Shown: piece by piece, positions 1 through 52,615 of the stretch | Numbering within the stretch: position 1 is the first letter of the stretch | Layout: each line of letters begins with the position of its first letter | Assembly: GCA_964508125.1 (NCBI GenBank) | Contig: CAZDTC010000001.1 | Span: 1-52,615, forward strand | Length of the DNA stretch: 52,615 nucleotides | Direction: 5' to 3' | From: an uncultured Candidatus Kuenenia sp. | Lineage (GTDB): Bacteria; Planctomycetota; Planctomycetia; Pirellulales; UBA1268 | The notes under the pieces: generated by a model | The model's database searches: none | What the model saw: the letters and a program-made list of their open reading frames with translations, nothing else | What the model was told of the DNA's origin: nothing | Position numbers and translations under genes: made by a program

Positions 1-11
1 TGAGGTCCAAG

Positions 12-1769
12 GTGAAGCGGGGCATGGACGACGCCTTCCGCCGTGGCGACAACATTTCGCCGCCCGGCGTGGGCTATCGGCTCGTGGATCTGAAAGACGC
101 CCACGGCAACCTCGTGATCACCCACAAGAACACAATCGAGAAGGTCGTCGAGATCGACCCCGAAGCAGCCGACTGGACGCGACGGGGCGCCGAGATGATC
201 GCCTATGAAGGCAAGAGCGCCATCGATGTGGCACGCCTCTTCAACGAGCACAAGGTGGGCGGCAAGCAGACGTGGTCCGACAGCCGGGTCCGCCAGCACT
301 ACGCCCGCGAGCGGCTCGTCGGCAAGGACGTACTCCACAAGAGCAGGCAGACTACCGACCGCCAGACCGGCAAGAAGAAGGTGATCTACCTGCCGAAGTC
401 AGAGTGGATCTGGCGGGACGTGCCTCACCTGCGAATCCTCTCCGACGAGCTCGCGAACGCGGTGCTCGAGAAGCTGGGCCGGGGTGCGGAGTCCTTCGGC
501 CGCAAGGCGAAGAATCGCAAGAAGAAGGCTCACCGCGTGGACCTGTACCCAAAGGTGCTCGTCCGGCCAACCTGCGGTGGCTGCGGCAACCCGATGATCC
601 TCGGGCGTTCGGACGACAAGTACCAGAGCTTCTTCTGCTTCAACGCGAACAACGGGATTCAGGGCTGTACGAACCGCGGCTACAAGTCTGCGCGGATCAT
701 CGACGATGCGGTCCTCAGCAGAATCATGGCCACGCTCTTCACCGATGACTTTATCGCCGACCTGACGGCCGACGTGAACAAGCGGCTGGCCTGGATCGCC
801 CGGCAGCCGATTCCGTCGACCAAGAAGCTCGAGCAGGAAATCGCGAATGAGGACCGCCAACTGAAGCGGCTGACCGACAGGCTGGAAAAAGTGGACGACA
901 CCCACCTCGACGCCGTGATCGTGAAGGCTGAGGAGATGGGCCGGCAACTGGCCGCCAAGCGGGAGCGGCTCAAGGAGCTCCAGCGGGCCGGGCACCGGCC
1001 GAAGGTGAAGAGCGTTCGGGAGCAGGACGTCGTCGCCGCGCTCGGGAACCTTCGTGAACTTCTGCAGGGCGACGTCGGTGTCGCGGCCCAGATGCTCAAG
1101 GCCCTCGTGGGCGACGTCGTGGTCGAGGCCCGGAAGGTCGAGGGAAAGGCTCGGCCCGAGATGGTGGCCCGGTTCACGATCAACGCGATCCCGGCCATGG
1201 CCCTGCTGGCCCGCGGCCAGGCGCGGAAAACCGATGATCCAACGGTCACCATGTGGGAGTTCCTACATGGTGACCGTTGGACAATGCCCAGTCAGGAAGG
1301 ATTCCGCGGCCTCGAGGTCGCCGTTCCACTGCGAAAGCCGCCGAAATACGAGGTCATGCTGCCGCAGATCGTTGAGATGGCCGAGGCCGGGTCGGGCGTC
1401 GACCTGATCTCGCGGGCACTCGGGATCGGGGCGGAGGTCGTCCGCGACGCCCTCCACCTGCACCGCACCGGGAAGCGGCCGCCGGGTCGCGTCGATGGGC
1501 GCCGCCGCCGACCTCGCCAAGCCGGCCAGCCGTTCGTACCGAAGTATCAGAAGATGGCGGAGGAGGTCGACCGCCGCCGTAAGGCGGGCGAGGGGTTCGA
1601 CCGATTAGCCCGAGAGCTAAAGGTCAGCCGCAACACGGTCGTCCGCGCGTACGACTTCGCCAACCGCGATGAGGCCGCCGCCGCGGCGCGCGAGGGCAGG
1701 CAGCCGACTCGGCCTCCGTACAAGTGGAGCGAGGAGTCGCGCGCGGCTCGGCGAAAGAACCAAGGCTGA
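12..1769 (+). CDS. Large serine recombinase, C-terminal ~585 aa (5'-truncated by window edge)
   Basis: The frame is open back to base 3, so the GTG at 12 is not a real start. A recombinase-domain region is followed by the Cys-rich zinc ribbon 'RPTCGGCGNPM...FFCFNANNGIQGCTNRGY' and the coiled coil 'EQEIANEDRQLKRLTDRLEKVDD...RERLKELQR'. This is the standard C-terminal architecture of large serine recombinases. The catalytic resolvase domain would lie left of the window. Confidence 0.8.
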   Translation: MKRGMDDAFRRGDNISPPGVGYRLVDLKDAHGNLVITHKNTIEKVVEIDPEAADWTRRGAEMIAYEGKSAIDVARLFNEHKVGGKQTWSDSRVRQHYARERLVGKDVLHKSRQTTDRQTGKKKVIYLPKSEWIWRDVPHLRILSDELANAVLEKLGRGAESFGRKAKNRKKKAHRVDLYPKVLVRPTCGGCGNPMILGRSDDKYQSFFCFNANNGIQGCTNRGYKSARIIDDAVLSRIMATLFTDDFIADLTADVNKRLAWIARQPIPSTKKLEQEIANEDRQLKRLTDRLEKVDDTHLDAVIVKAEEMGRQLAAKRERLKELQRAGHRPKVKSVREQDVVAALGNLRELLQGDVGVAAQMLKALVGDVVVEARKVEGKARPEMVARFTINAIPAMALLARGQARKTDDPTVTMWEFLHGDRWTMPSQEGFRGLEVAVPLRKPPKYEVMLPQIVEMAEAGSGVDLISRALGIGAEVVRDALHLHRTGKRPPGRVDGRRRRPRQAGQPFVPKYQKMAEEVDRRRKAGEGFDRLARELKVSRNTVVRAYDFANRDEAAAAAREGRQPTRPPYKWSEESRAARRKNQG

Positions 1770-1951
1770 GTCGGGACAGGCAAACACTAATCGCCGCTTG
1801 GTCTTAGCCCCACGGACGCCCTGGTAACTGGCTTCCCGGAATGATCGCACTGCCCTGCCCGCCTACAGCTGCGGCCGTTGTGCACAAATACCAATGCCAT
1901 ACCGAGCGACGCATCTACAGCCGCATTTGTGATGTGCGGCTGGAGCGTTCC

Positions 1952-3478
1952 TTAGGCCGGGCTTGGGGTGGCAGTCGGCGTCGTGAACGCGCGGCGATAC
2001 GACCACCCATTGCGAAGGCGATTCTTTACGGTCGCATACTTGATCCCACTGGCCTTGGCCGCCGCTCGGATACTGTCGTACCGGAAGATCTTTCTGTCGT
2101 GGCGAAATTCAATCCTAGTCTTGTTTCGTCGGTTGCTGTCAGGCGGCGTGGTAAGTGCTCTTCTCACACTCCACCCCAGAACATCCAGTCGATAACTGAC
2201 GCAGGTCTCCGACAGCGAATACTCCTTGGCGGCTCTCCTGCGACTAGCGTAGCAATACAACTTGCCACGATAACGAAACCGCAGTGGCTTCGCCTTTGTG
2301 GTTGGAGAACCAAGATCCTGCAGGCCTGCCGCCTGCTCAGGGGTTTTGCCCATCCGAAGTCGCCGCCGGAACGTATCTGGATTGACCTCGTAGCATCTGG
2401 CGGCGGCGGACTCCGACGGGAATGTGGTTCCAGCAACCCTAATCGCTCTGCCACTTACAGCGGAGCACCCACCGCCGCCTCGTGACTTGTTAAGGCCAAC
2501 GGGAGCGAGGGTGTTTAGCAAGGCAATAAAATGCCTCTCGAACGCATCGAGCTCGTGTTGCGTGCCAGCGGTGGCGAGAACCTCGGTTCGAAATGAACCT
2601 GGTCCGTCACGTCTTATGAGGGCAGCCACCCGCGACTCCGTTCGCGTTGGCGCACGCAAGGCATCAATGCAGTGCCGAGCCCAACGCCGAGCGAAAGTCG
2701 TCACCGTTTGCCCGACGTACTTCTTGCCAGAGGGAGCATGGGTCAACAGGTACACAATCCCAAAAGATCGTTTGGTGTGCTTTGGGTGTGGCTCTAGGTC
2801 GAGAGCTTGTTCCAACGTCCAGCCCGCGTTTTGGTGACGGTCGTAGACCGTCTCATACGTCTTGTTGAAGTGCCTGCAGGCCGCCCTAAGGCTCCGAAAG
2901 TGCTGCGGTTCATCCGATGCCCGAACCGTAACAGCCCTTTTGTTTTCAGGGGGTGCAAGACCAACGGCAGCCTCCGGTGACTGACCAGACTGAATGCGAT
3001 GCCGAATGGTGTCGCCACTCATGCCGTAATGGGCGCCGACGGCACCATACCCGTGAAACGTGAGTTGTTGATCGCCGTCATGAACTGTGATCAGGGTTGA
3101 ATTATGCGTAGGAGGCCTCTTTGGAGGGTCAGTCAATCCGACCGCAGCCTCGATAGACCATCCGCGATCAACGGCCGCCCGTATCCGAGCCTCCGGGATG
3201 TTGAAATAGCGCCCCAGCCTCGCATAGCCCCGGAAGGTGCGACGGACGCCATCCACGACAAGCACGAAAGTCTTGGTGTTTGGCGGCTGAGGCCTTTCCG
3301 GAGGCGGATCTAAACTGACGGCCTGTCGGCTCGTCCATCCAAGCCGCAGACGATCTTTGATCTTTCCGCTTGGCACGTTGTATTCATTGGCAGCGGCCTG
3401 CCTGCTCTCAAAAACCCGCAACATGCCGCCATCCAATACGGAGAAAGATGTCTTCATGGGCCTAACGTCTACGCTCAC
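1952..3478 (-). CDS. GIY-YIG nuclease with seven flanking ~55-aa HTH-like (NUMOD/IENR-like) repeats
   Basis: The GIY-YIG core is at aa 239-332 (nt 2483-2764): 'FGIVYLLTHAPSGKKYVGQT', 'RRWARH', 'ELDAFERHFI', 'GLN'. Four N-terminal and three C-terminal repeats share the pattern '..G....F.S...AA.......T...R...GWS.E.A', e.g. 'IEFRHDRKIFRYDSIRAAAKASGIKYATVKNRLRNGWSYRRAFTTP'. Confidence 0.75.
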   Translation of the reverse strand: MSVDVRPMKTSFSVLDGGMLRVFESRQAAANEYNVPSGKIKDRLRLGWTSRQAVSLDPPPERPQPPNTKTFVLVVDGVRRTFRGYARLGRYFNIPEARIRAAVDRGWSIEAAVGLTDPPKRPPTHNSTLITVHDGDQQLTFHGYGAVGAHYGMSGDTIRHRIQSGQSPEAAVGLAPPENKRAVTVRASDEPQHFRSLRAACRHFNKTYETVYDRHQNAGWTLEQALDLEPHPKHTKRSFGIVYLLTHAPSGKKYVGQTVTTFARRWARHCIDALRAPTRTESRVAALIRRDGPGSFRTEVLATAGTQHELDAFERHFIALLNTLAPVGLNKSRGGGGCSAVSGRAIRVAGTTFPSESAAARCYEVNPDTFRRRLRMGKTPEQAAGLQDLGSPTTKAKPLRFRYRGKLYCYASRRRAAKEYSLSETCVSYRLDVLGWSVRRALTTPPDSNRRNKTRIEFRHDRKIFRYDSIRAAAKASGIKYATVKNRLRNGWSYRRAFTTPTATPSPA

Positions 3479-3866
3479 TTAGGTTGGCTTGTACTTGCTT
3501 TAACGCCGCCACTTCTTATCCAACTGCGGTGTACTTCCGATTCGGAAGGACCGTCACTCCGTCCAACGCCCAGGCCCACGCGGAGCGCGCCTTGAACTCA
3601 CGTACCAACAAGCCGCAACCGCAAGGATCAAGGAGACAACCAGTCCTAGGCCGAGCGAGTATGAAACCACGAAGACTGCCGTCATGGTGAAAGACGCGAT
3701 CATTGACGGACCGGACGGCCCGCGACACACGATGGCTTTTGGCATGAGTGACCGAATCTCCACAGGGAGGAACCGTCGTCGAAGTACGCCCGACTGACGA
3801 GGCCTCGCGGCCTCAGCAAACTCTGTACGCGGGGATCTGCCAGTTTGTGACCGAAACAACGGTCGC

Positions 3867-4316
3867 TCAGCGTCGGGCCCGCGCCGCTTCCCGCTGCCCC
3901 TGGACATCGAGGATCTCGGCAACCTCAAACACCGGAGGCATCGCCCCGAACCGCGGCCGCAGGCGGACGACGGGAACGAAATACCCAGCCCGTCCGTGAA
4001 TCTCGGCAATCACCAGGCAGGCGACGGGGGAGAGCGCTGGCGGCACGATCGCCAGCCTGCACGACTGCCACTGTTCCGATGTCAGTCCAGCGGCCTCGAC
4101 AAAGCCAGCCGCCTGCTCCGCGAACGGCCGGGCCAAATCGCAGTGGGTTGGAACCGCCAAGATGTGATCTACGCGCCAACCCGATAAGCGCTCACAAGCT
4201 GCCACCTGTGCTCTGGTGAGTGGATGGGCAAAATTAATGACCGTCACCTTGGGGGCTTCCCCGCCGCAACCGCGCAACGTCGGAATGTCGGCCCGGTTGA
4301 GTTCCATCTCAGCCAT
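3867..4316 (-). CDS. Small alpha/beta protein, possibly Csx15-like CRISPR-accessory family
   Basis: 'VINFAHPLTRAQV...LAIVPPALSPVACLVIAEIHGRAGYFVPVVRLRP...PPVFEVAEILDVQ' matches my recollection of Csx15-family proteins, which I cannot verify without a search. The start is set at an internal Met, because the ORF-track start at 4439 adds an Arg/Gly-rich extension. The gene is divergent from the CARF gene at 4681. Confidence 0.4.
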   Translation of the reverse strand: MAEMELNRADIPTLRGCGGEAPKVTVINFAHPLTRAQVAACERLSGWRVDHILAVPTHCDLARPFAEQAAGFVEAAGLTSEQWQSCRLAIVPPALSPVACLVIAEIHGRAGYFVPVVRLRPRFGAMPPVFEVAEILDVQGQREAARARR

Positions 4317-4680
4317 TCTCCAGCGAATCCCTGACTGCCTTTCCTCCACCAGCCTGGCGTGCCCTCCGCCGCCGCGTGCGTCGGTCTTGATGGACGCCCG
4401 AGCCAGAAAGATGCGTTGCATGGCCACGCCGGATCTCATGCGGCTTGCGACGTTTTGGCATCCTTAGGCAGTGGCGGTTCACGGCGACCATTCCAAAATC
4501 TGGTGACAGGTTGGAAATTGAGGCATCCTGTCCTTATTACGCATGGATCGACTCACACGTGACCAAACGGTCCCGGACTGCCGTTCTCATCGCATATAAA
4601 GAAGGGAATTTCCCTGACCGACGACGGGCCGTCACGTTTCGCCCAGTTCGTTCGTATCGTTTGCGAGGAATCTCCCATCC

Positions 4681-6150
4681 ATGAAAACCATCGTCTGCAC
4701 AACGGGCACCTCCATCGCCGCTGGCGTGCCAGAAGAAACTCGGAACCGCGGCGGCGAAGCATTTCGCGAAGCGATTCGCAAGCGGCTCGCTGGTCTTGCA
4801 TCTGGGCTGGCGTCTGGCGAGTTTCTCGAGCGTGCGAGCGCCGAATCCAACAGCGTCTGCCGGCTCGCTCCCGCGGCAGGCGACCGCGTGGTTCTGCTCT
4901 GCTCTGAAACCGATGAGGGGACGATCTGCGCGGAGGAGGTACAGCGTCTTCTGGCCAATCATCTTCACGTCGCCGCCGAGTGCCGGCGCATCGAGGGCCT
5001 GCAGGCTTCGGACGCAACACGCTTCCGCCGCGTCGGCGTGCAGAACCTGTTCGGAGAGCTCGATCGCCACTGCGGATCATCACGATCTGGCGGTGGCGAC
5101 TCCGTGTTTCTTAATGTAACCGGCGGCTTCAAGTCGGCCGTCCCTTACGTGACGCTTTACGGCCTTCTTCACCAGGTCCCCGTGGTATACATCTTCGAGC
5201 GAAGCGACCGGCTATTCACGCTTCCCCAGGCCCCGGTGCGATTCGACTACGATCGCCTCGCTCCGGCCGCTGAAGCGATCTTCACGCTCTACCGTGAGAC
5301 GGACATGCCCAAGGAGGAGTTCTTCAAGCGGATTTCAGGGCTTCCGTTCCACGAGCGGGCGATCTATGAACCGCTGCTCGACGAAGAAAACGGCCGCGTC
5401 ATGCTCTCCGCCTTCGGCTTGCTCCTCCACGAAGCACTGCAGCGGGATCGCGGCAACGTCTTCCTCTCCCCGAGTGCTGCCAAGGCATTCGAGGACGCCA
5501 CGGGCGACGCCCGCGACCAGCTCGCGTTCATGCTCGACCGGGTCGGTGACCCGCTGATGCGACGAGCGAAACGCCACTCATTCCACGGCACCGATCTCGA
5601 GGTCTACAAGCCGGGCAACACAGCACAGCGAATGGCCTACTTCATGCGCGGTGACGACGTGCACGTCTGCGAGCTCTATCCGACACACGACGAGGGCTAC
5701 GAGAAGATGTTGGCTACAAGGCGAGTCGCTGACTACGAAACCGCCCGGTTCGTGCCTTGGTCGCGGCCTGCGGAGTTGCCGCCCAGCCCATCGACCGACG
5801 AGCAATGGGCGAACGAGCAGGCCCGAAAGTTCTCGCGGCTACAGGACCGCTGTACGATGCTTGAGCGCCGGGCCGCAGAAGCCGAAGAGCAGGCCTTGCG
5901 CCTCGTTGAACTTGAGGACGAGATCGCCGCAGCCCGCGCCGAGGCTGCTTCAACGGAGGCGAGGTTTGCGGCAACCGATGCGGAACGGCTTACCCTCGCC
6001 GCGCAGGTCGAGCAGGGCCGTGCACGCGAGCAATCGCTCCGCGACGAGGCGATGTCGGCAATCGCGTCGGCAGACCGCGTTCGACGCTTTGCCTCGGAGG
6101 CCGGCTGGCTTGGGCGTCTACGGTTCCTGCTCAGCGGAAAGATGACATGA
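4681..6150 (+). CDS. CARF domain - RelE/ParE-like toxin domain - coiled-coil fusion protein
   Basis: The N-terminus 'MKTIVCTTGTSI', 'SAESNS' and 'FLNVTGGFKSAVPY' are hallmark CARF (APE2256/Csm6-type) motifs (aa 1-250). Residues 258-345 (nt 5452-5715), 'VFLSPSAAKAFEDATGDARDQLAFMLDRVGDP...LEVYKPGNTAQRMAYFMRGDDVHVCELYPTHDEGY', follow the RelE/ParE pattern. Residues 375-465 are heptad-rich and Ala/Glu/Arg-rich (coiled coil). An SD-like 'gaggaa' lies upstream. The stop overlaps the next ATG (ATGA at 6147-6150). Confidence 0.75.
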   Translation: MKTIVCTTGTSIAAGVPEETRNRGGEAFREAIRKRLAGLASGLASGEFLERASAESNSVCRLAPAAGDRVVLLCSETDEGTICAEEVQRLLANHLHVAAECRRIEGLQASDATRFRRVGVQNLFGELDRHCGSSRSGGGDSVFLNVTGGFKSAVPYVTLYGLLHQVPVVYIFERSDRLFTLPQAPVRFDYDRLAPAAEAIFTLYRETDMPKEEFFKRISGLPFHERAIYEPLLDEENGRVMLSAFGLLLHEALQRDRGNVFLSPSAAKAFEDATGDARDQLAFMLDRVGDPLMRRAKRHSFHGTDLEVYKPGNTAQRMAYFMRGDDVHVCELYPTHDEGYEKMLATRRVADYETARFVPWSRPAELPPSPSTDEQWANEQARKFSRLQDRCTMLERRAAEAEEQALRLVELEDEIAAARAEAASTEARFAATDAERLTLAAQVEQGRAREQSLRDEAMSAIASADRVRRFASEAGWLGRLRFLLSGKMT

Positions 6151-7001
6151 GCGAGAGGTCTCGCGTGATCCGCCGACGCAGAATGCCGGGGGTGGATTTC
6201 CATTCCTCCGGTGGGATATACCGAATCCACTTTTCGGAGAATCCGAAGATCGACGCCGCAACAGGATTGCGAATGAGTTTCGACTCGGAAGAAACCATCG
6301 AGTCTCGCATCGCCCGCTGGTTGGAGACCGGCGAGGGACAAGACGACGTTTTTCGAGCCGTCACCAAATTGATCGAGGCACGGCGCAGGTACTTTTCCGA
6401 ACTCTACGGCGAGCGAGTCACGACGGAAGCACTGGACGACGCTCCCGGGCGGGTGTTTCTAAAGATCCGGGCGGGCCGTTTCACCGCAGGAAGACCTTTT
6501 CGTCCATGGCTGAAGATCGTTCTAAGGAACCGGATTTTTGACATCCTGCGGCAGGAGGAGCGGCGAGCAGAGAAGTTTCCGATACATGACAAAGCCGAAA
6601 CCGTACGTGACGACGCCGATATCGACCGAACGATCAATGTCGCACAAGACGCTTTGCAGGCAGACCTGCTCGTTCGCGTGGTCGCCGAGCTCGAACGTCT
6701 TCTCAAGCCCGACAACCGACTCATTTTTGCCGTCGCTTCCGGACTTGCTGAGCACCTTGATCGGCCGGTGCTCGATCGTTGGTGTGCCGCCTGCAACTGC
6801 GGGCTGCCACTTCGCGAGGTCGTCGATGAGTTGCTGGAACTTCCAATCCACGGTCGGCTGAGCAGACTTGCCACTGCGTTTGGCCTCAAGCCGAATACCT
6901 GCATCAAACGTTTCCATCGGGCTGCGGAGGACCTTGCGAAATCTCCGCTCTTGAAGGACCTTCGGAATATTCTGGACGGAGCAGTCCCACCAGGCGCCTG
7001 A
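6147..7001 (+). CDS. ECF-type sigma-70 family factor (with ~65-aa N-terminal extension and insert in region 4)
   Basis: Region 2-like 'EALDDAPGRVFLKIRAGRFTAGRPFRPWLKIVLRNRIFDILRQEERR' aligns by eye to RpoE '[38 protein letters not shown]'. Region 4 HTH-like 'LSRLATAFGLKPNTCIKRFHRAAEDLAK' is also present. The gene is translationally coupled to the upstream CARF-RelE gene. Confidence 0.65.
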   Translation: MSERSRVIRRRRMPGVDFHSSGGIYRIHFSENPKIDAATGLRMSFDSEETIESRIARWLETGEGQDDVFRAVTKLIEARRRYFSELYGERVTTEALDDAPGRVFLKIRAGRFTAGRPFRPWLKIVLRNRIFDILRQEERRAEKFPIHDKAETVRDDADIDRTINVAQDALQADLLVRVVAELERLLKPDNRLIFAVASGLAEHLDRPVLDRWCAACNCGLPLREVVDELLELPIHGRLSRLATAFGLKPNTCIKRFHRAAEDLAKSPLLKDLRNILDGAVPPGA

Positions 7002-7095
7002 ACGAGGCCAGGCAGAACGCCTGTCACGAATCCACAGACTCCCGCGTAAACGAGCTAGATGGGTAACACGACGGAGTCACTTGCGAGACACTGCG

Positions 7096-8112
7096 ATGCA
7101 CGACGACACTTCCCTCATTCAGACACTGGCCCGACTCGGCCAGGCTGCGGCCGCTGACGCCGCGGCGGCCCGCGGCGTGCTTGCTGACCTGGGAAGGCGG
7201 GCCGCGTCTGGTGCGGAACCCCTCCACGTTGCCGCCGGCGCGGTGCCCGCCCTCCTTCAGGCGGGCCGCGTGATCGCGTCGGAAATCGCTCACGAAACCA
7301 AGCAGTTGTCGTCTCTCGACGACCGCTGGCATGCGGCGACATCGCAGGCCGAGGCCGACGCCATAGCGTCCGCCCCGCTCGCCGCGCGTCTGGAGGCAGG
7401 CTTCGCGCTTGAGGGCGTCGAGTCGCTGATCGAGACCACCGCCGGTGAAACCGGCCCGATCAAGGACGTGGCGCGCAACCTGGCCTCGGCCATTGTGGCC
7501 TACGATGCGTCGCTGCGTCGCAACCTCGACTGCCTCTGCACGCTTGCCGACGGCGATTCACTAATTGCGTGGCGGCGATCACTACCGCCGGGCATGGATT
7601 TTCCGTGGTGGCTCGACGGTACGCTCGAAGCACGGGCTTGTGCAAATGACAAGCATTCGGCGGCCCTTGCCGCGCGGCTTGCGAGTGCGTTTGCCGGACA
7701 ATCTGTCGCTGCCGCGCCCCGACTGGCAGCCTCGACAGTCGCGGCAGCGGCGATCGGCACTGCGGCAGGTTATTCCCTCGCGGCCGCGATACCGCCGGCT
7801 GCCGGCATCACGACGCACATCTGGCGTCATCCTTCGCGGCCCTTCGAGGCGGTGCTGTGGGTGCCGGCCAGGTTCGCCGACGACGCCGACCTGAGGATGG
7901 TGTTCCAGGCGACCGGCCCGGGGTTCGCGCCCCGCGATCTCGTGGGCGAGGTCGTGATGCTCGGCGGACTGCCTGCGGTCGTCCGGGAGGATGGCGAGGG
8001 TCCGGCCGCTCGCGTGGAAGCGACGTGGCCGGCGCACGCCGTGGCCGACTCCATCCGCAACACGGTCGCGTTGACAGACGGCCGCGGCGACAACTGGATT
8101 CCGGCGGAGTGA
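7096..8112 (+). CDS. Hypothetical Ala-rich protein (~338 aa); positional candidate for anti-sigma / protease substrate
   Basis: Long ORF in the operon between the sigma-factor gene and the Lon/CARF/palm gene, with no recognisable motif. The ATG at 7096 is preferred over the TTG at 7081. The functional label is inferred only from position. Confidence 0.5.
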   Translation: MHDDTSLIQTLARLGQAAAADAAAARGVLADLGRRAASGAEPLHVAAGAVPALLQAGRVIASEIAHETKQLSSLDDRWHAATSQAEADAIASAPLAARLEAGFALEGVESLIETTAGETGPIKDVARNLASAIVAYDASLRRNLDCLCTLADGDSLIAWRRSLPPGMDFPWWLDGTLEARACANDKHSAALAARLASAFAGQSVAAAPRLAASTVAAAAIGTAAGYSLAAAIPPAAGITTHIWRHPSRPFEAVLWVPARFADDADLRMVFQATGPGFAPRDLVGEVVMLGGLPAVVREDGEGPAARVEATWPAHAVADSIRNTVALTDGRGDNWIPAE

Positions 8113-8125
8113 CCCTTCCGCCTCA

Positions 8126-11100
8126 GTGGCCGTCCCGCCGGGGCCCGCAACGATGTTTGTACCCTCCCGCGACACACTCGATACATCCTGTCGCGACGAT
8201 GCATCGGCTGACCCGCAGCGTGCTGTACGGCTGGTCAGCGACATGGGCCCTCTCGGGCGGCTCTGGCTGCGGCCCGATGTTCTCGCGTTGGCGGAGCGAT
8301 TTGCCGGCGGTGCGTCGCTGCCGCGGGCTCCACTGGGTACTGGCGGGTTTCACGCCCTGCTTCTGACACCGGGCCGCGGCCGCTATGCAGCGCTCCGCCC
8401 AGCGTTCGCCCTGCCGCTTCGGTGGGTGGCCGGCGACACCCATTCCCCTCATCTTCCGCCGGGACTCACCGACTTCGCCACAACGCTGCTCGCCGAACAT
8501 GAGATCGAGTTCGGCATCGCCCCTCCTCCCACGGGCCATTGGACGCTGCAACTCGGCGGCTTTCTCGAGGGGCGGTGCGACTTCTCGCAGTTCGACTTCG
8601 GATGCGAGTGGGATTCGGCGACAGCGTCGCTGCTCGGCGGATTGCTGCTCGCGGTGATCGGGGCACCACCCGATGAGCAGGTGATGGCGTCAATCGCCTG
8701 GGGCCCGGGCGGTCTTGGCCGGGTGGAGGGCATTGCCGACAAACTCGACGCTGCCCGCGACGCGGATGCCCGACTCGCATTCCTCGCCGCCGCCGATCGC
8801 GAAGACGCAGCCCGCTGGCACGTCGCCAATCCTGACGCTCCGCTGCGAACCATCGTGCTCGAGTCCCGACCCACGCTTCGTGAGTCGCTGGCTCCCTTCC
8901 TCCAGGCGATCGAGGCCCGGCCCAGCGCCGATGCCCCCCTCCCGGAGCTGCAGCGGTTCTACGAAAAGCGGCTCTTGGGGGCCGATTTCGCCGAGCACCG
9001 TCGCAGCTTTTACCTCGACGTAGTCGTCGATCGTATCGCCGCCGACTATCGGGGCCCACTTCCGCCCGCCGATCCGTGCCGCAACCTGATCGGCGTGGTC
9101 GGCCCGGGCGCGGCTCCGCCGCTGGCGTTCCTCGCCCGCGTGCTGGCCCCGCGCCGGGTGCTGCTCCTGCACGACGCGCAGGCCGCCAGGCACGCCGAGG
9201 CGCTCGAGGCCCACCTCACAGGCGTCCGCGGCGTCGCCGTGACATCGCACGAGTTCAAGACGCTCTTCGGCCCGCTCGACGAGTTGCGACCGGAGGTTGA
9301 GCGGGCGATTGCCGCATTTCTTGGTGACGACCCGGTCGACGACGGCTTCGTGGACACGGTGATCGACCTCACTGGCGGAACCCGGCGGCTGCCCTTCGTC
9401 CTGCTCGACATCGCGCCCGCGCGAGCCGCTTGCGTGCACATCGATGCCGAACGCGTGAGCGGTCAGATCGAGAGAATCGGCACGGAGAAGATCGTCACGA
9501 TCGACGTCCCGAGGGCGGGGCGATTGGCGTCGAAACTTCTTGCCGCGCTGTCCCAGGGTTCCGTGTCGGTGCCGGTATGGCACCTCGCGCCACTTGACCG
9601 ATGGCACCTGCTGCGTGACACGTGCCTTGGCCACGCCCCCGTCCGCGGCGGCATGCGCACTCGTGATCTGCCGCTTGACCCCGAGGCTCGCGAACTGGTG
9701 CAGACAGCCGCCCGTGTCCAGTCGAGCGAATACGAAGTGGGCGGCAAGGTGAAATGTCGTTTCGGAGATTGGCTTTACCTGTTCGCGGTTCTCGTCGAGC
9801 CGGCGTTGGCGAAATCACCCGATGCGGCCCACGCGGCGATCCGCGAATGCATGCTGGAGCTGCGGCAGGCTCTCGGACTCAGTGAGCTCCGGGATTTCGC
9901 CAACAAGTGCCCGTTTCACCACCGTCTGCTTGGCATCCTCGGCCTGAGCCGGCAGGAGTGGCAGCGACTCGCGTCTGAGGGCACTTCTTTTGAGCGGGAA
10001 CGACTGGTCGCGAGGCTCGGCGCCCGTGTCTGCGCTGCATTCCGTAGCCCCGAGCCCCCACACCTTTCACCGGAAGATCCGGATGTGCTCTCCTGGGCCG
10101 TACGTGCGATTGGGGCCAAGGATCGTGACCGAGAACTTCTCCAGGATCTCGCTGACGCAAAGCGGGTTCTGGTGACGATCAAGCCGAAGGATATCCAGCC
10201 GTACATGCATCGCGCGAAGATGCATTGGATGATGAGGGGGGCGAGCGTCTGGTGTGCGCAGTCGCTGGGCTTCGCCCGCGACCACATCCTCGAAAAGCAA
10301 GGCGGACTGCTACTCAGCGACCTTGATGCCCTCGTGGCATTCGTGTTTCCCGAAAATGCTCCCGTGGTGAAAGACATGCTTCAGGGTGTCGCGGCCGCGT
10401 GGGCGAACCCTGCATCCTTCAAAACCAAATTCCCACGTCTTGCCGCTTACCACCCAGCCAACGAACAACACCGCCACCACGGCATCGACCCCATTCAGTC
10501 GCTGCCGCTCCTATCTGCGTGGCGATATCCAACGACGTCGCTTCTCGATCTCTGCGTTGCACGCGGTTCGCGCGCCCCTGAAATGCGTGGTGAAATTCCA
10601 CGACCTCTGCCGCGCGACGCCGCCACAGCCGCAGGCGACGTTCCATGCTCCTTCGTCGAGCGGGAAAACGCCTATGTTTCACAATCACCCACGTGGCTGA
10701 CTGACCGCAGCGACCGACAACGGGAGAATTATGGTTGGTCGGCGCTCTGCTGGTCGCTCGCTGGGACAACCCTGCGGACCCACTGGCATCACGGCGTGTG
10801 CGCAGCACTGAACCGTGACGACTACCCGATGATGGCGGTCAGCCACGGCGGCTGGCTCGAGCATCTCAAGATGAAGACCGAGCGGCTAACTTTTGTGAAA
10901 CTGGATGGAGACGGTGTTGGAGAGCGTTTTCTCAATGAATCATTTCCAAGTCGCCCACTTCTCGGCCTGAAACTCGGCCGGCTTGTTCAGGAGCGGGTCT
11001 TGGCGGCCACACGGCGCGTGCTCGAGGTTCACGACGCGGCGAAACGCCCAAAGTATCTCCCCGTCGACCTGGTTTACTTCGGCGGCGATGATATTTTCTT

Positions 11101-11491
11101 CTGCCTACCAGGCTGCTACCTCGAGCCATTTCTGCAGGGCTTCGGCCAATCGTTCGATGGGAGCGAACTCGCTCCATGGAAGTCCACGCGTTTCAGCGCT
11201 CTATCTGTCACCCTGCCGCCGGGGTCGGACTTCAAGGACAACGGCCGACTGTCGCAGTCGGAGGAATTCGCCCGCGCGAACCTGGCAGCTGCAAAGACGC
11301 TCGCTCCCGGCCTGCGGGACCTCGTCAAGCGAGGGCACCCTGATGACGCCACTCTCGCCAAGCTGAACAATTCAGTCGCGCCCCTGGGCTATCGCTGCGA
11401 GTGGGGCGGGACCCATGCAGACACCGGCATCGTCCACGGCGTCAGCCTCAGGCTCGTCCGGCTTACCCGCGACCCCGCGATTTCCGGCTGA
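8126..11491 (+). CDS. Multidomain protein: Lon-like (S16) Ser/Lys protease motif + CARF-like Rossmann domain + helical region + C-terminal GGDD palm (mCpol/Cas10-like cyclase) domain
   Basis: Lon-like: 'EWDSATASLLGGLLLAVIGAPPDEQVMASIAWGPGGLGRVEGIADKLDAA' parallels the Lon 'GDSAS...AL.G.P....VA.TG.....G.V..VGG...K..AA' pattern (Ser164 at nt 8615-8617, Lys206 at 8741-8743). CARF-like: 'RRVLLLHD...VIDLTGGTRRLPFVLL' (TGGT at nt 9371-9382). Palm: 'LTFVKLDGDGVGERF' (nt 10904-10915) and 'VDLVYFGGDDIFFCLPG' (GGDD at nt 11081-11092), as in Cas10 / minimal CRISPR polymerase. No HD domain was seen. Confidence 0.6.
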   Translation: MAVPPGPATMFVPSRDTLDTSCRDDASADPQRAVRLVSDMGPLGRLWLRPDVLALAERFAGGASLPRAPLGTGGFHALLLTPGRGRYAALRPAFALPLRWVAGDTHSPHLPPGLTDFATTLLAEHEIEFGIAPPPTGHWTLQLGGFLEGRCDFSQFDFGCEWDSATASLLGGLLLAVIGAPPDEQVMASIAWGPGGLGRVEGIADKLDAARDADARLAFLAAADREDAARWHVANPDAPLRTIVLESRPTLRESLAPFLQAIEARPSADAPLPELQRFYEKRLLGADFAEHRRSFYLDVVVDRIAADYRGPLPPADPCRNLIGVVGPGAAPPLAFLARVLAPRRVLLLHDAQAARHAEALEAHLTGVRGVAVTSHEFKTLFGPLDELRPEVERAIAAFLGDDPVDDGFVDTVIDLTGGTRRLPFVLLDIAPARAACVHIDAERVSGQIERIGTEKIVTIDVPRAGRLASKLLAALSQGSVSVPVWHLAPLDRWHLLRDTCLGHAPVRGGMRTRDLPLDPEARELVQTAARVQSSEYEVGGKVKCRFGDWLYLFAVLVEPALAKSPDAAHAAIRECMLELRQALGLSELRDFANKCPFHHRLLGILGLSRQEWQRLASEGTSFERERLVARLGARVCAAFRSPEPPHLSPEDPDVLSWAVRAIGAKDRDRELLQDLADAKRVLVTIKPKDIQPYMHRAKMHWMMRGASVWCAQSLGFARDHILEKQGGLLLSDLDALVAFVFPENAPVVKDMLQGVAAAWANPASFKTKFPRLAAYHPANEQHRHHGIDPIQSLPLLSAWRYPTTSLLDLCVARGSRAPEMRGEIPRPLPRDAATAAGDVPCSFVERENAYVSQSPTWLTDRSDRQRENYGWSALCWSLAGTTLRTHWHHGVCAALNRDDYPMMAVSHGGWLEHLKMKTERLTFVKLDGDGVGERFLNESFPSRPLLGLKLGRLVQERVLAATRRVLEVHDAAKRPKYLPVDLVYFGGDDIFFCLPGCYLEPFLQGFGQSFDGSELAPWKSTRFSALSVTLPPGSDFKDNGRLSQSEEFARANLAAAKTLAPGLRDLVKRGHPDDATLAKLNNSVAPLGYRCEWGGTHADTGIVHGVSLRLVRLTRDPAISG

Positions 11492-11584
11492 AATCGCGCT
11501 TTTTTCCCGTCGGTCACGCTTCGCGGCCCCCGAGCGTACTTCCCGTGTCGACCGATATTCGCTCCGACACGATAGGAACCCGCC

Positions 11585-12562
11585 ATGAACAACCGCACTC
11601 TCGCCCTGCTCGTCGCCGCCATCCTCGCAGTGGTCACCATTTTCGGCCTTCAGTCGCAGCAGAGCGCCGTCGTGGTTCGCCCCGTCCCTGCCGATGTGGC
11701 CGCCGGCACCTATGACCGCATCCACCTGAGCGTAGCCGCCGCGACGGCGCGAAACGAGCAGGCTGCCCGACTCTGCGAGAGCGAGATCAACATGATCCTT
11801 GCCCGCGAGTTTCCCGAGATCGAGCGCCGCGGGAACAAGGTCGCCGAGGAGGTCGCAAGCTATGGCTCCTGCTGCACGATCATCTACCGCCTGGCCAAGG
11901 AGAAGCTCGGTTGGTCTTCGAGCACGGCCGACTACGTCGAGGGCGAGATCCGCGGTCGCCTGCAGCCGGCCCTCGACACGTGCGGCCGCGAACTCGACAC
12001 GGCCCTCGACCGCTGTGAACTCGCCCTCAGGGAGAGCACGGTGATGCTGGCGACTGAGCTTGCCCAGATGAGTCCGTCTCGGGCTGACCAGTCGATGAAC
12101 ATCGCCGTGGACGTCCGCACCGGCGGTGACCTTGACCAAGCCCTTCGCAATCTTGGCCTCAGCGGCGGCATTCTCACGGTGAGCGGCGCCTTCGACGTGG
12201 TCGCCATCATGAACACCACCGTCTTCCGCACCATGATCCGCACGATCGTGGAGTTGGCTGCATCCCTGTTCGCCACGCCTGCCGCCACTGCTGCTGGCTC
12301 GGCGGCCGTGGCGGCCGCTGACGGCCCTCTGCCGGTGGGCGACGTCATCGCGGTGCTGGGTGGAGCCTGGACGGCCTACGACATCTACGCAACCCGACGT
12401 GAGTTCGAGCGGGAAATCAAGGCTTCACTCTCGAACGCCCTGCCGGAGATGAAGCGAACCGTCCACCACCAGCTCATGGAGCGACTCCACTCGCTCCAGT
12501 CCGAGTACCAGCGGGCTCAAGACCGGATCCGCAACGAGATGGCCTTGAACCTCACCCGATAG
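11585..12562 (+). CDS. Membrane protein, family A (paralog of 44665..45696)
   Basis: N-terminal TM segment 'LALLVAAILAVVTIFGL', then a helical domain, then C-terminal hydrophobic segments with the conserved 'DGPLPVGDVIAVLGGAWTAYD'. An SD-like 'aggaa' precedes the ATG. Clear similarity by eye to the 44665 ORF. Confidence 0.65.
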   Translation: MNNRTLALLVAAILAVVTIFGLQSQQSAVVVRPVPADVAAGTYDRIHLSVAAATARNEQAARLCESEINMILAREFPEIERRGNKVAEEVASYGSCCTIIYRLAKEKLGWSSSTADYVEGEIRGRLQPALDTCGRELDTALDRCELALRESTVMLATELAQMSPSRADQSMNIAVDVRTGGDLDQALRNLGLSGGILTVSGAFDVVAIMNTTVFRTMIRTIVELAASLFATPAATAAGSAAVAAADGPLPVGDVIAVLGGAWTAYDIYATRREFEREIKASLSNALPEMKRTVHHQLMERLHSLQSEYQRAQDRIRNEMALNLTR

Positions 12563-12572
12563 GAGCCCTTCC

Positions 12573-13484
12573 ATGACCACCTTCAGCCGCCGCCTTGTCC
12601 TCGCGTCGCTTCCCCTGCCGGTGGCGTTTGCCGTCGCCACGTCCGGCGTCGCCTTCGCCGTGCCGGGCGTGGGAACGCTCGTGCGCGAGACCGTGGAAAT
12701 GGCCGTCAAGAAGAGCGGCCGTGAGGTCGTCGAGCGTGCTTCTCGGGAAGTGGCCGAGCAGGCCATCGAGAAGGGTGTGGCGAAGTACGGGCCTCGGGCG
12801 GCCCAGGCCGTCGTCGACGGCGGCATGGAGCTCGTTGAGGCATCCGCGAAGTACGGCGACGACGTCATGCGGGTGGCTGTTGAGGCGACACCAGCGGCAC
12901 GCCGGGCGCTCGCGCTCGAACCGGGCCGGATGCTGCCCCTCGTCCGCGAACTCGGCCAGGAGGCCGTCGAGCTCGAGGCCAAGGCGCCGGGCCTCGCCCA
13001 AAGGGTGTTCACCACCTTTGGCGACGACGGCGCGCGGCAGATCGCCCGAACGGTTCCGGCAGAAGACGTGCCGCGGCTGCTTTCCCACGCCGAGCGGGCC
13101 GAATCTCCGGCTGTGCGTCGCGCACTCCTCGACGCTTACAAGAAGGAGGGGCCCGCGATGTTTGCGAAAATCACGCCCAAAATAGTTGTTGCCATCGGGG
13201 CGAGCGGCGCCCTCGTGTACGGCACTCACCGGATGACCGGTCCGTTCGCTGCCTTGGCCCACTGGATGCGCATCAATCCTGATGCGGCCCGTGACATGCT
13301 TCGGGGGCTTCTTTGGATCATGGGCACGGTCGCCGTCCTGACGACGGTCTTTGTACTGGGATCCTTTCGCCTCACCCCGTGGCACGCTCGACGGCCAGCA
13401 GATCACTGGAAGGCAACAGGCTCAGATCCTACGGGGACTGCAGCGGGGGACCGACGCACCGCTATCGACGGCGTGTCCGGTTGA
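12573..13484 (+). CDS. Membrane protein, family B (paralog of 45708..46628)
   Basis: Signal/TM 'LVLASLPLPVAFAVATSGVAFA', a helical Ala/Glu/Arg-rich domain and two C-terminal TM segments. SD 'aggag' lies 8 nt upstream, directly after the stop of the previous gene. Similar along its length to the 45708 ORF. Confidence 0.65.
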   Translation: MTTFSRRLVLASLPLPVAFAVATSGVAFAVPGVGTLVRETVEMAVKKSGREVVERASREVAEQAIEKGVAKYGPRAAQAVVDGGMELVEASAKYGDDVMRVAVEATPAARRALALEPGRMLPLVRELGQEAVELEAKAPGLAQRVFTTFGDDGARQIARTVPAEDVPRLLSHAERAESPAVRRALLDAYKKEGPAMFAKITPKIVVAIGASGALVYGTHRMTGPFAALAHWMRINPDAARDMLRGLLWIMGTVAVLTTVFVLGSFRLTPWHARRPADHWKATGSDPTGTAAGDRRTAIDGVSG

Positions 13485-13572
13485 TGCCTGGTCTCCGTTC
13501 TGACCGCCGCAGTTGGCAATTGCGGTCGAAGCCTCTGCAATTATTGCTTCATGCACGCAACGAGTCACTGCC

Positions 13573-15153
13573 TCAGCATTGAACTGCATGCCTGATGGCA
13601 TCACACACCCGACGGCAGACGGCGTCCACATGCACGAGGTCGACTGCGGCCTCCGTATCCGACTCTCGATTGTGAGCAAAAGTGTCCCTCGTGATCCGCA
13701 GGCTGTCGAGATCGTTGAACAGCCCTGGAAGGTAGCGAACGGCAGCCGCCACGAGTTGCGAGTGCGCCGCGACGCTCGGCGGGTCACACAGCACCAACGG
13801 CAACAGCCAGATCGTAATACTCTCGCCGAAGCCGCACTTATCGCTCTGGATCAATTGCACGGCCGGAACGATCTTCCTGGCCGACTCGACGCTTCGGCAT
13901 AGGTGCGTAAACGACCCTGCTACCGCCTCCCTGAGACCAATTCGGTCAAAAGCTTCCGTCACATTCCGCTCGCCCACTCGCGACTCGATCACGGCGGCCT
14001 GCTGCTGACGAGGCAGCCGCTGCAATTGCTCCCACCACCCCAGCACATGGTCACGCGACTGGTGCCGCAGTTCGACGCCGATTTGTTCAATCAGGTGCTC
14101 GTATCCAGAGCACGCATCGCGGTACGTGGGTGCTCCGGCCTGCCACTGAACCAGGTTCCTGTGCGGAGTGTCAACCCAGTCCGCTACTATCGGCAGGACG
14201 CTGCGCAGGTCATCCACAGTCCATCCTGCTCTCTTTCGGTGAGCGGTCACGCGACGCTCGAGTTCGGCGGCGCTACCGATAACCGTTGGCAGATGAGACA
14301 TCTCGTAGAGTTCTTGGCAGCGATTCTCCACCTCTGCATACACCTCGGGCACGTTGGTGTTCATCCACTGCCCAAGCCGCTCATCCACCGGACCGTCGGA
14401 CTCGGCCGAATCAGTGTCCTCTGGCAGGCTCACGACCGGTGCATGAAATACAGCCAAAGGGCGATCGCTGACCCGCGGAATCAATACAACTTTGGACCAC
14501 ACGCACGTTCGCTTCCATGGGCCGCCGATGGGCTCGCGAGCCTGATCCCTGAGGATGGATCTGACACGTAGAGCGCCTCGCTCGGGCAACGAAGTGGCTG
14601 GAAGATCAGGAAACGACACATCCGCGCCAGCGTCATCGTCATCGCTCGCTTCATCGTCGTCGGCATCTTCCTCGGAGGCTGCTCCCAGGGGCTCGATCCT
14701 CAAGCTCGGCCAACCCGGCAGCATGCGGAGTTCGAAGTCCAGGTCGACGTCCTTGACGCATGCTCGCATGTCGATCGAAACGCGCGGCGATGGCAGATCT
14801 CGGTCGAGCCAGACGGCAGGCAAGAGGCTGGCTGTATGGGGAGCAACGAAAACCCAGCCAGGCATCAGGGCTCTTCCGGCAATGTGCGAGTCAGAGGCAT
14901 TGCTCGCGACAAACAATTCCTTGCTTCCCTCGACGACCTTGCACAGTTGCTCGTCGATGAGCAGGTTCACCGCGGACTGGACGATGTCCTCGGGAATCGC
15001 GAGTTTCCGGACCATGTCCTGGATCGACTGCGCTCCGGCCTCCATCAAGCGGAGAACGGTCTCCGACAGAAGATCGAGATGATCCTCCGCGTCTATCGCG
15101 ATCTGAACCGGCACTGCCACCGTCGGAATCGAAACCCAAAGCACTTTTCTCAT
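13573..15153 (-). CDS. wHTH-like N-terminus, acidic linker, C-terminal HEPN-like (Rx4H) domain protein
   Basis: The start at 15153 overlaps the helicase stop (ATGA), indicating coupling. The N-terminus 'LSETVLRLMEAGAQSIQDMVRKLAIPEDIVQSAVNLLIDEQL' is wHTH-like. An acidic run 'ASEEDADDDEASDDDDAGAD' follows. The C-terminus 'LRITRDTFAHNRES' contains R-D-x3-H (nt 13672-13689), the HEPN RNase signature. Confidence 0.55.
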   Translation of the reverse strand: MRKVLWVSIPTVAVPVQIAIDAEDHLDLLSETVLRLMEAGAQSIQDMVRKLAIPEDIVQSAVNLLIDEQLCKVVEGSKELFVASNASDSHIAGRALMPGWVFVAPHTASLLPAVWLDRDLPSPRVSIDMRACVKDVDLDFELRMLPGWPSLRIEPLGAASEEDADDDEASDDDDAGADVSFPDLPATSLPERGALRVRSILRDQAREPIGGPWKRTCVWSKVVLIPRVSDRPLAVFHAPVVSLPEDTDSAESDGPVDERLGQWMNTNVPEVYAEVENRCQELYEMSHLPTVIGSAAELERRVTAHRKRAGWTVDDLRSVLPIVADWVDTPHRNLVQWQAGAPTYRDACSGYEHLIEQIGVELRHQSRDHVLGWWEQLQRLPRQQQAAVIESRVGERNVTEAFDRIGLREAVAGSFTHLCRSVESARKIVPAVQLIQSDKCGFGESITIWLLPLVLCDPPSVAAHSQLVAAAVRYLPGLFNDLDSLRITRDTFAHNRESDTEAAVDLVHVDAVCRRVCDAIRHAVQC

Positions 15154-18100
15154 GAATGCACCATCCGGCTTGGAATCACGATGCCGCGGCATCCGTCTGC
15201 CACTTCCTGCTGCATCGCTTCGAACACGCGACGCATCGGGGGCGGCTCGCGTGTCCCGCGAGTCCGGGCTGCGAGGGTGGCCGTGTCGCCGATGATGATC
15301 AGCTGCCGCTGGGCACGCGACATGGCAACATTGATCCGCTGCGGCAACGCCATGAATCCCAGGGATGCGTTCGGGTTGCTGCGGACTGCCGAAAGAATCA
15401 CCAGCGGATATTCCTTGCCCTGAAAGCTGTCCACCGTTCCGATCTCGATCGTTCGCTCGATATCTGGCCTGCCCATCTGCTGCACGAGGGCCTCGATTAG
15501 TTTTCTCTGCTCGCTGTAGAACGCTATGACGCCGATCGTCTTGCGGCCGCCGATTTGTTCCGCGAGCGTGGCAATGGCCTCGGCATCGACGGTCTTCAAG
15601 AGCGTTTCGATAATGGCTACTTCGTACCGGTTGGTTTCATGGCAAGGCCATGCCGGAACCCGACGGATCGCTCGCTGCGTCGGATCGGCCAGCACGTCGC
15701 TCGTATCGATCCAGACCAGGGGATGATTCGTCGCCTTACCCCACACGGGGTCGTCCGCCTCATGCCCCCTGCCAACCACGGGGATACCGAACGACGGCAA
15801 CCGGGACTTCGCTCGCGAGAGGTCGTGCGTCCAATGTGAATCCAGTTTTCCGTCATAGAAAACGTTGCTGATGGTCTGCCCGATGGCCTCATGCATCCGG
15901 TACTGCATCGTCAGGGGGATCTTGTTCTCGCTCGGCACTCGTGCCCAAAGCCATTCAAAGAAGGACTCCCGCTGAAGATCGACTTCGCGTCCTTCCTCCA
16001 TCTGTTGCGCGATGAGTTTGTCCACGTGCGGAGGCAACTGCTGCTGGTCGCCGATCAGCACCACGGATCGCCCAAGTGTCATTGGGATGAGGATGTCGAT
16101 GCCTGCCCGGGCCGCCTCGTCGATGATGACGACGTCATAGCCATCATTGACGCCCACTCGTGGTGCAGCCGACCGTTGACACGTCGCGGTTGAAACCGGA
16201 GCATGCCTCGCAAACACCTTCTCGAGCCGCCTGGGCTCATCCCGAAGCGCTCTGATCCATGAGTAGATCACGGCAGGCTCACCCGTTGCGACCTCGCTCT
16301 TCGCGTGCTCAACGCAGCCCGCAGCGAGGCCCATCCACTCCACGACGTCTCTCTCCACCGGGGCCCAATGATCCTCGTATGCAGCCTGACTGTCATCCTC
16401 GCGTTCCGTTGACAAGGCCGCCACCGTGCGTTCGATGAGCCCCTGCCACGAGCTGACCACATCCGCCGGTACGGAGTCGCTCAGGGCGAGGCCGAGCTTC
16501 ACCGCGAGCGTACGCCACTCCTTGGCCAATGCTTGGTGCGCGACAGGCGCCTCGAGAAGCGACTTCCACGCATCGGAAGCGGACCTCACCGTGTCAGCAA
16601 CCTGCTTGGCTGCATCGGCGGCGGTCGTGGCGGGAGATGCGGAGAGCCGCACCAGTAATTCCGTCACGGCCGAGCCGCCCGTCACCTGCACGACGATCGA
16701 CGGCTGCTGCCGGCGCTCGACATCGGCCTGTATTGCCCGCCGCATCGACGACTCTATCGCCGCCAGCTTCTGCACCAGCAGCGGCGGCAACTCCGTCGCC
16801 TCCTCGGTCGCAGCGATCCCCACGAGCTCGGCAACGACAGCCTCGTTCACCTTGCGGGCGGCGACTTCATGCCGCAGCGTGCGGATCCGATCCCCGAGGT
16901 CGCTCAAGCGGAGAAAACTGATAAACCGCGAGTCCCCTTCCACGGTCGCCTTCAACCGGGCGACGATACGCGCCGCCTCGCTGAGGAACCGCCGCGTCTG
17001 AGCGACACGGTGCCTGTTTTTGCGATCCGAGCCAAAATCCGCGTAGACCTGCACTTCGTCGCCGGAAAGTTTCTCGATCGCGTTGAGGACCGCATCGTTC
17101 TGCACGCTGGTCACGAGCACGCGCAGTGGACCGCCTTCCTCCTCCCGTCGATTCCTGTATCGCCGCCGCAATGCGTGAATCAGCTCCACGATCACGCTGG
17201 TCTTCCCCGTGCCGGGCGGTCCTTGGACCAGGAATAGGCCCGGTTGCTGCACCGCCCGCTGGATGGCCCCCTTCTGGGCGTCGTTCAGCGGTGGCGATCC
17301 TTTTCGTGACTCGTACTCGTTCTTGGGCGGCGAGACCGGCGTCACCGACGACGGGTCGGAAACGTACTGCAGCATTTGCGGACAGGCCGCCGCACCCGTC
17401 CGCAGTCTTGTGATCGCTTCTTCCCGCCGTCTTCTCTGGGCTGCGTCACCGGCATCCTCGGCCGCGATCAATCGCCCTCGCGCGAACGGTGCTTTGCCAT
17501 CTCGTATGCGTATCGTCGCCACAGTACGTCCCGCGTTGGCGTCCTCGGCAAACGCCACCACCTCGGCCGCGATTGGATCGGCGTGGGAGTCACCTGCTTC
17601 GAGTGAATGCATCTCGACCATGCCCTTGACGCGCACGCCCCGCCGCAGATCGAAGTTATCACTGGCAATCCATCGCTCGATGGCTTCGCGTGGGCTGGCC
17701 ACATTGACTCTCCACGTGTCACCCGCCGCCTGCCCGACGACCTCGAGGTAATCGAGCGGCGTGCTCGCCCGCGATTCAAAAGTCCCTCGTTCTGCCGCCT
17801 TTGCGATCATCTCGTATTCCAGCCATGCATCTAGGAACGGGTGCGGCCGGGGCCTGAAGGTCGAAAGGTCCGCGAACCTGATGTTCTGCTCCGTCACAGT
17901 GAATACCGGCGGCTGCGACACCGCGATCAGTCGTGCCTCGGGAATGGCCGTTGGTCGATCCTGAATCTCCTCGACAACTAGGTACTCCGCGCCACGACCA
18001 CCTCCCACGCGACACGCCAGCCGCTTTCGATTTGCGAGATACACGTATATCCGCAACGCATCGGCCGACGACGACTCGATCGACCCGAGCAGGGGCGTGG

Positions 18101-18584
18101 CAACTACCATGCACGTCGCCTGCCCATCATTCAGAACCGATTTCTGCCTCGCGAAATCCAGTGCGTGCTGCGTCGTGGCAAAATTCCCAATTTGCGGCAG
18201 CATCTTCTCGTCGATGACGACTGTCGGCCCGGCTTCCAGACTGTCGGGCAACATCGTGCGCATGAGGGACAGCATCGCCTCGGTCGGGCCGCCATCATCT
18301 GCATCCCGCGACTGAACCTCGATGCGCTTTAGCAATCGGCCGGACACGTCCTTGAGGGCCCGCCTTGCCTGTCGCTCGTCGGACTTCCGCCCGAACTCGA
18401 TCGGGAACGCCTGCCCTGCAACCACGGCCTCGATCCGCCTGCCGTCCCGCACATCGACCCAGCCGGTGCCGACGGTTACCCGCCGGTCCTTGGGACCGAT
18501 GGCTGGCAGATCGATGCGTACCGACCACGTCTGCTCGTAGCCCAGACTAAAGTTGAGAAATTCACCCCCGGGGATTCCTGCCAT
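15150..18584 (-). CDS. Upf1/Dna2-like superfamily 1 helicase (AAA_11/AAA_12 type) with ~450-aa N-terminal region of unknown fold
   Basis: Motif I 'GPPGTGKT' (nt 17199-17222), II 'VVIIDEAARA', III 'LIGDQQQLPP', IV 'MQYRMHEAI', V 'VDSFQGKEYPLVILSAVRSN', VI 'RINVAMSRAQRQLIIIGD'. The start at 18584 has SD 'AGGAGGT' 8 nt upstream and lies 2 nt after the upstream stop. The ORF-track start at 18644 is probably too early. Confidence 0.85.
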   Translation of the reverse strand: MAGIPGGEFLNFSLGYEQTWSVRIDLPAIGPKDRRVTVGTGWVDVRDGRRIEAVVAGQAFPIEFGRKSDERQARRALKDVSGRLLKRIEVQSRDADDGGPTEAMLSLMRTMLPDSLEAGPTVVIDEKMLPQIGNFATTQHALDFARQKSVLNDGQATCMVVATPLLGSIESSSADALRIYVYLANRKRLACRVGGGRGAEYLVVEEIQDRPTAIPEARLIAVSQPPVFTVTEQNIRFADLSTFRPRPHPFLDAWLEYEMIAKAAERGTFESRASTPLDYLEVVGQAAGDTWRVNVASPREAIERWIASDNFDLRRGVRVKGMVEMHSLEAGDSHADPIAAEVVAFAEDANAGRTVATIRIRDGKAPFARGRLIAAEDAGDAAQRRRREEAITRLRTGAAACPQMLQYVSDPSSVTPVSPPKNEYESRKGSPPLNDAQKGAIQRAVQQPGLFLVQGPPGTGKTSVIVELIHALRRRYRNRREEEGGPLRVLVTSVQNDAVLNAIEKLSGDEVQVYADFGSDRKNRHRVAQTRRFLSEAARIVARLKATVEGDSRFISFLRLSDLGDRIRTLRHEVAARKVNEAVVAELVGIAATEEATELPPLLVQKLAAIESSMRRAIQADVERRQQPSIVVQVTGGSAVTELLVRLSASPATTAADAAKQVADTVRSASDAWKSLLEAPVAHQALAKEWRTLAVKLGLALSDSVPADVVSSWQGLIERTVAALSTEREDDSQAAYEDHWAPVERDVVEWMGLAAGCVEHAKSEVATGEPAVIYSWIRALRDEPRRLEKVFARHAPVSTATCQRSAAPRVGVNDGYDVVIIDEAARAGIDILIPMTLGRSVVLIGDQQQLPPHVDKLIAQQMEEGREVDLQRESFFEWLWARVPSENKIPLTMQYRMHEAIGQTISNVFYDGKLDSHWTHDLSRAKSRLPSFGIPVVGRGHEADDPVWGKATNHPLVWIDTSDVLADPTQRAIRRVPAWPCHETNRYEVAIIETLLKTVDAEAIATLAEQIGGRKTIGVIAFYSEQRKLIEALVQQMGRPDIERTIEIGTVDSFQGKEYPLVILSAVRSNPNASLGFMALPQRINVAMSRAQRQLIIIGDTATLAARTRGTREPPPMRRVFEAMQQEVADGCRGIVIPSRMVHS

Positions 18585-18586
18585 GC

Positions 18587-21500
18587 TTACACCTCCTCGT
18601 ATGGCTGGATGACGGCGACGCGCTCGCCCCGCAGCGCTTCGCATAGCAGTGCGGCCACCTCGGTGGGAGTCGCCGGCGCTTGCCTATCGACCGAATAGCG
18701 GGTCTTCAGTTCTGGCGCCTGTCGCGCGGCGTTCTCGATGGCGTGGGCGAGTTTGGCCATGCGGTCGCTGCCAGCCTTATACATTCCGCCATCATCCTTC
18801 CCCCTGCGCCGCAGCAGGGAAAAAACGACCATAGAAGCCTCGGTCAGGACCTCGGCCCGCTGAGCGTTCATGCCCTGCGGATCATCCGCCAGACCGGAAA
18901 CCACCGCTTCGCATGCAGCGAGTATGCGGTCGCACAATGCGGCAGACAGTGAGCCCACCATGCCTTTTCGCCTGAACAGCGCGAGCGCAAGGCACCAGGC
19001 GCACGCTTTGATGCGGTTCCAACCGGCCCTGCTGCACGCGGACTCCATTTTCTCGACCAGCCATTCGACGGCCGGCTCGCACGCCATCGGCTTGCGACCA
19101 TCCAACAGCCGCCCCAGTCGATAAAAATCATCGTCGTGCGGGTTCGGCAGGGCACGGACGTGAGCGAACTCCACGACCAACCAGTCTTCGGGCACATCGT
19201 GACGGAGCCGCGAAAGGATGGTCCTGAGACGTGACTGCAGCTCGCCCAGCTTGTTCCGATACTGCTCGTTTCCGCCGCTCAGAAAACTCCTCGGCATGGT
19301 CGCGGCCCGACTACCAAGTTCACTGGTATTGAGAAGTTTGGTGCACCACGGGAACACTTTTTCCTGAAGTTGCTTCCCGAGTTGGGGATTGGGTTCTTCC
19401 GCCCTGCCGTTGACCCATACCGCTCGCACTCGCTCGTCTAAGACCTCCGCTGCATCGATGCACCTGGTGATCTCAGCGACCACGTGATCCGTTCGTTGCT
19501 GCCTGTGCACGAGTTGCCCATTGGCATCGCTGAACACGGACTTGCAGGTGCGCTCGAATTCATCGATCGCGTGCATCACCGCGTCGATGTCATCGGACTT
19601 CGCATCTTTCCACGACAGGCTGGGCGGATACGCCGGTTCGCTGTTGTCGAGTTTTCTTTCACGGTCGGGCGCTCGCGTGCCGGCTCGCGCCCAGGTCACG
19701 TCGAGGGAATCGAATGGCGCGTTGCCGCTGGGAACGAACCGGATATGGAATCCATCCACCGCGTGTCGGTAGCTGACGTGGGCCCTTACGACCACGGCCT
19801 CGCGCAATGGAAAATGTCGCTCTGATTCGAGGCGCGCCTCGAACGCCAAGGAAATCCGACTGTCTTTGTCACGAACGAGCGGCAGCAGGTAGGCCTGCTG
19901 GTCGGGCGGAAGCCTGAAGTCCTGGGTCGGCGGTTCCTGCACCGCCTCGCCAGGACGCACGCTCCGGCGACGAAACAACTGGATCACTTGCTGGCCGGAA
20001 ACGAAGTACAGGTCCGGCACGATGTCCAGCCACGTGGGCAGACCGCGCGACCGCCGGTGGATGTACTCCGCCGCTCCCTTGACGACGTCGTTGACCGGAT
20101 CTGCGGCGAACGTGCATGCCCACCCAGGATGACGGTGCCGCAGGGCAGCGAGTACCGCGCGTTGGATCGCGGGCCGCTCGAACGGGCGGCCGACAAAGTG
20201 CCACCGGACGCGGCTCCCCCCGGCCCGGGAGTCGAGGCTTTCACGGCTCGCAGAATTGCTCCACTCCGAGAGCCAACGCTCGAATCGACTGATGAAGTGC
20301 TCATCCGCCGCATCCTCATCTTCCGCACGACAATGGACCCGATGCCACGCAGGAGGCCCTGCGTCATCCGCCGCCTGGATCCAGCACCAGTTGCCAGCCT
20401 CCCAGAGGTCGCGATCACATATCTCCCTCACAAGCGATTCAGCTTCATCGTCTCCCTGTTCCTGCGATTGCGTCCTCAGCCCCAGCGATCCTGCGACCGC
20501 TGCCCGGGCCCGTGCGGCGAGCCACGTGGATGCCGTGGCCTCCCGAGCCGGGGGCAGTTCCTCCGCCACGGTCGCGCGCTCCCAATACAGCCGATCGTCC
20601 GAGGATTTCTCGTTCTGTTCGAAGCGAGCCACGAGCGGCACAGGGGCGAGGCCCGTCGCCTCACCATCGACGACCACGAACTGGTCTCCATCTTCGACCA
20701 CGGAAGCGGAATCCGTCGCTCTCCACCGCAGCGCGGCCGCGACCGAACGCCAGATGAGCGTCGCCGTGCCAGCGGTCGCCGGCAACGCCGATCGAACGAC
20801 CTGGCAGTCCATCTCGTCGAGCTCGTCCGGAATCGCTACCGCCCATTCGGCGGCAGGGACGGCATGCGCGGCGACGGTGCTGAAAATCGTCCGCAGTGCC
20901 CCTTCGCGGGGCAGATCCTCGGTCGTGACGGGCAGCAATCGGCGGATGAAGTGCGACGAGCAGGCAGCGTTGGCCCGCGGCGCACGCGCCGCCTCGTCGC
21001 CCCCCACCCAACGTTCGGCCCCTTGGATCAACCACCTCGCAGCTGCCGCCGACCCACAGATTTCCACTCGTTCGCCTGGGCAGCCCGCGATCCGCACTCC
21101 CGCCCCGAACAGGTCGGCACCGAGCGCCGCATGCAAACCGTTTGGCTGTGATACACCGACCGGCTGCGTCCATTCCGACACGAAGCGGGGCATTTGTCCG
21201 CGAGGCTTACCGCTTGCCCCAAGCATCTCGACGATCCACGTCGCACAATCCGCAAGCCCGCCTGGCACAGAAAACGCTGGTGACGAATCGACCCACTCTT
21301 CCGCCATCATCGTGCATGCGAAAGTTGTGCCGGCAGCGTGCTCGGCATCACGTTCGAGGAACTCGAGGCGTACACTCGCATGCTTGGGAGCCTCCACTGC
21401 CGAGCCCGGTGATTGGATGGGCCAGCAGTGGAAGTTGATGCCTGCCCCGGACTGGCCGATGCTGATCGCCATCCCGCTGGTCTCGTACAGATTGCACAGC

Positions 21501-22468
21501 CATTGCCGCCCACCCGTCAGTGCATCCACCCGACCGCCGGGCGTCATCTGCACCCATGTGCTGGTGAGATGCGTATCCGCGCGTCGCCACAGCGACGCTT
21601 CGACCGCCAACATCACGGCGGCCGCGAGCGCTTCTGTGCCGCGTGCCCAGAGCGCTTCGAAATGCTCCTCCCGTGTCCGCAGCCAATTCGCGAGTTTCCA
21701 TACCCGCCTGTAGTCCCGGTCCCCCAGCAAGACGTTGTTGGGAATGAGGCTCATCGCAGGCCGAACCGTCGCCAGGGGCGACCGCTCGAACTGCTCGCGA
21801 CAGATATGCCGGAGGGATTCGAGTCCAGCCTCGAGGGAATCTTTCAGGCCACTTCCCTCGTCGCGACGCACCAGGTTCGCGTTTCGCCGAGCGAGAATGT
21901 TTTGGACGTCCCCGATCACCCGGCACACGACGCGATTCTCGTGGGTGTCGGGCACCCATGGCCGCACCACGCCGAGCATGCGCCTGCCGTGTGCCAGTTT
22001 TTCTCGTACGGTCGCTCCCGGCCGCTGGGTAAGCCAGCGGAGCCCCCGCACGTCGACTTCCCGAACCTTGGACAGCCCCAACACCGCGTGCTGCCGCCGC
22101 ATCCGGTGCCGCGGCTCCCTGATGATCTGGGCGATCGATTGGGCCGCCCAAGCAGCGACCCGGAGCGACGCATCGATCGGATCTGAGCCTTGGCCTGGGG
22201 CTTCCAGCAGTCGGGCGGTAACTCGCCGCAACGCCTCGCTGGCTGGTAGAAACACCGCGTTGGCGGTATCCGGATCGATCTCCGCGACCCTGCAAAAGAA
22301 GTCCTGGAGCCCGAGCAACGCTCTACCGTGGGCAACGCGGTCAGTCTCCGACGCTGGCACGTCGCCTGACTCGATGACCCGCAACGGGAGCGGTTGGCTC
22401 TGCCATGCCGACCCGGCGTCCACGGCCGCCTGCCGCTCCTCTTCTCCGCGACGCGAGTCGGTCACCAT
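18587..22468 (-). CDS. Giant McrC-N-terminal-like protein (~1293 aa) with a degenerate Hsp70/actin-like segment; no PD-(D/E)xK motif recognised
   Basis: 'VREVDVRGLRWLTQRPG...VRPWVPDTHENRVVCRVI' (DTHENR at nt 21932-21949) matches the McrC/DUF2357 'D-T-x-E-N-R' region. Residues ~470-900 (nt ~19860-21154) carry DnaK-like strings: 'AVAIPDELDEMDCQVVRSALPATAGTATLIWRSVAAAL', 'FVVVDGEATGLAP', 'VVKGAAEYI'. The start is set at the Met 20 nt after the upstream stop, preceded by a purine-rich SD-like stretch. Confidence 0.55.
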   Translation of the reverse strand: MVTDSRRGEEERQAAVDAGSAWQSQPLPLRVIESGDVPASETDRVAHGRALLGLQDFFCRVAEIDPDTANAVFLPASEALRRVTARLLEAPGQGSDPIDASLRVAAWAAQSIAQIIREPRHRMRRQHAVLGLSKVREVDVRGLRWLTQRPGATVREKLAHGRRMLGVVRPWVPDTHENRVVCRVIGDVQNILARRNANLVRRDEGSGLKDSLEAGLESLRHICREQFERSPLATVRPAMSLIPNNVLLGDRDYRRVWKLANWLRTREEHFEALWARGTEALAAAVMLAVEASLWRRADTHLTSTWVQMTPGGRVDALTGGRQWLCNLYETSGMAISIGQSGAGINFHCWPIQSPGSAVEAPKHASVRLEFLERDAEHAAGTTFACTMMAEEWVDSSPAFSVPGGLADCATWIVEMLGASGKPRGQMPRFVSEWTQPVGVSQPNGLHAALGADLFGAGVRIAGCPGERVEICGSAAAARWLIQGAERWVGGDEAARAPRANAACSSHFIRRLLPVTTEDLPREGALRTIFSTVAAHAVPAAEWAVAIPDELDEMDCQVVRSALPATAGTATLIWRSVAAALRWRATDSASVVEDGDQFVVVDGEATGLAPVPLVARFEQNEKSSDDRLYWERATVAEELPPAREATASTWLAARARAAVAGSLGLRTQSQEQGDDEAESLVREICDRDLWEAGNWCWIQAADDAGPPAWHRVHCRAEDEDAADEHFISRFERWLSEWSNSASRESLDSRAGGSRVRWHFVGRPFERPAIQRAVLAALRHRHPGWACTFAADPVNDVVKGAAEYIHRRSRGLPTWLDIVPDLYFVSGQQVIQLFRRRSVRPGEAVQEPPTQDFRLPPDQQAYLLPLVRDKDSRISLAFEARLESERHFPLREAVVVRAHVSYRHAVDGFHIRFVPSGNAPFDSLDVTWARAGTRAPDRERKLDNSEPAYPPSLSWKDAKSDDIDAVMHAIDEFERTCKSVFSDANGQLVHRQQRTDHVVAEITRCIDAAEVLDERVRAVWVNGRAEEPNPQLGKQLQEKVFPWCTKLLNTSELGSRAATMPRSFLSGGNEQYRNKLGELQSRLRTILSRLRHDVPEDWLVVEFAHVRALPNPHDDDFYRLGRLLDGRKPMACEPAVEWLVEKMESACSRAGWNRIKACAWCLALALFRRKGMVGSLSAALCDRILAACEAVVSGLADDPQGMNAQRAEVLTEASMVVFSLLRRRGKDDGGMYKAGSDRMAKLAHAIENAARQAPELKTRYSVDRQAPATPTEVAALLCEALRGERVAVIQPYEEV

Positions 22469-22488
22469 GCTTCTTTTCCTCTGGCCGC

Positions 22489-25308
22489 TCACGCCCCCAG
22501 GCTCTTGTCCTCGAGGTAGCTCGAACTGCACCAGACGAACTGCCCGTCTCCGGCCTCGCACGCGCGCTTAAAATCCTTCTTGAGTTCGGGCGTGTGGGTA
22601 TAGTCGTCCAGAACCTTGTCGATCAGGTCGAGGCAGCGACGGCCGGCACCCGATTCGACCGTGATGCCCCGCAGTTTGGGCATCACCTTCTGCGCGAGCT
22701 GATCCTCGAACGCCGACTTCCAGGCATCGCCCGAGACCGTTCCAGCCACGTCGGGATGGTTGGCGACATACCGCTCGGTGATCTGCAGTATGCGGTGGGC
22801 GACGGCGCGATTTACCAGCCCCAACGCGTCGTTGATCCGATCGAAAGCCGCCTTCAGACGACTTCGCACGTCTTGTTCGAGCGAGTCGTTGCCTCGCTGC
22901 CACGTTTCCCACGTCCCGGTGGCCAGACGGTATTTCGCACGTGGGGCAAGTGAGCTCTGATCCCGCGTCACGAGCTGCCTCGGCCGCGGGAAGTAGATCA
23001 CGTTCGCACGGTCGAGAACTTTGTCGGAAAGCGTGTTGGTCGACTCGTCCTCGTTCACCGTGCCCACGAACAGCAGGTTCGAGCCTAGCGGCACCTCGTA
23101 GGGCTCCATGCCGGAACCGATATCGACGGGCATGCGTGGCGTCTCGCCGTCGTGCCGCCGCCCCTCGAGTCGGCTCAGCAGCTCGCTAAAGTACAGTTCC
23201 ACGCGGGCCAGGTTCATCTCGTCGAGCATGACCACCAGCATCCGCTCGTCGTCCTTTCGGGTGCATCCGGCAAGCGCCTGAAGCAACTGCGTCGGCTTGA
23301 ACTGCCCCGAGAGGTAGTCGAAGAAGCCGAACAGGTCCGTCGGTGAGTCCCAGTTCGGAAGCACCGGCACGGGCATGAACTCCATTCCACCGAATCGGGC
23401 ATAGAGTTTCGGCAATTCCGACTTGCCCGTGCCGCTGACGCCCGCCAAGACGGTCAGCGACGACCAGTCGGCGATCTTGAGCGACGTGTGAAAAGCCTTC
23501 AACAGGCGATCCGGAAAGCGGAAGCCGCTCTCTGCGATCCCTTGACGGACGCTGTCGAGCCACTCCGCTTCTGCGGTGACCGTGCCGACTGTGTCGATCT
23601 CGCACAGCCCCGACACCGACTGCTCGATCGCGCCGATCCGGGCGTCGCGGCTCGACCCCTTTTCTTTGCGGTCACGGTCCTCCCGCAACCGCTCGATCTG
23701 CCCGCGGATCTCCGCGGCCTCGGCTTCCAACGCCTTGACCTTGCCCTGACGCCCGGCAACTTCCGCCTCGGCGGCCCGCACTGCGGCGAGTGCCTCCCGT
23801 TCTTCGTCCCGCAGGTCCTTCAGGCGGTTCGACAGGCCCTCCATCTCAATGCGATGCCGGCTGATATCCCCTTCCAGCTTCGTGATCTGCAGTTCGCGGT
23901 CCCGGATCCCGGCGCCGCTCTCGATGTCCTTGCGTTGCAACGCGACATGCTCCCGCTTGAGGCCGTCCAGGGCCGCCGCGGTCTCTTCGAGCAATCGCTC
24001 TGACTCCTGCCGCTGGCGCACGGCATCGTCAAGGGCCCCTTGATGCTCGAGTTTGACCTTGTCCCACAAGTCGGCATAGCGACGCGCGTGGGCGTCCTCG
24101 AGCAACTGCTCCTTGGCGTGCAGTTCGCGGCCCCGCTCCGCAAGGCTCTGCTCGATTTCCTGCTCCCGCTCCTTGACTCGCTGCCGTTCAGAAGCGACCT
24201 GTTCGCTCCGTTCCTCGTAACTGCGTTCCCGCACCGTGTGGGATTCGAGCAGGTCCTCGAGTCGCTTGATCTCGCCGTCGCGCTGAGTGAGATCACCAGC
24301 GAGCCTCTCCTTGTCTCGCTGAAGCATCTCGATCTTCCGTGCGGACCTGTTGAACCTCTCCAGAGCGTCCCGCCGTTCCCGGTCGAGATCGGACACATCC
24401 TTCTCCAGCTTCGCGACCTGGGCACTCAACTGAGCGGCGTCCACGTTGGCCCGCTGCACGGTGTCATAGCGGTCCCGCAATGCCCGCAAATCGTTGACTT
24501 CCCGCGTCGCTTCCTGGAGGTTCAGTTTGAGCTGCTCGACGTTCCCGATCTCGGCCCGCAACTGCTCGAGATTCTTCTTCAGCGAAGCCTTCTGATTTTC
24601 GAGTTCACTGATGTCCCCGAGCCCATGCTGGGTTTTGTATGACTGCAGTTCCCGCTGGGCGAGGATCGCCTGTTCCTCGGCATTGACCTTCTGCGAGCGC
24701 AGGTCGTCCCGCTCCTGCTCAAGCACCGCAAGCCGCTGCCGCAGCTGCTGGATCGTGCCCGGCTGGTACTGCACGACGTGCTCTGCCTGCTGATCGCTAA
24801 TCTCGATCAGCGCGGCCAGCACCGCCTCCGTGCGAGTCCGCTTCTGCTCGATCCCCTCGTGTTCCTGCTTTGCTTGCCGGACGAGGCTTTCGATATCGTT
24901 CCGCAACGCAGTGGCAGCGTCGCGCAGATGGCCGTCGATCTCCAACGCACGACCGTCAAGCAGGTCCTTCAATCGGCCGTCGATCTCACGATACCGACCC
25001 TCAACCCGCGTTGCGACCGTTTCGGCCTCCACCCGCGCCTTTGCCATTTCCTCGCGGAGCGTGCCCTGCAGTTCCTCCCTGAGGTCCTGCAGCGACGGCC
25101 CTTCGTCACGCTCGTTCGACCGCCACGCCACGAGTTCATCGCGGAGCAGCTTCAGCTGCTCCGCGACCGCATCCTGCCCACGACGTGCCGCGTCGACGAT
25201 TGACGCAATCGATGCCTCAACTCCGAGAGCCACAGCTTGCTCTTCAGGGCCTGCTGAACTTGAGAACTCTGGTGACGAATCGTCGGCCATGCGATTGACA
25301 GCTTTCAT
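22489..25308 (-). CDS. McrB-family AAA+ GTPase with ~550-aa N-terminal coiled coil
   Basis: Residues ~45-555 are continuous heptad-like Glu/Arg/Leu/Gln-rich sequence. The C-terminal AAA+ domain has Walker A 'GVSGTGKS' (nt 23419-23442), 'NWDSPTDLFGFFDY', Walker B 'VVMLDEMNLARVELYFSELLSRLE' and the McrB signature region 'VGTVNEDESTNTLSDKVLDRANVI'. Confidence 0.8.
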   Translation of the reverse strand: MKAVNRMADDSSPEFSSSAGPEEQAVALGVEASIASIVDAARRGQDAVAEQLKLLRDELVAWRSNERDEGPSLQDLREELQGTLREEMAKARVEAETVATRVEGRYREIDGRLKDLLDGRALEIDGHLRDAATALRNDIESLVRQAKQEHEGIEQKRTRTEAVLAALIEISDQQAEHVVQYQPGTIQQLRQRLAVLEQERDDLRSQKVNAEEQAILAQRELQSYKTQHGLGDISELENQKASLKKNLEQLRAEIGNVEQLKLNLQEATREVNDLRALRDRYDTVQRANVDAAQLSAQVAKLEKDVSDLDRERRDALERFNRSARKIEMLQRDKERLAGDLTQRDGEIKRLEDLLESHTVRERSYEERSEQVASERQRVKEREQEIEQSLAERGRELHAKEQLLEDAHARRYADLWDKVKLEHQGALDDAVRQRQESERLLEETAAALDGLKREHVALQRKDIESGAGIRDRELQITKLEGDISRHRIEMEGLSNRLKDLRDEEREALAAVRAAEAEVAGRQGKVKALEAEAAEIRGQIERLREDRDRKEKGSSRDARIGAIEQSVSGLCEIDTVGTVTAEAEWLDSVRQGIAESGFRFPDRLLKAFHTSLKIADWSSLTVLAGVSGTGKSELPKLYARFGGMEFMPVPVLPNWDSPTDLFGFFDYLSGQFKPTQLLQALAGCTRKDDERMLVVMLDEMNLARVELYFSELLSRLEGRRHDGETPRMPVDIGSGMEPYEVPLGSNLLFVGTVNEDESTNTLSDKVLDRANVIYFPRPRQLVTRDQSSLAPRAKYRLATGTWETWQRGNDSLEQDVRSRLKAAFDRINDALGLVNRAVAHRILQITERYVANHPDVAGTVSGDAWKSAFEDQLAQKVMPKLRGITVESGAGRRCLDLIDKVLDDYTHTPELKKDFKRACEAGDGQFVWCSSSYLEDKSLGA

Positions 25309-25713
25309 GCTTGAGGGAACGGAGCAGCCGGGTTCGAGTACGGAGGGGCTGCCGTGGCCAAAAAAGAATACCTCTTCGGAAGGGTGTCCCCAAGCGTCTG
25401 GGCCACGCCGCTACGTGCCAACAGGTCCGGTTGTGAGGATGGTACGCGTCACACCGTCGGAATGTGACACCACCCGCCTGCCATCGAACGGCACCGGGAT
25501 TCTCGCAGTCGCGGACCCCCTAGACGACTACGGCCTGAAAGGACGCCCGTGCTCATCCACCAAAATGCGACTCCCTCCGCCGCACATCGCACAGACGCTC
25601 TTGCCTTCTCCTCCGCAAGTGCGGCAACCCTCCTTGCCCTGCGGTATGGCAGCCAGGCCTGCACATCAAGCACCGCACACCGCTCAAGCCGACATATCCG
25701 CATCTGGCCGGGA

Positions 25714-26823
25714 TCAGGGTTTCAGGCGAGGGCGCCGTTCCTGTAGCCGCATCTTCTGCGAAAAGAACTTCAGTGCCTCAATGTTTCCTGGACTGAATCC
25801 ACTGCCCGCCGTGCTTATCCGCTGAAGCCGTCTAATTTCCGTGCAAAGCGATCTGCAATCGTAAGACTCCAGGAGACGAACCGCCCGGGAACCTAAGTTT
25901 TCAGCGACCGCTGCGTTCTTCCGTTGCTCACCAGTTCGGTGCTCGCCCACCACCGAGAACAACACCGCCTTCTTTCTCAAAAAAAGGATCTCGCTGATCG
26001 TATTCCGACCAGCCCTAGCCACAACAACCTCGCAATCATAAACATCTCGCGCCATTGCAAGTTTCTCTACAATCACAACGTTCGCAGGCACGCCCCCTTC
26101 TGCGTAAGGAAACCGAGCGCCCGACAGAAATACTTTGAAGACTAGGCTGGCCTCGTATCGCGCGACGTCCAGAACAACACGAAAAAATGCCTGGCACGAC
26201 TCGTGGAAGGCGCTCGTGGCACACGTAGTTCCGCCTCCAAACACGACAGATACGACGTTTGATCTCTCGACAGACGAAAGCGCCAGAACCTCCCTGCGGA
26301 TAATTGTGGATGTTGAAAGCACGTTGCTTTCTTCCACCGCGAGTGGCTCCAGCCCGTGGACAATCCGATAGTCAGAGGCTCCGTAGCAAAAACGAAAGAA
26401 GGCGATCGTACTGGGAGGAAGTTGGGCGTTACACCAGTCGGAAGGGTTCATTACGCTGACAATGGGAACGCCGGGCAGACCGACCTTGATCGCGAGCACC
26501 ATCAACGGTTCACCATCGATGACAACACAGTCAATCCGCAACGTCCTCACCAACTCGAGGATTCGTTCGGCACTGGCGGAGACCGGCTGAATCCCCAGAG
26601 ACATGATGTCTTGGCGATCAACCTGCACAGCGCACTGTGCATGCAACGCTGCAAGATACGCAAGGCCGTTGCCGTAGGTCACGAAAAAGCAACTCACATC
26701 AAACGACTCTTCAAGCGACCTCGCAAGCTCAACTGACGCAACGACACGACCGAGACCTGGAGTACCCCTTAAGACAAACAAGAGCCTCTGGTGCTGGCTC
26801 ACTGCACAATCTCCAAAGGGCAT
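25714..26823 (-). CDS. Glycosyltransferase (GT1/GT28, MurG-like fold)
   Basis: N-terminus 'LLFVLRGTPGLGRVVASVELARSL' and C-terminus 'VVVARAGRNTISEILFLRKKAVLFSV' fit the GT-B UDP-glycosyltransferase pattern. The start at 26823 has 'aggaa' upstream. The gene lies in a lower-GC patch. Confidence 0.6.
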   Translation of the reverse strand: MPFGDCAVSQHQRLLFVLRGTPGLGRVVASVELARSLEESFDVSCFFVTYGNGLAYLAALHAQCAVQVDRQDIMSLGIQPVSASAERILELVRTLRIDCVVIDGEPLMVLAIKVGLPGVPIVSVMNPSDWCNAQLPPSTIAFFRFCYGASDYRIVHGLEPLAVEESNVLSTSTIIRREVLALSSVERSNVVSVVFGGGTTCATSAFHESCQAFFRVVLDVARYEASLVFKVFLSGARFPYAEGGVPANVVIVEKLAMARDVYDCEVVVARAGRNTISEILFLRKKAVLFSVVGEHRTGEQRKNAAVAENLGSRAVRLLESYDCRSLCTEIRRLQRISTAGSGFSPGNIEALKFFSQKMRLQERRPRLKP

Positions 26824-27407
26824 CCGTTCCTGACCCACTTCTCTGCCCACTCTGAGACATCCCTGCCCGACATGGAAGTCGTATCGAGCACGACGGTCTT
26901 CGGGTTACTCTTGAAGTAGTGCGAATAGTATGGCAACCACTTTTCGACCCATTGCTCCATCCCGCGACGCCGCCGGTCGTCTGCTCGGATTCTTTGCAAA
27001 ACAATGTCGATATGTGCATCCAGATAAAGAAGTCTGTTGCTGCGACAGCCTCGAAGCCTATGCAGACTCTCGCCAAACTTGCCTTCTACGTCCCAATTAG
27101 CCCCAATCGTCCGCGGATAGTGAAGAAAAAAGAACTCCTTCACTTCGGGGCCCCGGATCGTGAAAACTTGCTCGTAGCGTTGAAGTCGTTCCCACCGCGA
27201 ACACTCGAAATCTACGTACCAATCCTGAATACGATAGAAGTCTTCCTCGCAGGACAGAGCGAGACCACTCTGCTCACGCTTTGCACGCAGTTCCTTGTGG
27301 CCCTCCTCCTCGAAACACCCTGCACTAGGAAAAGCCTGCTGCAAGCTCCTCACAAGAGTCGACTTGCCAACGCCGTGGGGCCCCTCGATCGATACAACGA
27401 AAGCCAT
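26799..27407 (-). CDS. P-loop kinase (deoxynucleoside/nucleotide kinase-like)
   Basis: 'MAFVVSIEGPHGVGKSTLV' P-loop at the extreme N-terminus (nt 27357-27383), as in dNK/thymidylate-kinase-type enzymes. Size is ~200 aa. A strong SD 'aaggaga' lies 8 nt upstream. Confidence 0.6.
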   Translation of the reverse strand: MAFVVSIEGPHGVGKSTLVRSLQQAFPSAGCFEEEGHKELRAKREQSGLALSCEEDFYRIQDWYVDFECSRWERLQRYEQVFTIRGPEVKEFFFLHYPRTIGANWDVEGKFGESLHRLRGCRSNRLLYLDAHIDIVLQRIRADDRRRRGMEQWVEKWLPYYSHYFKSNPKTVVLDTTSMSGRDVSEWAEKWVRNGCPLEIVQ

Positions 27408-27622
27408 CGGCGCGTTCTCCTTACACGGTGCTTACTTGCTGATACTCGCGTTCCTCGCATCGAGGTAGCTTGCCCCCTCAAGCGACTCCCCCTACGCTAA
27501 GGGGAGCCGCCGTTTCGTCAAGCGTCACCGTGGCAGCAGATCCGGGGTGCATCTTCCAACCGCCCGCAGCTCTAGCATTCGCAAAACGCGGTCTCCAAAC
27601 CCAATCTCTGGGATGTTGAGCG

Positions 27623-28414
27623 ATGCATACGTTGGAAAACTTGGAAATTCACGTCGCGCATGGCTGCAACCTCACCTGCGAGAGCTGTTCCCATTTTTCC
27701 AATCACGGCCATAAGGGCATCGTGTCCCTTCGAGAGGCGGCCGGTTGGATGGGGGCTTGGAAGCATCGGCTCAGTCCATCGACATTCTCGCTTCTGGGCG
27801 GCGAACCAACGATCCATCATCAATTGCCTCAGTTTGTACTTCTCGCACGTGACCATTGGCCTCATGCGCGCCTGAGGCTGGTGACTAACGGCTTCTTCTT
27901 GCACCGTCACCCACACCTGCCTGCGGTCCTCAAGGCAACCGCCACGTTTTTATGCCTGTCGATCCACCACGATACACCGGAGTACCGCAGCAAGATCGCG
28001 CCGATTAGGCAACTTCTCTCCCATTGGCAGAGCACATACGGCATTCCGATTGAATATTTTGAGTCACACAAGTACTGGACGCGGCGGTATCACGGTTTTG
28101 GCGCCGAAATGCAACCTTATGAGGACCAGCAACCCCGGCGGAGTTGGGAGCAGTGTCGTGCCAGATACTGCCGTCAACTGTTCGACGGCAGACTCTGGAA
28201 ATGCAGTCCGCTCGCGTATCTACGCTTGCAAGGCGCGAAATACGAACTTTCCAAGGCATGGAGTCCGTATCTCGAATACCAGCCTCTGGAGCCAACCTGC
28301 ACGGATGAGGAACTACGAGCGTTCCTGAGCCGCGAAGAGGAGGACGTTTGCAACATGTGCCCCGCCTCCCCCGAGCGTTTTGACTTGCCGAATCCACTCC
28401 CGGGCATTAGTTAA
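27623..28414 (+). CDS. Radical SAM enzyme with Cys-rich C-terminal (SPASM/twitch-like) region
   Basis: CX3CX2C 'GCNLTCESCSH' is at nt 27665-27688. 'LLGGEPT' is the SAM-binding GGE motif. Additional Cys residues lie in 'CRARYCRQL...KCSP' and 'CNMCP'. The gene is divergent from the kinase/GT pair. Confidence 0.8.
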   Translation: MHTLENLEIHVAHGCNLTCESCSHFSNHGHKGIVSLREAAGWMGAWKHRLSPSTFSLLGGEPTIHHQLPQFVLLARDHWPHARLRLVTNGFFLHRHPHLPAVLKATATFLCLSIHHDTPEYRSKIAPIRQLLSHWQSTYGIPIEYFESHKYWTRRYHGFGAEMQPYEDQQPRRSWEQCRARYCRQLFDGRLWKCSPLAYLRLQGAKYELSKAWSPYLEYQPLEPTCTDEELRAFLSREEEDVCNMCPASPERFDLPNPLPGIS

Positions 28415-28579
28415 GGGCCACCGCGCCGGGCTGACAAGAGCGAGGCGATGGGGGATATCGGTCTCCTAAGTCGGGAGAGCCGCAAAGCTTTCCGTCACAA
28501 CTGCTGCACGCCTCTCGTATTCGTTTCAGCGGCTCGGCGGACACCGCGCCAGCAGGAAGCAACCCTGGGAGACTGGAAA

Positions 28580-28786
28580 ATGCGGATCGTGGAATACAAC
28601 GGCGCGCCCGTGAAGCGGCAGACGAAGATAGGCCCGGACCAGATCAAGGTCGTCTTTTACGACCGTGCCCCCATCATCGTGACCTCGCAGCAGTGGGCTC
28701 AAAACGCCCGCGACCGCTTCTTCGACGACCCGGCGGTTCGCCGCCGTGACGTGGTCCGGCCACCGGCTCGGCGGAGCTGGTGGTAG
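28580..28786 (+). CDS. Small hypothetical protein (68 aa)
   Basis: The ATG is preceded by 'gggag', and the ORF lies immediately upstream of the SNF2 gene. There are no motifs. The coding status is uncertain. Confidence 0.3.
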
Positions 28787-28946
28787 TCGCCGACGCGACC
28801 AACTGAAGGGTCCGCGCCGTGCGACGGACCAACGTTGTCCCAGCGACTGCGTAGGCTGGCGGACTTCCCTCCGCCCCCATACTCTGGAGGGGCTTCCTCC
28901 CGTACACAAGCCCCTTGCGGCGGCCCGCACGCAGGCGTTGCCCACA

Positions 28947-32467
<3,521 letters not shown>

Positions 32468-32471
<4 letters not shown>

Positions 32472-35398
32472 CGACCGACCATCTCGTGATCGCACCGAAA
32501 AAGCTCATCGAAGTGGCGTTGCCGCTCGATGCGATCAACGCGGCCTGTGCACGGGAAAAGTCGATCCGCCACGGGCATCCGAGCACGCTCCATCTGTGGT
32601 GGGCCCGCCGGCCGCTAGCCGCCGCCCGGGCCGTGATCTTCTCGCAGATGGTGAACGACCCGGAAGACGCCTGGCGGCTCAAGAACCCTGGCCGCGAGCC
32701 CAACAAGCAGGAAAAGGGCCACTGGACGCGGGCCCGCCAAAAACTCTTCGAGATCATCGAAGACCTCGTGAAGTGGGAAAACACGACCAACGAGGAGGTG
32801 CTCGAGCGAGCCCGCGAGGAGATCAGGAAAAGCTGGCGGGAGACATGCGACCTGAACAAGGATCACCCGCAGGCCGCCGAACTATTTGACCCGGACAAGC
32901 TGCCAGCGTTTCACGATCCCTTCGCCGGCGGCGGGGCGATCCCGCTCGAGGCCCAGCGGCTGGGGCTCGAAAGCTATGCCAGCGATCTCAATCCCGTCGC
33001 CGTCCTCATCAACAAGGCGATGATCGAGATTCCGCCGAAGTTCGCGGGCCGCGAGCCGGTCAATCCGGAGTGGCAGTCGAAGAGCCCTGAAGAGAAGGCG
33101 ATGAAGGTCTGGAAGGGCGCTGAGGGGCTCGCCGAAGACGTCCGGTATTACGGCAAGTGGATGCGGGACGAGGCCGAGAAGCGGATCGGGCACCTCTACC
33201 CGAAGGTCGAGATCACGGCCGAGATGGCGAAGGACCGGCCGGACCTGAAGCCGCTCGTGGGCAAGAAGCTCACGGTCATCGCGTGGATCTGGGCGCGGAC
33301 GGTGAAGAGCCCGAACCCGGCGTACTCGCATGTGGATGTGCCGCTGGCGAGCACCTTTGTACTTTCCACGAAAAAAGGCAAGGAGGCGTCGGTTGAGCCG
33401 GTTGTCGAGAAACACGGGTATCGCTTTGTCGTGACCGTCGGCGAGCCCGCAGAAAATGCCGCTGAAGGCACAAAGGCCGCACGCGGCGCAAACTTTCGAT
33501 GCCTCATGTCTGGGGCACCGATTCAACCCGAACACATCAAGACCGAGGCAAGCCACGGCCGCATGGGTGCGCGGCTCATGGCGATCGTCGCCGAGGGCAG
33601 TCGTGGCCGCGTTTATCTGTCACCATCCCCGGCTGCCGAGCGACTCGCATCTTCCGCCGATGCATCGACTCATGCGGGCGCCATCGACGTAGCGATCGCC
33701 AACGACCCGCGGCCGATGACATGCCTGCTCTACGGAATGACTCGCTTCAAGGACTTGTTCACGCCACGACAGACCGTTGCCTTGGGAACCTTCTGTGACC
33801 TTTTGCCCGAGGCAAGATCACAGGTGACCGCGGACGGAACGGCCGTCAACACACAAGCGCGGCGATCCAACACCGATGCCAAGGGTTACGCAGATGCAGT
33901 GAGCGTTTACCTCGCCTTCGCGCTGAGTAAGCAAGCCGACCTCGCAAACTCATTATGCGCTTGGGAACCGATAGCCCAATGCCCGCGTCATCTTTTTGGT
34001 CGGCAAGCGATCCCAATCATCTGGGACTTCGCCGAAGGCAACCCGCTGGGCGACTCGTCTGGAGCGTGGTCGGTTTTCATCGACGGCATCGCCAGCGCGT
34101 TCGAGAAGGCGTTTGGCGAAGCGGCGACCACGCTCACATGCCAGCCTGGCCGGGCTGTTCAGGCTGACGCAACCACACAAACCATTTCCCAAGGCAAGTG
34201 CGTCTCAACAGATCCGCCGTACTACGACAACATTGGCTACGCGGATCTTGCTGACTTCTTTTACGTGTGGCTTCGCAGATCACTGAGGGACGTCTTTCCA
34301 GAACTCTTCGCGACCATCAGCGTGCCGAAGTCAGAGGAACTTGTGGCCGTTGCTTATCGGCACCGAAACAAGGAAGCCGCTGAAGCCTTTTTCCTATCCG
34401 GCATGACACATGTCATGCGCCGACTTGCCAACGACGCCCAGCCGGCTTACCCGACTTCCATCTATTACGCGTTCAAGCAGTCGGAGACGAAGAACGCAGA
34501 CACCAACAGCACGGGATGGGAGACCTTTCTTGCAGCTGTGCTTGATGCCGAGATGCAGATCACCGGCACGTGGCCTCTGCGCACCGAAAACAGTAGCCGT
34601 ATGCGTGGCATGGACTCAAACGCCCTCGCCTCCAGCATCGTCCTCGTCTGCCGAAAGCGTTCCCCGACGGCGGAGACGATTTCGCGTCGCCAGTTCATTC
34701 GCGAGTTAAACGCCACGTTGCCGCAGGCCCTCGACGCGATGACGCGAAAGTCGGAGGGCGAGCATTCCCCGGTCGCCCCGGTGGACCTCTCCCAGGCGAT
34801 CATCGGCCCAGGCATGGCCGTGTTCTCCAAATATGCCGCGGTGCTGGAGGCCGACGGATCGCCGATGACCGTGCGGACGGCGCTGCAGCTCATCAACCGC
34901 TTTCTTGCGGAAGACGATTTCGACGCCGACACGCAGTTCTGCCTCCACTGGTTCGAGCAGCACGGGTGGGAAAGTGGGAAGTTCGGCGAGGCCGACACGC
35001 TCGCGCGTGCAAAAGGCACGAGCGTGGACGGAGTAAAAAACTCGGGCGTGTTGCAGTCGGCCGGCGGCAACGTGCGGCTACTCAAGTGGGCCGACTACAA
35101 GCCTGACTGGGATCCGACGGCCGACGACCGGCTCCCGGTGTGGGAGGGCCTTCACCAGCTCGTGCGGGTGTTCAAGACCGACGGCGAGAGTGCCGCGGGC
35201 AAGGTTCTGGCCGCGGTGGCGGCGAAAGCCGAGCCGATCCGCCAGCTCGCCTACCGGCTCTACACGCTCTGCGAACGCGCCGGCCGCGCCGAAGACGCCC
35301 GGGCCTACAACGAACTGATCACGTCGTGGGCCCCGATCGAATCCGCCGCCGCCGCGACGCCCTCCACCGCCCCCGCCCAGAAGACCCTCTTCGAATGA
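32468..35398 (+). CDS. DUF1156-type DNA methyltransferase (anti-phage-associated)
   Basis: The N-terminus '[44 protein letters not shown]' is the DUF1156 signature. MTase motif I is 'DPFAGGG' (nt 32915-32935) and motif IV is 'DPPY' (nt 34211-34222). The ORF-track start at 31175 is an in-frame artefact that overlaps the helicase gene. Confidence 0.85.
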
Positions 35399-35487
35399 CC
35401 GCCGTGCACCAACTACTGACGGCCCTCGGACAACCACCGTCGCTGATAGTCTGCTCGCCACCTCACTTCATGGACCTCGCCACGAAC

Positions 35488-35525
35488 TGCGTAGAGACGC
35501 CGAAAGTGCGTAGTAAACTGCGTAG
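35488..35525 (+). promoter_or_regulatory. Three copies of TGCGTAG in the DUF1156-DUF499 intergenic region
   Basis: TGCGTAG occurs at 35488-35494, 35507-35513 and 35519-35525 (spacing 19 and 12 nt). The function is unknown. Confidence 0.35.
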
Positions 35526-35529
35526 CACG

Positions 35530-35553
35530 CCCCTCCATTCAGGGGATTCTTTT
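35530..35553 (+). terminator. Weak intrinsic-terminator-like hairpin
   Basis: CCCCT (35530-35534) / AGGGG (35541-35545) with a 6-nt loop, followed by ATTCTTTT. The stem is short, so this could be an attenuator rather than a full terminator. Confidence 0.3.
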
Positions 35554-35571
35554 CGAGCCGTCTGGGTGCCG

Positions 35572-35616
35572 CGGAATTAGGTCGGAACAGCCGGAAATTA
35601 GGTAGCGAACTAGGTA
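35572..35616 (+). promoter_or_regulatory. Three TAGGT-containing direct repeats upstream of the DUF499 gene
   Basis: CGGAATTAGGT (35572-35582), CGGAAATTAGGT (35592-35603) and ACTAGGTA (35609-35616). The TAGGT cores are spaced 21 and 12 nt apart, ending ~30 nt before the ATG at 35644. This is a candidate operator or promoter region. Confidence 0.35.
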
Positions 35617-35643
35617 ATAACCCAACGGATCGGACGCCCCCTC

Positions 35644-38475
35644 ATGACCTCCCTCCGCCCCTGGCGCGAGATCGCCGTGCCCCACCGCGACGTGCTCGAA
35701 GGCACGTTCCAGCAGTCAGAATTCGCTGCCGACATCACGGCCGTCCACACCGGAAAAGCCACGGCCGAATACGGTGACGCGATCCAGTTCTTCGACCGCA
35801 CGTTCATCACCGAAGGCATGCGGCTTTTGCTCACGCAGGTGGCCCTGCGGCTCGTGGGCAAAGGCGGCGACCCGGTCATCCAACTGCAGACGGCCTTCGG
35901 CGGCGGGAAAACCCACACCATGCTCGCCGTCTACCACATGGCGGCGCGAAAGTGTGCCCTCTCGGATCTCGCGGGCGTCGCGGCCCTCATCGACAAGGCC
36001 AAGCTCACCGACGTGCCGAAGGCGACGATCGCCGTTCTCGACGGCACCGACCGGTCGCCCGGCCAGCCCTGGAAGCACGGAAAACAGCAGGTCAAGACGC
36101 TCTGGGGTGAACTGGCCTGGCAACTCGGCGGCACCGAGGCTTTTGCGCTCGTCGCCGAGGCCGATGCCACCGGCACGTCACCCGGCAAGGAGGTGCTCCG
36201 CGAACTGCTCGCCGCCCATGCTCCATGCGTGATCCTCATCGACGAGCTCGTCGCCTACATCCGCCAGTTTCCCGAAGGCCAGACGATCAGCGGCGGCAGC
36301 TACGACAGCAATCTGTCGTTCATCCAGGCCCTCACCGAGGCCGTGAAGCTCGTGCCCAACGCCGTCGTGCTGGCATCGCTCCCGGAGTCGGAGATCGAGG
36401 CCGGCAGCCAGCGGGGCGTGGCCGTGCTGCGGGCGCTCGAAAAGACTTTTGGCCGGGTGCAGGCCCTCTGGAAGCCCGTGGCCACGGAGGAAGCCTTCGA
36501 GATCGTCCGGCGCCGGCTCTTCGAGGGAATCCGGGATGCAAAGGCCCGCGACGCCGTCTGCCGGGCGTTCGCCGATGCGTATGTGGCCGAGGGCCCGAAA
36601 CTGCCAAGCGAGACGCAGGAGGGCCGCTACTACGACCGGCTCGTCAACGCCTACCCGATCCACCCGGAAGTCTTCGACCGGCTCTACGAAGACTGGACGA
36701 CGATCGACGGCTTCCAGCGGACCCGCGGCGTCTTGAAGCTCATGGCCAAGGCGATCTACCGCCTCTGGAAGGACGACAACAAAGACGCCGTGATCCTGCC
36801 GGCGAGCCTGCCGCTCTACGACGGCAGTTCGCGAAATGAACTTGTCTACTACCTGCCGCCGGGCTGGGACGCCGTCATCGACAAAGACATCGACTCAGAC
36901 AAGGCCGAGACGACCGAGCTCGAAAACCGCGAACCGCGTTTCGGCCAGGTTGGCGCCGCCCGCCGCGTGGCCCGCACACTCTTCCTCGGCAGCGCCCCGT
37001 CGAGCGTGATCAGCCGCTCGGGGGCCCGCGGGCTCGATCGGGCGAGAGTGCTCCTGGGCTGCCTCCAGCCAGGCCAGACGGCCGCGCTCTATTCCGATGC
37101 GCTCACGCGGCTCGCCGACCGGCTTCACTACCTCAACAAGTCAGACGACACCGCCAATGACGCCACGCGGTTCTGGTTCGACACCCGGGCGAACCTGCGG
37201 CAGGAGATGGAAGACCGCAAGCGGCGGTTCGACGATGGCGACGTGGTGGAGAAGATCCACGAGGTGCTGAAAAAGACTGTAGGCAGCGGCGGCGGCATGT
37301 TCGACGGCGTGCATGTGTTCACGCCGCATGGCGACGTGCCCGACGATTCGGGCCTGCGGCTCGTGGTGCTGCCTCCTGCCCAGTGGTATTCCCGTGAGGA
37401 GCCGCGGCAGGCTGCGACGGCCGTGCTCGACTGCGTGAAGAACAACGGCGGCCGCCCTCGCTACCGTGGCAACCGCCTCGTGTTTATGGCGGCCGATCAG
37501 GGCGTGCTCTCCCGGCTTCGCGATACGGCCCGCGTCGTGCTCGCGTGGCAGTCGATCGTGGACGACGTCGAGACCGGCCGGCTCAACATCGACGTGCTCC
37601 AGCAGAACCAGGCGAAGAAGGAGCTGCAGACGGCTTCCGAGGTGCTGCCCCGGGCGGCCCGCGAGTGCTACAAGTGGCTGCTCTGCCCCGTGCAACAATC
37701 TGCCACCGATCCGGCGATCGACGTCGAGGCGTTTCCGCTCACGACCACGGCCGGCACGCTTCCCGGCGAGTTGTCCCGGGTGTGCACGGAGAACGAACTG
37801 GTGATCTCGGCTTGGTCGCCGGTCCACTTGCGCGGCCTCCTGCAGCAGTTCTATTGGCGGGACGGCAAGACGGCGGCGGAGGTCCACACGTTCTGGGACG
37901 ACTCCCAGAAATACCTCTACATGCCTCGGCTCAAGAGCCGCGACGTGCTCTCTGGGGCGATCCGCGAAGGCGCCAAGACCCGCGACTACTTCGGCACTGC
38001 CCACGGCCGCACTGGCGATGCCTTCGAGGGGTTTGCATTCGGCGATCCGCAAGTGCAGGCCGACGCCGACTCGCTCCTCCTTGTCGAGCCCGCCACTGCG
38101 GTGGCCTTTGCCAAAGCAAGAGAGGCCGCGAAGCCGTCTTCAAGCCCGGGCCCGGCGACCGGAACTCAGCCGCCGGTCGGCCCCGCCACTCCGATCGGCT
38201 CCGGCGCGACGCCACCGATCTCCCCGCCTACGTCTGCCGGCATGCCCGTCCGGCGATTCCGGGGCACGGCCGAGATCGACGCATCGACGGCGAAGATGCG
38301 GCTTCGCGACATCGCTGACGAGATCATCGCTCTCCTTGCGAGTGACCCCGACGCAGCGGTCCAGGTGACGCTCGAAGTCTCCGCCGACTTCCCTGCCGGC
38401 CCCAAGGATCATGTAAAACGGGGCGTATCCGAGAACGCTACGAACCTCGGGTTCACGACGAAGTCGTGGGAGTGA
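35644..38475 (+). CDS. DUF499-type ATPase (anti-phage-associated)
   Basis: The N-terminus '[28 protein letters not shown]' and the P-loop '[13 protein letters not shown]' (GGGKT at nt 35899-35913) are typical of DUF499/COG1483 proteins, which partner with DUF1156 methylases. Confidence 0.8.
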
Positions 38476-38487
38476 GGGGGAACACGC

Positions 38488-39735
38488 ATGTTCGGCAGAA
38501 CAACGCTCAGCAAGCGAGTCGAGCGACTGGAATCGGAACTCGCTGGGATCAGGCGGCTGTATGAGAAAACGCTTTCCTACAGCAACAGCGATCCAGAAAC
38601 GGCGCTGATGAATGCCCGCAAGGCGGCTGAGGCCGTCTGCTCGCAGGTTTTTGAGCATAAGGTGGGAAAGCCGCCGAAGAGCATGACTCTCCAGCCTCTC
38701 ATCGAGAGGCTTACGCAGATCGATGCGTTTCCGGAACACATCCTCGTCTCGCTCCGAACCATCCAGGGTTTCGGGAACCTCGGATCACATCATCAACCGG
38801 GCGAGCCGGCAGAGATCACCCCCGAGTTTGCTGAACCCTGCCTCGCTGCGCTTGGAACCGTTGTGCAGTGGTACTTCAAAGAGTACGGCTCCGGCGTTGT
38901 GGCCGGGCCCATCGTCACGACGCCCCGAACACGCTCCGCGCAACACAATGGTTCGGGAAACGCGCCGCCCTGGATAGCGATTATTACGGTAACGGCCGCC
39001 GTTGCGGCACTGCTGCTTGCCGGAGTGGCCGCGTGGAATACGCGAAACCGCCCGCCTGTAAAGGTCCCACCCGTGACCACGCAAGTAGAGCCGGCCGTCA
39101 TCCCACCGCATGCGAAAGCTCCCGGCGTACAAGAATCGGCAAAGCCGGCATCCTCGCCCCGCCAAAGCGAGACGTCCAACACGTCACCCGCGGCACAAAC
39201 GAGCATCGCGAATCAACCTTCAGCTGGTGGAAAACCGCGAATCGCGGTGCTGCCCTTTCAAAAGCTCTCTGGCGAACCGGATTCAGACGGCCTTCAGCAG
39301 GGCATAGGCACCGTCGTAGCTTCGCGATTGGAGCAGTCCGGCATGTTTGATCTCATCGAGCGGTCTAGGCTCGATGCGGTGCTGGAAGAACTCGAGCTTT
39401 CGCAGGACGCAAAGTTTGATCCCGCGCAGGCTGCGAAGATCGGCAAGCTCCTTGGCGCAAAGCAACTGGTGCTTGGATCATTTTTCCCTTTTGGAGACAA
39501 GCTCCGCCTGGATGCACGCGTCGTCGACACGGAAACCGGGCAGGTGCTCTATTCAGTGGATCAGGATGGTGCGCCTGACAAAGTAGATCGCATCACCCAT
39601 TGGCTGTGCGACGCCCTGATCGCCAAGCACCCGGACCAGCCGCGGTTAGCGCCCCACATCATCCGCACCGACAACGGGCGACTTTTCGACACGCGTACCA
39701 AGCAATTCCTCGATGGCCGTCCGGGCGGGTTCTGA
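38488..39735 (+). CDS. DUF4145-like cytoplasmic domain - TM - Pro/Ser linker - CsgG/LpoB-like periplasmic domain protein
   Basis: 'ALMNARKAAEAVCSQVF...LQPLIERL...ILVSLRTIQGFGNLGSHH' fits DUF4145. The TM segment is 'WIAIITVTAAVAALLLAGVAAW'. The C-terminus 'PRIAVLPFQKLSG...GIGTVVASRLEQSGMFDLIERSRLDAVLEELELS...AAKIGKLLGAKQLVLGSF' fits the CsgG-family pattern. The gene starts 13 nt after the DUF499 stop, with 'aggggga' upstream. Confidence 0.6.
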   Translation: MFGRTTLSKRVERLESELAGIRRLYEKTLSYSNSDPETALMNARKAAEAVCSQVFEHKVGKPPKSMTLQPLIERLTQIDAFPEHILVSLRTIQGFGNLGSHHQPGEPAEITPEFAEPCLAALGTVVQWYFKEYGSGVVAGPIVTTPRTRSAQHNGSGNAPPWIAIITVTAAVAALLLAGVAAWNTRNRPPVKVPPVTTQVEPAVIPPHAKAPGVQESAKPASSPRQSETSNTSPAAQTSIANQPSAGGKPRIAVLPFQKLSGEPDSDGLQQGIGTVVASRLEQSGMFDLIERSRLDAVLEELELSQDAKFDPAQAAKIGKLLGAKQLVLGSFFPFGDKLRLDARVVDTETGQVLYSVDQDGAPDKVDRITHWLCDALIAKHPDQPRLAPHIIRTDNGRLFDTRTKQFLDGRPGGF

Positions 39736-39771
39736 ACTCGTAGCGATCGACCTGTGTTCGCCGGAGAAACC

Positions 39772-42021
39772 ATGCATCATCTCAGCGACAGCTGTGTATC
39801 GCTAATAGCCTGCATCCGCGTCACGGTCGTATCGTTTCTACTGTCCGCGGTGACTTCCTCAGGCTCCTTCGCCGAGCAGCCGGCCAGTCTGGTCGTTGCC
39901 GTCATGGGGTTTACGGACACGTCCGACCGCGATCAGGCCAAGGGCTTCAACCGCGCGTTACAAGAAATGCTGACCACCGATATCGCGGTGAGTCGTGACG
40001 TCAGAGTCGTCGAACGCCCTCAGCTGGAAGAGGTGCTGAAGGAGCAGAAACTTGGGAAGACGGAGTTTCTCGACCCCAAGTCTGCGGCACGCGTCGGTAA
40101 AGGGCTAGGAGCCGGAGCTGTCCTGACAGGCTCACTGTGGGTCAACGAGGGGGACATGCGGATCGATGCAAGGCTGGTGCATGTCGAGACAGGTGAGGTC
40201 ATTCTTCCGACAAAGGTGGCAGGCAGGGCAGACTCGTTTCTGGACCTGGAGAAGCAGATCGCCACATCGATCGTCGAGGCTCTCGGAGCCAGGCTCTCGG
40301 CTTTCGAAAAAACCTCCTTGTCCAAGCGTCACACGAACAACTTCAAGGCAGCGGCCGCGCTCGGACAGGCCTTGGAGGCAGAAGAGGCCGGTGATGTCCA
40401 ACTAGCCCGTCAACAGGCCGCCCTCGCACTCGAAATTGACCCAGATTTTTCGATGGCTCAGTCCGTCGTCAAAGAGATCGAGAGAGTGCTGACTGCGGTC
40501 AGGCAGGAAGATGCCCTGAATCGCGCCGGATTCCTCGCGACTTTCGAGCGACGGCTTTTCGACTGGCCGTTGGAAGACGGCGAAGAAGGCCTTGGCGAAT
40601 ATCGGAAACTAGTCAGTGACAACGCTCCACATCGCGCCCTGCTCTGGTGGATGCTCGATCTGGAAGAAAAAACATTCTTTGATGGCACTGTGACACCGTA
40701 CTCCATGCTCTTCGTCGACACGGATCGGATCAATCGCGATAGCAGTGCCGGCCGAGCATACCTTGATGCGGCGGCCGGTGACGAAATGACTTTTTGGTGC
40801 GACGTCGCGCAGAGCAATCCAACTCTTGCCCCCAAACGACGCCTGACCGAGGAGGAACTTCACCCCGACCCCCTCAGCCTGCCTGCTCGGGGCTTTGGTA
40901 GGTCCTATTTCCTGTGGCGGCTTCCCGACATCTACCGGAAGCGCTTCTATGCAACCGTCTACTGCAAGGGAAACATGACCGAGGCAGCACGCATCGCCAC
41001 TGAGTATGCGGAAGTATGCGCCGGCATGGGGCCCGAGGCGACTCTCATCCCACAGCTCGAGGAACTTCAAAAGCAACTCGATGATGGCGATAGGCGTCTG
41101 CGTTTTTACAAGTCGGTTCGAGAGAGCCGCCTGCGATGGCAAATGATGAGGGAATCCATAATCGGATTCCATGTCGAGCTTCAAAAAGAAGCTTTTCAAG
41201 CCAAGGGAGCGAGAGTCGCTCCTCCACCGCAAGCTGATGTTCGTCGCGAACTGCAAGAAGAGTTGGCGACTCAACCAGGCCCGCACCTTCCCGACGGCAA
41301 TTTGGCACAGAGGAGGCGGGCCGCAAAGCAAATGACTGCGACGCTCCTGAAGGAAGCCAGTGGAGCCGACTTCATCGCGTTTCCGTTCGGTGACAAGGCC
41401 GCCCGAGAGGCGGGAACGATGATGGTGCATCTCGTCGGCTGCCCCGACAGCCTTACTGACCCGCGGATTCGAATGCTGTATCCGTGGATGGAACGCGAGC
41501 CAAAGCCACTTGCCAGCGTGGAGGAATGCCTCGGGGAGCGAATGATCCCCTGTGGACGATGCCGCCCGCTCCGCTGGGCCGATCAGGCTGAGTTGGAAAC
41601 ACACGTCGCGTCTATAGGCGAGGCTTTGCTCAAGGAGGCTATTGCGACCAAGGGCGACGACTGGCCGGCCGGACTCGCCGACGTTCTCGGCCAGATCACA
41701 TCAACTCCAAGCCCCCGCCTACGCGAACCACTAGCCGATCTCTGCAAACTGGTCGCCGACGGCGATAGCCGTGATCGCGAACAGCAGGCCTTGGTGTTTC
41801 GCTGCTTGGCATCGGTGGCAGACGAGAAGGATGTCGCGTGGCTATCCGACACGCTCGCCTCGACACCCTATTTCGACATTCGCGCGAACGCCGGAGCAGT
41901 GCTCGGGGCAATTGGTGGCCCCAAAGCTGTCGAATCCCTTTCTCGAGCGATTGACCGGGAGCCTTTCTATTTTGTGCGACATTCGCTCGAGGCATCGAAG
42001 CGAAGAGCAAGGGATCCCTGA
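39772..42021 (+). CDS. Signal-peptide protein with CsgG-like domain, TPR-like region, H-x3-C...C-x2-C zinc motif and C-terminal HEAT-like repeats
   Basis: Signal-like N-terminus 'SLIACIRVTVVSFLLSAVTSSGSFA'. CsgG-like 'LVVAVMGFTDTS...MLTTDIAVSRDVRVVERPQLEEVLKEQKL...AARVGKGLGAGAVLTGSL'. Ada-like zinc motif 'VHLVGCP...SVEECLGERMIPCGRCRP' (nt 41428-41568). HEAT-like 'DIRANAGAVLGAIGGPKAVESLSRAI'. SD 'ggag' precedes the ATG at 39772. Confidence 0.55.
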   Translation: MHHLSDSCVSLIACIRVTVVSFLLSAVTSSGSFAEQPASLVVAVMGFTDTSDRDQAKGFNRALQEMLTTDIAVSRDVRVVERPQLEEVLKEQKLGKTEFLDPKSAARVGKGLGAGAVLTGSLWVNEGDMRIDARLVHVETGEVILPTKVAGRADSFLDLEKQIATSIVEALGARLSAFEKTSLSKRHTNNFKAAAALGQALEAEEAGDVQLARQQAALALEIDPDFSMAQSVVKEIERVLTAVRQEDALNRAGFLATFERRLFDWPLEDGEEGLGEYRKLVSDNAPHRALLWWMLDLEEKTFFDGTVTPYSMLFVDTDRINRDSSAGRAYLDAAAGDEMTFWCDVAQSNPTLAPKRRLTEEELHPDPLSLPARGFGRSYFLWRLPDIYRKRFYATVYCKGNMTEAARIATEYAEVCAGMGPEATLIPQLEELQKQLDDGDRRLRFYKSVRESRLRWQMMRESIIGFHVELQKEAFQAKGARVAPPPQADVRRELQEELATQPGPHLPDGNLAQRRRAAKQMTATLLKEASGADFIAFPFGDKAAREAGTMMVHLVGCPDSLTDPRIRMLYPWMEREPKPLASVEECLGERMIPCGRCRPLRWADQAELETHVASIGEALLKEAIATKGDDWPAGLADVLGQITSTPSPRLREPLADLCKLVADGDSRDREQQALVFRCLASVADEKDVAWLSDTLASTPYFDIRANAGAVLGAIGGPKAVESLSRAIDREPFYFVRHSLEASKRRARDP

Positions 42022-42043
42022 TCAGCCTGCTGCTGGGCGGGCT

Positions 42044-43285
42044 TCACTTTCGCCAGTTCGATCGTTTCGACGTGAGCGCTGTCTTGCGCGGCTTTGCCCG
42101 CTTGATCGGTGACTTGCCCCCGAGACACGACGTGCGGCCCCGCGGCCGGGCGAGCCGCTTCGCTTCCCGCCGGTCCTTCCCGCCCACCGCCTCCTGGCCG
42201 GCGACAAGACTGCCGAAGTCGTCGCGAAGCGCCTTCACGACTTCGGCGGATGCGGGCGAAGCTCCAGCGTGTCGCACATACAGGCGATACAGCAGTTCGA
42301 CGTAGGCCATACCGATCGTGGTCGTCGCGAGCGGTCCCACCGCTGCATTGATCCCCTGCCCGAGGACTGTGCCGACAATCGGAATGAACTTGACAATTGA
42401 AGCGGCAAAAAGCGCGGCCGTCAGGGAGGTCGCCGGCGTGCCGACCGCGGCGGCGAGGAAAGCTGACAGCATCTGCGCGGAGGGCGACAGCCCAAAGGCG
42501 GCCGAAACGCCGGCAAACATCGACACGAACACCATCCCAAGGCCCGCTTGGTCCGCGAAAGGCAGCGGGTTCGCGGCATTGCCAAGCGCGTACAAAGCAT
42601 GCCGCGTCACGATGCCGTGCGCTGCCTTCCGCTTGAGTTCAAGATCTACTTTCTGTGCGGCGACGAATGCCAGCCTCTGACCCTCCGGAAACAGGTCGCA
42701 GGTTGCAGCGACCAGATCATCAAGGCCGAACGGCTCGAGGGCGTGACCGTCGTCGAGTTCCTCCCGCAGCGCTCGGACGCGAATGACTGCACGAGCCTGC
42801 GGCAGGAGCTTTCTCACCGCCGTCTTGAAGCCACGATCGGCCCTCGCTTTGGTGATCACTGCGATCACAGGCATGTGCGCGGCGAGCATTCGTGCCATGT
42901 CGATCTCGGCATCCTCGACCCGCCGCAGATCCTCCGGGATGCAGACCCAGCCGACATGGATATGGCGGTTGGCGTCGGAGTCGTGATTGACCTCGCGGAT
43001 AAACCGCTCCTGATCCGCCATGATCGCCTTGAACTCTGACATTTCGAGCCCGCGGTTGTCGTACAGCGAAAGCGGAATCCCGGGCCGCGTGTAGACACGC
43101 GTCTGCCGCGTCACCGGCCGTCCCTGGCCGACCCGCGCCAGGTTGCCATCGAAGACGGCGTTGACGAGCGTGCTTTTTCCGACACCGGCACGGCCAACGA
43201 GAAACACGTTGGCATGCCCACGTTCGCGGAGTGCCTCGTTGGCGATGGTTTCAATGGCGTGACCGAGGGGCATCGTGCGGGGCAT
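42044..43285 (-). CDS. Membrane-associated small GTPase (YcjF/DUF697-like C-terminus)
   Basis: G1 'LVGRAGVGKSTLVNAV', G3 'DNRGLE' and G4 'VITKAD'-type 'AVITKARAD', followed by C-terminal hydrophobic segments 'LGMVFVSMFAGVSAAFG...FLAAAVG...IVKFIPIVGTVLG'. The start at 43285 has 'ggag' upstream, and 43354 is also possible. Confidence 0.65.
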   Translation of the reverse strand: MPRTMPLGHAIETIANEALRERGHANVFLVGRAGVGKSTLVNAVFDGNLARVGQGRPVTRQTRVYTRPGIPLSLYDNRGLEMSEFKAIMADQERFIREVNHDSDANRHIHVGWVCIPEDLRRVEDAEIDMARMLAAHMPVIAVITKARADRGFKTAVRKLLPQARAVIRVRALREELDDGHALEPFGLDDLVAATCDLFPEGQRLAFVAAQKVDLELKRKAAHGIVTRHALYALGNAANPLPFADQAGLGMVFVSMFAGVSAAFGLSPSAQMLSAFLAAAVGTPATSLTAALFAASIVKFIPIVGTVLGQGINAAVGPLATTTIGMAYVELLYRLYVRHAGASPASAEVVKALRDDFGSLVAGQEAVGGKDRREAKRLARPRGRTSCLGGKSPIKRAKPRKTALTSKRSNWRK

Positions 43286-43477
43286 CGTCGTCGCTCCAGC
43301 GTGCGGTAGGGGATTCCGGGCGTCTGCAGGACATACGTGACCAGCGTCGGACATGTGACGTGACGCCTTCACGATCTTGTGCCTGCAAGGCACTGCTGGA
43401 TCACCCGTCACAAAATCACATCCGCGGTCGTATCGCTTGCGACGCCCCACCACACCGCCTTGCATCGGAGGCTGCAA

Positions 43478-44566
43478 ATGCCACTCGTCGAATACTCGGC
43501 CACGAACCTGCCCGTCTATGACGTCGATCTTGCTGCCCCGGCTGCGGAGCGGTGGAAGGACGTGTGCGAGGCCGAGGGCGAGAATATCGCCGCTCTCCTC
43601 GCTGATGTCGTTGATGAGTGCCTGGAGTACGTCAGTTGGCTACCGGCGTATCTACAGCCCTTCGTCACCGCGACAGCGTGGGGAGGCAGTTCGCTCGCAG
43701 GCTGGATCGTTGACCGCATCGCAGGGATGTTCGGCGAGGACTACGTTGCCGAAATCCGCGGTATCGCCCGATATTCAGCCCTGCCCCTCGGGCATATCGT
43801 GCTTGGCAACCTCATCTACGACATTTGCCAAATCAGCGGCATCCCCGGCGTTGGCTGTTCGAGTTACAGCGTCACGCTCGATGGCAAACCGACGCTGGCG
43901 CGGAACATGGACTGGGTGTTCCCTGCTTCCACCGGCCAACACTCCCGTCTAATTCGGTTCCACAAGGGCGCGAAGCATTACGACAGCGTTTCGGTCCTGG
44001 GATGCGTGGGTGTGGTGTCGGCCTACTGCCCCGGCGAGTGGGCGATCACGCTCAACCAGGCGCCTTCCGAGGGCCTCGGCACGAACTGGTTCCAGTGGCC
44101 CACGCTTCAGCGGCTCAGGAAGGCGTGCGACGGGTTAGGCAGCTACCGCTCGCTTGTCCGTCGCGTTCAGGAATACGAGACGATGAGCCCATTCTTTGCC
44201 CACGCAATCGGCGTGGAGCCCGAGGAGCAAACGGTCGTCGCAGGCCTGGGCAGCGATTTTCGCCGAACAAAAGTTCGCCGCACGGGCGCGAAAACGGCAC
44301 CGCTCGTCCAAACGAACCACTACCTCGACGTCGACCTCGTTGATCACAACCCTTCCCGGGACACGTGGGAGGAAAGCGGCACGACTTATTACTGGGACAC
44401 CTACCCGCGGCACGCCAGTCTCGTACGGCGGCTTGCGGCCCCGCCACAAACCCTGGAACAGGTTGTCCGGAAACTTCGGGGGTCTCCGGTCACAACGGAG
44501 GTCACCCAGCACCAGATGGTGTTTCAGCCCGCCGGAGGCTTCTCCCGGGTGTGGATTCGCCAGTGA
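43478..44566 (+). CDS. Acid ceramidase / NAAA-like Cys Ntn hydrolase
   Basis: The N-terminus 'PVYDVDLAAPAAERWKDV' resembles the acid-ceramidase alpha-subunit 'Y.I.L..PP..RW'. The putative nucleophile lies in 'GVGCSSYSV', followed by 'LARNMDW'. SD 'ggagg' precedes the ATG at 43478. The ORF-track start at 43379 is likely too early. Confidence 0.55.
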   Translation: MPLVEYSATNLPVYDVDLAAPAAERWKDVCEAEGENIAALLADVVDECLEYVSWLPAYLQPFVTATAWGGSSLAGWIVDRIAGMFGEDYVAEIRGIARYSALPLGHIVLGNLIYDICQISGIPGVGCSSYSVTLDGKPTLARNMDWVFPASTGQHSRLIRFHKGAKHYDSVSVLGCVGVVSAYCPGEWAITLNQAPSEGLGTNWFQWPTLQRLRKACDGLGSYRSLVRRVQEYETMSPFFAHAIGVEPEEQTVVAGLGSDFRRTKVRRTGAKTAPLVQTNHYLDVDLVDHNPSRDTWEESGTTYYWDTYPRHASLVRRLAAPPQTLEQVVRKLRGSPVTTEVTQHQMVFQPAGGFSRVWIRQ

Positions 44567-44664
44567 TGGCTCCGCTTGGACGAGTGAGGGCGTTGTCACA
44601 TGTCGCAGCCCGTCTGCGTAGATGAGAGTGATGGTATTCAACAGCCCCACGAGGAAAGACCGAC

Positions 44665-45696
44665 ATGATTGAGCACACTTCGGGTCACCTAATCCGCTCC
44701 ATCGCTACTGCCTTCGCGATCTGCTCGACCGTGGCACTGCCCAGCTCAATGCTGGTTTCGTCGAGTACGCATCGGAATACGTCCGCTTGGCCGGCCCCCG
44801 GCGCCCCGGCCGCTGGCATTCCGGTCGTCGACGTGGCTGCACTTGTCGCGCGGAGCATGTCCGCTGCTTCCGCCCGCAATGAGGCGGCGCTTGGGGCCTG
44901 CACGTCCAAGATCAGCATGATCCTGGATCACAACTTCTCCGAGCTGCACGGGGCCGCTGGTCCGACCGCCAAGGCGGTCGCGACGTCCAGGAACTGCCTC
45001 AGGCTGATCGCGTTACTCGCCTCGGACACTGTCCGGGGCCGATCGGACGCCGAAAACTGGGTGCGTAGGCGGGTCACTGATCGGCTCGGTCCGCAGGTTG
45101 ACGACTGCCAGCGGCAGATCCAGGACGCGATGGATGGATTCGACCGCGAACTCTCTGCAAGCACGCTGACCTTGGCGACTGAACTCGCCGGAATCGGGAC
45201 ACCTGCGGCGAGTCCGCCGGAGCTCGGCCACCAGCCGGAACTCGATGCCCTCGCGCTGAATGAGGCTCTCGGACGACTCGGCTTCGACGGTGTGATTCTT
45301 TCTTCTGCTTTGGCGATCGACGTCATGAGTCTGCCGAACAATCGGGTCTGTGGCTGGCTTATCACCAAGACGATGGAGATAGCCAAGTGGATTTTCGCAC
45401 GCCCAATCGCTGCGGCGACAGCTGAGGCGACGTGCGTGGTCGTTGACGGGCCACTGCCCTTCGGCGATGCGATCGCGCTGGTCGGTGCAGTCTGGACAGC
45501 TCATGACGTCTGCACCCTCCGCCATCGCTTCAAGCGGGAATTGGCTGCAGCGATAGAGGACCGCCTCGCGCAGGCCCGCGTCGAAATCGAGAACGACGTC
45601 CTGGTCGCCCTAAAGGATCGCGTCACGTCACATACGACCGTCCAGAAACGTATTCATGACGAGACCGCCCAGTCGTTCCTGAAGCACACCCTCTGA
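44665..45696 (+). CDS. Membrane protein, family A (paralog of 11585..12562)
   Basis: Shares 'ARNE.A...C.S.I.MIL', 'LATELA' and 'DGPLPFGDAIALVGAVWTAHD' with the 11585 ORF. SD 'gaggaaag' lies upstream. Confidence 0.65.
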   Translation: MIEHTSGHLIRSIATAFAICSTVALPSSMLVSSSTHRNTSAWPAPGAPAAGIPVVDVAALVARSMSAASARNEAALGACTSKISMILDHNFSELHGAAGPTAKAVATSRNCLRLIALLASDTVRGRSDAENWVRRRVTDRLGPQVDDCQRQIQDAMDGFDRELSASTLTLATELAGIGTPAASPPELGHQPELDALALNEALGRLGFDGVILSSALAIDVMSLPNNRVCGWLITKTMEIAKWIFARPIAAATAEATCVVVDGPLPFGDAIALVGAVWTAHDVCTLRHRFKRELAAAIEDRLAQARVEIENDVLVALKDRVTSHTTVQKRIHDETAQSFLKHTL

Positions 45697-45707
45697 GGAA
45701 CCCATCC

Positions 45708-46628
45708 ATGACTTTCACCCGCCTGCTTGCCGCCACCTGCTGCCTCGCCGCCTTTCTGCCGACCGGAACCGCGGCCGGTTCACCCATCAGCACACTGATT
45801 CGCGAGGCCGTGGAGCAGGCCTGCAGGGTCAGCGGTCGTGAGGGACTCGAACGGACGGCCCGGGAGTCGGCGGAGCAGGCCGTCGCCGTCGCCGTTAAAA
45901 GGCACGGGCCGGCCGCCGCGGAGGCGGTCTCGCGAGGCGGCCTTGAACTGCTCGAGGTCGGGGCCAGGCACGGCGATGACGTGCTGCGGCTCGCGAAGGC
46001 GGCCGGGCCGGCAGGGCAACGGGCGCTTGCACTACAGGCAGATCGTCTCGTCCCGTTGGCACGGCGGTATGGCCCGGCAGTGCTCGACCTGGAGGCACGT
46101 GCACCCGGGCTCGGCGGCCGCGTGTTCTCCGCATTCGGCGACGACATCGGCACGGCCGTCGCACGGACGGCAGCCACGGAAGACCTGCCCCGCCTCCTCC
46201 TCGCAGCCGAACGAGCTGACTCGCCCGCAACGCGGGCCCTGCTCTGGAGCCGGTATCAGGAGGGCGGTGGCGCGTTCCTTGATGCAATGGACTGGAAGGT
46301 AGTGCTGGCCGGAGGGACGTCTGTGGCAATCATCATCGCGGCTTGGCGGATGACCGCGCCGCACGCCGCCATGGGCGAAGCAATTCGCAAAAACTCCAAG
46401 GTCGCCGAGGAAGCCGTCGGCGGGATGTTCAATAGCTGGAGCACCTTTTCGTGGGCCCTGTTGCCACCGTCGGTCGTCCTCTGCCTGCTGTGGCGATTCG
46501 GGCTCATGCCCTGGCACCGACCCGTCGCTGGCCGCCTTCGCACTCTCCAGCAGCCAAACGCCGCGAGAGGCGTCCTCAACGACCTCACAAAGCCCCAACC
46601 GGTTCCAACGTCCGGCACGGCTGCTTGA
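45708..46628 (+). CDS. Membrane protein, family B (paralog of 12573..13484)
   Basis: 'RHGPAAAEAVSRGGLELLEVGARHGDDVLR' and 'EARAPGLGGRVFSAFGDD...EDLPRLLLAAERADSPATRALL' align to the 12573 ORF. It has C-terminal TM segments and SD 'gaggaa' upstream. Confidence 0.65.
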   Translation: MTFTRLLAATCCLAAFLPTGTAAGSPISTLIREAVEQACRVSGREGLERTARESAEQAVAVAVKRHGPAAAEAVSRGGLELLEVGARHGDDVLRLAKAAGPAGQRALALQADRLVPLARRYGPAVLDLEARAPGLGGRVFSAFGDDIGTAVARTAATEDLPRLLLAAERADSPATRALLWSRYQEGGGAFLDAMDWKVVLAGGTSVAIIIAAWRMTAPHAAMGEAIRKNSKVAEEAVGGMFNSWSTFSWALLPPSVVLCLLWRFGLMPWHRPVAGRLRTLQQPNAARGVLNDLTKPQPVPTSGTAA

Positions 46629-46759
46629 ACCGGGTTACATGCTGAACGTCCGACCGCCTGCGGCTTGGCATCCCGTCAGCCCCATCCGGTGTCACGGTCT
46701 CCCGACCACAACCGTATCACCCTGCGTACGAGGCACCCATTTGTCCGCAGGAGATCACC

Positions 46760-47041
46760 ATGACGCCTTTCGACCGTATCCCCGCCTGGCTGTACATCCT
46801 CCTCGCATCCGAACCGCCCACACCTCGCAAAAAACCGAAGGCTATGACCGTCGAGCAAATATTGCGTGACGAGTTTGGCGTCGTCGGTGGTGTCATATAC
46901 GAGCGACTCGAGGGCCTTGCCCGAGAAGCTGCAGCGGCAGCTGGCATCGAGGCGACGATCCTGTTTGACCCGCCCGGCGGCTGCTTCGGAAAAAAGCCCC
47001 GTTGCACCGACCACGACCGCTTACGGCCGTCAACGAATTGA
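46760..47041 (+). CDS. Small hypothetical protein (93 aa)
   Basis: The ATG has 'aggag' 7 nt upstream. No motifs were recognised. Confidence 0.35.
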   Translation: MTPFDRIPAWLYILLASEPPTPRKKPKAMTVEQILRDEFGVVGGVIYERLEGLAREAAAAAGIEATILFDPPGGCFGKKPRCTDHDRLRPSTN

Positions 47042-47110
47042 ATGCATATGCAACCCCACTAGTCACTGCACTGAACACCAGTGCCCCACAACGGAAGGGG
47101 AGTTTCAAAT

Positions 47111-47650
47111 ATGACGCACTCACATCACCTCTGCTGTCGCCTCCTCCTCGCGTTGTGCCTGACACTCACCGCTCGCCCTATCATGGCTGACGACGGGTCG
47201 GCCCAGATTGAATCACGCCCGCGGCTAACGGTGAGCGAAGACTTGTCCCATCCGTCGAGCGTGCACGGGTGCCTCTCGGCTGTCTGCAACGCTACTAACT
47301 CCGAGGATTTGGATGCGTTTCTCGATTGCTTCACCACGAGCACTCGGAGAAAGCTTCGCAAGCCCGCTGCACTCATGTTCGTACAACATGACGTCGACAT
47401 GGAGCTGATCGACCACGAGATCATCCAGCAAACGGGAAATAAGGCTCAAGTCGCAGCCAAATACACGACCACTCGATCAGGCAACAGGTACACCGTGTTC
47501 TCCGTGGTCGACATGCAGAAGGAAAATGGCTACTGGAAAATCGCAAAGGAGAACATCCAGACCATCGACCACGAGCCGCCGGCATCCTGCACCGTCTCTC
47601 GCTACACCTGCTTCGGCGGGCAATGCCGAGTTCTCCGAGTCCCCGATTGA
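47111..47650 (+). CDS. Secreted NTF2/SnoaL-like small protein
   Basis: Signal peptide 'LCCRLLLALCLTLTARPIMA'. 'CLSAVCNATNSEDLDAFLDCFT...AKYTTTRSGNRYTVFSVVDMQKENGYWKIAKEN' has an NTF2-like cone pattern. SD 'ggggag' lies upstream. Confidence 0.5.
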   Translation: MTHSHHLCCRLLLALCLTLTARPIMADDGSAQIESRPRLTVSEDLSHPSSVHGCLSAVCNATNSEDLDAFLDCFTTSTRRKLRKPAALMFVQHDVDMELIDHEIIQQTGNKAQVAAKYTTTRSGNRYTVFSVVDMQKENGYWKIAKENIQTIDHEPPASCTVSRYTCFGGQCRVLRVPD

Positions 47651-47684
47651 ATCCCTGACTCCCTTGGCGAGGAGCATTTACCAC

Positions 47685-48401
47685 ATGGCAAAGACATGTA
47701 TCGCGCGTGCTGCTTCGACCTTCATCGTGGTGACGGTCGCCGTTACAGCCTGGATCGGCTGGGGCGTCGCGGAAGCCTACCGGCCCCTTGCTAGGTATCA
47801 GCCGCAAGTGGGCGACGTGCTTGTTCAGGCCATTACGCCGTGCGGGAGGCTGCTGAGGACCGTGAAGGGCGTGACACAATCAAAGTGGTGCCATTGCGGC
47901 GTGGTCACCCGACACAATGGCCGTTGGGTTGTATGTGAAGCAGTGGGAGACGGCGTGCGACATACTCCGCTCCTCATTTTCCTACTGCGTGGTGACGGGA
48001 TTGATTTTGCAGCTTATCGACTGAGCGGCGAATCGCAGGCATACGCTACCCGAATGGCAGAGTGCTGTGAAACCTATATTGGGCGCCCCTACGACATCCA
48101 GTACGAACTGGATGATGAAAAGATTTACTGCAGCGAACTGGCATACAAAGCCTATCGAGATGCGACAGGTGGAGGTGAGCTAGGAGCCGTGCAGCGATTC
48201 GGCGACTTGAACTGGGAGCAGTTCCAGGATGACATCGCCCACTTCCACGGCGATGACGATTTGCCTTTGGACCGAAAAGTAGTGACGCCGGTATCACTGA
48301 CGCGGTCTGAGCGTGTGGAAAAGATTTTCGAATTACAAACGGCTGTCCGCTGGCGATGGGCACGGGCATTCGTGGTGTGGCTCGGCATGCTTTGGGGGTA
48401 A
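47685..48401 (+). CDS. YiiX/YaeF-like permuted papain-fold (NlpC/P60 clan) hydrolase with N-terminal TM anchor
   Basis: TM segment 'ASTFIVVTVAVTAWIGW'. 'GDVLVQ', 'SKWCHCGVV', 'EAVGDGVRHTPL' and 'IGRPYDIQYELDDEKIYCSELAYKAY' fit the permuted papain-like C92 pattern. SD 'gaggag' lies upstream. Confidence 0.6.
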   Translation: MAKTCIARAASTFIVVTVAVTAWIGWGVAEAYRPLARYQPQVGDVLVQAITPCGRLLRTVKGVTQSKWCHCGVVTRHNGRWVVCEAVGDGVRHTPLLIFLLRGDGIDFAAYRLSGESQAYATRMAECCETYIGRPYDIQYELDDEKIYCSELAYKAYRDATGGGELGAVQRFGDLNWEQFQDDIAHFHGDDDLPLDRKVVTPVSLTRSERVEKIFELQTAVRWRWARAFVVWLGMLWG

Positions 48402-48644
48402 TTGGTGGCGAGCCTACCCCGCCACAACATGGTTTGCTTTACGACCACTGCAGTCCCGCGTGCGGCACACGGAGAAGCACATCTACCGGCCCAGCACAGC
48501 GAGTAACTCCGCTGGAACCACAAAAGGGCGATGACGGCAAGGGGACAAGCCCTTCAACCCGTCCACTAAATTGATGCCGAGAACACGGCATATTCCTTGA
48601 GCGGCCTTCTGGTATTGGCCGCCATTCTCTCCAAGGAATGTGCC

Positions 48645-49079
48645 ATGCACGACTCTCTCACGAAGCACGCCGCCCAACTCGCGCGGCTGGCGATGATGAT
48701 CCGGATCGGCCTTGAAAGCGCCGAAGCCGCGATCCCCGGGATCAACGATCTGCTCGCCGACCTAGCAACACTTGGGCTTACCGACTTCCAAGTCGAAGGC
48801 CCTGCGATTTACTGCCGACCGGCTGGCCCGTCCAGCGCCTACGACGATTCGTTCGTCGTCTATCAAGCGGCAATCATCCAGCCCGGCGGCGTCGGCGCCG
48901 TCATCTGGGACGCCACCGACTACGAGGCACACGCAAGCCCTCCGCACGGCGAGCCCGTTGACCTCAAGCCGAACTTCCTCGGCTACGAACGGTGCCCGCC
49001 GATCGTGCGGGCACTGCTCGTGGCCCATGCAGGAACATTGCTTGAGCGATTCATGGGCGACGTACGCCTGCTCGGCTGA
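48645..49079 (+). CDS. Hypothetical protein (144 aa)
   Basis: ORF with 'aagga' upstream of the ATG at 48645. No motifs. A 7-bp hairpin (49125-49144) follows the stop. Confidence 0.4.
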   Translation: MHDSLTKHAAQLARLAMMIRIGLESAEAAIPGINDLLADLATLGLTDFQVEGPAIYCRPAGPSSAYDDSFVVYQAAIIQPGGVGAVIWDATDYEAHASPPHGEPVDLKPNFLGYERCPPIVRALLVAHAGTLLERFMGDVRLLG

Positions 49080-49887
49080 CAGTCGTCGGTCGCTGCCTTC
49101 GCAGCAGTGCGATTGATCTCCGCTTGCCGTCGCTTCTGACGGCAGGCGCGGTCTCGTGGAGCGTTTCCACGTGACCTTCTTTTTCGTGCCGCCGGCCGCT
49201 CTGGTCGTCGGCATTTCCCTTGCCTCCCGGCCATCCGGGAATGGAGTGCGCAGATGCTCTATATCGAAAACGATCGTGACCTTATCGCTGCCGTGTCTCG
49301 AGCCCTCGGTGAATCCCGGAGCCTGGTCCGCAACCGCGGCTTCCAGTTGATCGAGATCGTGGTCTTCAACGGCGACGAGTCGGCCCCCGACGGCGGCGAT
49401 TCCTCGCTGAGGAATGACTCCGGCGACAACGACGCCGTGGATTTGGCCGCGGTCGCCGGCCTGGATTGGGACTCACACGACGACTCACGACTGCATCGCC
49501 GCTGCCGGCGGCGCCGGCGGGTCGCCTGATCCGCCACATCAGCAGGCCGTTCCTGACCGGTGGCGTGCCGACTGGGGCCAATGCGGCTCCCGGGCACGCC
49601 ACCGGTTTTTCCTCTTCTTCACCCCCCGAAACCCCATGACCTCACCACACGAAAGCCACAGCGCGCCTGGCGACGACGACCAGAACAGCCCGCGAGACCG
49701 CATCGACGCCGACCCGCCGTACGGATCGACGTTCCCCGAGAAAGTGGCTCGTTTTCGTGATCTTCTCGCGGCACTGATCGCCCGCCAGATCCTGGCCGAA
49801 CGCCAGGCCCCAAAAGATTTTGACAACAAAACGGATTCGTGACCGCTCGCCCGGCGGGCAGATCGCGGGCCTGCCGGGCCAATCCAC

Positions 49888-49942
49888 TTCCTGCGCACGT
49901 ATGTGTCCAGAAGAGTTCCTGCGCACACATGTGCCCAGAAGA
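49888..49942. repeat. Two tandem imperfect 27-nt direct repeats (period 28)
   Basis: TTCCTGCGCACGTATGTGTCCAGAAGA (49888-49914) and TTCCTGCGCACACATGTGCCCAGAAGA (49916-49942) differ at 3 positions. The second copy contains the palindrome CACATGTG. The repeats lie ~100 nt upstream of the 50039/recombinase operon. Confidence 0.8.
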
Positions 49943-50038
49943 TTTCGCCGGATTTGCTTGCCTCGACGCACCCCACTTTGGAAAATGGAGGATCGGCCGC
50001 AAGCCATACGGACAGCCACGAGTCTCAAGGAACGGGAC

Positions 50039-50530
50039 ATGCCACGACAGCCGCCCCCTGCCATCTCTGCCGCCGACCTCGACTTCAAGGCGGCAATCGA
50101 AGCCGATGCCGCGGTCCAACTCAAGCGGCTCGGGTTCGACGACAAGTTCGGCCGCAAGCGGCTGCACCAACTCGTGCACGAAGCCTACGTGCTCGAACTC
50201 ATGACCATCGCCCAGATGGCCCGCTGGTACGAGATCGGGCTCGTCACGCCGCAGGAACTCAACGTCGTGCATCCCACGACGCTGATGATCGACCTGCGGA
50301 GGCGGATCGCCACCTCGCCCAACGAGCACATCCGCTCGCCGGGAATGGACTACACGCTGGGGCGGATGATCACGTGGTGGCAGCGGCACACGGTCACGTC
50401 GGCATGGCGGAGCCTGAAGGCCCACGTCCGCGTCACCGACACTTCCACAGACCTTGCCGATGCGCTCGCGGACTTCCTCTGGAATGTCCGTGGCGTTCTC
50501 GGCACACCCGCCGACGGAGACCAGCGATGA
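50039..50530 (+). CDS. Hypothetical protein translationally coupled to the serine recombinase (possible accessory/directionality factor)
   Basis: The ATG at 50039 has 'aagga' upstream. The stop overlaps the recombinase ATG (ATGA at 50527-50530). No motif was recognised. Confidence 0.45.
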   Translation: MPRQPPPAISAADLDFKAAIEADAAVQLKRLGFDDKFGRKRLHQLVHEAYVLELMTIAQMARWYEIGLVTPQELNVVHPTTLMIDLRRRIATSPNEHIRSPGMDYTLGRMITWWQRHTVTSAWRSLKAHVRVTDTSTDLADALADFLWNVRGVLGTPADGDQR

Positions 50531-52596
50531 AGAGCCGACCGAAGAACCGCGGGCTTGTCTACGAACGCCGCAGCGACGATGGCCAAGAAGCTTCCATGAA
50601 GCAGCAATTCGACTGGGCAAAGGCCGCCTCGGAGATCGTAGGCGTGCCGTTTCGTGGCACCTTTGCCGACATCGAAGAGATGCAGCAGAAAAGGCTGCAC
50701 AACCTACGAGACATCTACATCGATGATGCCATCAGCGGCGGCGACCTGACTCGGCCAGGATTGCGCAAGTTTCTCGACGACGCCATCAGGGACAAGACGG
50801 TATCGCACGTATACGTCTTCAAGCGCGACCGACTTGGCCGCCCTCAGAACTTGTTGGAGATGATGCAAATCGAGCGGGAACTTATCTCGCACGGCGTCAC
50901 GCTTGTCACTCACGACAAGATCTACACGCCCGAAGACGTCAAGCAGAACGAAATGATGTACCTCTTCGGGAGCATGGTCGAGTACCAGGAGCACGGGAGA
51001 TTTTCGCCACGGCTCGGCGACCGTATCGTCTTCGTCCAGCTGGCCATGGCGGCCCGCGGGCTGAGCACTGGGGGCCGGGCTCCCTACGGATACGGCCGGG
51101 CGCTCGTCGGTCCGGACGACACCTTCGTGCAATGGCTCGAGGACGGCGAGACCATCCGTCGCGCCGGCCATCACGTTCGCTTTCTCCCTCGTGACGAGTT
51201 CAAACTCGACGTCTGGTACATGATCCTCGAATGGCGGGCGGGCGGTATGAGCTACAAGAAGATCGCCCTTCGCCTGAACGATATGGGCATCCCGTCGCCC
51301 GACGCCGGCCGCGTCCGCCGCGACCACGGCTCGTCGCACCGGGTCACCGGAAAGTGGCACCAAAACACGGTCCGTGACCTGTGCACGAACCCGATCATTG
51401 CGGGCATCAAGGAGTACGGCAGGCGGTCCGAGGGCCGGTACCGTCGCGTGGGCGTCGGCGGTCCGCGGGAGCTCGAAGACCACGACCTCCGTCCAGACGG
51501 CCAGCCGAAGCTGCTCGAGAATCCGACGGAGGTGCGGGTGCGGGCGGCCAGCGGCGGCGAGGCCAAGTTCGATCCGGAACGGTGGCAGGCCCTGCAGCCG
51601 AAAAAGACGTCAATCGACGAGGTCCGCAGGAAGAATGGTCAGAAGGCGAACAATCCTGAGCGCTACCCGCTCTCGACGCGGGTCATCGATCTGACTGATG
51701 GCTGCGGAAGCGTCATGCACGGTATCCCAGCCGCGGACAAACTGAAATACACCTGCGGCCGCTACGCCAACAGCGGATGCACAGAGTGTAACCACAACTG
51801 GGTCGAGGCCACGGCCGTCACGACCATGCTCATCGACGCGCTCGTCGAGCTCGTCAACAAGGCCGGTGGCCGCGAGGCTATCCGCGATCGGCTCCTCGCG
51901 AAGGCCCGCGCGGAGGCTGACCACGACGCCAAGCCCGACGAGCCCGCGACCCTCGTGCAGCTGCGGCGACGGCTGGCCGAACTCGAGGACAACATAGGCA
52001 CCGCGGAGCGGCGGATGGCCACCGAAAAGAACGAGGCCCGCTACGAAGCCATCGCCAAGACGTTCGACGGCCTCGTGGCGGAAAAAGCCGCGGTCGCGCG
52101 GGAGGTGGCGGAATTGGCCACGCCCAAGGCCGTCACCAAGACCAGCCTGAGCCCGGAGGAACAGGTCGACGCGCTCATGGCCACGATCGATGACCTGGCG
52201 GCGCTCGCAAAGGACGAAAATGCCAACCAGAAGATCCGCGACCTGGTCCTCCGGCTGGGCATCTTCGTCGGCCTCGAGTTCGAGGAGGCCCGATGGGGCA
52301 AGCGGCCCGTCCGCCGGCTCCGCCGCGGCGTCATCGCCTTCGGCGAGGACAACCTGCCCGTGCCGATCCACGGGCGAAGCCGGGCCGACTGCCCGGCCCC
52401 AGACGCCGCCGGCGACGGCGGCGGCAACCACACCCACTCAGCCCCGGCGTGTTGCCGGGCACCGTCGGCTGAACCCGGTTCCTCCGCAGGCGAGGGAACC
52501 GGAAACGACCGCACGGATGAGTCCAACTCCGGGTTGGAGCAGACTCATCAAGGAACAAACGTCGGGGCGACAGGACTTGAACCTGCGACCTCTTGA
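50527..52596 (+). CDS. Large serine recombinase (complete)
   Basis: Resolvase catalytic domain 'GLVYERRSDDGQ...YIDDAISGGDLTRPGLRKFLDD...HVYVFKRDRLGR' (Ser in 'RRSDD'), recombinase domain 'APYGYGR', zinc ribbon 'CGSVMHG...YTCGRYANSGCTECNHN' and coiled coil 'LVQLRRRLAELEDNIGTAERRM'. The low-complexity tail runs into the tRNA gene. The ORF-track start at 49903 is an artefactual extension. Confidence 0.9.
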   Translation: MKSRPKNRGLVYERRSDDGQEASMKQQFDWAKAASEIVGVPFRGTFADIEEMQQKRLHNLRDIYIDDAISGGDLTRPGLRKFLDDAIRDKTVSHVYVFKRDRLGRPQNLLEMMQIERELISHGVTLVTHDKIYTPEDVKQNEMMYLFGSMVEYQEHGRFSPRLGDRIVFVQLAMAARGLSTGGRAPYGYGRALVGPDDTFVQWLEDGETIRRAGHHVRFLPRDEFKLDVWYMILEWRAGGMSYKKIALRLNDMGIPSPDAGRVRRDHGSSHRVTGKWHQNTVRDLCTNPIIAGIKEYGRRSEGRYRRVGVGGPRELEDHDLRPDGQPKLLENPTEVRVRAASGGEAKFDPERWQALQPKKTSIDEVRRKNGQKANNPERYPLSTRVIDLTDGCGSVMHGIPAADKLKYTCGRYANSGCTECNHNWVEATAVTTMLIDALVELVNKAGGREAIRDRLLAKARAEADHDAKPDEPATLVQLRRRLAELEDNIGTAERRMATEKNEARYEAIAKTFDGLVAEKAAVAREVAELATPKAVTKTSLSPEEQVDALMATIDDLAALAKDENANQKIRDLVLRLGIFVGLEFEEARWGKRPVRRLRRGVIAFGEDNLPVPIHGRSRADCPAPDAAGDGGGNHTHSAPACCRAPSAEPGSSAGEGTGNDRTDESNSGLEQTHQGTNVGATGLEPATS

Positions 52597-52615
52597 CCCC
52601 CAGTCAAGCGCGCTA
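52562..52615 (-). tRNA. tRNA-Pro (anticodon GGG), 3' two-thirds; 5' part lies beyond the window
   Basis: The reverse complement reads TAGCGCG-CTTGA-CTGGGGG-TCAAG-AGGTC-GCAGG-TTCAAGT-CCTGT-CGCCCCG-A. This gives an anticodon stem/loop with GGG at positions 34-36 and G37, a 5-nt variable loop, a T-arm with TTCAAGT and the acceptor strand CGCCCCG typical of bacterial tRNA-Pro. CCA is not encoded. Confidence 0.85.

Follow-up and report, generated by a model that had tools for sequence, protein, structure and literature searches.

Can signalling of the type III CRISPR kind be run by a locus that has no crRNA-guided effector complex? The question arises from a gene cluster set in a recombinase-bounded defence island within the 52.6-kb stretch of DNA analysed here (the window). 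Seven co-directional ORFs and a divergent Csx15 gene were all found at or very near the positions given in an earlier note on this DNA, and the co-directional layout that it described was confirmed (Table 1). Our analysis supports a cas-effector-free locus that encodes a Cas10-family GGDD cyclase-like protein (Cas10L) together with Lon-CARF, a Cami1-like CARF-RelE and Csx15, and it supports the presence of a sigma-factor module organised like CalpL/T/S. A literature search that covered some but not every key census found no published account of this gene combination, in agreement with the suggestion that it is undescribed. Measured against an 85%-identical relative, dN/dS was 0.14 for CARF-RelE, 0.19 for Cas10L, 0.21 for Lon-CARF, 0.22 for both the 338-aa protein and Csx15, 0.24 for the sigma factor and 0.26 for the membrane protein m325; the genes tested, which do not include that of the second membrane protein m303, are under purifying selection.

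Table 1. Features of the locus, with positions counted from the first letter of the window.
Feature	Position	Strand	Remarks
Operon region	3867-13484		csx15 (-), then CARF-RelE, sigma, 338-aa, 1121-aa, m325, m303 (+)
Csx15 gene, 146 aa	3867..4307	-	NCBIfam NF040560 and PADLOC
Divergent intergenic region, csx15 / CARF-RelE gene	4308..4680	.	conserved element inside
Conserved element GAATTTCC...GTCACGTTT	4606-4639		within csx15 / CARF-RelE intergenic region
CARF-RelE (Cami1-like), 489 aa	4681..6150	+	C-terminal coiled-coil extension; PADLOC, Pfam, PDB
Promoter-like element GGTGGATTTCCATTCCTCCGGTGGGATA	6191..6218	+	conserved; 55 nt before probable sigma start codon
Divergent ECF-like sigma factor, 242 aa from Met43	6273..7001	+	sub-threshold sigma matches
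338-aa protein	7096..8112	+	always between sigma gene and Lon-CARF
Lon-CARF (CARF_m2 family), N-terminal half of 1121-aa protein	8126..9520	+	Lon Ser/Lys protease and CARF
Cas10L, C-terminal half of 1121-aa protein	9521..11491	+	HD-less two-palm Cas10 homologue, ~650 aa
Terminator-like hairpin then T-run	11476..11498	+	consensus scan; overlaps 1121-aa gene stop
Membrane protein m325	11585..12562	+	hydropathy; partner of Cas10L
Membrane protein m303	12573..13484	+	hydropathy: signal or TM segment and C-terminal TM

No CRISPR array was detected in the window by TRF, a repeat finder or a k-mer spacing scan, and Pfam and/or PADLOC searches of the large ORFs and intergenic small ORFs found no Cas7, Cas5, Cas6, Cas1 or Cas2, which bears out the earlier observation that array, cas effector and adaptation genes are missing. 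Elsewhere, arrays were likewise absent from Cas10L loci L001-L008, L010-L018, L026-L029, L031 and L032, and no Cas7, Cas5 or Cas6 occurred among the genes scanned in approximately 15 independent Cas10L neighbourhoods of 10-22 kb each. These included L009, in which a distant Cas10L (24% identity) adjoins cas1, cas2 and a 21-repeat array. Stand-alone status is thus shown for the sequenced neighbourhoods only; the 52.6 kb analysed are the sole visible part of the genome, which may encode a type III system elsewhere. The sigma / 338-aa / Lon-CARF triad was also present at L030, as part of a bona fide type III CRISPR locus comprising a Cas6-like gene, an array of ~58 repeats, Cas2, Cas1 and a canonical Cas10, and no Cas10L was seen in the 21 kb fetched there. 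The triad is therefore a cOA-responsive module, and the proposal of a stand-alone system holds for the lack of Cas7 and Cas5 near Cas10L but has to accommodate a triad that is also a type III accessory module.

The C-terminal half of the 1121-aa protein had been taken for a minimal CRISPR-polymerase-like GGDD palm. PADLOC Cas10 models matched aa 911-1011 of this protein and 39 of the 45 members of the Cas10L family (best ~1e-13), the family profile matched a III-D Cas10 in the PDB (8bmw, 4.8e-9), and Foldseek searches with an AF2 model (pLDDT 86, pTM 0.88) returned Cas10/Csm1/Cmr2 for all top 50 matches at probability 1.0 and with up to 843 aligned columns. The DGD (aa 927-929) and GGDD (aa 986-989) motifs are invariant in 45 homologues, as is the palm1 motif RGAS.W, and palm1 also carries an invariant S-D-x-D hairpin that is unexpected in a dead palm. 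Canonical Cas10s align over profile positions 202-539, and the family has a conserved N-terminal domain of 220 aa. The invariant motifs and the Cas10-type fold uphold the GGDD palm assignment, but a minimal mCpol-type palm is ruled out: by family, PDB profile and Foldseek, Cas10L is an HD-less homologue of Cas10 that retains both palm domains. Type III Cas10s (III-D closest; Csm1; Cmr2) are its best sequence and fold matches, sharing the two-palm architecture, the palm2 DGD/GGDD active site and the N-terminal VQ.[FY]I....RGAS.W motif of palm1; Cas10L differs from them in lacking the HD domain, in its 9-14% identity to solved Cas10s, and in its occurrence in non-CRISPR operons, without Cas5, Cas7 or Cas11 partners or a crRNA source in the ~15 neighbourhoods. 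On the strength of its fold and active-site motifs, Cas10L is predicted to be an oligoadenylate cyclase.

The N-terminal half was matched at aa 28-444 by the PADLOC profile CARF_m2--CARF_LON (6.1e-53). Among 43 homologues the proposed catalytic pair Ser164/Lys206 is invariant, as is D414, while T416 and G418 are conserved in at least 90%, and the family profile matched the LonB protease domain (1z0e, 1e-7), the Csm6 CARF (5fsh, 4e-10) and Cam1 (2e-7) in the PDB, so that both the Lon-like and the CARF motifs of the earlier reading were substantiated. The CARF matches are to cA4-type CARFs (TtCsm6, Cam1). In relatives of 72% identity or less, Lon-CARF and Cas10L are separate adjacent genes; in the 72% relative they overlap as ATGA and are translationally coupled, whereas the window has them as one in-frame fusion. 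The comparison indicates that the fusion is a recent, lineage-specific in-frame deletion. The joining of a signal generator to its own sensor and protease in one protein is therefore a feature of the window lineage rather than of the family, although the overlap and the fusion together argue for physical or functional coupling of the two proteins.

The sigma-factor assignment is based solely on sub-threshold similarity: NCBIfam sigma70-ECF (1.4e-5) and 16 further sigma models, all under their curated cut-offs, Pfam Sigma70_r2 (0.0076), and a profile match to ECF SigL in the PDB (0.013) in which region 2 was aligned. A conserved F..PWL..V.RN...D..R motif and a region-4-like HTH were also noted. 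The ORF opens at 6147, a start that would overlap the CARF-RelE stop as had been proposed, but codons 1-42 (6147-6272) have a dN/dS of 1.56, the sigma genes of relatives are called as 238-242 aa, and the element GGTGGATTTCCATTCCTCCGGTGGGATA that lies within this segment is non-coding in L030. The true start is thus probably 6273, in which case the two genes do not overlap. The promoter-like GGTGGATTTCCATTCCTCCGGTGGGATA is present in L001-L003, L029 and L030 and in altered form in L010. It occurs once in the window, where 0.01 matches at three or fewer mismatches are expected by chance, and because of this single occurrence no sigma regulon could be identified.

The adjoining 338-aa protein belongs to a family of 25 proteins whose full-length members are all 331-353 aa. 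Its AF2 model (pLDDT 84) comprises a helical domain (1-198), a disordered Ala-rich linker (200-231) and a beta domain (238-337); the fold had no PDB or BFVD match at E<=1e-3, the sequence had none in Pfam, NCBIfam, PADLOC or further sequence searches, and neither showed a resemblance to CalpT or to an anti-sigma factor. The triad is syntenic in the window, L001-L003, L006, L010 and L029-L032, that is, in every instance seen and down to ~30% identity, and from this invariant synteny the 338-aa protein is predicted to be both the Lon-CARF substrate and a sigma inhibitor. CalpL-CalpT-CalpS, a type III CRISPR-associated set of SAVED-Lon protease, anti-sigma factor and ECF-like sigma factor (PMC11229360), is the obvious comparison, the more so as the L030 triad likewise lies in a type III CRISPR locus. 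The sensor of CalpL is SAVED4, whereas the window protease has a single CARF domain (CARF_m2) nearest to those of Csm6 and Cam1, is joined to a Cas10 homologue and has no CRISPR system nearby; neither in sequence nor in fold could its 338-aa partner be matched to CalpT or other PDB entries, and the sigma factor is highly divergent. Of the Calp-like logic proposed earlier, the layout of the module stands, but the likeness does not extend to the 338-aa protein.

CARF-RelE matched the PADLOC profile CARF7--CARF_RelE over positions 4-343 of 344 (3.4e-50), Pfam Cas_APE2256 (1.8e-24) and the solved APE2256-family protein 8phb (2.1e-31), which bears out the earlier call. Cami1 is cA4-activated (PMC11229360), and the window protein resembles it in these full-length matches to CARF-RelE profiles and 8phb but has an extra C-terminal coiled-coil of ~120 aa and no type III system nearby; it is predicted to be a cA4-activated ribosome-dependent mRNase. 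Csx15 exceeds the curated cut-off of the NCBIfam equivalog CAS_Csx15 (NF040560, 1.9e-38) and matches the PADLOC Csx15 profile (7e-30); its mechanical ORF reaches 4439, and the genes of relatives are called as 146 aa. Members of this family are cA4 ring nucleases or sponges (PMC13148439), and the window protein, an equivalog-level match, is predicted to be the same, acting as an off-switch or threshold setter. It differs from the known family in being linked to Cas10L (at least six loci) and not to a CRISPR locus, with synteny seen in L006, L013, L016, L029, L031 and L032. The element GAATTTCC...GTCACGTTT is also found upstream of the CARF-RelE gene of L029, a locus whose version of the 338-aa protein shares 61% identity with that of the window.

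Both remaining proteins carry hydrophobic segments consistent with a membrane location, as had been noted. In m325, hydropathy indicates an N-terminal TM, a helical soluble region, more hydrophobic segments and a C-terminal coiled-coil; it had no Pfam or NCBIfam match and only a weak PADLOC match to LeoBC (1.5e-3). It adjoins Cas10L in L012 and L026-L028 and lies within the cluster in L006, L031 and L032, and m303 always follows it, with the same synteny. Neither protein showed a CARF, SAVED, beta-barrel sensor or nucleotide-binding domain in Pfam, NCBIfam or PADLOC. In the relatives at 85% identity (L002, L003, L004 and L010) a frameshift or stop splits the m303 gene, which may therefore be dispensable. 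The core that is both most mobile and best conserved consists of Cas10L, m325 and m303, so the membrane proteins are not the side output, a third one, that had been envisaged. A terminator-like hairpin sits between the 1121-aa gene and the membrane genes; it is weak evidence, since such matches are regionally not above shuffle expectation.

At least five unrelated operons of defence type contain Cas10L, and neither Cas7 nor Cas5 was found in them. Those of L014/L015, L008, L009/L017 and L026-L028 lack any CARF protein, so what Cas10L makes or does may not involve a CARF ligand in every case. Its neighbours are PurM-like and ThyA-like in L009 and L017, and radical-SAM or viperin-like proteins lie nearby in L006, L013, L026, L029, L031 and L032. 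In the window clade and a Cyanobium-type clade, three cA4-type families together accompany Cas10L, and the Cyanobium-type loci retain the same gene set at ~30% protein identity in a rearranged order.

To type III-CRISPR-derived cyclic-oligoadenylate signalling without a crRNA-guided effector complex, with protease-to-sigma and RelE branches and a Csx15 off-switch, we give a somewhat better than even chance. Cas10L would make a second messenger, most likely cA4 because all three sensor/degrader families present are cA4-specific where studied. Binding of this messenger to the CARF domain of Lon-CARF would lead the Ser164/Lys206 protease to cut the adjoining 338-aa protein, with the disordered Ala-rich linker as the probable site (the P1 pocket of CalpL takes small residues only, such as Ala or Gly), and cleavage would free the sigma factor and reprogramme transcription. 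In parallel, by family resemblance, the messenger would activate CARF-RelE to cut ribosome-bound mRNA and arrest translation, and Csx15 would degrade or sponge cA4, suppressing noise and resetting the system. The m325 and m303 proteins may anchor the cyclase or control its activity, or may themselves be a membrane effector. A canonical Cas10 needs the Csm/Cmr complex and target RNA to be active; candidate triggers of Cas10L are its conserved N-terminal domain, the m325/m303 pair and a recurrent neighbouring Mokosh-like helicase.

The locus could instead be an ancillary cassette of a type III CRISPR-Cas system elsewhere in the genome, not autonomous, with cOA supplied by that system's Cas10 or with Cas10L joining its Cas7/Cas5 backbone. 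The L030 triad, the cas1, cas2 and 21-repeat array adjoining the L009 Cas10L, the cataloguing of Csx15, Cami1 and CARF-Lon as type III accessories and the limited length of genome visible all favour such dependence. We consider it unlikely, given that the Cas10 homologue encoded in the locus itself is intact and kept by purifying selection, its gene being translationally coupled or fused to that of the sensor protease, that the genes scanned around Cas10L include no Cas7, Cas5 or Cas6, and that L030, with its canonical type III system, showed no Cas10L in the 21 kb fetched. A type III locus stripped of its effector genes and array and no longer functional would account for the absence of effector and adaptation genes and for the disruption of m303 in one sub-lineage, but is already disfavoured and highly improbable in view of the dN/dS values of 0.14-0.26, the catalytic residues invariant across 43-45 relatives and the gene set kept in the Cyanobium-type loci.

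Two further readings concern the signal itself. Panoptes types I and II resemble the locus in placing a Cas10-family GGDD cyclase outside a CRISPR-Cas effector complex, beside membrane proteins and in defence islands. The earlier statement that mCpol is paired with a transmembrane SAVED effector was only roughly right: mCpol goes mainly with S-2TMbeta and CARF-TM, SAVED-2TM being a minor set (PMC12657218). A comparable guard, in which a constitutive low level of cyclic nucleotide keeps an effector such as m325/m303 off until phage sponges or ring nucleases deplete it, would follow the sole characterised CRISPR-free Cas10-family cyclases (PMC13577387, PMC12657218, PMC12657230); mCpol pairs with membrane effectors, Cas10L, m325 and m303 are the most conserved core, and no dedicated infection sensor is evident. 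This is nevertheless quite improbable. Where mCpol is a minimal single palm acting as a homodimer, Cas10L is a full Cas10 with palm1, palm2, Cas10-like regions and its N-terminal domain, matching Cas10 subunits over 420-840 aligned columns in Foldseek; no sensor of the CARF, SAVED or beta-barrel kind was found in m325 or m303 with Pfam, NCBIfam or PADLOC; a guard would be set off by the Csx15 ring nuclease or sponge that the host itself encodes; and ligand switches Cami1 and the Calp-type Lon proteases on rather than off. Ligand-activated soluble effectors and a ring nuclease fit positive, not inverse, signalling. We regard it as similarly doubtful that the product of Cas10L is a nucleotide in modified or conjugated form, as SAM-AMP is, or that Cas10L is a template-independent polymerase, with the CARF proteins of the locus answering another source or a non-canonical ligand. 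Its CARF-free operons, the nucleotide-modifying neighbours, the S-D-x-D hairpin and the acceptance of other building blocks by Cas10 enzymes (PMC13577387) point that way, but in the window and Cyanobium-type clades Cas10L keeps company with three cA4-type families, and it is fused to a CARF sensor whose profile is nearest to cA4-binding CARFs. Under the favoured reading of cyclic-oligoadenylate signalling, the presence of type III-style alarm parts without a nearby array or RNA-guided complex suggests that there is another way of triggering the alarm.

The 1121-aa protein was searched exhaustively with phmmer against 1.84 billion representatives, and the 150 best matches fell into two distinct classes of protein: one of mostly 440-480 aa covering residues 10-460, and one of mostly 615-850 aa covering residues 466-1119. 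No full-length relative was present among these 150 best matches. A word-index homologue search with the full query found near-identical fused relatives only, and the two-family nature of the protein was visible only from the exhaustive search. We refer to the two halves as Lon-CARF (N-terminal) and Cas10L (C-terminal). A single-sequence search of the PDB with the 1121-aa protein gave no match, and family profiles were needed.

The earlier note had read the cyclase half as a minimal, mCpol-like palm domain carrying a GGDD motif. The assignment to a GGDD palm of the Cas10 family was upheld, and the minimal form was not. Weak PADLOC Cas10 matches were found at residues 911-1011 of the 1121-aa protein, where the DGD (927-929) and GGDD (986-989) motifs are invariant across 45 Cas10L sequences, as is the Cas10-typical palm1 motif VQ.[FY]I....RGAS.W. 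Cas10 models were matched by 39 of the 45 members, the family profile matched a type III-D Cas10 in the PDB (8bmw, 4.8e-9), and the region to which canonical Cas10s align, profile positions 202-539, spans both palms. An AF2 model of Cas10L (pLDDT 86, pTM 0.88) retrieved only Cas10, Csm1 and Cmr2 chains among its 50 top Foldseek matches, with a probability of 1.0 and alignments of 420-840 columns; the solved mCpol was absent from these 50. On the strength of the motifs, the model and profile matches and the fold comparison, Cas10L is a full, HD-less, two-palm homologue of Cas10, and an mCpol identity was ruled out by size, profile and fold. Its predicted structure has the two RRM-like palm domains and the overall fold of Cas10, and the GGDD and the metal-binding DxD of palm2 are intact. 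Pfam, NCBIfam and PADLOC searches revealed no N-terminal HD nuclease domain, and the N-terminal 220 aa carry another conserved motif (RW..L..LLGH.P.RGG.RPRD.P). Some genuine Cas10s also have no HD domain, so its absence alone does not exclude membership of the family. The usual companions of Cas10, namely Cas5, Cas7 (Csm/Cmr) and an array, are absent from the window, and the neighbour genes scanned at the Cas10L loci included no Cas7 or Cas5. We also noted a hairpin in palm1, S266-D267-x-D269 (numbered on the 9521-11488 translation; window 10316-10327), in which both Asp residues are invariant in 45/45 relatives and the Ser is invariant among the closer ones. This position is usually considered degenerate in canonical Cas10, and in Cas10L it might form a second metal or nucleotide site.

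Residues 28-444 of the 1121-aa protein matched the PADLOC profile CARF_m2--CARF_LON (6.1e-53). Ser164 and Lys206, the very pair proposed in the earlier note as a Lon-like dyad, are invariant in 43 Lon-CARF sequences, and the Asp in the CARF motif D-L-T-x-G is equally so. The Lon-CARF family profile matched CARF domains from two proteins, T. thermophilus Csm6 (4e-10) and Cam1 (2e-7), as well as Lon protease domains (1e-7).

Lon-CARF and Cas10L are encoded by separate genes in all relatives at 72% identity and below. In L011, a relative with 72% identity, the end of the former and the start of the latter overlap as ATGA (...GGGCGATGAGCCATG..., L011 330-350), and the window junction at 9497-9530 reads ...GGGCGATTGGCG..., with approximately 20 N-terminal Cas10L codons lost in frame. 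The fused form was found in several independent metagenomes and is thus not an assembly artefact. Judged from these junction sequences, the fusion is recent and arose through an in-frame deletion where, ancestrally, the stop and start codons overlapped as ATGA. Fusion of the cyclase to its sensor and protease, as proposed in the earlier note, therefore holds for the lineage of the window and does not extend to a general design; translational coupling followed by fusion nevertheless argues that Lon-CARF and Cas10L work together.

Every ORF named in the earlier note was present in a mechanical ORF list, and gene calling carried out independently on near-identical contigs from metagenomes gave the same gene set. 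Comparison with L010, an 85%-identical relative, gave dN/dS values of 0.14-0.26 for every gene tested, from Csx15 to m325, indicating that these ORFs are real genes under selection. The exception was the first 42 codons of the sigma factor ORF (6147-6272), with a dN/dS of 1.56. Within these codons, 55 nt 5′ of the probable sigma start, lies a 28-nt promoter-like element, GGTGGATTTCCATTCCTCCGGTGGGATA (6191-6218, plus strand), that is also kept in L029 and L030, two related loci, and is non-coding DNA 5′ of the sigma gene in the latter; the chance expectation for this element in the window is 0.01 matches (at most 3 mismatches). Met43 is the conserved start of the sigma proteins, and relatives have been called at 238-242 aa. 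Taken together, the elevated dN/dS, the conserved non-coding element and the conserved Met43 make 6273 the most likely start of the gene, with a promoter-like element of its own ahead of it; the reported overlap of its start with the CARF-RelE stop is probably not real. No second copy of the element that might mark a sigma regulon was found in the window or 5′ of other genes in related loci, and a spaced-dyad search gave only motifs at chance level.

Features of the window. Operon ORFs (Csx15 to m303) are from the mechanical ORF list.
Feature	Position	Strand	Remark
Large serine recombinase	12-1769	+	left end of window
GIY-YIG/NUMOD1 endonuclease	1952-3478	-	between recombinase and csx15
Csx15	3867-4439	-	
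CARF-RelE	4681-6150	+	
Sigma factor, ORF as opened	6147-7001	+	start most likely at 6273
338-aa protein	7081/7096-8112	+	
1121-aa protein	8126-11491	+	Lon-CARF 8126-9520; Cas10L 9521-11491
m325	11585-12562	+	membrane protein
m303	12573-13484	+	membrane protein
Mokosh-like pair	13573-15192 and 15150-18644	-	convergent to operon
DUF2357 protein	18587-22561	-	upstream of SNF2 cluster
PDC-M26A-like protein	22489-25308	-	upstream of SNF2 cluster
Glycosyltransferase and kinase-like pair	25714-27407	-	upstream of SNF2 cluster
Radical-SAM protein	27623-28414		upstream of SNF2 cluster
SNF2 cluster	28746-38475	+	separate candidate defence cluster
Two CsgG-like proteins	38488-42021		near second membrane pair
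GTPase with DUF697	42044-43477	-	near second membrane pair
NAAA-beta-like hydrolase	43379-44566		near second membrane pair
Second m325/m303-like pair	44665-45696 and 45708-46628	+	no cyclase adjoining
Peptidase_C92	47526-48401		near second membrane pair
28-nt tandem repeat, two copies	49888-49946		
Large serine recombinase	49903-52596	+	right end of window
tRNA 3′ fragment	52562-52615	-	right edge of window

The sigma factor is weakly recognisable from its sequence: it matched 17 NCBIfam sigma models, all below their curated cut-offs (best 5.8e-6; sigma70-ECF 1.4e-5), with weak matches to Pfam Sigma70_r2 (0.0076) and to SigL in the PDB (0.013), and its family has an F..PWL..V.RN...D..R block and a C-terminal HTH-like block that fit ECF regions 2 and 4. 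The 338-aa protein belongs to a family of 25, the full-length members of which are all 331-353 aa. In its structural model (pLDDT 84), a helical domain is joined to a beta domain by a disordered Ala-rich linker (residues 200-231), and the model has no fold match in the PDB (E<=1e-3) or BFVD; no sequence match was found in Pfam, NCBIfam, PADLOC or the PDB (sequence and profile searches). We considered the 338-aa protein as a homologue of CalpT or of an anti-sigma factor, and found neither sequence nor fold match in these databases. The Ala-rich stretch, with a hydropathy of 1.52, is unlikely to be a transmembrane helix, given its predicted disorder and an 11-residue insertion that is tolerated in the related locus L006.

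CARF-RelE gave a full-length match to the PADLOC profile CARF7--CARF_RelE (3.4e-50; profile positions 4-343 of 344), as its proposed identity predicts, and matched PDB 8phb over the CARF part (2.1e-31); by profile match it has both the N-terminal CARF and the C-terminal RelE-family nuclease of Cami1. The Csx15 call was likewise borne out by the NCBIfam equivalog NF040560, whose cut-off of 35 bits was well exceeded by the score of 131.5 bits (1.9e-38). Both m325 and m303 contain hydrophobic segments, in keeping with their description as membrane proteins. Neither matched a Pfam or NCBIfam family, the only PADLOC match was a weak one of m325 to LeoBC, and searches of Pfam, NCBIfam and PADLOC revealed no CARF, SAVED or beta-barrel domain in either. 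A second, paralogous m325/m303 pair (hmmsearch 3e-56 and 2e-66) is located elsewhere in the window with no adjoining cyclase, so the membrane pair is not exclusive to Cas10L. A frameshift or stop divides the m303 orthologue in L002, L003, L004 and L010, four independent contigs of the 85%-identity sub-lineage, in which m303 may be dispensable.

As the earlier note had observed, the 52.6 kb carry neither CRISPR array nor cas effector or adaptation genes: no array was detected by TRF, a repeat finder or a k-mer spacing scan, and no Cas family was found in Pfam and/or PADLOC scans that together covered the large ORFs and intergenic small ORFs. An Rfam scan of the window returned the tRNA fragment only. 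With serine recombinases at both ends, the window as a whole resembles an integrative defence island. The GIY-YIG/NUMOD1 endonuclease, of the group I intron endonuclease type, is kept in L003. The SNF2 cluster encodes an SNF2-type helicase with NOV_C, a DUF1156 methyltransferase, the start of which is uncertain because its ORF overlaps that of the helicase, and a DUF499 ATPase. Of the Mokosh-like pair, one member is an MkoA-like helicase (8e-110) and the other resembles MkoB in its N-terminal part. MkoA-like helicases adjoin Cas10L in six other divergent loci (L008, L018, L026, L029, L031 and L032), some of which also have a PLD protein, a viperin-like radical-SAM gene or both. This recurrence could reflect a functional link (e.g. 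as a sensor) or defence-island hitch-hiking; although it is suggestive, orientation and gene identity vary and we have kept the Mokosh-like neighbours outside the defined system.

Eight operon families, together with neighbouring genes of the window and of related loci, were mapped onto 32 fetched loci (L001-L032) using phmmer and HMMs built from window proteins and homologues. L029, with a 338-aa protein 61% identical to that of the window, has Csx15 on the minus strand followed by CARF-RelE, sigma, 338-aa, Lon-CARF, a 95-aa ORF, Cas10L, a viperin-like radical-SAM gene and an MkoA-like helicase. At approximately 30-35% identity, a Cyanobium MAG (L006) has m303 and m325 on the minus strand, then sigma, 338-aa and Lon-CARF, then pVip and DUF4230 on the minus strand, and lastly Cas10L and Csx15; this order recurs in L031 and L032, both with a Mokosh type I-like set beside the cluster, and L013 and L016 are partial fragments of it. 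In L012 and L026-L028 (58-74% identity), Cas10L-m325-m303 follows an operon of VWA, kinase, HATPase_c and radical-SAM genes. In L026-L028 (1-13984) Cas10L (63-74% identity) ends this operon of approximately 11 genes, which encodes the VWA protein, a Ser/Thr kinase, HATPase_c, small radical-SAM-like proteins and several unknowns, and m325 and m303 come next. The same upstream operon, seen on the upstream side only, accompanies the homologue P0159 (47% identity). In L014 (223-11279) and L015 (4768-12019), Cas10L (34-36% identity) lies in a tight co-directional operon of an endonuclease-like gene, an LmuB-like SMC ATPase of approximately 1160 aa, Cas10L and an 1179-aa protein (unknown, in L014), an arrangement suggestive of a Lamassu-like system containing a Cas10-family enzyme. 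An MkoA-like helicase adjoins Cas10L in L008, with an MkoB-like protein, and in L018, with a kinase. In L009 (8149-11920) and L017 (486-7610) the order is PurM-like (AIRS), ThyA-like (thymidylate-synthase-like), Cas10L (23-24% identity) and a Schlafen(AlbA_2)-NACHT NTPase. Next door in L009 are a Cas2-domain fusion, cas1, cas2 and a 21-repeat CRISPR array, and no Cas7, Cas5 or other RAMP gene was found there despite the array and cas1/cas2. This is the only array found at the Cas10L loci, and no Cas7 or Cas5 was found among the neighbour genes scanned. Lastly, L030 has the sigma/338-aa/Lon-CARF triad inside a genuine type III locus with a Cas6-like gene, an array of approximately 58 repeats, Cas2, Cas1 and a canonical Cas10, and no Cas10L within the 21 kb fetched.

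Within the neighbourhoods scanned, the Cas10L operons are not embedded in type III effector loci; the triad of L030 is. From these arrangements we conclude that the triad is an accessory module responsive to cyclic oligoadenylate (cOA), that Cas10L, usually with m325 and m303, is a separate mobile cassette, and that both are combined in the window, alongside Csx15 and a Cami1-like effector. A pre-CRISPR signalling ancestor has been proposed for type III effectors. We regard it as possible, at somewhat less than even confidence, that the Cas10L family comprises full-size, HD-less Cas10s that work without crRNA, Cas7 or Cas5 as an interchangeable signal-generator cassette, usually with m325/m303, in at least five defence architectures, and that it represents either a surviving relative of such an ancestor or repeated exaptation of Cas10 out of CRISPR. 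These architectures are sigma/Lon-CARF/Csx15 (with or without Cami1), Lamassu-like SMC plus endonuclease, Mokosh-like helicase, PurM-like/ThyA-like/Schlafen-NACHT, and the VWA/kinase/HATPase/radical-SAM operon.

Beyond the observed cyclase, protease and CARF-sensor folds and motifs, synteny, purifying selection and lack of nearby cas effector genes, we infer that Cas10L would make cA4, since its three partner families are cA4-specific where studied (PMC11229360, PMC13148439) and the CARF of Lon-CARF is closest to cA4-type CARFs. Ligand binding would activate the Lon-CARF protease, whose substrate, as suggested by synteny only, may be the 338-aa protein holding the sigma factor. By analogy, the Ala-rich disordered linker is a plausible cleavage site because the P1 pocket of CalpL takes only Ala or Gly. 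The freed sigma factor would alter transcription, CARF-RelE would stop translation and Csx15 would reset the system. The fusion in the window could be a self-contained generator-sensor-actuator protein switching an alternative sigma factor. Positive signalling of this kind seems more likely than inverse signalling of the Panoptes type, since Cami1 and Calp-type effectors are ligand-activated and a ring nuclease encoded by the host would itself trigger a guard system. The overall logic of the earlier note is retained, with corrections to what the cyclase is, to what its fusion signifies and to where the sigma gene starts; the anti-sigma role stays a prediction.

To our knowledge, Panoptes is the sole characterised CRISPR-free Cas10-family system. 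Its mCpol is a minimal single-palm cyclase of approximately 250-300 aa, whereas the unfused Cas10L homologues among the 150 best matches are mostly 615-850 aa and the fold of Cas10L matches full Cas10 over 420-840 columns. Panoptes is a two-gene operon with an S-2TMbeta, CARF-TM or SAVED-2TM effector. Two membrane proteins lie 3′ of Cas10L, in which Pfam, NCBIfam and PADLOC scans detected no CARF, SAVED or beta-barrel domain. Published accounts pair mCpol with these effectors or with HEPN fusions, and mention no Lon, sigma or RelE partner (PMC12657218, PMC12657230, PMC13577387). CalpL/T/S is a SAVED-Lon system located in type III loci, with which the window protein shares a Lon-family domain and Ser-Lys dyad. 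In contrast to the SAVED4 sensor of CalpL, the window protease has a CARF sensor; CalpT has a MazF-like fragment and anti-sigma function, whereas the 338-aa protein resembles nothing in the databases searched; and CalpS is an ECF-like sigma factor, the window counterpart of which has sub-threshold sigma matches together with region-2-like and region-4-like motifs. CARF-Lon was only "bioinformatically predicted" as of 2022 (PMC9704534). A full-text literature search returned no published account of Cas10L or of the CARF-Lon/sigma triad; an earlier census listing is possible. Based on these comparisons and the literature search, we place the locus within cOA immune signalling, with what looks like a previously uncharacterised Cas10 family and a second, independently assembled protease-to-sigma switch.

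Cas10 is thought to need a crRNA-guided Csm/Cmr complex and target RNA for activation, and a conserved, selected two-palm homologue without complex partners raises the question of what activates Cas10L. CRISPR-free Cas10-family signalling would extend past the minimal mCpol of Panoptes, and Cas10L bears on the descent of type III effector modules from stand-alone cyclase and CARF signalling, with extant proteins to test. The single-chain fusion of Lon-CARF and Cas10L and its putative 338-aa substrate are also possible parts for nucleotide-gated protease circuits. The triad differs from Calp in having CARF in place of SAVED and an unrelated putative substrate and, if it is a second such switch, transcription controlled by a second messenger would be a recurrent immune output and not a one-off.

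Follow-up and report, generated by a model that had tools for sequence, protein, structure and literature searches.

The divergent sigma factor of the ECF type described here, together with the 338-residue protein encoded next to it (p338), is in our moderately confident reading the output pair of a three-part switch in which a Lon-CARF protease that senses cyclic oligoadenylate acts on a cleavable inhibitor of the sigma factor. p338 is probably that inhibitor, cut by the signal-activated protease to free the sigma factor. The genes lie in a stretch of 52,615 nucleotides from an uncultured Candidatus Kuenenia sp. (the window; Table 1). The earlier note on this DNA had delimited the two open reading frames (ORFs) correctly, and the sequence strings that it quoted are present.

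Table 1. Positions of the module, its putative control sites and its neighbours in the window
Feature	Position (nt)	Strand	Remarks
csx15	3867..4439	-	NCBIfam CAS_Csx15 1.9e-38; PADLOC 7.2e-30; conserved divergent neighbour of module (synteny)
GTCAC-N17-CGTA site	4538..4563	-	Divergent, directed at csx15; arrangement common to L001-L006
GTCAC-N17-CGTA site	4631..4656	+	24 nt upstream of cami1-like/sigma operon; blocks invariant in cross-locus alignment
Cami1-like CARF-RelE effector gene	4681..6150	+	PADLOC CARF7--CARF_RelE 3.4e-50; Pfam Cas_APE2256 1.8e-24
Predicted divergent ECF-type sigma factor gene	6147..7001	+	284 aa; 242 aa if start is Met43 (nt 6273)
Conserved N-terminal leader of sigma factor	6147..6272	+	Residues 1-42; motif RRRxxPGVDFHSSGGIYR; predicted disordered
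Predicted sigma-2 domain	6297..6575	+	Residues 51-143; F-x-P-W-L...N...D..R signature at nt 6498-6554
Family-specific insert between region 4.1 and region 4.2 HTH	6741..6854	+	~35-40 aa; gap in alignment with SigJ
Region 4.2-like helix-turn-helix (HTH)	6855..6938	+	Residues 237-264; weak collinear alignments to SigL, SigW, SigJ, CnrH, SigE, RpoE
GTCAC-N17-CGTA site	7023..7048	+	47 nt upstream of p338 start codon; position occupied in L001-L008, L010
p338, candidate anti-sigma factor and Lon-CARF substrate	7096..8112	+	338 aa, 34.8 kDa, 23.7% Ala
Most conserved p338 family motif, P-W-W-L-D-G-T-L-E	7603..7629	+	Residues 170-178
L228-A229-A230-A231 of p338	7777..7788	+	Disordered linker, pLDDT <50
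p338 C-terminal beta-rich domain	7807..8109	+	Residues 238-338; ~11.5 kDa including remaining linker
Lon-CARF protease part of 1121-aa ORF	8153..9523	+	PADLOC CARF_m2--CARF_LON 6.1e-53
Catalytic Ser of Lon-CARF part	8615-8617	+
Catalytic Lys of Lon-CARF part	8741-8743	+
CARF sensor of Lon-CARF part	~9113-9505	+
Cas10-palm-like part	9536..11491	+	In-frame fusion to Lon-CARF; PADLOC Cas10 3.7e-6; Pfam Cas10-Cmr2_palm2 0.047
Terminator-like hairpin with T run	11476..11498	+	End of 1121-aa ORF
GTCAC-N17-CGTA site	11513..11538	+	46 nt upstream of p325; also before p325 homologues in L006, L007, L009, L010
p325 and p303	11585..13484	+	Two predicted membrane or secreted proteins; weak LeoBC match 0.0015 (PADLOC)
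GTCAC-N17-CGTA site	25443..25468	-	134 nt upstream of 939-aa gene heading minus-strand defence operon
GTCAC-N17-CGTA site	43334-43359	-
GTCAC-N17-CGTA site	43407-43432	+
GTCAC-N17-CGTA site	44595-44620	+
GTCAC-N17-CGTA site	45627-45652	+
GTCAC-N17-CGTA site	46691-46716	+

The sigma factor and p338

From its sequence, the first ORF encodes a real, conserved and divergent ECF-type sigma factor, whose family is set apart from other sigma factors. Taken alone, the ORF stays below the thresholds of Pfam Sigma70_r2 (E=0.0076, 16.5 bits against a cut-off of 24) and of NCBIfam sigma70-ECF (1.4e-5, 24.8 bits against 42.9). At the family level the predicted sigma-2 domain is significant: Sigma70_r2 was matched by 11/11 family members (best 4.2e-6), and a profile built from 15 family sequences matched solved ECF sigma factors at values from 2.8e-7 to 8e-4 (SigW 2.8e-7, SigJ 5.8e-6, CnrH 2e-5, SigE 3e-5), with sigma factors making up all of its top 19 matches and most of these being named ECF. 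The domain contains the region 2 string FRPWLKIVLRNRIFDILRQ (nt 6498-6554). Region 4, called as clear as region 2 in the earlier note, is fainter. Pfam r4 matched neither the ORF nor its 10 close relatives, and Sigma70_r4_2 gave weak matches at the equivalent position in more distant family members (E 0.0025-0.05). The string LATAFGLKPNTCIKRFHRAAEDL (nt 6867-6935) belongs to a putative sigma-4 domain that is detected weakly and collinearly, at scores that never reach a curated threshold for region 4.

Two additions to the canonical architecture had been proposed, and both are present with altered dimensions. The N-terminal extension measures about 42 to 47 residues rather than about 65. Its conservation (42-57% identity) holds at the protein level even where gene callers choose Met43, and in L001 and L008 it can be read in frame ahead of the called starts; AlphaFold2 predicts it to be disordered (pLDDT ~30). 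The insert in region 4, put at about 30 residues, spans 35 to 40 and includes RWCAACNCGL (nt 6777-6806). C213 is invariant only within the close family, and W212 throughout the wider one; C216 and C218 are not conserved in the family alignments, so that the insert has no conserved Cys cluster. The AlphaFold2 model consists of two bundles of helices with a disordered linker between them (residues 144-164), and has additional short helices at residues 200-229 in the area of the insert.

The second ORF encodes p338, a real, conserved protein of an unannotated family of ~214 clusters. As the earlier note had it, no recognizable motif is present: searches of Pfam, NCBIfam, PADLOC and PDB matched no family. 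Foldseek with the p338 model returned nothing significant, the best hits being 14-3-3-like helices at E >= 0.04. A longer version starting at TTG 7081 was rejected as unsupported, the homologues being 335-339 aa long. In the AlphaFold2 prediction a helical N-domain is connected to a small C-domain of beta structure by a disordered linker of low confidence. Among 125 family members, eight of the nine positions of P-W-W-L-D-G-T-L-E are 82-99% conserved, T176 falling below 70%; residues 173-181 have a pLDDT <50 in the monomer model, and the motif is a candidate for partner binding. In the same 125 sequences W243, P246 and W334 are conserved in the C-terminal domain (pLDDT 83-89, eight strands), a candidate docking domain for the protease.

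The linker between these domains is variable, with one conserved island in which A229 and A230 are kept in 86% and 87% of the 125 members, 11-16 residues ahead of W243 and followed by variable polar residues. The tetrapeptide L228-A229-A230-A231 is a candidate site of protease cleavage and degron formation. A cut at the [L/A]-A-A motif would by computation yield fragments of 23.3 and 11.5 kDa with ...YSLAA as the new end. Since p338 is Ala-rich, conservation of the Ala pair could be partly compositional. Shuffled linkers, a control that used linker composition only, argue against such an origin, with [LAMVI]AA occurring 8-24 residues upstream of W243 in 81% of family members against 20% of the shuffled sequences.

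An unlikely alternative is that p338 is a Lon-CARF substrate and not an anti-sigma factor; its cleavage would free a toxic or regulatory fragment, and the sigma factor would be controlled through removal of its leader or by a protein of ~270 aa encoded in related loci. Leader removal is the pro-sigma mechanism of Bacillus pro-sigmaE and pro-sigmaK. In the module's sigma factor the conserved, disordered leader of 42 residues is compatible with it, and the small-residue stretch right ahead of Met43 (IDAATG; AAA or AAAT in relatives) resembles the p338 motif, but the evidence for this leader motif is ~7 sequences, some of which lack it. p338 has no similarity to known anti-sigma domains and matches no known anti-sigma fold, which speaks for this alternative; conversely, no toxin-like domain was detected in it in our searches. 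The ~270-aa protein is encoded between the sigma gene and the p338 homologue in L012-L016, where it could be the real anti-sigma factor. However, its gene is absent from the clade of the window, which leaves p338 as the only uncharacterized partner adjoining the sigma gene there.

Gene order and the Lon-CARF protease

Gene order (sigma, p338, Lon protease) is maintained at 25-30% identity across Planctomycetota and in one Cyanobium metagenome-assembled genome (MAG). The three genes are contiguous in L001-L007 and in the Cyanobium locus (L009); in L008 and L010 sigma adjoins p338 and the contigs stop short of the protease. In L012-L015 the extra gene precedes the p338-like gene and Lon-CARF, and L016 has the same order with a Lon-type ORF of another architecture. 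The module adjoins cas6 or other cas genes in L001-L003, L013 and L015, and type III cas genes are often nearby.

In the window p338 lies directly before the Lon-like gene, as had been noted, ending 40 nt ahead of the latter's real start, ATG 8153. The Lon-CARF part matches Lon protease across the Ser-Lys dyad (profile 6.9e-5), and the two residues, 42 positions apart, are invariant in 8 homologues of 26-69% identity. Its C-terminal half aligns on the CARF domain of Card1 (profile 8.8e-4). The Lon-like gene is fused in the window to a Cas10-palm-like protein, which the earlier note had missed; this part, with GGDD at nt 11081-11092, is a separate gene of 668-705 aa in L004, L005 and L009. No CRISPR array or RAMP gene was found in the window, a second point that the earlier note had overlooked.

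Upstream, the operon opens with the cami1-like gene, whose stop codon and the sigma start codon overlap in ATGA. Downstream, p325 and p303, in which hydrophobic N- and C-terminal segments can be read, accompany the Cas10-like version of the module (synteny in L006, L007, L009 and L010) and are candidate sigma-induced effectors.

A promoter-like motif that travels with the module

The earlier note had proposed a transcriptional response branch and a search of the island for ECF-type -35/-10 motifs. An unbiased scan is in line with this: of ~2.4 million bipartite patterns, the one most over-represented in the window was the ECF-type GTCAC-N17-CGTA, which has 14 sites where 0.29 (Poisson 3e-19) or, from a shuffle control, 0.12 (maximum 1) would be expected. 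For eight of the 14 sites a gene on the same strand begins 24-99 nt downstream; these genes include p338, csx15 and the first of the sigma operon, and the site before the sigma operon implies that the operon is autoregulated. In the cluster at 43334-46716, four of the five sites precede the ATG of an island gene by 43-55 nt. The sites at 3826, 17341 and 28658 have no obvious target gene nearby. Promoters of the sigma-70 type showed no excess in the module.

The motif accompanies the module across loci. In L008-L010, which are independent loci, it likewise headed the list of patterns, with 10 sites where 0.19 would be expected, and in L009 two sites lie ~45 nt upstream of gene starts. CRISPR-linked relatives carry one promoter-like site before cas2-cas1 and another at the 5' end of cas10. 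In a divergent sigma clade GTTAC-N17-CGTA occupies the equivalent places, a count inflated by shared ancestry because five of the six sites lie within a coding region at positions orthologous to one another.

The assignment of GTCAC-N17-CGTA to the module's sigma factor is made from sequence, and Planctomycetes encode many ECF sigma factors. The motif could accordingly be the site of another factor, such as a host ECF sigma or a repressor, with the module's sigma factor having different targets, but several observations make this quite improbable. The motif is found alongside the module in the Cyanobium MAG and in planctomycete MAGs as well; it is directional and promoter-like with a fixed spacer; in the clade with a different sigma recognition helix, its -35 element is changed at one base; and sigma is the sole DNA-binding protein conserved in the module (Pfam, PADLOC, NCBIfam, synteny).

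Phages and conjugative elements carry sigma factors of their own, and large serine recombinases bound the window, which terminates at a tRNA fragment. The module's sigma factor might likewise be a general regulator of an integrative element, unwired to the protease, with p338 an unrelated accessory and the gene order a product of co-transfer only; the sites at 25 kb, 28 kb and 43-47 kb in the window, well away from the module, would fit. We nevertheless consider this very unlikely, as sigma, p338 and Lon-CARF occur together in unrelated surroundings, including recombinase-free type III CRISPR loci and another phylum, and as the motif moves with the module.

The proposed switch and its known counterparts

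In the switch that we favor, we infer the nature of the nucleotide and each physical step, from binding and cleavage to degron formation and promoter recognition. At rest, the sigma factor would be held by the helical N-terminal part of p338, whose C-terminal beta domain would dock on the protease. Binding of the nucleotide by the CARF domain would activate the Ser-Lys Lon domain, which would cleave p338 in its disordered linker at the conserved [L/A]-A-A. The 23-kDa N-fragment, ending in ...LAA, would present an SsrA-like C-degron and be cleared by housekeeping proteases. The released sigma factor would then steer RNA polymerase to GTCAC-N17-CGTA promoters, with positive feedback through the site before its own cami1-like/sigma operon and re-setting through the site before p338 and the protease. 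Further outputs would include csx15, the two membrane proteins and several other gene groups of the island.

The closest functional counterpart is CalpL-CalpT-CalpS, a type III CRISPR SAVED-Lon protease, anti-sigma factor and ECF-like sigma factor (Rouillon et al. 2023; bioRxiv 10.1101/2024.05.08.593097). CalpT is cut in LAAA into fragments of 24.3 and 10.9 kDa, which exposes an LAA degron (bioRxiv 10.1101/2024.05.08.593097), and its P1 residue is a conserved Ala (bioRxiv 10.1101/2021.12.06.471393). p338 likewise has an Ala-rich motif in a flexible linker, with predicted fragments of ~23-24 and 10-11 kDa, the larger of which would end in a new C-terminus of LAA type; the Cami1-like CARF-RelE effector co-occurs, and relatives of the module carry type III cas genes. 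In contrast, the module's protease has a CARF sensor (Card1-like, PADLOC CARF_m2) in place of SAVED4 and is fused in the window to the Cas10-palm-like protein, with no CRISPR locus, and its sigma factor has the conserved leader and the insert of 35-40 aa in sigma-4. A PDB profile search with Lon-CARF returned no CalpL chain. Homology of p338 to CalpT was rejected, as it has no MazF-like domain and no DUF2080 and its N-domain is all-helical. The earlier suggestion of CalpS/CalpT-like partners thus holds for function, on several independent but indirect lines (promoter motif, gene order and Ala-Ala linker motif), and fails for homology, given also that the sigma factor is isolated. The module is best read as a non-homologous functional analogue of CalpL-CalpT-CalpS.

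Other systems share parts of this logic. In Craspase (type III-E: Cas7-11, Csx29 TPR-CHAT, Csx30, CASP-sigma RpoE-like), a protease cut in the partner's linker frees an ECF-type sigma factor as an immune output, as proposed for the module. Csx30 binds sigma through a helical N-terminal part, which is followed by a smaller C-terminal one, an arrangement like that predicted for p338. Its protease, however, is a caspase-like CHAT enzyme activated by target RNA binding, whereas the module has a predicted nucleotide-activated Lon; NCBIfam CAS_III-E_sigma matched the sigma ORF weakly, far below threshold (E 0.0013, 18.7 bits against 100), and the window encodes no Cas7-11, Csx29 or Csx31. As in RseA/sigmaE (DegS, RseP, then ClpXP via a VAA degron), the anti-sigma cut would expose an Ala-Ala C-degron for bulk proteases to finish, and sigma would autoregulate an operon that includes its own inhibitor. 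The two have no sequence similarity, and RseA is a membrane protein that senses envelope stress, whereas the parts of the module are predicted to be cytoplasmic and triggered by a CARF-bound nucleotide. Finally, a Cas10-palm-like cyclase without a CRISPR effector complex, beside CARF effectors, recalls mCpol/Panoptes-type signalling (PMC12657218, PMC13577387), but the Cas10-like part here is ~650 aa long, matches no mCpol model and is fused to or adjoins a Lon-CARF protease with a sigma output. Promoters of the sigma factor likely precede at least 10 gene groups of this anti-virus island, which would make its target genes directly testable.

Gene order of the module and its surroundings

The sigma-like ORF noted in the window codes for a 284-residue protein and lies in a plus-strand gene row, between the gene for a 489-residue CARF-RelE protein, which is of the Cami1 type as described in PMC11229360, and that for p338, the 338-residue protein that the earlier note had proposed as an anti-sigma factor and protease substrate. 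Coordinates are collected in the table. The stop codon of the CARF-RelE gene and the start codon of the sigma gene share bases (ATGA), and the two genes are thus probably translationally coupled. Homologues of p338 are 335-339 residues long, and their N termini coincide with the Met at nt 7096, which rules out the alternative TTG start at nt 7081. Two genes for predicted membrane or secreted proteins, p325 and p303, lie beyond a terminator-like hairpin; they have their own GTCAC-N17-CGTA promoter-like site and are candidate induced effectors. They also accompany the version of the module with a Cas10-like protein in L006, L007, L009 and L010. A search of the window revealed neither a CRISPR array nor a RAMP gene.

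A genome scan with the p338 family identified nine further loci, all in metagenome-assembled genomes: eight from Planctomycetota (Kuenenia, Thermogutta, Thermoguttaceae, Pirellulales and others) and one from Cyanobium. The sigma gene is upstream of the p338 homologue in 8/8 loci, and a Lon-type gene directly follows that homologue in all six loci with enough sequence. In three relatives (L001-L003) the order csx15, CARF-RelE, sigma, p338 and Lon-CARF protease continues into cas6, cas2, cas1, cas10 and RAMP genes, and in L004 and L005 the module is followed by a Cas10-like gene and a radical-SAM gene. L006 and L007 have the same Lon-CARF/Cas10-like fusion as the window. cas6 directly follows the Lon-CARF gene in L013, L015 and L001-L003, and L014 begins with a CRISPR-like repeat array with a period of ~75 nt. 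In the distant loci L012-L016, a gene of ~270 codons whose product has no family match separates the sigma gene from the p338 homologue; it could code for an additional or alternative anti-sigma component.

Large serine recombinase genes are found at both ends of the window, together with a tRNA fragment cut by the window end, and the whole has the appearance of an integrative defence island with a tRNA gene as its insertion site. The called GTG start (nt 49903) of the second recombinase ORF lies within a 28-nt tandem repeat (2.1 copies). Between the two ends are a minus-strand defence-type operon and a plus-strand cluster that looks like a restriction-modification-like defence system, the latter followed by two CsgG-domain proteins. 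Near the left end, a 508-aa ORF has several internal repeats of ~50 residues and a GIY-YIG-like core (weak Pfam match of its L006 homologue), with a GTCAC-N17-CGTA site ~350 nt upstream.

Features of the module, of its island and of related loci (window coordinates unless a locus is named)
Feature	Coordinates	Strand	Remarks
csx15, divergent	3867-4439		NCBIfam 1.9e-38
CARF-RelE protein, 489 aa	4681-6150	+	PADLOC CARF7--CARF_RelE 3.4e-50; Pfam Cas_APE2256 1.8e-24
Sigma-like ORF	6147-7001	+
Sigma leader just before Met43	6240-6272	+	residues ~32-42
p338	7096-8112	+
1121-aa ORF	8126-11491	+	Lon-CARF and Cas10-palm-like parts
Terminator-like hairpin	11476-11498		between p338/protease unit and p325 promoter
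p325, p303	11585-12562, 12573-13484	+	predicted membrane/secreted; p325: weak LeoBC match, 0.0015
GTCAC-N17-CGTA sites outside the cOA module	3826-3851, 25443-25468, 28658-28683, 43334-43359	-
GTCAC-N17-CGTA sites outside the cOA module	17341-17366, 28494-28519, 43407-43432, 44595-44620, 45627-45652, 46691-46716	+
508-aa ORF	1952-3478	-
Defence-type operon	13573-25308	-	539-aa protein with MkoB-like N terminus (2.1e-5); 1164-aa AAA_11/AAA_12 helicase; 1324-aa DUF2357 protein; 939-aa protein without match
Radical-SAM gene	27623-28414	+
Radical-SAM gene, L004	L004:14990-15874
Radical-SAM gene, L009	L009:5333-6220	-
Cluster	28746-38475	+	SNF2/NOV_C helicase, DUF1156 methyltransferase-like and DUF499 genes
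Two CsgG-domain proteins	38488-42021		after DUF499-containing cluster
Large serine recombinase genes	12-1769, 49903-52596	+
28-nt tandem repeat	49888-49946
tRNA fragment	52562-52615	-	cut by window end
Gene of ~270 codons	L012:6218-7006; L013:6015-6845; L014:4907-5728		equivalents in L015, L016
Distant module copies in CRISPR loci	L014:80-470; L013:10185-11153; L015:6405-7388; L002:7119-14594

The sigma factor, p338 and the Lon-CARF protease

The sigma-like ORF had been read as carrying sigma-70 regions 2 and 4. Searched alone, it gave sub-threshold matches (Pfam Sigma70_r2, E=0.0076; NCBIfam sigma70-ECF, 24.8 bits versus a cut-off of 42.9), whereas all 11 members of its family matched Sigma70_r2, the best at 4.2e-6. 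A family profile of 15 sequences, which included distant homologues from the genome loci, retrieved SigW (2.8e-7), SigJ (5.8e-6), CnrH (2.1e-5), SigE (3e-5) and SigL (8e-4) from the PDB, and its top 19 matches were sigma factors throughout. Region 2 is thus supported at the level of the family. The alignments to ECF sigma factors cover both parts of the protein and leave no extra domains (no region 1.1 or region 3), which is the ECF two-domain layout. Only 10 relatives were found among 5.8 billion proteins at 90% clustering, and a further search, with the sigma profile as query, added none to these 10, which makes this family sharply isolated.

Region 4 gave weak matches. Pfam r4 and r4_2 did not match the ORF or its 10 close relatives, but distant homologues gave weak, collinear Sigma70_r4_2 matches (E 0.0025-0.05), and the helix LSRLATAFGLKPNTCIKRFHRAAEDLA is collinear with region 4.2 in every ECF sigma alignment, with region 4 below threshold throughout. 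The second matched stretch of the sigma profile aligns on region 4 of SigJ. An hhalign comparison of the family with one RpoE sequence covered the region 4.2 helix only, at a probability of 1.6%, and serves only as a hint of collinearity. The AlphaFold2 model (mean pLDDT 69.6) consists of two helical bundles (residues 51-143 and 165-276) with a disordered linker (144-164) between them, and its helix pattern is compatible with a sigma-4 domain. A whole-chain Foldseek search with this model yielded no significant match; sigma factors cluster on top, at E >= 0.3. When the sigma factor, p338 or the 1121-aa ORF was searched against the PDB as a single sequence, no informative match was obtained; only family profiles worked.

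Two further features mark the family. A leader of ~42 residues (RRRxxPGVDFHSSGGIYR), predicted to be disordered, is conserved at the protein level even 5′ of the called starts. Just before Met43 it contains a small-residue stretch, IDAATG, with AAA or AAAT in relatives; in these few sequences the stretch resembles the Ala-Ala motif of p338 and could be a second protease site for pro-sigma processing. An insert of 35-40 residues between regions 4.1 and 4.2 carries an invariant Trp. The Cys residues that had been highlighted in this insert are not conserved, except C213 in the close family, and a Cys/zinc site was ruled out by the variability of C216 and C218.

p338 and its close relatives have no family match in Pfam, NCBIfam, PADLOC or PDB. 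An exhaustive profile search (E up to 0.001) extended the family to 214 clusters, mostly of 340-390 residues, and Pfam scans of 51 members gave no consistent match. Neither PemK/MazF nor DUF2080 was detected in 15 close and 36 diverse members at E values up to 1. The AlphaFold2 model (mean pLDDT 77.4) has an all-helical N-domain (1-160), a low-confidence stretch (160-232) and a confident beta-rich C-domain (238-338). With the whole chain, Foldseek returned nothing significant (14-3-3-like helices, E >= 0.04), and no MazF structure is among the matches listed for it.

Conservation across 125 family members is high at PWWLDGTLE (residues 170-178; 8/9 positions at 82-99%) and at W243 (94%). A229 (86%) and A230 (87%) form an island within an otherwise variable linker. 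Independently of the alignment, an [LAMVI]AA motif occurs 8-24 residues before W243 in 81% of the members, versus 20% when each linker is shuffled; its distance to W243 peaks at 11-16 residues, and the residue that follows it is variable, mostly D, E, G, P, S or T. A predicted cut after A230 would yield computed fragments of 23.3 and 11.5 kDa, the N-terminal one ending in ...YSLAA. In silico, p338 thus resembles CalpT, with its conserved P1 alanine in an Ala-rich flexible linker and its fragments of ~23 and 10 kDa.

The 1121-aa ORF downstream is an in-frame fusion. Its residues 10-466 match a stand-alone 457-residue protein of related loci at 67-69% identity and the PADLOC model CARF_m2--CARF_LON at 6.1e-53. 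Two residues spaced by 42 positions, Ser164 and Lys206 in the numbering of the ORF, are invariant in eight Lon-CARF homologues with 26-69% identity, and in a family profile they align on the catalytic dyad of Lon proteases (6.9e-5). The C-terminal half aligns on the CARF domain of Card1 (8.8e-4) with the same profile. The sensor models that matched were CARF_m2--CARF_LON, Csx1, CARF4 and CARF8 in PADLOC and the Card1 CARF in the profile search; no SAVED model or CalpL chain was among the matches, arguing that the enzyme is Lon-CARF rather than Lon-SAVED. A 2022 review listed CARF-Lon as a predicted effector only and speculated on a promiscuous-protease role (PMC9704534).

Residues 471-1121 correspond to a separate gene for 668-705 residues in L004, L005 and L009. 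They contain VKLDGDG and LVYFGGDD motifs and resemble, weakly, Cas10/Cmr2 palm domains alone (PADLOC 3.7e-6; PDB E 0.7-1.9, 6/6 matches being Cas10/Cmr2). This part may be a CRISPR-independent source of nucleotide. In L004 and L005 the Lon-CARF protease and the ~650-residue Cas10-palm-like (GGDD) protein are unfused, with a 95-aa ORF between them, and the Cas10-like part is absent from the CRISPR-linked L001-L003.

A bipartite promoter-like motif in the module and the island

The earlier note had called for a search of the island for ECF-type -35/-10 motifs. When the sequences 5′ of the CARF-RelE gene were aligned across loci, invariant blocks became visible immediately ahead of the start codon. 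A first pattern, TCACGTT-N9-13-TCGTA, proved too narrow, with one site, and was superseded by an unbiased scan of the window with all patterns made of a 5-mer, a gap of 12-20 and a 4-mer (~2.4 million tested). The top outlier was GTCAC-N17-CGTA, with 14 sites versus 0.29 expected (Poisson 3e-19); shuffling gave an expectation of 0.12 and a maximum of 1. Its layout, with a -35 element, a 17-nt spacer and a CGT-type -10 element, is that of an ECF-type promoter. The module is not enriched in sigma-70-type promoters.

Eight of the 14 sites are located 24-99 nt upstream of a gene start on the same strand: those of csx15, the CARF-RelE/sigma operon (24 nt), p338 (47 nt), p325 (46 nt), a GTPase gene, a 343-aa gene, a 306-aa gene and a 93-aa ORF. 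The putative bipartite ECF-type promoter thus precedes the operon of the sigma factor itself. Three of the six others fall within 0-230 nt of the starts of the 939-aa gene, the SNF2 helicase gene and a 395-aa ORF, the called start of the last being ahead of the site; the remaining three have no clear target gene. The sites outside the cyclic-oligoadenylate (cOA) module suggest an island-wide regulon. They front GTPase, NAAA-beta-like, 343-, 306-, 93- and 939-aa and SNF2 helicase genes.

The motif occurs at the same places in L001-L008. L002 has additional copies, one 40 nt ahead of cas2 and one at the 5′ end of cas10, and L004 has one before the radical-SAM gene. In the independent loci L008-L010 it was again the top pattern (10 sites versus 0.19 expected, p 1e-14), and in the Cyanobium locus (L009) a radical-SAM gene and a gene for a membrane protein each have one of the sites ~45 nt upstream. 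Genes of the radical-SAM type are recurrent neighbours of the module; those of L004 and L009 have the motif directly 5′, and the product of the L009 gene begins with a viperin-like CxxxCxxC. The radical-SAM gene of the window has no exact GTCAC-N17-CGTA site upstream.

A divergent clade of sigma factors with a different recognition helix is found in L011-L016. Ranking by raw counts was swamped by GC-rich words in the distant loci, and we therefore used an expectation-corrected scan. The leading CGTA-containing pattern was GTTAC-N17-CGTA, located 47-60 nt before the first gene of the operon and upstream of the p338 homologue. As five of the six sites occupy orthologous positions, this covariation of -35 element and sigma factor is no more than suggestive. 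No other DNA-binding protein than the sigma factor is conserved in the module, which makes it the most economical reader of the sites; we infer that it reads GTCAC-N17-CGTA.

Comparison with known systems and a proposed mechanism

The release of a sigma factor by a protease has recently been recognised as one output of type III CRISPR immunity, as in CalpLTS and Craspase. To our knowledge, the genes that these sigma factors switch on are still not settled. By analogy, the locus would work like CalpL-CalpT-CalpS, Craspase/Csx30/CASP-sigma and RseA/sigmaE. As in CalpL, the protease has a Lon domain with a Ser-Lys dyad, but it carries CARF and lacks SAVED4. The type III-E CASP-sigma model CAS_III-E_sigma scores 18.7 bits against the sigma ORF, for a cut-off of 100, and the window has no Cas7-11 or Csx29 gene. 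The PDB searches brought up no chain named CalpS.

In CCaCalpT the cut falls within 202-LAAA, between A204 and A205, and gives fragments of 24.3 and 10.9 kDa, the exposed LAA acting as a degron (bioRxiv 10.1101/2024.05.08.593097). The P1 alanine is conserved in SsCalpT, and MazF/PemK and DUF2080 are the defining domains of CalpT (bioRxiv 10.1101/2021.12.06.471393). In contrast, p338 has neither a MazF-like N-domain nor a DUF2080 C-domain, although its beta-rich C-domain is of similar size. The CalpT-like identity first suggested for p338 therefore holds for the Ala-Ala linker motif and the fragment sizes, but not for the domains. As the predicted cut site, fragment sizes and LAA end are alike and the domains are not homologous, architecture and motif converge on CalpT. 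The locus thus lacks the defining parts of CalpL (no SAVED) and of CalpT (no MazF, no DUF2080). We regard it as a third, independently assembled version, in which CARF replaces SAVED as the sensor and a non-homologous candidate substrate has converged on the Ala-Ala linker motif and the fragment sizes.

The anatomy of the module and the published CalpLTS mechanism lead us to the following scheme as the most likely one. The N-terminal part of p338 would hold the sigma factor, and its C-domain would dock on Lon-CARF. Binding of cyclic oligoadenylate by the CARF domain would activate the protease to cut p338 at the Ala-Ala motif, the LAA-ended fragment would be degraded, and the freed sigma factor would drive the GTCAC-N17-CGTA promoters. 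This would raise the levels of the sigma factor itself (feed-forward) and of p338 and the protease (re-set), and would also switch on csx15, the genes for the membrane proteins p325 and p303, and further genes of the island. In CRISPR-linked relatives the signal would presumably come from the type III complex, and in the window maybe from the fused Cas10-palm-like domain. The nucleotide might be activating, or restraining as in Panoptes.

A more far-reaching possibility, which we consider doubtful, is that in the CRISPR-less module the fused Cas10-palm-like cyclase makes or senses cyclic oligoadenylate, leading to destruction of p338 by the protease, and that the freed sigma factor is the master switch of a 50-kb mobile defence island through at least 10 GTCAC-N17-CGTA promoters, acting also on cas adaptation and interference genes in CRISPR-linked relatives.

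The explicit and statistically strong set of candidate promoters makes the regulon question directly testable, and the CARF-Lon family gains a specific candidate substrate, p338, and a candidate output, the sigma factor. The form that lacks CRISPR and is fused to a Cas10-palm part suggests re-use of the switch on mobile islands, as a defence regulator in its own right. What the locus adds to the known systems is convergent substrate design, a candidate regulon, a candidate substrate and output for CARF-Lon, and, on an island flanked by recombinase genes, a CRISPR-less form with a fused putative cyclase. If the master-switch reading is true, it would represent an inducible, nucleotide-gated "immune regulon" on a mobile element.

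Follow-up and report, generated by a model that had tools for sequence, protein, structure and literature searches.

A Cami1-family protein with a coiled-coil tail, encoded in an operon with a predicted Cas10-like cyclase in an uncultured Candidatus Kuenenia species

Introduction

Which signal could activate a CARF-RelE protein that is encoded outside any CRISPR locus, and what could be the purpose of its long C-terminal tail? This question is raised by a gene of an uncultured Candidatus Kuenenia sp. (GCA_964508125.1, contig CAZDTC010000001.1). The window, i.e. the whole stretch that was analyzed, comprises 52,615 nt (positions 1-52,615, forward strand). The first-pass annotation had regarded CARF-RelE fusions as essentially uncharacterized. 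This is outdated: The fusion is known as Cami1, CRISPR-Cas-associated mRNA interferase 1 (Mogila et al., Science 2023), and according to the summary in PMC11229360, both the apo structure (8phb, crystal) and the cA4-bound structure on the 70S ribosome (8phj) have been solved. 'CARF-RelE' should now read Cami1-like in annotations, and orphan status alone is not novel. To our knowledge, Cami1 is the only CRISPR-linked effector that acts on the translating ribosome. What is unusual in the target is the long coiled-coil tail combined with an operon that encodes a Cas10-like signal synthase of its own and is devoid of CRISPR parts.

An intact member of the Cami1 family

The gene and its regions are as follows:
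4681-6150, plus strand: Cami1-family gene, 489 aa, with CARF, wHTH and RelE domains and a coiled-coil tail (PADLOC, profile, Foldseek, VIA-align)
4681-5250, plus strand: CARF sensor domain, residues 1-190, CARF7/APE2256 type, with GTS (S11) and GGFK (K151) (Pfam, structures)
5251-5451, plus strand: winged-helix-like linker domain, residues 191-257 (unbroken alignment to 8phb)
5452-5760, plus strand: predicted RelE-fold mRNA interferase domain, residues 258-360 (matches to RelE-toxin structures)
5797-6138, plus strand: single long helix/coiled coil, residues 373-486, rich in Ala, Arg and Glu (AlphaFold2, heptad periodicity)
6076-6147, plus strand: C-terminal aromatic-basic end motif, residues 466-489, 'GWLGRLRFLL' (motif of relatives, composition)

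The reading frame is open over all 489 codons and encodes an intact member of the already characterized Cami1 family. PADLOC assigns residues 3-360 to CARF7--CARF_RelE (E 3.4e-50), and 1746 relatives were found at E <= 0.001, which together excludes chance homology. The profile of the target family matches 8phb with E 1.3e-64, unbroken over chain residues 1-357 of 406. The AlphaFold2 model is confident (mean pLDDT 88.4), and 8phb and 8phj are the top matches of the target. Foldseek yielded E 6.6e-23 for 8phj, with both entries at about 1e-22 over about 391 columns. VIA-align superimposed 344 residues of the model (range 2-364) on 8phb with Z 22.7.

The CARF domain is recognized by Pfam Cas_APE2256 (PF09651, E 1.8e-24) and TIGR02619, both above cut-off, and CARF structures match model residues 1-185 with Z 11-18. 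SSO1393 (3qyf) matches residues 1-255 with Z 18.3. The three hallmark motifs CTTGTS (residues 6-11, nt 4696-4713), SAESN (53-57) and NVTGGFK (145-151) are all located where the first-pass annotation had placed them. S11 of GTS aligns with the Ser of 8phb that is Ala in 8phj, and the Ser of GTS is the ring-nuclease residue in the CARF7 enzyme Sis0811. K151 of GGFK is invariant among 22 homologues.

A segment at nt 5452-5715 had been described as RelE/ParE-patterned. It corresponds to residues 258-345 and coincides with a compact alpha/beta domain in the AlphaFold2 model. Pfam RelE/ParE models did not match the isolated segment even at E up to 10, so the fold call rests on structure comparison. 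RelE toxins superimpose with Z 7.7-8.9 and rmsd 2.0-2.2 A: RelE1 of M. tuberculosis (9g12_B; Z 8.9, rmsd 2.0 A, 79 of 84 residues, model range 257-339), RelE of T. thermophilus (2khe; Z 7.7, 83 of 89 residues) and 6af3 (Z 8.0, model residues 256-355). Profile and structure comparison bear out the CARF-RelE fusion, in which the RelE fold is intact and a coiled-coil tail follows. Among the 22 homologues, H299, K310, R317 and Y340 are invariant and H336/D337 ('HDEGY') nearly so. H336 aligns with the His of 'HDEY' in 8phb that is Ala in 8phj, and this difference between the two entries suggests that it is the catalytic residue. The gene is under purifying selection: Compared with the loci L027 and L026, dN/dS is 0.10-0.14 for the whole gene, 0.03-0.07 for RelE, the most constrained region, 0.08-0.09 for CARF, 0.16-0.43 for the tail and 0.17-0.49 for the coiled-coil helix.

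The coiled-coil tail

Residues 373-486 form one helix of 114 residues in the AlphaFold2 model (pLDDT mostly 90-96). It displays a heptad-like hydrophobic periodicity, with 38-50% core residues at a/d positions vs. 0-20% elsewhere, and its structural matches are generic coiled coils (Z about 7.5). The coil that had been predicted before is real, but its length was underestimated: Instead of about 90 residues (nt ~5803-6075), it spans nt 5797-6138. The end motif 'GWLGRLRFLL' is the target's version of the clade ending 'PWW[KR]R[LI]F', which is present in its strict form in 28 of 73 and in a looser form in 36 of 69 tailed relatives. The last 25 residues contain 9.5% aromatics vs. 2.5% in the coil; the end is net basic, the coil net acidic. 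The dN/dS of the motif is 0.08-0.19. Presumably, the motif resembles MinD/FtsA-type amphipathic ends. A membrane-targeting helix at the C-terminus is not claimed, as the motif does not exceed the coil body in hydrophobic moment.

The tail is a standard, clade-wide feature of this Cami1 clade and not specific to the sigma operon. It is present in 73 of 83 relatives checked (about 88%), including relatives next to ordinary Cas10 genes without a sigma neighbor. In L010 and L011, the next gene, only 4-5 nt away from tailed Cami1, encodes Cas10; in L002 and L005, Csx15 and then Cas10 follow. A natural fusion, P0062, was found on 6 contigs. Here, the coiled coil of a tailed Cami1 leads into a part that corresponds to the N-terminal half of the Cas10-like proteins described below (hhalign probability 97%, E 8e-11). 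In the literature searched, no mention of Cami1 together with a coiled coil was found. A long coil with an aromatic-basic end, which is absent from the solved protein, poses a testable question on the positioning or restraint of the effector.

Operon partners

Cami1 is accompanied by the following features:
3867-4439, minus strand: Csx15 ring nuclease/cOA sponge gene, divergently transcribed (NCBIfam, PADLOC)
6147-7001, plus strand: ECF-like sigma factor gene, 284 aa (NCBIfam, PRK12512, Pfam, below curated cut-offs)
7081-8112, plus strand: Ala-rich protein of unknown family, 343 aa, candidate anti-sigma factor/protease substrate by position only (synteny)
8207-9457, plus strand: Lon-like protease and CARF module, residues 28-444 of a 1121-aa protein (PADLOC CARF_m2--CARF_LON)
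9524-11488, plus strand: predicted HD-less Cas10-like two-Palm cyclase module, residues 467-1121 of the same protein (AlphaFold2, Foldseek, GGDD)
11476-11498, plus strand: terminator-like hairpin with a 9-bp stem and a subsequent T-run, located at the 1121-aa gene's stop codon (consensus scan only)

Cami1 and the genes for the sigma-like, the 343-aa and the 1121-aa protein are syntenic in L027 and L030, i.e. in three independent contigs including the target, and the hairpin probably marks the end of this four-gene operon. Csx15 was identified with NCBIfam CAS_Csx15 (E 1.9e-38, above cut-off) and PADLOC (E 7.2e-30). It is a recurrent neighbor of this Cami1 clade (L002, L003, L005, L007, L020 and L026-L028) and has been described as cA4 ring nuclease or sponge (PMC13148439; bioRxiv 10.64898/2026.10.26.761840). 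The only ORF upstream of Cami1 (4445-4684, 79 codons) was considered as antitoxin gene and rejected: It occupies a divergent promoter region, and neither L026 nor L028 has conserved it.

The ATG of the sigma-like gene (6147-6149) overlaps exactly with the Cami1 stop codon TGA (6148-6150), as had been noted before. L027, a locus with 90% identity, shares this ATGA overlap, and in L030 the two genes are likewise closely spaced. The assignment as sigma factor relies on matches below curated cut-offs: NCBIfam sigma70-ECF with E 1.4e-5 and 24.8 bits vs. the 42.9-bit cut-off, PRK12512 with E 5.8e-6, CAS_III-E_sigma with E 0.0013 and Pfam Sigma70_r2 with E 0.0076. No match to the sigma-like protein was detected in the PDB. 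Its NCBIfam and Pfam sigma matches start around residues 78-109, i.e. the protein has an N-terminal extension. The 343-aa protein is conserved (88% identity in L027, 61% in L030) and had no match in Pfam, NCBIfam, PADLOC, PDB or Atlas (best Atlas score 0.79); similarity to CalpT or any anti-sigma factor was not detected.

The N-terminal part of the 1121-aa protein matches PADLOC CARF_m2--CARF_LON with E 6.1e-53 and contains the motifs 'DSAT' (163), 'ADKLDAA' (204) and 'DLTGGT' (414). In L030, Lon-CARF is encoded by a separate gene. The C-terminal module was modeled with pLDDT 84.9 and pTM 0.88. All 50 Foldseek matches listed are Cas10/Csm1/Cmr2 proteins (best 8s9t_C, E 9.3e-7). 'KLDGDG' is located at 925 and 'GGDD' at 986, and the GGDD and the Asp residues of DGDG are invariant in 15 homologues; stand-alone homologues comprise 655-681 aa. 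Sequence similarity is weak (PADLOC Cas10 E 1.5e-6, Pfam palm2 E 0.036), and the family profile found no PDB relative by sequence and no NCBIfam family. Therefore, the Cas10 call rests mainly on the predicted fold and the GGDD motif. The family was not found in 400 sampled genomes of the same phylum or in the 13 genomes with Cami1 relatives. This cyclase had been overlooked in the first-pass annotation.

CRISPR parts in the assembled genome

The assembly comprises 3.08 Mb with a completeness of 56.7%, i.e. about 43% of the genome is unassembled. No CRISPR array was found in the window or in this assembly, and RAMP (PF03787), Cmr2, Csm1 and Cas1 yielded 0 matches in the 3.08 Mb. Neither the contig nor the rest of the assembly yielded a canonical Cas10; the operon contains just the Cas10-like module. 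With regard to these parts, the earlier statement that the fusion lies outside any CRISPR locus holds for the assembly, which is 57% complete. Association with a type III effector complex, a contextual feature of Cami1, was found for the relatives but not at the target locus. Cas10 activation normally requires Cas5/Cas7 partners and target RNA. As to such RAMP partners of the Cas10-like module, the assembly contained no PF03787 match and no array. Since the operon carries a Cas10-like cyclase, the locus is not isolated from signaling in the manner of type III systems.

Proposed mechanism

The target is probably the translation-arrest arm of a CRISPR-less cyclic-oligoadenylate circuit with a CalpL/T/S-like sigma arm in parallel. 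For this model, we infer which ligand is bound, what produces it, what triggers the cyclase, which substrate the protease cuts and what the tail does. By analogy with characterized Cami1, the protein would be a CARF-mediated homodimer whose CARF domains bind cyclic oligoadenylate, most likely cA4. Ligand binding would release the RelE domain, which would then gain access to the ribosomal A site and cut mRNA, so that translation stops. As in Cami1, the CARF domain with its conserved S11 and K151 may then slowly degrade the signal. The signal would most probably originate from the HD-less Cas10-like GGDD cyclase fused to Lon-CARF rather than from a crRNA-guided type III complex. It is predicted to activate two arms at once, translation arrest by Cami1 and the Lon-CARF protease. 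Following the CalpL/T/S logic, the latter might cut the 343-aa protein and thereby release the ECF-like sigma factor. Resetting of the signal would fall to the divergently encoded Csx15. Together, the coiled coil and the aromatic-basic end most likely make up a parallel dimeric stalk that carries a docking or localization motif. If this model is true, one signal drives both a translational and a transcriptional response.

A more specific and speculative proposal, which we regard as possible but doubtful, is that the tail serves as a docking arm that holds Cami1 on its signal synthase and keeps the signal local. The operon would then be a self-contained, crRNA-free descendant of a type III-D-like locus, in which the Cas10-like hub drives Cami1 arrest and the sigma switch together. 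The docking part is suggested by tailed Cami1 directly upstream of Cas10 in four canonical loci and by P0062, where the tailed protein is fused through the coil to the Cas10-like N-terminal half. The comparison of the Cas10-like family with the real Cas10 of L002 gave an hhalign probability of 16% in the GGDD region only. Hence, descent from type III-D Cas10 is unsupported.

Alternatively, Cami1 might be a displaced accessory gene whose product answers to a canonical type III system in the unassembled 43% of the genome, with operon neighbors that are unrelated to its activation. In all 13 genomes with Cami1 relatives RAMP proteins are encoded, in five of them on the same contig as Cami1 (four without the unpublished G009), and tailed relatives are located directly upstream of real Cas10 genes. 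CRISPR arrays often fail to assemble, and at a completeness of 56.7%, a canonical type III system elsewhere could supply the signal. Nevertheless, we consider this explanation unlikely, because the four-gene operon with its invariant GGDD cyclase was kept with Cami1 in three independent contigs and P0062 joins the Cami1 and Cas10-like families directly. Furthermore, the Cas10-like family was found in none of the 13 type III-bearing genomes, and the 3.08 Mb yielded no RAMP, Cas10, Cas1 or array.

Two other explanations concern the tail and the CARF domain. The first-pass annotation had read the tail and the ATGA overlap as signs of stoichiometric physical co-assembly of CARF-RelE with the sigma factor or other operon products. 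The exact overlap in the target and L027, the tight packing in L030 and the N-terminal extension of the sigma-like protein would fit, and P0062 demonstrates that the tail can link Cami1 covalently to an operon-type component, albeit a Cas10-like and not a sigma protein. A sigma homologue was found in 0 of 25 genome loci, though, and as the tail is clade-wide and also found in relatives beside ordinary Cas10, where Cas10 or Csx15 is the next gene, it provides no evidence for sigma co-assembly. An overlap of stop and start codons occurs in many operons and is uninformative on complexes. Co-assembly is therefore unsupported and highly improbable; a more plausible place for the sigma gene is in a CalpS/CalpT/CalpL-like arm with the 343-aa protein and Lon-CARF. 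Still less credible is that the target is a signal sink and not a toxin, i.e. that it serves mainly as a CARF ring nuclease or sponge and thereby attenuates the signal that reaches the Lon-CARF arm, with a catalytically silent RelE. Some CARF7 relatives are dedicated ring nucleases (Sis0811, 7pq2/7pq3), the target has the conserved S11 and K151, and Cami1 itself degrades cA4 (bioRxiv 10.64898/2026.10.26.761840). Yet RelE is the domain under the strongest constraint, H336 and the other invariant basic and aromatic RelE residues are kept, and a dedicated Csx15 is already present.

Comparison with known systems

The circuit favored here can be compared with four known systems. With the solved Cami1, the target shares the CARF(CARF7)-wHTH-RelE architecture, the CARF Ser (S11) and the RelE His (H336), and Csx15 and other cA4-pathway neighbors fit the family. 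In contrast, identity is only about 30%, and the target adds about 130 residues, the 114-residue coiled-coil helix and the aromatic-basic end; past the aligned region, the solved protein has about 49 residues. Moreover, it lacks an adjacent crRNA-guided type III complex and is co-operonic with genes for the sigma-like protein, the protein of unknown family and the Lon-CARF-Cas10-like fusion. Free-standing RelE/RelB toxin-antitoxin modules (RelBE1 9g12, RelE 2khe) have the same RelE fold as target residues about 256-345. Unlike them, the target has no antitoxin gene; control is presumably exerted in cis via CARF.

CalpL-CalpT-CalpS consists of a cA4-activated SAVED-Lon protease, an anti-sigma factor and an ECF sigma factor (Rouillon et al. 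2023; bioRxiv 10.1101/2024.05.08.593097). The sigma-like protein, the 343-aa protein and the Lon protease with its sensor appear to repeat the CalpS/T/L logic, and there is a published example of cami1 next to a cassette of this kind: In Ca. Cloacimonas acidaminovorans, it lies in the same type III-A locus as CalpL-CalpT-CalpS. Here, however, the sensor is a CARF (PADLOC CARF_m2) instead of a SAVED domain, the protease shares one polypeptide with a Cas10-like cyclase, no similarity to CalpT was detected for the candidate anti-sigma factor and the locus has no type III complex.

A precedent for CRISPR-independent cOA signaling is provided by mCpol/Panoptes and by mCpol-Csx1 fusions (PMC13577387, PMC12657230, PMC12657218). 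There, as in the target operon, a Cas10-related cyclase without crRNA is paired with or fused to a CARF effector. If the cyclase feeds Cami1, this would be another reuse of type III signaling parts outside CRISPR, as in Panoptes. The target cyclase is a two-Palm Cas10-like module of about 655 aa and not a minimal single-Palm mCpol, and the target effectors (RelE, Lon) are soluble rather than membrane proteins.

The Cami1 gene and its product

The CARF-RelE gene at 4681-6150 on the forward strand is intact and under selection, and belongs to a known, characterised family, Cami1 (PMC11229360). Its novelty lies in a clade-wide, apparently undescribed coiled-coil tail with an end motif, and in a CRISPR-less operon setting. 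The ORF is uninterrupted and encodes 489 residues. The CARF motifs reported in the first-pass annotation are located at residues 6-11 (CTTGTS), 53-57 (SAESN) and 145-151 (NVTGGFK). Pfam assigns Cas_APE2256 (CARF7; E 1.8e-24), and the PADLOC profile CARF7--CARF_RelE covers residues 3-360 (E 3.4e-50). The best matches in a PDB sequence search are 8phb and 8phj, whose titles describe apo Cami1 and, for the second, cA4-bound Cami1 on the 70S ribosome. A profile built from 22 homologues aligns with residues 1-357 of the 406 in the 8phb chain (E 1.3e-64). The view that CARF-RelE fusions are essentially uncharacterised is out of date, since these structures exist and a published survey ranks Cami1 as third commonest effector, with 135 loci.

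An AlphaFold2 model built on the alignment of the 22 homologues is confident (mean pLDDT 88.4).

Segments of the AlphaFold2 model
Residues 1-190: CARF
Residue 191 to about 257: helical/winged-helix region
Residues 260-345: alpha/beta domain
Residues 373-486: single unbroken helix

In Foldseek, Cami1 chains rank first (E 6.6e-23 to 5e-21, about 391 columns). VIA-align, which is independent of Foldseek, aligns 344 residues with 8phb (Z 22.7). The Pfam RelE/ParE models give no sequence match to the RelE segment. VIA-align superposes it on M. tuberculosis RelE1 (Z 8.9, rmsd 2.0 Å, 79/84 residues, model residues 257-339), S. pneumoniae toxin 6af3 (Z 8.0) and T. thermophilus RelE (Z 7.7, 83/89 residues). 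Hence, the RelE fold proposed for this segment is present in the predicted structure.

When aligned, the sequences of 8phb and 8phj diverge at two sites: in the ribosome complex, the CARF domain has GTA instead of GTS, and the RelE domain has ADEY instead of HDEY. From this difference we infer that both are knock-outs, of ring nuclease and RNase, respectively, made to trap the complex. For the CARF serine, the ring-nuclease reading is supported by PDB titles that mention S12 and K169 mutants of Sis0811, a CARF7 enzyme. The protein studied here keeps S11, K151 and H336 (in HDEGY). The 22 homologues all have R294, H299, K310, R317, E331 and Y340, and nearly all have H336 and D337.

dN/dS (Nei-Gojobori) against the homologous genes of loci L027 and L026
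RelE domain: 0.03-0.07
CARF: 0.08-0.09
wHTH: 0.09-0.12
Coil: 0.17-0.49
Last 24 residues: 0.08-0.19

By these ratios, purifying selection acts along the whole gene, most tightly on the toxin domain and most weakly, yet perceptibly, on the coil.

The operon

The operon comprises Cami1, the sigma-like gene, the gene for a 343-aa protein (p343) and that for p1121, with a terminator-like hairpin at 11476-11498 at its end. The ATGA overlap between the Cami1 stop and the start of the sigma-like ORF (6147-7001) is exact, as had been annotated. Translational coupling through termination and re-initiation is plausible, given the weak GGA-type ribosome-binding site located a few bases 5' of the sigma-like start. 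The same overlap occurs in locus L027 (90% identical), where synteny runs all the way from the GIY-YIG gene to p539. In L030, synteny extends from Cami1 through p1121; there, the Cami1 and sigma-like genes are still tightly packed, and an overlapping GTG start is probable.

Csx15 (E 1.9e-38) is transcribed divergently from the operon and is a repeat neighbour of this Cami1 clade. It is a cA4 ring nuclease or sponge, and about a quarter of csx15 genes are orphans (PMC13148439; bioRxiv 10.64898/2026.10.26.761840).

Features flanking csx15
1952-3478, reverse strand: adjoining gene, syntenic in L027; its 508-aa product is a GIY-YIG nuclease that carries NUMOD1/HTH modules and resembles group I intron endonucleases, scoring just under the NCBIfam cut-off
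4445-4684, forward strand: 79-codon ORF filling the Csx15/Cami1 intergenic region, with an ATGA overlap with the Cami1 start; probably not a gene, since it lacks conservation in L026 and L028

The coiled-coil tail

Ala, Arg and Glu are abundant in the tail, and its periodicity is heptad-like; profile and structure searches match it to generic coiled coils only. An exhaustive search yielded 1746 relatives at E <= 0.001, of which 205 reach E <= 1e-30. Among the best matches, 83 N-terminally complete proteins have a locatable RelE end motif. A PWW[KR]R[LI]F-like motif closes many of the tails; in the present protein it reads GWLGRLRFLL. In the last 25 residues, aromatics make up 9.5% vs 2.5% in the coil, and the net charge is basic vs acidic in the coil. 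No paper naming both Cami1 and a coiled coil was found in the literature searched.

The tail had been read, together with the ATGA overlap, as a sign of co-assembly with other operon products. However, at least 80 residues follow the RelE end motif in 73 of the 83 proteins (most commonly 100-150), and none of 25 genome loci of relatives contains a homologue of the sigma factor, p343 or p1121. Adaptation to the sigma factor therefore cannot account for the tail.

In the relatives P0068, P0167 and P0170 the coil runs into an HD_4 hydrolase domain, and in P0088 into a second CARF plus a HEPN domain (Csm6-type). P0187, also a Cami1 relative, likewise has a coiled coil followed by HD_4 (RelA/SpoT-type HD). 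Each of these five proteins is a two-effector fusion on one CARF sensor. In P0107 and P0159 the coil passes into a very long coiled coil.

A Cas10-like module in the operon

8126-11491, forward strand: p1121 gene, encoding a Lon-like protease, CARF and an HD-less Cas10-like cyclase with GGDD as a single 1121-aa protein

The N-terminal 444 residues of p1121 match PADLOC CARF_m2--CARF_LON (E 6.1e-53), with Lon-type Ser and Lys motifs and a CARF-like DLTGGT motif. The C-terminal ~655 residues belong to a family with stand-alone members of 655-681 aa in metagenomes. The AlphaFold2 model of this module (pLDDT 84.9, pTM 0.88) has Cas10, Csm1 or Cmr2 chains as all 50 Foldseek matches listed, a type III-D Cas10 being the best. 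KLDGDG and GGDD are invariant across the family. Two neighbouring genes encode the Lon-CARF and Cas10-like parts separately in L030. The family is rare: no member turned up in 400 genomes sampled from the phylum or in the 13 type III-bearing genomes with Cami1 relatives.

P0062 is a metagenomic protein of 828 aa, encoded on six contigs, the longest of 26.5 kb. It is a Cami1 with a tail, and its coiled coil carries on into a stretch that shares homology with the first ~330 positions of the Cas10-like family (hhalign probability 97%, E 8e-11, 303 columns; BLASTP E 6e-10). The fused part is the N-terminal half of the family. The family is thus joined to CARF effectors in two ways, as Lon-CARF is fused to it in p1121 and Cami1 in P0062. 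A conceptual precedent is provided by mCpol-Csx1 fusions (PMC13577387).

Proposed mechanism and source of the signal

A mechanism can be proposed from the parts list and its conservation, with a putative ligand, trigger, protease substrate and tail role. The Cas10-like module would make cyclic oligoadenylate on some trigger. This signal would bind the Cami1 CARF dimer and release RelE-type cleavage of A-site mRNA. It would also bind Lon-CARF, whose cleavage of p343 would release the ECF-like sigma factor, by analogy with CalpL/T/S. Csx15 and the Cami1 CARF domain would degrade the signal.

In the main alternative, the signal would come from a canonical type III system encoded where the genome is not assembled. 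RAMP proteins are encoded in 13/13 reference genomes holding Cami1 relatives. They share a contig with Cami1 in L002, L009, L011, L012 and L013; without the genome of L009 (G009), which is flagged as unpublished, this count is 4/12. In L002, L005, L010 and L011, downstream of the tailed Cami1 gene come a bona fide Cas10 and, after it, Cas7-type genes; in L002 and L005, Csx15 separates Cami1 from Cas10. Here, the gene does lie outside any CRISPR locus, as first annotated: an array is absent from the window and from the 3.08-Mb, 640-contig, 56.7%-complete assembly, in which RAMP, Cmr2, Csm1 and Cas1 were not found either. For a signal from the operon itself, the Cas10-like module of p1121 would be the source.

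Other genes in the window

11585-13484, forward strand: two genes 3' of the operon, for proteins of 325 and 303 aa; in each, hydrophobic segments lie close to the N-terminus and at about residues 190-260
44665-46628, forward strand: diverged paralogous pair of these two genes, ~33 kb away (32% and 44% identity, tblastn)
13573-25308, reverse strand: four-gene operon with MkoA/MkoB-type SF1 helicase matches in PADLOC (E 8e-110), a DUF2357 protein and a PDC-M26A-like protein
28746-38475, forward strand: SNF2/DEAD helicase with NOV_C, DUF1156 methyltransferase-like protein and DUF499 ATPase; looks like a restriction-modification-like defence cassette
38488-42021, forward strand: two adjoining proteins with CsgG/TolB_N/FlgO-like lipoprotein domains, one with N-terminal DUF4145, the other with C-terminal HEAT repeats
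3-1769 and 49903-52596, both forward strand: large serine recombinase genes at both contig ends (Recombinase, Zn_ribbon_recom and Resolvase domains)

Taken as a whole, the contig resembles a mobile defence island.

Follow-up and report, generated by a model that had tools for sequence, protein, structure and literature searches.

The CalpL-CalpT-CalpS system combines a SAVED-Lon protease with an anti-sigma factor and an ECF sigma factor (PMC11229360). The CARF-Lon family, i.e., the CARF_m2 family of the 2020 CARF classification, is, as far as we could find, known from bioinformatics only (PMC9704534). On the side of signal generation, mCpol has been described as a minimal Cas10-related polymerase (PMC13577387), and the mCpol of Panoptes demonstrates that signalling by Cas10-type palms can be constitutive and its logic inverted (PMC12657218, PMC13577387). 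Moreover, mCpol-Csx1 fusions were predicted in the 2020 CARF classification to be single-protein signalling systems (cited in PMC13577387).

Here, we describe a locus at which a member of the Lon-CARF family is fused to a Cas10-like generator, in an operon without CRISPR parts. As in CalpL-CalpT-CalpS, a Lon-type Ser-Lys protease is placed under a cyclic-oligoadenylate sensor domain, its gene is adjoined by those of a putative sigma factor, with weak resemblance to the ECF type, and of another conserved protein, and the predicted output is a sigma factor released by proteolysis. Unlike in Calp, however, the sensor is a CARF rather than a SAVED4 domain (the region matches Csm6 and Cam1), the candidate substrate, g3, is unlike any solved structure (CalpT being assumed to be among those), no type III CRISPR-Cas is found at the locus, and the protease is covalently joined to the signal generator. 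CalpL, a SAVED-Lon protease, has its CARF counterpart in the Lon-CARF effector. With the mCpol/Panoptes systems (OptS with OptE or CARF-TM) the locus shares a CRISPR-independent Cas10-type palm and a nucleotide-sensing effector in a small defence operon, but it differs in having two palm-like domains in about 660 aa, and a protease/sigma module and a RelE toxin in place of membrane pores. Similarly to mCpol-Csx1 (CARF-HEPN), generator, CARF sensor and effector are united in one polypeptide; in contrast to it, the generator is Cas10-like, the effector is Lon and not an HEPN RNase, the domain order is different, and the operon around the fusion ORF has several genes, another CARF effector among them.

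Results

The frame spanning positions 8126-11491 of the window (the whole 52.6-kb stretch of DNA that was analysed) is uninterrupted over 1121 codons, and translation is likely to start at ATG 8153 (M10), which is also the start of the homologs P0001 and P0002. The Lon-CARF half comprises aa 10-454 and the Cas10-like half aa 455-1121, and all four motifs that the original prediction read from this frame are present at the positions it gave (Table 1) and, as their conservation shows, are no chance resemblances. Among the best 150 of 418 matches from a search of 1.84 billion proteins, each covers one half only, which is what would be seen if two neighbouring genes had been wrongly joined by assembly or a frameshift. 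Such an artefact is, however, hardly conceivable: the same unbroken frame occurs in three related, independently assembled contigs (the window, L001 and L018; 85-93% identity, dS of ~0.13-0.41), and dN/dS remains at 0.18-0.28 in both halves and across the junction. The fusion protein is under purifying selection (dN/dS about 0.2), and its ORF is a natural joining of two normally separate proteins, a recent and lineage-specific event; elsewhere the halves are separate genes. At three further loci (L005, a Cyanobium MAG; L014; L020) the Lon-CARF and Cas10-like genes are both present yet unfused, a co-occurrence that we count as support for a functional link between the halves.

Table 1. Coordinates of the fusion ORF, its domains and the neighbouring genes in the window
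Feature	Position	Strand	Basis or remarks
g1, 489-aa Cami1-like effector (CARF7-RelE), which opens the operon	4681..6150	+	Pfam/PADLOC
g2, ECF-sigma-like protein (284 aa), CalpS-like by position	6147..7001	+	weak profile matches
g3, conserved 343-aa protein, PWWLDGTLEA motif	7081..8112	+	synteny
Fusion ORF, Lon-CARF::Cas10-like	8153..11491	+	1112 aa from ATG 8153; open frame from GTG 8126
Predicted Lon (S16) protease core, dyad Ser164 (8615-8617)/Lys206 (8741-8743)	8600..8896	+	LonB profile match; boundaries approximate
Predicted CARF domain, DLTGGT loop (9365-9382; TGGT 9371-9382)	8990..9487	+	Csm6 CARF profile match; boundaries approximate
N-terminal helical domain (aa 455-678), motif WHL..RW..LRDTLLGH..RGGxRxRDxPxD	9488..10159	+	model and conservation
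Palm 1 (aa 679-800), RGAS motif (10235-10246) and SDLD hairpin	10160..10525	+	predicted structure
Palm 2 (putative cyclase; aa 916-1029), DGDG (10904-10915) and GGDD (11081-11092)	10871..11212	+	Cas10 profile match
g5, predicted membrane protein (325 aa)	11585..12562	+	DGPLPxGD motif; TM helix at the N-terminus, further hydrophobic segment
g6, predicted membrane protein (303 aa)	12573..13484	+	signal-peptide-like N-terminus, C-terminal TM helix, PWH motif

The N-terminal half had been proposed to carry a Ser-Lys dyad of the Lon S16 type and the TGGT loop of a CARF domain, and our profile comparisons bear out both proposals. The Lon-CARF family profile A3 matched the protease domain of A. fulgidus LonB (1z0e) with E=3e-9, aligning S164 with the GDSAS serine and K206 with the QK lysine of the Archaeoglobus domain. 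Across 62 proteins of the Lon-CARF family (23-68% identity), S164 and K206 are invariant, as is D414, which belongs to the DLTGGT loop of the CARF domain, and conservation is at least 90% at T416 and G418. As judged from profile and dyad conservation, the presence of a Lon (S16) protease domain with a preserved Ser-Lys dyad is confirmed, while its protease activity is inferred; the full-length fusion model reached a pLDDT of only 31, so no fold model supports this call. Membership of the sensor region in the CARF superfamily is likewise confirmed at the profile level, its ligand being inferred: profile A3 matched the CARF domain of T. thermophilus Csm6 (5fsh; E=5e-11) and, more weakly, Cam1, Can2, Can1 and Card1, and weak PADLOC Csx1 and CARF matches were also found for the fusion protein. 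The ligand of both T. thermophilus Csm6 and Card1 is cA4. The N-terminal half belongs to the predicted Lon-CARF (CARF_m2) family, as it matches the PADLOC model CARF_m2--CARF_LON (PDLC01981) almost from end to end (E=6.1e-53; model positions 17-392 of 408 aligned with residues 28-444). Members of this family among the best 150 matches are stand-alone proteins of about 440-485 aa, whereas here a 660-aa Cas10-like extension follows.

The C-terminal half is related to Cas10. The best sequence match of its family profile (A2) is the type III-D Cas10 8bmw_K (E=2.6e-9), PADLOC Cas10 models match 43 of 52 family members, and palm 2 matched Pfam Cas10-Cmr2_palm2 (E=0.047) and was aligned by hhalign, with a probability of 96.6%, to the weak Cas10-like match in the archaeal locus L008. 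The predicted model of this half (m18f0ff23f156) is of high quality (pLDDT 91.7, pTM 0.92), and the top 50 Foldseek matches in the PDB are all Cas10, Cmr2 or Csm1 (428-863 aligned columns, TM 0.26-0.43), with 8s9t_C and 8bmw_K as the best structural matches. Within this model, the GGDD hairpin forms a strand-turn-strand (strands 527-532 and 535-541). No substitution of D927, G932 or G987-D988-D989 occurs in the 52 Cas10-like proteins (20-70% identity), and conservation is at least 90% at G928 and D929. A GGDD hairpin outside a palm fold, or catalytic residues that vary among homologs, would have refuted the original prediction; instead, the hairpin lies inside a structure whose top 50 matches in the PDB are all Cas10 proteins, and the catalytic residues do not vary: Ser164, Lys206, D927 and G987-D988-D989, and likewise D414 of the CARF loop, are unchanged across distant homologs. 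Palm 2 thus has the marks of a Cas10-type cyclase domain, the GGDD motif and a metal-binding Asp ahead of it, although its cyclase activity is inferred from sequence alone.

Upstream of palm 2, the original prediction saw a helical stretch of ~450 aa without recognisable motifs. This stretch is no free-standing insert but the conserved N-terminal part of the Cas10-like family. A helical domain is indeed predicted, but only at aa 455-678; the remainder consists of palm 1 (aa 679-800) and a linker. Since the model matches only Cas10, Cmr2 and Csm1 and contains two palm-like units, the seemingly unrecognised region resolves into a conserved helical domain and a Cas10 palm 1. The helices span model residues 9-223, with pLDDT mostly above 90; in the 52 Cas10-like sequences D514 is invariant and conservation is at least 90% at G502, G508, R511, R513 and P516, and no PDB sequence match was found for aa 455-678. 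We consider this domain a candidate regulatory or input domain. Palm 1 follows the βαββαβ order, the model placing a strand at 225-233, a helix at 246-271, two strands at 274-278 and 283-287 and a further strand at 342-346, and G705, S707, R718 and D732 are invariant in the same 52 sequences. Because the sequence profile of palm 1 alone did not find any Cas10, the support for this unit is only structural; with this reservation, the predicted model places two palm-like units in one chain. Members of the Cas10-like family measure about 615-720 aa and comprise two palm-like units and a 220-aa helical domain.

The suggestion that the palm motifs are of the Cas10/mCpol kind was therefore correct as to the Cas10-type GGDD palm, but not as to a minimal mCpol. 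mCpol has a single palm domain; we rejected this identity, given about 660 aa, two palm-like units and top structural matches that are all Cas10. Many, but not all, Cas10 proteins carry an N-terminal HD nuclease domain. Like Cas10 proteins (type III-D/III-Dv, Cmr2, Csm1), the Cas10-like half has a pair of palm-like domains, a GGDD cyclase motif and, ahead of it, the metal-binding Asp, but it lacks an HD domain (no HD family match in the fusion protein, and the His residues of the helical domain are not invariant) and a clear four-Cys zinc finger. Furthermore, a short C-terminal region replaces the D4 domain, the conserved N-terminal helical domain is distinct, and the locus contains two predicted membrane proteins instead of Cas5, Cas7, Cas11, Cas6 or a CRISPR array.

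Beyond the original prediction, the gene context offers a candidate output, consisting of a putative sigma factor and a possible substrate, and, with two predicted membrane proteins, candidate partners for the input. The operon opens with g1, which matches Pfam Cas_APE2256 (E=1.8e-24) and PADLOC CARF7--CARF_RelE (E=3.4e-50) and occupies the same position in L001 and L003. It resembles Cami1 (CARF-RelE), apart from a C-terminal stretch of ~130 aa that the models do not cover, and, in contrast to Cami1, accompanies a CRISPR-less generator. The genes g2 and g3 lie upstream of Lon-CARF at every Lon-CARF locus whose contig reaches that far; L020 was left out of the g2 count, as its contig begins inside the Lon-CARF gene. 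The evidence that g2 may be an ECF-type sigma factor is weak: Pfam Sigma70_r2 falls under the curated cut-off (E=0.0076), and the family profile A7 matched 12 ECF sigma factors in the PDB (SigE, SigW, SigL) with E=3e-3 to 1, in alignments that take in both the sigma-2 and sigma-4 regions. Each time, g3 is located between g2 and Lon-CARF (the window, L001, L003, L005 and L014-L018). It had no Pfam, PADLOC or PDB match, and no similarity to CalpT or any anti-sigma factor was detected; that it may be an anti-sigma factor and be cut by Lon rests on nothing but its position, and its cleavage is also inferred. Downstream, g5 and g6 are predicted from hydropathy to be membrane proteins. The former accompanies the Cas10-like gene in the window, L001, L002, L005, L009-L011, L014, L018 and L019, either directly downstream of it or elsewhere in the locus together with g6, with which it is paired in all cases. 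The homologs of g5 form 58 clusters, none of them named, and it had no PDB match.

No CRISPR array is present in the 52.6-kb window, and none of the Cas models, including those of Cas5, Cas7 and Cas11, matched any of the neighbours scanned, among which no 2TM-beta or CARF-TM effector was detected either. The search for CRISPR was limited to the window, the remaining genome being unseen. It would thus be possible that the Cas10-like half is still a CRISPR subunit, which docks on a type III crRNA complex encoded elsewhere and is activated by target RNA, the fusion serving to tether an ancillary effector. All its structural matches are indeed Cas10 subunits of crRNA complexes, in L007 a distant member of the family is directly followed by a Cas2 fusion, Cas1 and a CRISPR array of 22 repeats, and relatives of the Lon-CARF/g2/g3 cassette adjoin Cas6 (L003 and L015). 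We nevertheless find this quite improbable, given that the 52.6-kb window lacks an array and that no Cas5, Cas7 or Cas11 model matched the neighbours scanned. The conserved partners in the clade are two predicted membrane proteins and not RAMP proteins, other sampled family members adjoin varied non-Cas partners (GTPases, helicases or HD_4 proteins), the family is rare (5 loci in 185,579 species genomes), and no Cas7 or Cas5 was recognised in L007 itself.

Discussion

With no CRISPR parts in the operon and with synthase, receptor and protease in one chain, the locus looks like a self-contained antiviral alarm circuit. We propose, with a probability of roughly 55%, that it encodes a pathway in which cyclic oligoadenylates signal independently of CRISPR and the output is a protease/sigma-factor module like that of CalpL. 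This proposal is based on the identities of the domains and the linkage of the genes; everything dynamic in it, including the cyclase activity, the product, the ligand and the substrate, is inferred, and nothing biochemical supports it. An infection-related cue, either relayed via the co-inherited membrane proteins g5/g6 or sensed by the N-terminal helical domain, would turn on the Cas10-like cyclase, whose GGDD palm would produce a cyclic oligoadenylate, most likely cA4, to judge from the closest solved CARF domains (Csm6, Cam1, Can2, Can1 and Card1). The messenger would bind the CARF domain of the same chain or of a dimer partner and thereby activate the Lon protease, which may cut g3 (acting as the anti-sigma factor) and release g2, the ECF-like sigma factor, to drive a transcriptional response. 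Translation would be stopped by the Cami1-like CARF-RelE toxin g1, turned on by the same messenger. Cam1, Can1/Can2 and Cami1 are listed as cA4-activated effectors, Cami1 being a ribosome-dependent mRNA nuclease often found alongside other cA4 effectors (PMC11229360). Coupling through the generator-sensor fusion would be local and stoichiometric, and the response fast and possibly self-reinforcing. What counts against the proposed pathway, besides the weak assignment of g2, the lack of similarity between g3 and anti-sigma factors, the purely structural support for palm 1 and the Cas1, Cas2 and CRISPR array beside the family member in L007, is that no infection sensor was identified in the operon and that g5/g6 are tied to the cyclase solely by conserved synteny.

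We further speculate, with considerable doubt, that a CRISPR-free Cas10 cyclase is switched on by a protein-level cue (through g5/g6 and/or the N-terminal domain) without crRNA-target pairing, and that the covalent cyclase-CARF-Lon arrangement is a cis-acting, possibly self-amplifying switch releasing an ECF sigma factor. If this is true, Cas10 enzymes have a mode of activation that is independent of RNA guides, and there is a path from envelope-level infection sensing to cOA signalling.

The opposite logic has to be considered as well. In a Panoptes-like guard, a design that the original prediction raised beside cis auto-activation, a constitutively produced nucleotide would, when bound, keep the Lon protease (and the Cami1-like toxin) off; by removing this ligand, phage sponges or ring nucleases would set the effectors free. 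The Cas10 relative mCpol acts in this manner with 2TM-beta and CARF-TM effectors (PMC12657218, PMC13577387), and a guard would fit an operon without a recognisable infection sensor and a window without an array, in which no CRISPR machinery gates the cyclase; fusing generator and sensor would also be an efficient means to keep the latter saturated. The generator, however, is a two-palm, Cas10-like protein and not mCpol, and a Lon-CARF/g2/g3 cassette that adjoins Cas6 on contigs without a Cas10-like gene (L003 and L015) better fits an ordinary cOA-activated effector. Moreover, the Cami1- and CalpL-type (Lon/sigma-like) effector families are described as ligand-activated in type III systems (PMC11229360), which is why we favour a generator that is off by default and regard the guard as unlikely.

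The assumption that a cyclic oligoadenylate is made can also be questioned, since the palms may yield another product (a SAM-derived or modified nucleotide, or a linear oligonucleotide) or form a non-catalytic scaffold, with the CARF domain sensing an outside signal. SAM-AMP is made by some Cas10 enzymes (PMC11229360), a radical SAM gene lies beside or overlaps the Cas10-like gene in unfused relatives, and some members of the family carry a fused SpoT-like HD_4 domain. We hold this to be improbable: that the metal-binding Asp and GGDD do not vary in any of 52 diverse sequences speaks for catalysis, the fused lineage has no radical SAM gene, and both the CARF domain and the Cami1-like neighbour point to standard cOA.

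Two features of the window also speak against the proposed pathway: the fusion ORF and g5 are separated by a terminator-like hairpin, and a second, paralogous pair of g5/g6 genes in the window adjoins unrelated enzymes.

Domain composition of the fusion protein

The gene at 8126-11491 forms one open frame of 1121 codons, probably starting from ATG 8153 (M10) since two close homologs begin there. We are highly confident that it encodes three enzymatic or sensor domains, namely a Lon-like protease, a CARF sensor and a Cas10-like cyclase, with conserved catalytic and ligand-loop residues. The motif positions of the original prediction, which had read the gene as a fused nucleotide generator, sensor and protease, were all exact when re-checked (see the table).

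Features of the fusion gene and its operon neighbours (window coordinates unless marked aa)
Feature	Position	Strand	Basis
g1, Cami1-like CARF7-RelE	4681-6150	+	Pfam and PADLOC matches
g2, putative ECF sigma factor	6147-7001	+	profile matches to ECF sigma factors
g3, conserved unknown protein	7081-8112	+	no matches
Fusion gene, Lon-CARF and Cas10-like	8126-11491	+	open frame
Ser164	8615-8617	+	fusion gene
Lys206	8741-8743	+	fusion gene
TGGT	9371-9382	+	fusion gene
DGDG	10904-10915	+	fusion gene
GGDD	11081-11092	+	fusion gene
N-terminal helical domain of the Cas10-like half	aa 455-678 (model residues 1-223)	+	AlphaFold2 model
Palm 1, first βαββαβ unit	aa 679-800	+	model; invariant RGAS helix, SDLD hairpin
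Linker	between the two βαββαβ units	+	AlphaFold2 model
Palm 2, second βαββαβ unit	aa 916-1029	+	model; DGD on first strand, GGDD on hairpin
g5, predicted membrane protein	11585-12562	+	sequence prediction
g6, predicted membrane protein	12573-13484	+	sequence prediction

The N-terminal half (aa 10-454) matches the PADLOC model CARF_m2--CARF_LON over residues 28-444 (E=6.1e-53). A profile was run exhaustively against 1.84 billion representative proteins; the best 150 of its 418 matches include many stand-alone proteins with a length of 440-485 aa and a match to this half only, and others of about 615-720 aa that match residues about 455-1107 only. An alignment of 62 Lon-CARF proteins (23-68% identity) shows no variation at S164, K206 or D414 and at least 90% conservation of T416 and G418. 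On the sensor side, the family profile matched T. thermophilus Csm6 through its CARF domain (E=5e-11) and, less strongly, Cam1, Can2, Can1 and Card1; on the protease side it matched Lon protease domains, that of A. fulgidus LonB at E=3e-9 along with those of many LonA proteins. Moreover, the invariant serine and lysine align onto the GDSAS serine and QK lysine of LonB, which form its catalytic dyad (Ser509 and Lys552). The full-length structure prediction, built from only 4 close sequences, was unusable (pLDDT 31), and since only the C-terminal half was modelled well, the Lon-CARF fold rests on sequence profiles. Published accounts treat CARF-Lon fusions solely as predictions from bioinformatics (PMC9704534); the relative that has been characterised is the SAVED-Lon protease CalpL (PMC11229360).

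The C-terminal half (aa 455-1121) belongs to a family of which we aligned 52 members (20-70% identity), with D514, G705, S707, R718, D732, C841, D927, G932, G987-D988-D989 and K1068 invariant. Its profile matched the type III-D Cas10 8bmw_K (E=2.6e-9) and, more weakly, Csm1 and Cmr2, and PADLOC Cas10 models matched 43 of the 52 proteins. An AlphaFold2 model based on the same alignment reached a pLDDT of 91.7 and a pTM of 0.92; in a Foldseek comparison with the PDB its top 50 matches were all Cas10, Cmr2 or Csm1 subunits (428-863 aligned columns), the best being the small type III-D Cas10 8s9t_C and 8bmw_K. The region of about 450 aa in which the original prediction had recognised no motif is not a free-standing unknown domain; according to the model, it comprises the helical domain and palm 1 of the Cas10-like enzyme. 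The palm 1 assignment has no sequence-level support and depends on the model: a profile of this segment alone matched no Cas10 in the PDB, and hhalign against one weak Cas10-like match (locus L008) aligned palm 2 only. We saw neither an HD domain nor a clear zinc finger in the Cas10-like half, and its C-terminal region is only short. The original suggestion that this half is an mCpol was not borne out, being ruled out by protein size and the two palm units. We also rejected the 'extremely diverged Cas10' of subtype III-I, since that Cas10 no longer has a cyclase domain (PMC12669027), in contrast to the invariant GGDD of the present family.

Two modules joined by a recent fusion

Among the operon neighbours, g2 matched 12 ECF sigma factors in the PDB, all at E 3e-3 or weaker and with the sigma-2 and sigma-4 regions both aligned, so that its putative assignment is weak but consistent. 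For g3, no match was found in Pfam, PADLOC or, by profile search, the PDB, and the g5 profile matched nothing in the PDB. Diverged Cas5/Cas7 proteins were considered for g5 and g6 and ruled out, as both are predicted to be helical, with transmembrane segments and a signal peptide. Before g5, a terminator-like hairpin followed by a T-run (11476-11498) overlaps the stop codon of the fusion gene; such hairpins are no more numerous in the region than shuffling would lead one to expect.

Module membership was scored with local HMMs on every locus retrieved. The sigma-like protein and the conserved unknown protein always accompany the Lon-CARF protease in the loci scored (the window, L001, L003, L005 and L014-L018), and the two predicted membrane proteins always accompany the Cas10-like cyclase in this clade (the window, L001, L002, L005, L009-L011, L014, L018 and L019). 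Where they are not fused, the genes for the Lon-CARF and Cas10-like halves still occur together: both modules are present in L005 (a Cyanobium MAG) and in L014, with radical SAM and DUF4230 genes between them, and L020 carries both genes, its contig beginning inside Lon-CARF and leaving the rest of the modules out of view.

Radical SAM (and DUF4230) genes recur beside the unfused Cas10-like gene (L005 5333-6989 (-), L014 4838-6494 (-), L009 9411-10004); in L009-type loci a 197-aa radical SAM frame overlaps the Cas10-like start codon, and in the fused lineage neither gene lies between the two parts. Possibly, this recurrence hints at a modified nucleotide product in the relatives. Additionally, the window contains a second, paralogous g5/g6 pair (44665-45696 and 45708-46628; 30-42% identity to the first), whose neighbours at 42044-43477 (-), 43379-44563 and 47526-48398 do not include a Cas10-like gene; the enzymes beside it are an NAAA-beta/Ntn-hydrolase-like protein, a GTPase with DUF697 and a C92 papain-like amidase. 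g5/g6 may be a portable membrane module serving different enzymes.

The fusion is real but recent. The fused gene occurs in the window, L001 (93% identity) and L018 (85% identity), and both halves as well as the junction region have dN/dS of 0.18-0.28, at dS up to 0.41. Unfused relatives include P0003 (72% identity to the C-terminal half) and P0006 (68% identity to the N-terminal half), and no further full-length fusion was present among the best 150 of the 418 matches from 1.84 billion proteins. A word-indexed homolog search returned only 3 close relatives; a genome scan yielded 5 family loci and a metagenome scan at least 3, while plasmid and phage collections gave no matches and viral structures no significant match. 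At 91% DNA identity, L003 matches window 4001-9175 until the two sequences part within the Lon-CARF gene, which in L003 is unfused, terminates at a stop codon and has a Cas6-like gene after it. In this comparison, made with L003 1-7044, the matching stretch covers g1, g2, g3 and the first ~350 Lon-CARF codons. Such a pattern suggests recombination within the gene, and that the effector cassette is exchanged as a module between generators that are CRISPR-linked and others that are CRISPR-free.

Association with CRISPR and other partners

No CRISPR array was found in the 52.6-kb window, and no Cas model matched among the neighbours scanned. Among the loci examined, CRISPR components were detected beside a Cas10-like family gene in one exception only (L007), and L009-type loci carry the Cas10-like/g5/g6 module without Lon-CARF. 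The Lon-CARF cassette itself stands beside a genuine Cas6 in L003 and L015, contigs from which the Cas10-like gene is absent. Without the genome, reliance of the Cas10-like half on a crRNA complex from another locus cannot be ruled out, and we consider it quite improbable.

In L007 (9980-16713; Motiliproteus MAG JBALWH010000013), a distant Cas10-like member (24% identity) is immediately followed by a Cas2 fusion of 461 aa, then by Cas1 and a 22-repeat array (36-nt repeat, GTCCGGACCAACCCCCGCTCTAAAGGGGATTAAGAC). Cas7 and Cas5 were not recognised in the neighbours tested, which include two adjacent frames without a PADLOC match; one upstream protein of 1049 aa is UvrD/AddA-like. L007 may represent a branch of the family that is tied to CRISPR, or the proximity may be coincidental.

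Distant Cas10-like members are accompanied by GTPases (L021), Mokosh-like helicases (L006), HD_4 proteins (L013) or unknown genes (L023). In L021/L022 (295-7220), which are CRISPR-free, the distant member P0043 has four GTPase genes in tandem (MMR_HSR1, IIGP/AIG1-like) and an unknown gene of 375 aa upstream of it. Some Cas10-like proteins (P0021, P0023, P0033) carry a C-terminal SpoT-like HD_4 domain with an AAWLHDVLED motif, and in L013 (4756-7879) a separate HD_4 gene lies just upstream. MkoA-like helicase and MkoB-like genes directly precede the Cas10-like gene on the same strand in L006 (30-6183), and in the window (13573-22561 (-)), as in L001, the opposite strand carries an MkoA-like/MkoB-like/DUF2357 block immediately downstream; this proximity reflects either a recurrent association or defence-island clustering.

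Proposed mechanism and significance

We classify the system as nucleotide second-messenger defence of the type III/Panoptes lineage. Our preferred reading, to which as a full mechanism we assign a probability of about 0.5, is an activating alarm. A cue would enter through g5/g6 or the N-terminal helical domain, and the Cas10-like cyclase would then produce a cyclic oligoadenylate, probably cA4. The ligand would activate the Lon protease via the CARF domain, with g1 switched on alongside; by analogy with CalpL and its partners CalpT and CalpS, the protease would cleave g3 and free g2. The ligand of T. thermophilus Csm6 and Card1 is cA4. We regard cA4 as probable here because several of the nearest solved CARF relatives (Cam1, Can1/Can2), along with Cami1, are listed as cA4-activated (PMC11229360). 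The same source describes the sigma and anti-sigma partners of CalpL.

Cas10 cyclases are understood to be gated by crRNA-target binding, and to our knowledge mCpol/Panoptes are the only characterised CRISPR-free Cas10 relatives, with constitutive signalling. The main rival is a Panoptes-like guard, in which constitutive synthesis would hold the effectors off. It cannot be excluded from sequence, but we find it unlikely, given that the effector families are ligand-activated where studied and that the same Lon-CARF cassette occurs beside Cas6.

Known mCpol operons carry 2TM-beta, CARF-TM or SAVED-TM effectors, and mCpol fusions to Csx1 or HEPN are described (PMC12657218, PMC13577387). In the searchable literature we found no description of the Lon-CARF-Cas10 fusion or the CARF-Lon/sigma cassette, nor of any family of two-palm Cas10 proteins that is free of CRISPR and paired with membrane proteins, although an earlier in-silico mention is possible. 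The family makes it possible to ask experimentally what switches on a Cas10 that has no guide RNA. For such work the fused form is conveniently compact: generator, sensor and protease share a single chain, and the genes for a putative substrate and a putative sigma factor lie alongside. It would also give the CARF-Lon family, found only as a prediction, its first functional context. CalpL is already useful as a tool, and a nucleotide-gated protease could serve as one.

Genomic setting

The window is a defence island containing an Hma system and the Mokosh-like block. Its other defence or envelope genes, at 31175-38472, 22489-25308 (-) and 38488-42018, are HmaB and HmaC, both with near full-length PADLOC matches, a PDC-M26A-like gene and two CsgG/TolB_N-like lipoprotein genes, of which one has DUF4145 and the other HEAT repeats. 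One end of the window is occupied by a serine recombinase and a GIY-YIG/NUMOD1 protein (12-1769, 1952-3478 (-)) and the other by a 5'-truncated tRNA match (52562-52615 (-)), consistent with an integrated genomic island carrying defence genes.

Follow-up and report, generated by a model that had tools for sequence, protein, structure and literature searches.

CoCoNuTs are a large and mostly uncharacterised class of systems derived from McrBC, for which RNA restriction has been predicted (Bell et al. 2024, eLife, PMC11090510). In that survey, the signature of the CoCoNuT GTPase is a shortened NxD motif, usually followed by E or D, and the CnuB proteins of Type II and of all Type III systems carry N-terminal coiled coils. 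Types II and III also show a "nearly completely conserved" association with a Upf1-like helicase, CnuH, and a wHTH-effector, CnuE, and the PD-(D/E)xK catalytic motif is absent from all of their CnuC homologs. In Type III-A CnuC, an Hsp70-like NBD/SBD takes the place of the nuclease domain, the helical C-terminal domain is described as HEAT-like, and cold-shock domain(s) are found in "most" Type III-A CnuCD proteins. The N-terminus of Type III-A CnuH comprises an SmpB-like OB fold (SPB) and RelE-like (RTL) domains, and the TerY-P genes (VWA, PP2C, and Ser/Thr kinase-ZnR) are near-universal in this type without belonging to its core (PMC11090510). The sole experimental support for CoCoNuTs so far comes from a Type II system, the seven-gene Obs locus of Pseudomonas aeruginosa, which blocks RNA phages and one DNA phage (bioRxiv 10.64898/2026.04.06.716636).

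Here, we describe four long ORFs that jointly form a cassette of about 11.7 kb on the minus strand (13573..25308) of a 52,615-nt stretch of DNA, hereafter the window (Table 1). They occur in the order cnuB-cnuC-cnuH-cnuE (B-C-H-E) and probably constitute a four-gene CoCoNuT defence operon that is closest to Type III-A and lies in a small branch with swapped modules. The junctions between the genes are tight. A gap of 20 nt separates cnuB from cnuC; the TAA stop of cnuC is followed by GC and then by the ATG of cnuH (2-nt spacing), with the Shine-Dalgarno sequence AGGAGGT located inside the 3' end of cnuC; and the cnuH stop overlaps the ATG of cnuE (15153) as ATGA. An earlier note on this DNA had described four tightly coupled minus-strand genes with this helicase start, this Shine-Dalgarno sequence, and this ATGA overlap, all of which are seen here, and the identities it gave to the four genes are backed by motifs, Pfam, PADLOC, and profile and structure matches. 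Scanning the operon for promoters and terminators gave no signal above shuffled expectation. The same cassette recurs in relatives at 45–96% identity with differing flanking genes, and the four ORFs are therefore real genes rather than chance reading frames.

Table 1 Genes, domains, and motifs of the operon, with positions in the 52,615-nt window
Feature	Residues (aa)	Position	Strand	Length and start, or basis
cnuB		22489..25308	-	939 aa; alternative GTG start gives 914 aa (= database gene call)
CnuB coiled coil	~41-560	23629..25188	-	Composition, heptad periodicity, SMC/JetC/LmuB matches
CnuB AAA+ GTPase	561-939	22489..23628	-	Walker A/B and NxD signature
cnuC (CnuCD-type McrC homolog)		18587..22468	-	1293 aa from ATG 'MVTDS'; maximal GTG ORF 1324 aa
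CnuC DUF2357 (McrC N-terminal)	~20-290	21599..22411	-	Pfam PF09823 and invariant columns
CnuC Hsp70-like NBD/SBD (putative)	~445-960	19589..21136	-	Low-confidence model, Foldseek, shared blocks
CnuC C-terminal all-helical repeat domain (predicted)	~961-1293	18587..19588	-	AF2 secondary structure
cnuH (Upf1-like SF1 helicase)		15150..18584	-	1144 aa
CnuH N-terminal region	1-454	17223..18584	-	hhalign to canonical CnuH N-termini
cnuE (wHTH + single predicted HEPN effector)		13573..15192	-	539 aa; 526 aa from ATG at 15153
CnuE elongated wHTH (predicted)	14-137	14782..15153	-	HTH_9, MkoB N-terminus, hhalign
CnuE C-terminal helical (HEPN) domain (predicted)	~300-539	13573..14295	-	Homology and motif
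CnuE HEPN motif R502-D-T-F-A-H507 (predicted)	502-507	13672..13689	-	Clade conservation

CnuB combines an AAA+ GTPase of the McrB family, NxD clade, with a coiled coil of about 520 aa, where the earlier note had estimated about 550 aa. The residues E, K, R, Q, L, A, and D make up 72% of the coiled-coil region, which has only 2 prolines among its 520 aa, and its hydrophobic autocorrelation peaks at lag 7 (0.215) and lag 14 (0.118). CnuB also matches the coiled-coil portions of SMC, JetC, and LmuB. Its GTPase domain contains Walker A (GVSGTGKS, K629), Walker B (VVMLDEMN, D696/E697), and the NxD motif N752-E-D754-E (in the context G-T-V-N752-E-D-E). The string NEDE is kept in 31 of the 32 nearest cluster representatives; the exception, P0040, has NQDE, which is still NxD. 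When compared with PDB, the GTPase profile matched only the McrB of T. gammatolerans (6UT3/6UT5, E 2.5e-4). The AF2 model of the domain (pLDDT 91) gave Foldseek matches to AAA+ proteins of the MoxR/dynein/McrB group, with McrB of E. coli and T. gammatolerans among the top matches. The earlier note had left room for profiles placing the GTPase outside the McrB family; it stays inside. A word-based search with full-length CnuB yielded 6 true homologs (61–96% identity) and one coiled-coil artefact. The coiled coil swamped this search. An exhaustive search with the GTPase domain alone gave 965 cluster representatives at E<1e-30; the best 150 of these 965 are mostly 700–1050 aa long, with a GTPase located at the C-terminus or close to it. 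CnuB further matches the A model of the PADLOC candidate PDC-M26 (1e-31), and a literature search on 'PDC-M26' found nothing.

CnuC, for which an identical protein is on record (P0008), contains a DUF2357 domain (Pfam PF09823, E 1e-6, 28.6 bits against a gathering cutoff of 23.3) with the invariant sequence RPWVPDTHENRV. The DTHENR string (aa 174–179, nt 21932–21949), from which a McrC-type region had been proposed for this protein of about 1290 aa, lies inside the Pfam match. The AF2 model of CnuC has an overall pLDDT of 56, with values below 50 across most of the Hsp70-like region. In a Foldseek search of PDB, ranks 1–15 for this model are all Hsp70/DnaK/Hsp110 structures (NBD+SBD; E 2.5e-8 to 5e-5), in alignments that span 440–675 columns with TM-scores of about 0.2. 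Only this structure comparison gave significant Hsp70 matches. An hhalign comparison of a 71-sequence CnuC alignment with E. coli DnaK found the expected register at a non-significant E of 0.09, the CnuC profile found no Hsp70 among PDB sequences, and Pfam HSP70 is absent from CnuC here and from CnuC of 7 relatives. The phosphate-binding motifs of the region are degenerate (GADLFGAG, AVAIPDE..IWRSVAAAL, VVVDGEATG, WHFVGRPF, and DIVPDLYF), and three of its sequence blocks are common to CnuC of loci with Type III-A hallmarks. The C-terminal domain is all helical in the AF2 model, with pLDDT mostly 70–94. CnuC has no Pfam nuclease domain, no PD-(D/E)xK motif, and no zinc ribbon; CPxC is absent, and a single CxxC occurs within the 1293 aa. 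We propose with moderate confidence that CnuC consists of DUF2357, an Hsp70-like NBD/SBD in the place of the nuclease, and a helical C-terminal domain. Pfam detected no cold-shock domain in this protein, and the CSD columns are gaps throughout the B-C-H-E clade, while Pfam CSD is present in CnuC of the canonical loci L052 and L027.

CnuH was identified as a Upf1-like SF1 helicase, as first suggested, by Pfam AAA_11 (3.6e-32) and AAA_12 (4e-41) and by the NCBIfam IGHMBP2-family helicase (1.5e-59), and it also matches PADLOC MkoA (8.3e-110). The helicase motifs are intact: GPPGTGKT at 455, IIDEAARAG at 820, VDSFQGKE at 1051, and NVAMSRAQ at 1085 in the numbering of the 1144-aa protein. The match to the 257-position AAA_11 profile covers aa 453–874 (numbering of the 1164-aa full ORF), and Walker A is separated from motif II by about 360 aa. 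This insert corresponds to the published large helical insertion. Pfam found no Ser/Thr kinase domain in CnuH. In phmmer searches, the match to canonical CnuH begins only at aa ~350–430. When the N-termini of the 7-sequence clade were compared with those of 57 canonical sequences, hhalign gave a match of 97.4% probability (E 1.1e-11) over 363 columns with 18% identity, suggesting that the CnuH N-terminus is a strongly diverged counterpart of the canonical SPB/RTL/stalk region.

CnuE is predicted, from a motif and from homology to published HEPN proteins, to consist of a wHTH and one HEPN domain. Comparison with 60 canonical CnuE sequences by hhalign (98% probability) placed aa 10–534 on positions 25–503 of 714. 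The strongest stretch of this match is the wHTH, which also gave E-values of 1.1e-3 with Pfam HTH_9 (below cutoff) and 2.1e-5 with the N-terminus of PADLOC MkoB. R[DN]xxxH is invariant in all seven CnuE proteins of the clade; no other R-x-H or R-x4-H string is conserved. The R-x4-H region falls, as a region-level match, within the part aligned to the canonical segment that holds the conserved R-x4-H (H475 in L052). The 714-aa CnuE of L052 has conserved R681/H683 (RxH) as well; the alignment of CnuE here stops before that point, and the second, C-terminal RxH HEPN is missing. Pfam gave no HEPN profile match for CnuE, the HxK(x)4D motif of PLD nucleases was not found in it, and an exact look-up of the protein returned no database record. 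The weak wHTH signal and the invariant R-x4-H agree with the wHTH/HEPN-like protein of the first reading.

The placement in the McrBC-derived CoCoNuT class, which the earlier note had made, stands, since the NxD GTPase, the coiled coil, the DUF2357 partner, and the cnuH/cnuE module are all present. That note had also regarded two features as unusual. Its view that a coiled-coil McrB and a helicase belong to different types was mistaken, because both occur together in Types II and III (PMC11090510). It was correct that CnuC lacks a PD-(D/E)xK nuclease, as Pfam and motif searches confirmed, and wrong in taking this as an oddity. Both features are the defining norm of Types II and III in Bell et al. 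2024 (PMC11090510).

Canonical McrBC of E. coli and T. gammatolerans (PDB 6UT3-6UT8, 6HZ4) shares with the locus the AAA+ GTPase family and a partner with the DUF2357/McrC N-terminal domain. In view of these likenesses, the operon might be a classical modification-dependent Type IV system that cuts modified phage DNA in the manner of McrBC; SF1 Upf1-like helicases are able to act on ssDNA, and the phages blocked by the Type II relative include one DNA phage. This is very improbable, however. The GTPase motif is NxD here and NxxD in McrBC, the N-terminus of CnuB is a coiled coil only where McrB has a DNA-reading domain, and CnuC has neither a PD-(D/E)xK domain or motif nor a zinc ribbon. Helicase and HEPN genes are added to the locus, and its sole recognisable nuclease motif is the HEPN R-x4-H, which is known only from RNases.

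Close homologs of the operon proteins are rare, with only 6–7 found by word search among 5.8 billion proteins (seven for CnuC) and 8 relatives found in a metagenome scan. The B-C-H-E order is present in the locus described here and in L002–L008 and L012; these members are drawn from Pirellulaceae, Myxococcota, Bradymonadaceae, Gaiellales, Longimicrobiales, and Enterobacterales MAGs and from metagenomes. The branch is small and rare, and its source is almost wholly metagenomes and MAGs. A neighbor-joining tree built from 81 GTPase domains places the B-C-H-E loci in one monophyletic group, nested among loci with Type III-A hallmarks. The type was assigned from these hallmarks of the neighbours, namely upstream PP2C and kinase genes, a CnuC with a cold-shock domain, and a CnuE with both R-x4-H and a C-terminal RxH. 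The PP2C and kinase genes are kept in two members of the clade (L006 and L007). In the window, no Pfam VWA, PP2C, or Pkinase match was found among the genes, and phmmer searches of the six-frame translation with the PP2C and kinase of L006, L007, and L052 found nothing.

Either module, cnuBC or cnuHE, can come first in different lineages, which suggests separable cassettes, and the operon could be read as two independent systems that happen to be adjacent, a nuclease-less McrBC-like cnuBC and a cnuHE resembling Mokosh type I (Millman et al. 2022). In Mokosh type I, a Upf1-like helicase gene is likewise followed by a gene encoding a wHTH-type N-terminus and a nuclease, and both Mokosh type I and cnuHE are predicted phage RNA sensors. 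PADLOC scores CnuH as MkoA and the N-terminus of CnuE as MkoB (E-values given above), CnuH-like helicases followed by wHTH-effectors are seen in loci other than CoCoNuTs as well (Bell et al., PMC11090510), and Mokosh alone suffices for defence. We nevertheless consider two independent systems unlikely. The modules co-occur in nearly all of 80 related loci, whatever their order, and are here 2 nt apart with the Shine-Dalgarno sequence of one within the 3' end of the other. Since CnuC has no nuclease, cnuBC alone would have no effector. Moreover, MkoA has a Ser/Thr kinase domain that was not detected in CnuH, the nuclease of MkoB is a PLD whereas CnuE has no HxK and instead has the R-x4-H of a predicted HEPN domain, and Mokosh has no McrBC-like partner. 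The permutability of the McrBC-like and Mokosh-like halves argues for separable modules that still stay together.

Judging from the protein families and the published model, the most likely function of the operon would be RNA-targeting defence or abortive infection. CnuB would form a hexamer that is driven by GTP and switched on by CnuC. An RNA or ribosome-associated target may be recognised jointly by CnuC, through its Hsp70-like and helical parts, and by the N-terminus of CnuH. CnuH would translocate along the target RNA and may be coupled to CnuE via a contact between the wHTH and the helical insert. With a single HEPN domain per protein, CnuE would have to dimerise before a composite HEPN site could form. 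The dimer might then cleave viral and/or host RNA, with phage restriction or growth arrest (abortive infection) as the outcome. In the copy described here, the operon would operate with no TerY-P switch (kinase, phosphatase, and VWA).

The window is a defence island that contains a CARF-RelE gene, a CARF-Lon/Cas10-palm protein, a pVip-like gene, a DUF1156/DUF499/SNF2 set, a recombinase, and a GIY-YIG gene. The tail-to-tail convergence with the CARF/palm operon at 13.5 kb, pointed out in the earlier note, is seen in the plus-strand neighbour gene, whose end at 13484 is 88 bp away from the stop of cnuE. We rejected a conserved functional link with the CARF/palm operon, as the neighbourhood is common only to the close relative L002 and not to distant clade members. 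The setting also bears on whether the Hsp70-like factor, the Upf1-like helicase, and the RNase might serve outside defence, as a housekeeping or stress machine for RNA or ribosome quality control. Such a set of domains parallels eukaryotic NMD and ribosome rescue factors, and Bell et al. (PMC11090510) stress links to tmRNA and the ribosome. A housekeeping role is nonetheless hard to credit for a cassette that has a patchy and rare distribution, has flanks that vary between relatives, and is located in a defence island beside a recombinase; furthermore, a Type II relative defends against phages.

Under the reading as a CoCoNuT defence operon, a cassette of just four genes can carry the Hsp70-type (Type III-A-like) architecture without TerY-P, cold-shock domains, or a second HEPN, and such a minimal cassette is easier to clone and dissect. 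We tentatively suggest that the B-C-H-E branch may represent an undescribed CoCoNuT subtype, a minimal Type III-A with swapped modules, a single and presumably homodimerising HEPN, no cold-shock domain, and a TerY-P set that is dispensable in some members including this one. In that case, no self-contained Hsp70-type CoCoNuT would be smaller than this four-gene cassette of 11.7 kb, which would be a convenient test bed for CoCoNuT RNA targeting. The picture of what CoCoNuTs are is unchanged, and the features that prompted the analysis are ordinary for the class.

Among the described types, Type II CoCoNuTs share with the locus a CoCo-CnuB with NxD, the CnuH/CnuE module, a single R-x4-H HEPN, and the lack of an active McrC nuclease. 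In contrast, Type II CnuC retains an Ig-like beta-sandwich and a zinc ribbon (CPxC) along with an inactivated PD-(D/E)xK fold, whereas CnuC here has no CPxC and a putative Hsp70-like region after DUF2357. Type II loci also usually have TerY-P and an RtcR-like CARF regulator upstream. We rejected membership in Type II on account of the missing zinc ribbon and the putative Hsp70-like region. [quoted passage not shown] However, their Hsp70-like component is a separate gene, CnuD, their CnuC retains an inactivated nuclease fold, and in place of HEPN they have effectors that are Vsr-like (in fusion with CnuH) or 2x PLD. We also rejected membership in these two types, given the fused CnuC-D and the predicted HEPN effector.

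Type III-A is the closest match. It has the same coiled coil with a McrB-like NxD GTPase, the same CnuC architecture (in our model-based reading, DUF2357, Hsp70-like NBD/SBD, and a helical C-terminal domain, but neither nuclease nor zinc ribbon), a Upf1-like helicase in which a large helical insert follows Walker A, a wHTH-HEPN effector bearing R-x4-H, and a location in defence islands close to CARF genes. The locus differs in gene order, which is B-C-H-E here and H-E-B-C in Type III-A, and in its effector, which has about 540 aa and one HEPN where canonical CnuE has about 650–750 aa and an R-x4-H followed by a C-terminal RxH. CnuC lacks the cold-shock domain, the N-terminus of CnuH is remote, and the TerY-P triad is absent from the window. 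The GTPase domain of CnuB extends to the end of the protein, and without a C-terminal extension there would be no room for the HTH fusion found on many Type III-A CnuB. The earlier note had considered a clean fit to a defined subtype with a canonical McrC nuclease. The locus does map onto Type III-A, but the match is not clean, as gene order and domains differ, and its McrC homolog has no nuclease. With a GTPase within the McrB family and a locus that maps onto Type III-A, this is therefore essentially known biology, and the operon is a modest variant of it.

Four long ORFs on the minus strand of the window encode a coiled-coil McrB-like GTPase (CnuB), an McrC homolog (CnuC), a Upf1-like helicase (CnuH), and a wHTH-HEPN protein (CnuE), in this order (B-C-H-E; lengths of cnuC and cnuH were counted from the ATG starts in public gene calls). 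The operon and its junctions are as the earlier note had claimed: two nucleotides, 'GC', lie between the cnuC stop (TAA) and the cnuH ATG, which has AGGAGGT just upstream, and the cnuH stop overlaps the in-frame cnuE ATG as ATGA. The spacing between cnuB and cnuC is 20 nt, and all four genes are translationally coupled. Relatives contain the same cassette in the same order at 45–96% identity with different flanking genes; therefore, these are real genes in a mobile unit and not chance GC-rich ORFs. The assignment to the McrBC-derived CoCoNuT class was also right.

Residues ~41–560 of CnuB (72% E/K/R/Q/L/A/D, two prolines) show hydrophobic autocorrelation peaks at lags 7 and 14 and match solely the coiled-coil parts of SMC, JetC, and LmuB models. 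In residues 561–939, Walker A reads GVSGTGKS, Walker B reads VVMLDEMN, and the signature is G-T-V-N-E-D-E. This shortened NxD(+E) motif is the defining mark of the McrB GTPase branch that includes CoCoNuTs (Bell et al., PMC11090510). Of the 32 nearest cluster representatives, 31 have NEDE and one has NQDE, which is still NxD. An exhaustive search with the GTPase domain yielded 965 cluster representatives (E<1e-30); the best 150 of these are mostly 700–1050 aa long and have the GTPase at their C-terminus or close to it. The sole match of the domain profile among all PDB sequences is Thermococcus gammatolerans McrB (E 2.5e-4). The AF2 model of the domain (pLDDT 91) resembles AAA+ proteins of the MoxR/dynein/McrB group, including McrB from E. 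coli and T. gammatolerans; McrB and MoxR cannot be told apart by the fold alone but are by the sequence profile, motif, and partner gene. A coiled-coil McrB accompanied by a helicase had been regarded as unusual. This does not hold, as all Type II and III CnuB have N-terminal coiled coils and almost always occur together with CnuH and the wHTH effector CnuE (PMC11090510). Types I-A and I-C are the ones with a coiled-coil McrB and no helicase; Type I-B lacks the helicase too, and its coiled coil is on CnuA, a separate protein (PMC11090510).

CnuC has an above-threshold Pfam match to DUF2357 (McrC N-terminal), which holds the invariant 'RPWVPDTHENRV'. Residues 320–400 form a beta-rich region. 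It has no nuclease: Pfam detected no nuclease domain, and a motif scan detected no CPxC zinc ribbon. Inspection of residues 445–830 by eye showed degenerate phosphate-binding and adenosine motifs of Hsp70 (GADLFGAG, AVAIPDE...IWRSVAAAL, VVVDGEATG, and WHFVGRPF), followed by DIVPDLYF, which resembles the interdomain linker. Pfam found no HSP70 in CnuC or seven relatives, a search of PDB sequences with the CnuC profile found nothing for this region, and hhalign placed E. coli DnaK in the same register with an E value of only 0.09. The AF2 model of residues 271–1293 has an overall pLDDT of 56 and is poor over the Hsp70-like region, and the C-terminal third is all-helical (pLDDT 70–94). Foldseek ranks 1–15 of this model against the PDB are all Hsp70/DnaK/Hsp110 structures spanning NBD plus SBD (E 2.5e-8 to 5e-5, about 440–675 alignment columns). 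These models suggest, with moderate confidence, an Hsp70-like NBD/SBD plus a helical domain, which is the published CnuCD layout of Type III-A (PMC11090510). The missing McrC nuclease is likewise no anomaly, contrary to the earlier note: the PD-(D/E)xK catalytic motif is absent from every Type II/III CnuC homolog, and Type III-A has wholly lost the nuclease domain, with the Hsp70-like unit instead (PMC11090510). A Type IV enzyme that cuts DNA is unlikely here, given the NxD motif of CnuB and the lack of both a DNA-reading domain and a PD-(D/E)xK nuclease.

CnuH is an intact Upf1-like SF1 helicase (AAA_11, AAA_12, IGHMBP2 family). About 360 residues separate Walker A (455) from motif II (820), and this stretch corresponds to the large helical insertion already described (PMC11090510). 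PADLOC assigns CnuH to Mokosh MkoA (8.3e-110), and the CnuE N-terminus is wHTH-like, with a weak Pfam HTH_9 match and a PADLOC match to the MkoB N-terminus (2.1e-5). The C-terminal helical domain of CnuE contains R502-DTFA-H507; R[DN]xxxH is present in all seven clade CnuE proteins, and other R-x-H strings vary. The catalytic motifs of the GTPase, helicase, and HEPN domain are all intact. CnuB also matches the PADLOC candidate model PDC-M26A (1e-31). Automated defence finders would probably label the locus as a partial Mokosh and/or a PDC candidate and not as a CoCoNuT.

A GTPase-profile scan of one genome per species gave 80 loci, whose ORFs were searched with the four window proteins. They show two layouts, H-E-B-C (most) and B-C-H-E. 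The H-E-B-C loci that were checked bear the Type III-A hallmarks of Bell et al. In the Vibrio locus L052, genes for PP2C and a protein kinase lie upstream of cnuH, and CnuC, like that of L027, has a cold-shock domain. Canonical CnuE (60 recovered from H-E-B-C loci) is mostly ~650–750 aa long. Two motifs are conserved in it: R-x4-H, with H475 in L052, and RxH at the C-terminus (R681, H683). The B-C-H-E loci are the nearest relatives of the window locus: L003 from Pirellulaceae (GTPase 62% identical), L005 from Myxococcota, L006 from Bradymonadaceae, L007 from Gaiellales, L012 from an Enterobacterales MAG, L002 from a metagenome, and two partial loci, L004 and L008. They form one clade in an NJ tree built from 81 GTPase domains, and the sister of this clade is a small group that includes the H-E-B-C loci L009, L010, and L017. 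The clade is rare: a word-based search of 5.8 billion proteins found 6–7 relatives each for CnuB and CnuC, and a metagenome scan found 8.

The idea of two independent adjacent systems, one McrBC-like and one Mokosh-like, draws on the modules being permutable. We consider it improbable, as the modules co-occur near-universally in both orders, the cnuC-cnuH junction is only 2 nt, and cnuBC would be left without any effector. Three blocks of the window protein (DUF2357, 'AVAIPD...VVVD', and NBD-C/SBD) recur in every CnuC examined, and therefore all are of the CnuCD type (CnuC fused to Hsp70-like NBD/SBD). The cold-shock-domain columns are gaps in the clade CnuC sequences of the alignment. Clade CnuE aligns with canonical positions 25–503 of 714 (hhalign probability 98%) and extends no further; it therefore lacks the second (RxH) HEPN. 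The N-terminal 454 residues of clade CnuH are remote homologs of the canonical region (hhalign 97.4%, E 1e-11, 18% identity), phmmer similarity starting only at residue ~350–430. PP2C and kinase genes lie directly upstream of cnuB in L006 and L007; none were found there in L003, nor in the window by Pfam or by phmmer on the six-frame translation.

Features of the window surrounding and including the CoCoNuT cassette
Feature	Position	Strand	Remarks
Large serine recombinase	12-1769	+	Contig start
GIY-YIG/NUMOD1 endonuclease-like gene	1952-3478	-	
Six-gene operon	4681-13484	+	Converges on cnuE
CARF-RelE-like protein	4681-6150	+	PADLOC 3e-50; Pfam Cas_APE2256
1121-aa protein	8126-11491	+	CARF-Lon-like N-terminus 6e-53; weak Cas10 palm match aa 911-1011, 4e-6
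Four long ORFs (cnuB, cnuC, cnuH, cnuE)	13573..25308	-	939, 1293, 1144, 539 aa
cnuB	22489-25308	-	
Three genes directly upstream of cnuB	25714-28414		Include the next two rows
Glycosyltransferase-28-like, P-loop nucleoside-kinase-like genes	within 25714-28414	-	
Divergent radical-SAM gene	within 25714-28414		Prokaryotic-viperin (pVip) match, 6e-10
RM-like set	28746-38475	+	SNF2-family helicase with NOV_C, DUF1156 methyltransferase-like, DUF499
Two CsgG-like lipoprotein genes	38488-42021		After RM-like set; adjoin cassette in L002 too

The recombinase and GIY-YIG genes fit the view that the entire contig is a mobile defence island. In the RM-like set, there is a ~1.3-kb overlap between the first two maximal ORFs; therefore, the DUF1156 gene probably starts near 32.4 kb. 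A radical-SAM gene is also near the cassette on two relatives' contigs. The six-gene operon, in which the other four genes have no family match and the 1121-aa protein has no CRISPR-Cas context, may signal through cyclic oligonucleotides as a system of its own. CARF genes are known from the literature to lie near Type III-A CoCoNuTs (PMC11090510). The CARF/palm neighbourhood is common to the window and its close relative L002 (84% identical) and is missing near more distant clade members, so a dedicated functional link is not supported. An independent CARF-CoCoNuT juxtaposition occurs in L064, a canonical H-E-B-C locus in a Cloacimonadota MAG, where a homolog of the window CARF protein (14698-15831, +; 4e-27) immediately follows cnuC. 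In L002, copies of a gene pair (4100-6110 and 19143-21147, -) homologous to window genes 11585-12562 and 12573-13484 (E 1e-109 to 1e-147) lie on either side of the cassette, as if the pair had been duplicated or formed a target-site-like repeat; in the window, the pair is on one side only. A housekeeping role in RNA surveillance is unlikely for a cassette that is rare, changes flanks between relatives, and sits in a defence island.

We propose a mechanism that draws on the published model and on structures of McrBC. In it, CnuB would hexamerise, and the DUF2357 part of CnuC would stimulate its GTPase. The target, presumably RNA or a ribosome-associated species, may be recognized by the Hsp70-like and helical regions of CnuC and by the CnuH N-terminus. 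CnuH would translocate along RNA, coupled through the wHTH to CnuE. Because it has only one HEPN domain, CnuE would have to dimerise, forming a composite HEPN active site. Single-HEPN RNases such as Csm6 act as homodimers. In canonical Type III-A CnuE, by contrast, the two HEPN domains might pair within one molecule. Type II CnuE, like the window protein, has one HEPN (PMC11090510). The predicted RNA cleavage would restrict the phage or arrest the cell.

The earlier note had set two outcomes against its reading, a GTPase outside the McrB family and a clean match of the locus to a defined subtype with a canonical McrC nuclease; the GTPase stays within the family, and the locus does fit a defined type, albeit imperfectly. 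The supplementary workbook of the preprint (PMC10542128) has a sheet named 'Type IV-A CoCoNuT', a name absent from the text of both the preprint and the eLife version. The closest characterised relative of CnuH is the helicase of Mokosh, in which both ATPase and nuclease are needed. Compared with Type III-A, the window has the order B-C-H-E, a single-HEPN CnuE, a CnuC without a cold-shock domain, no PP2C/kinase genes, and a remote CnuH N-terminus. Set against the published description, the locus belongs to a known class, and its deviations amount to a rearranged, reduced Type III-A variant.
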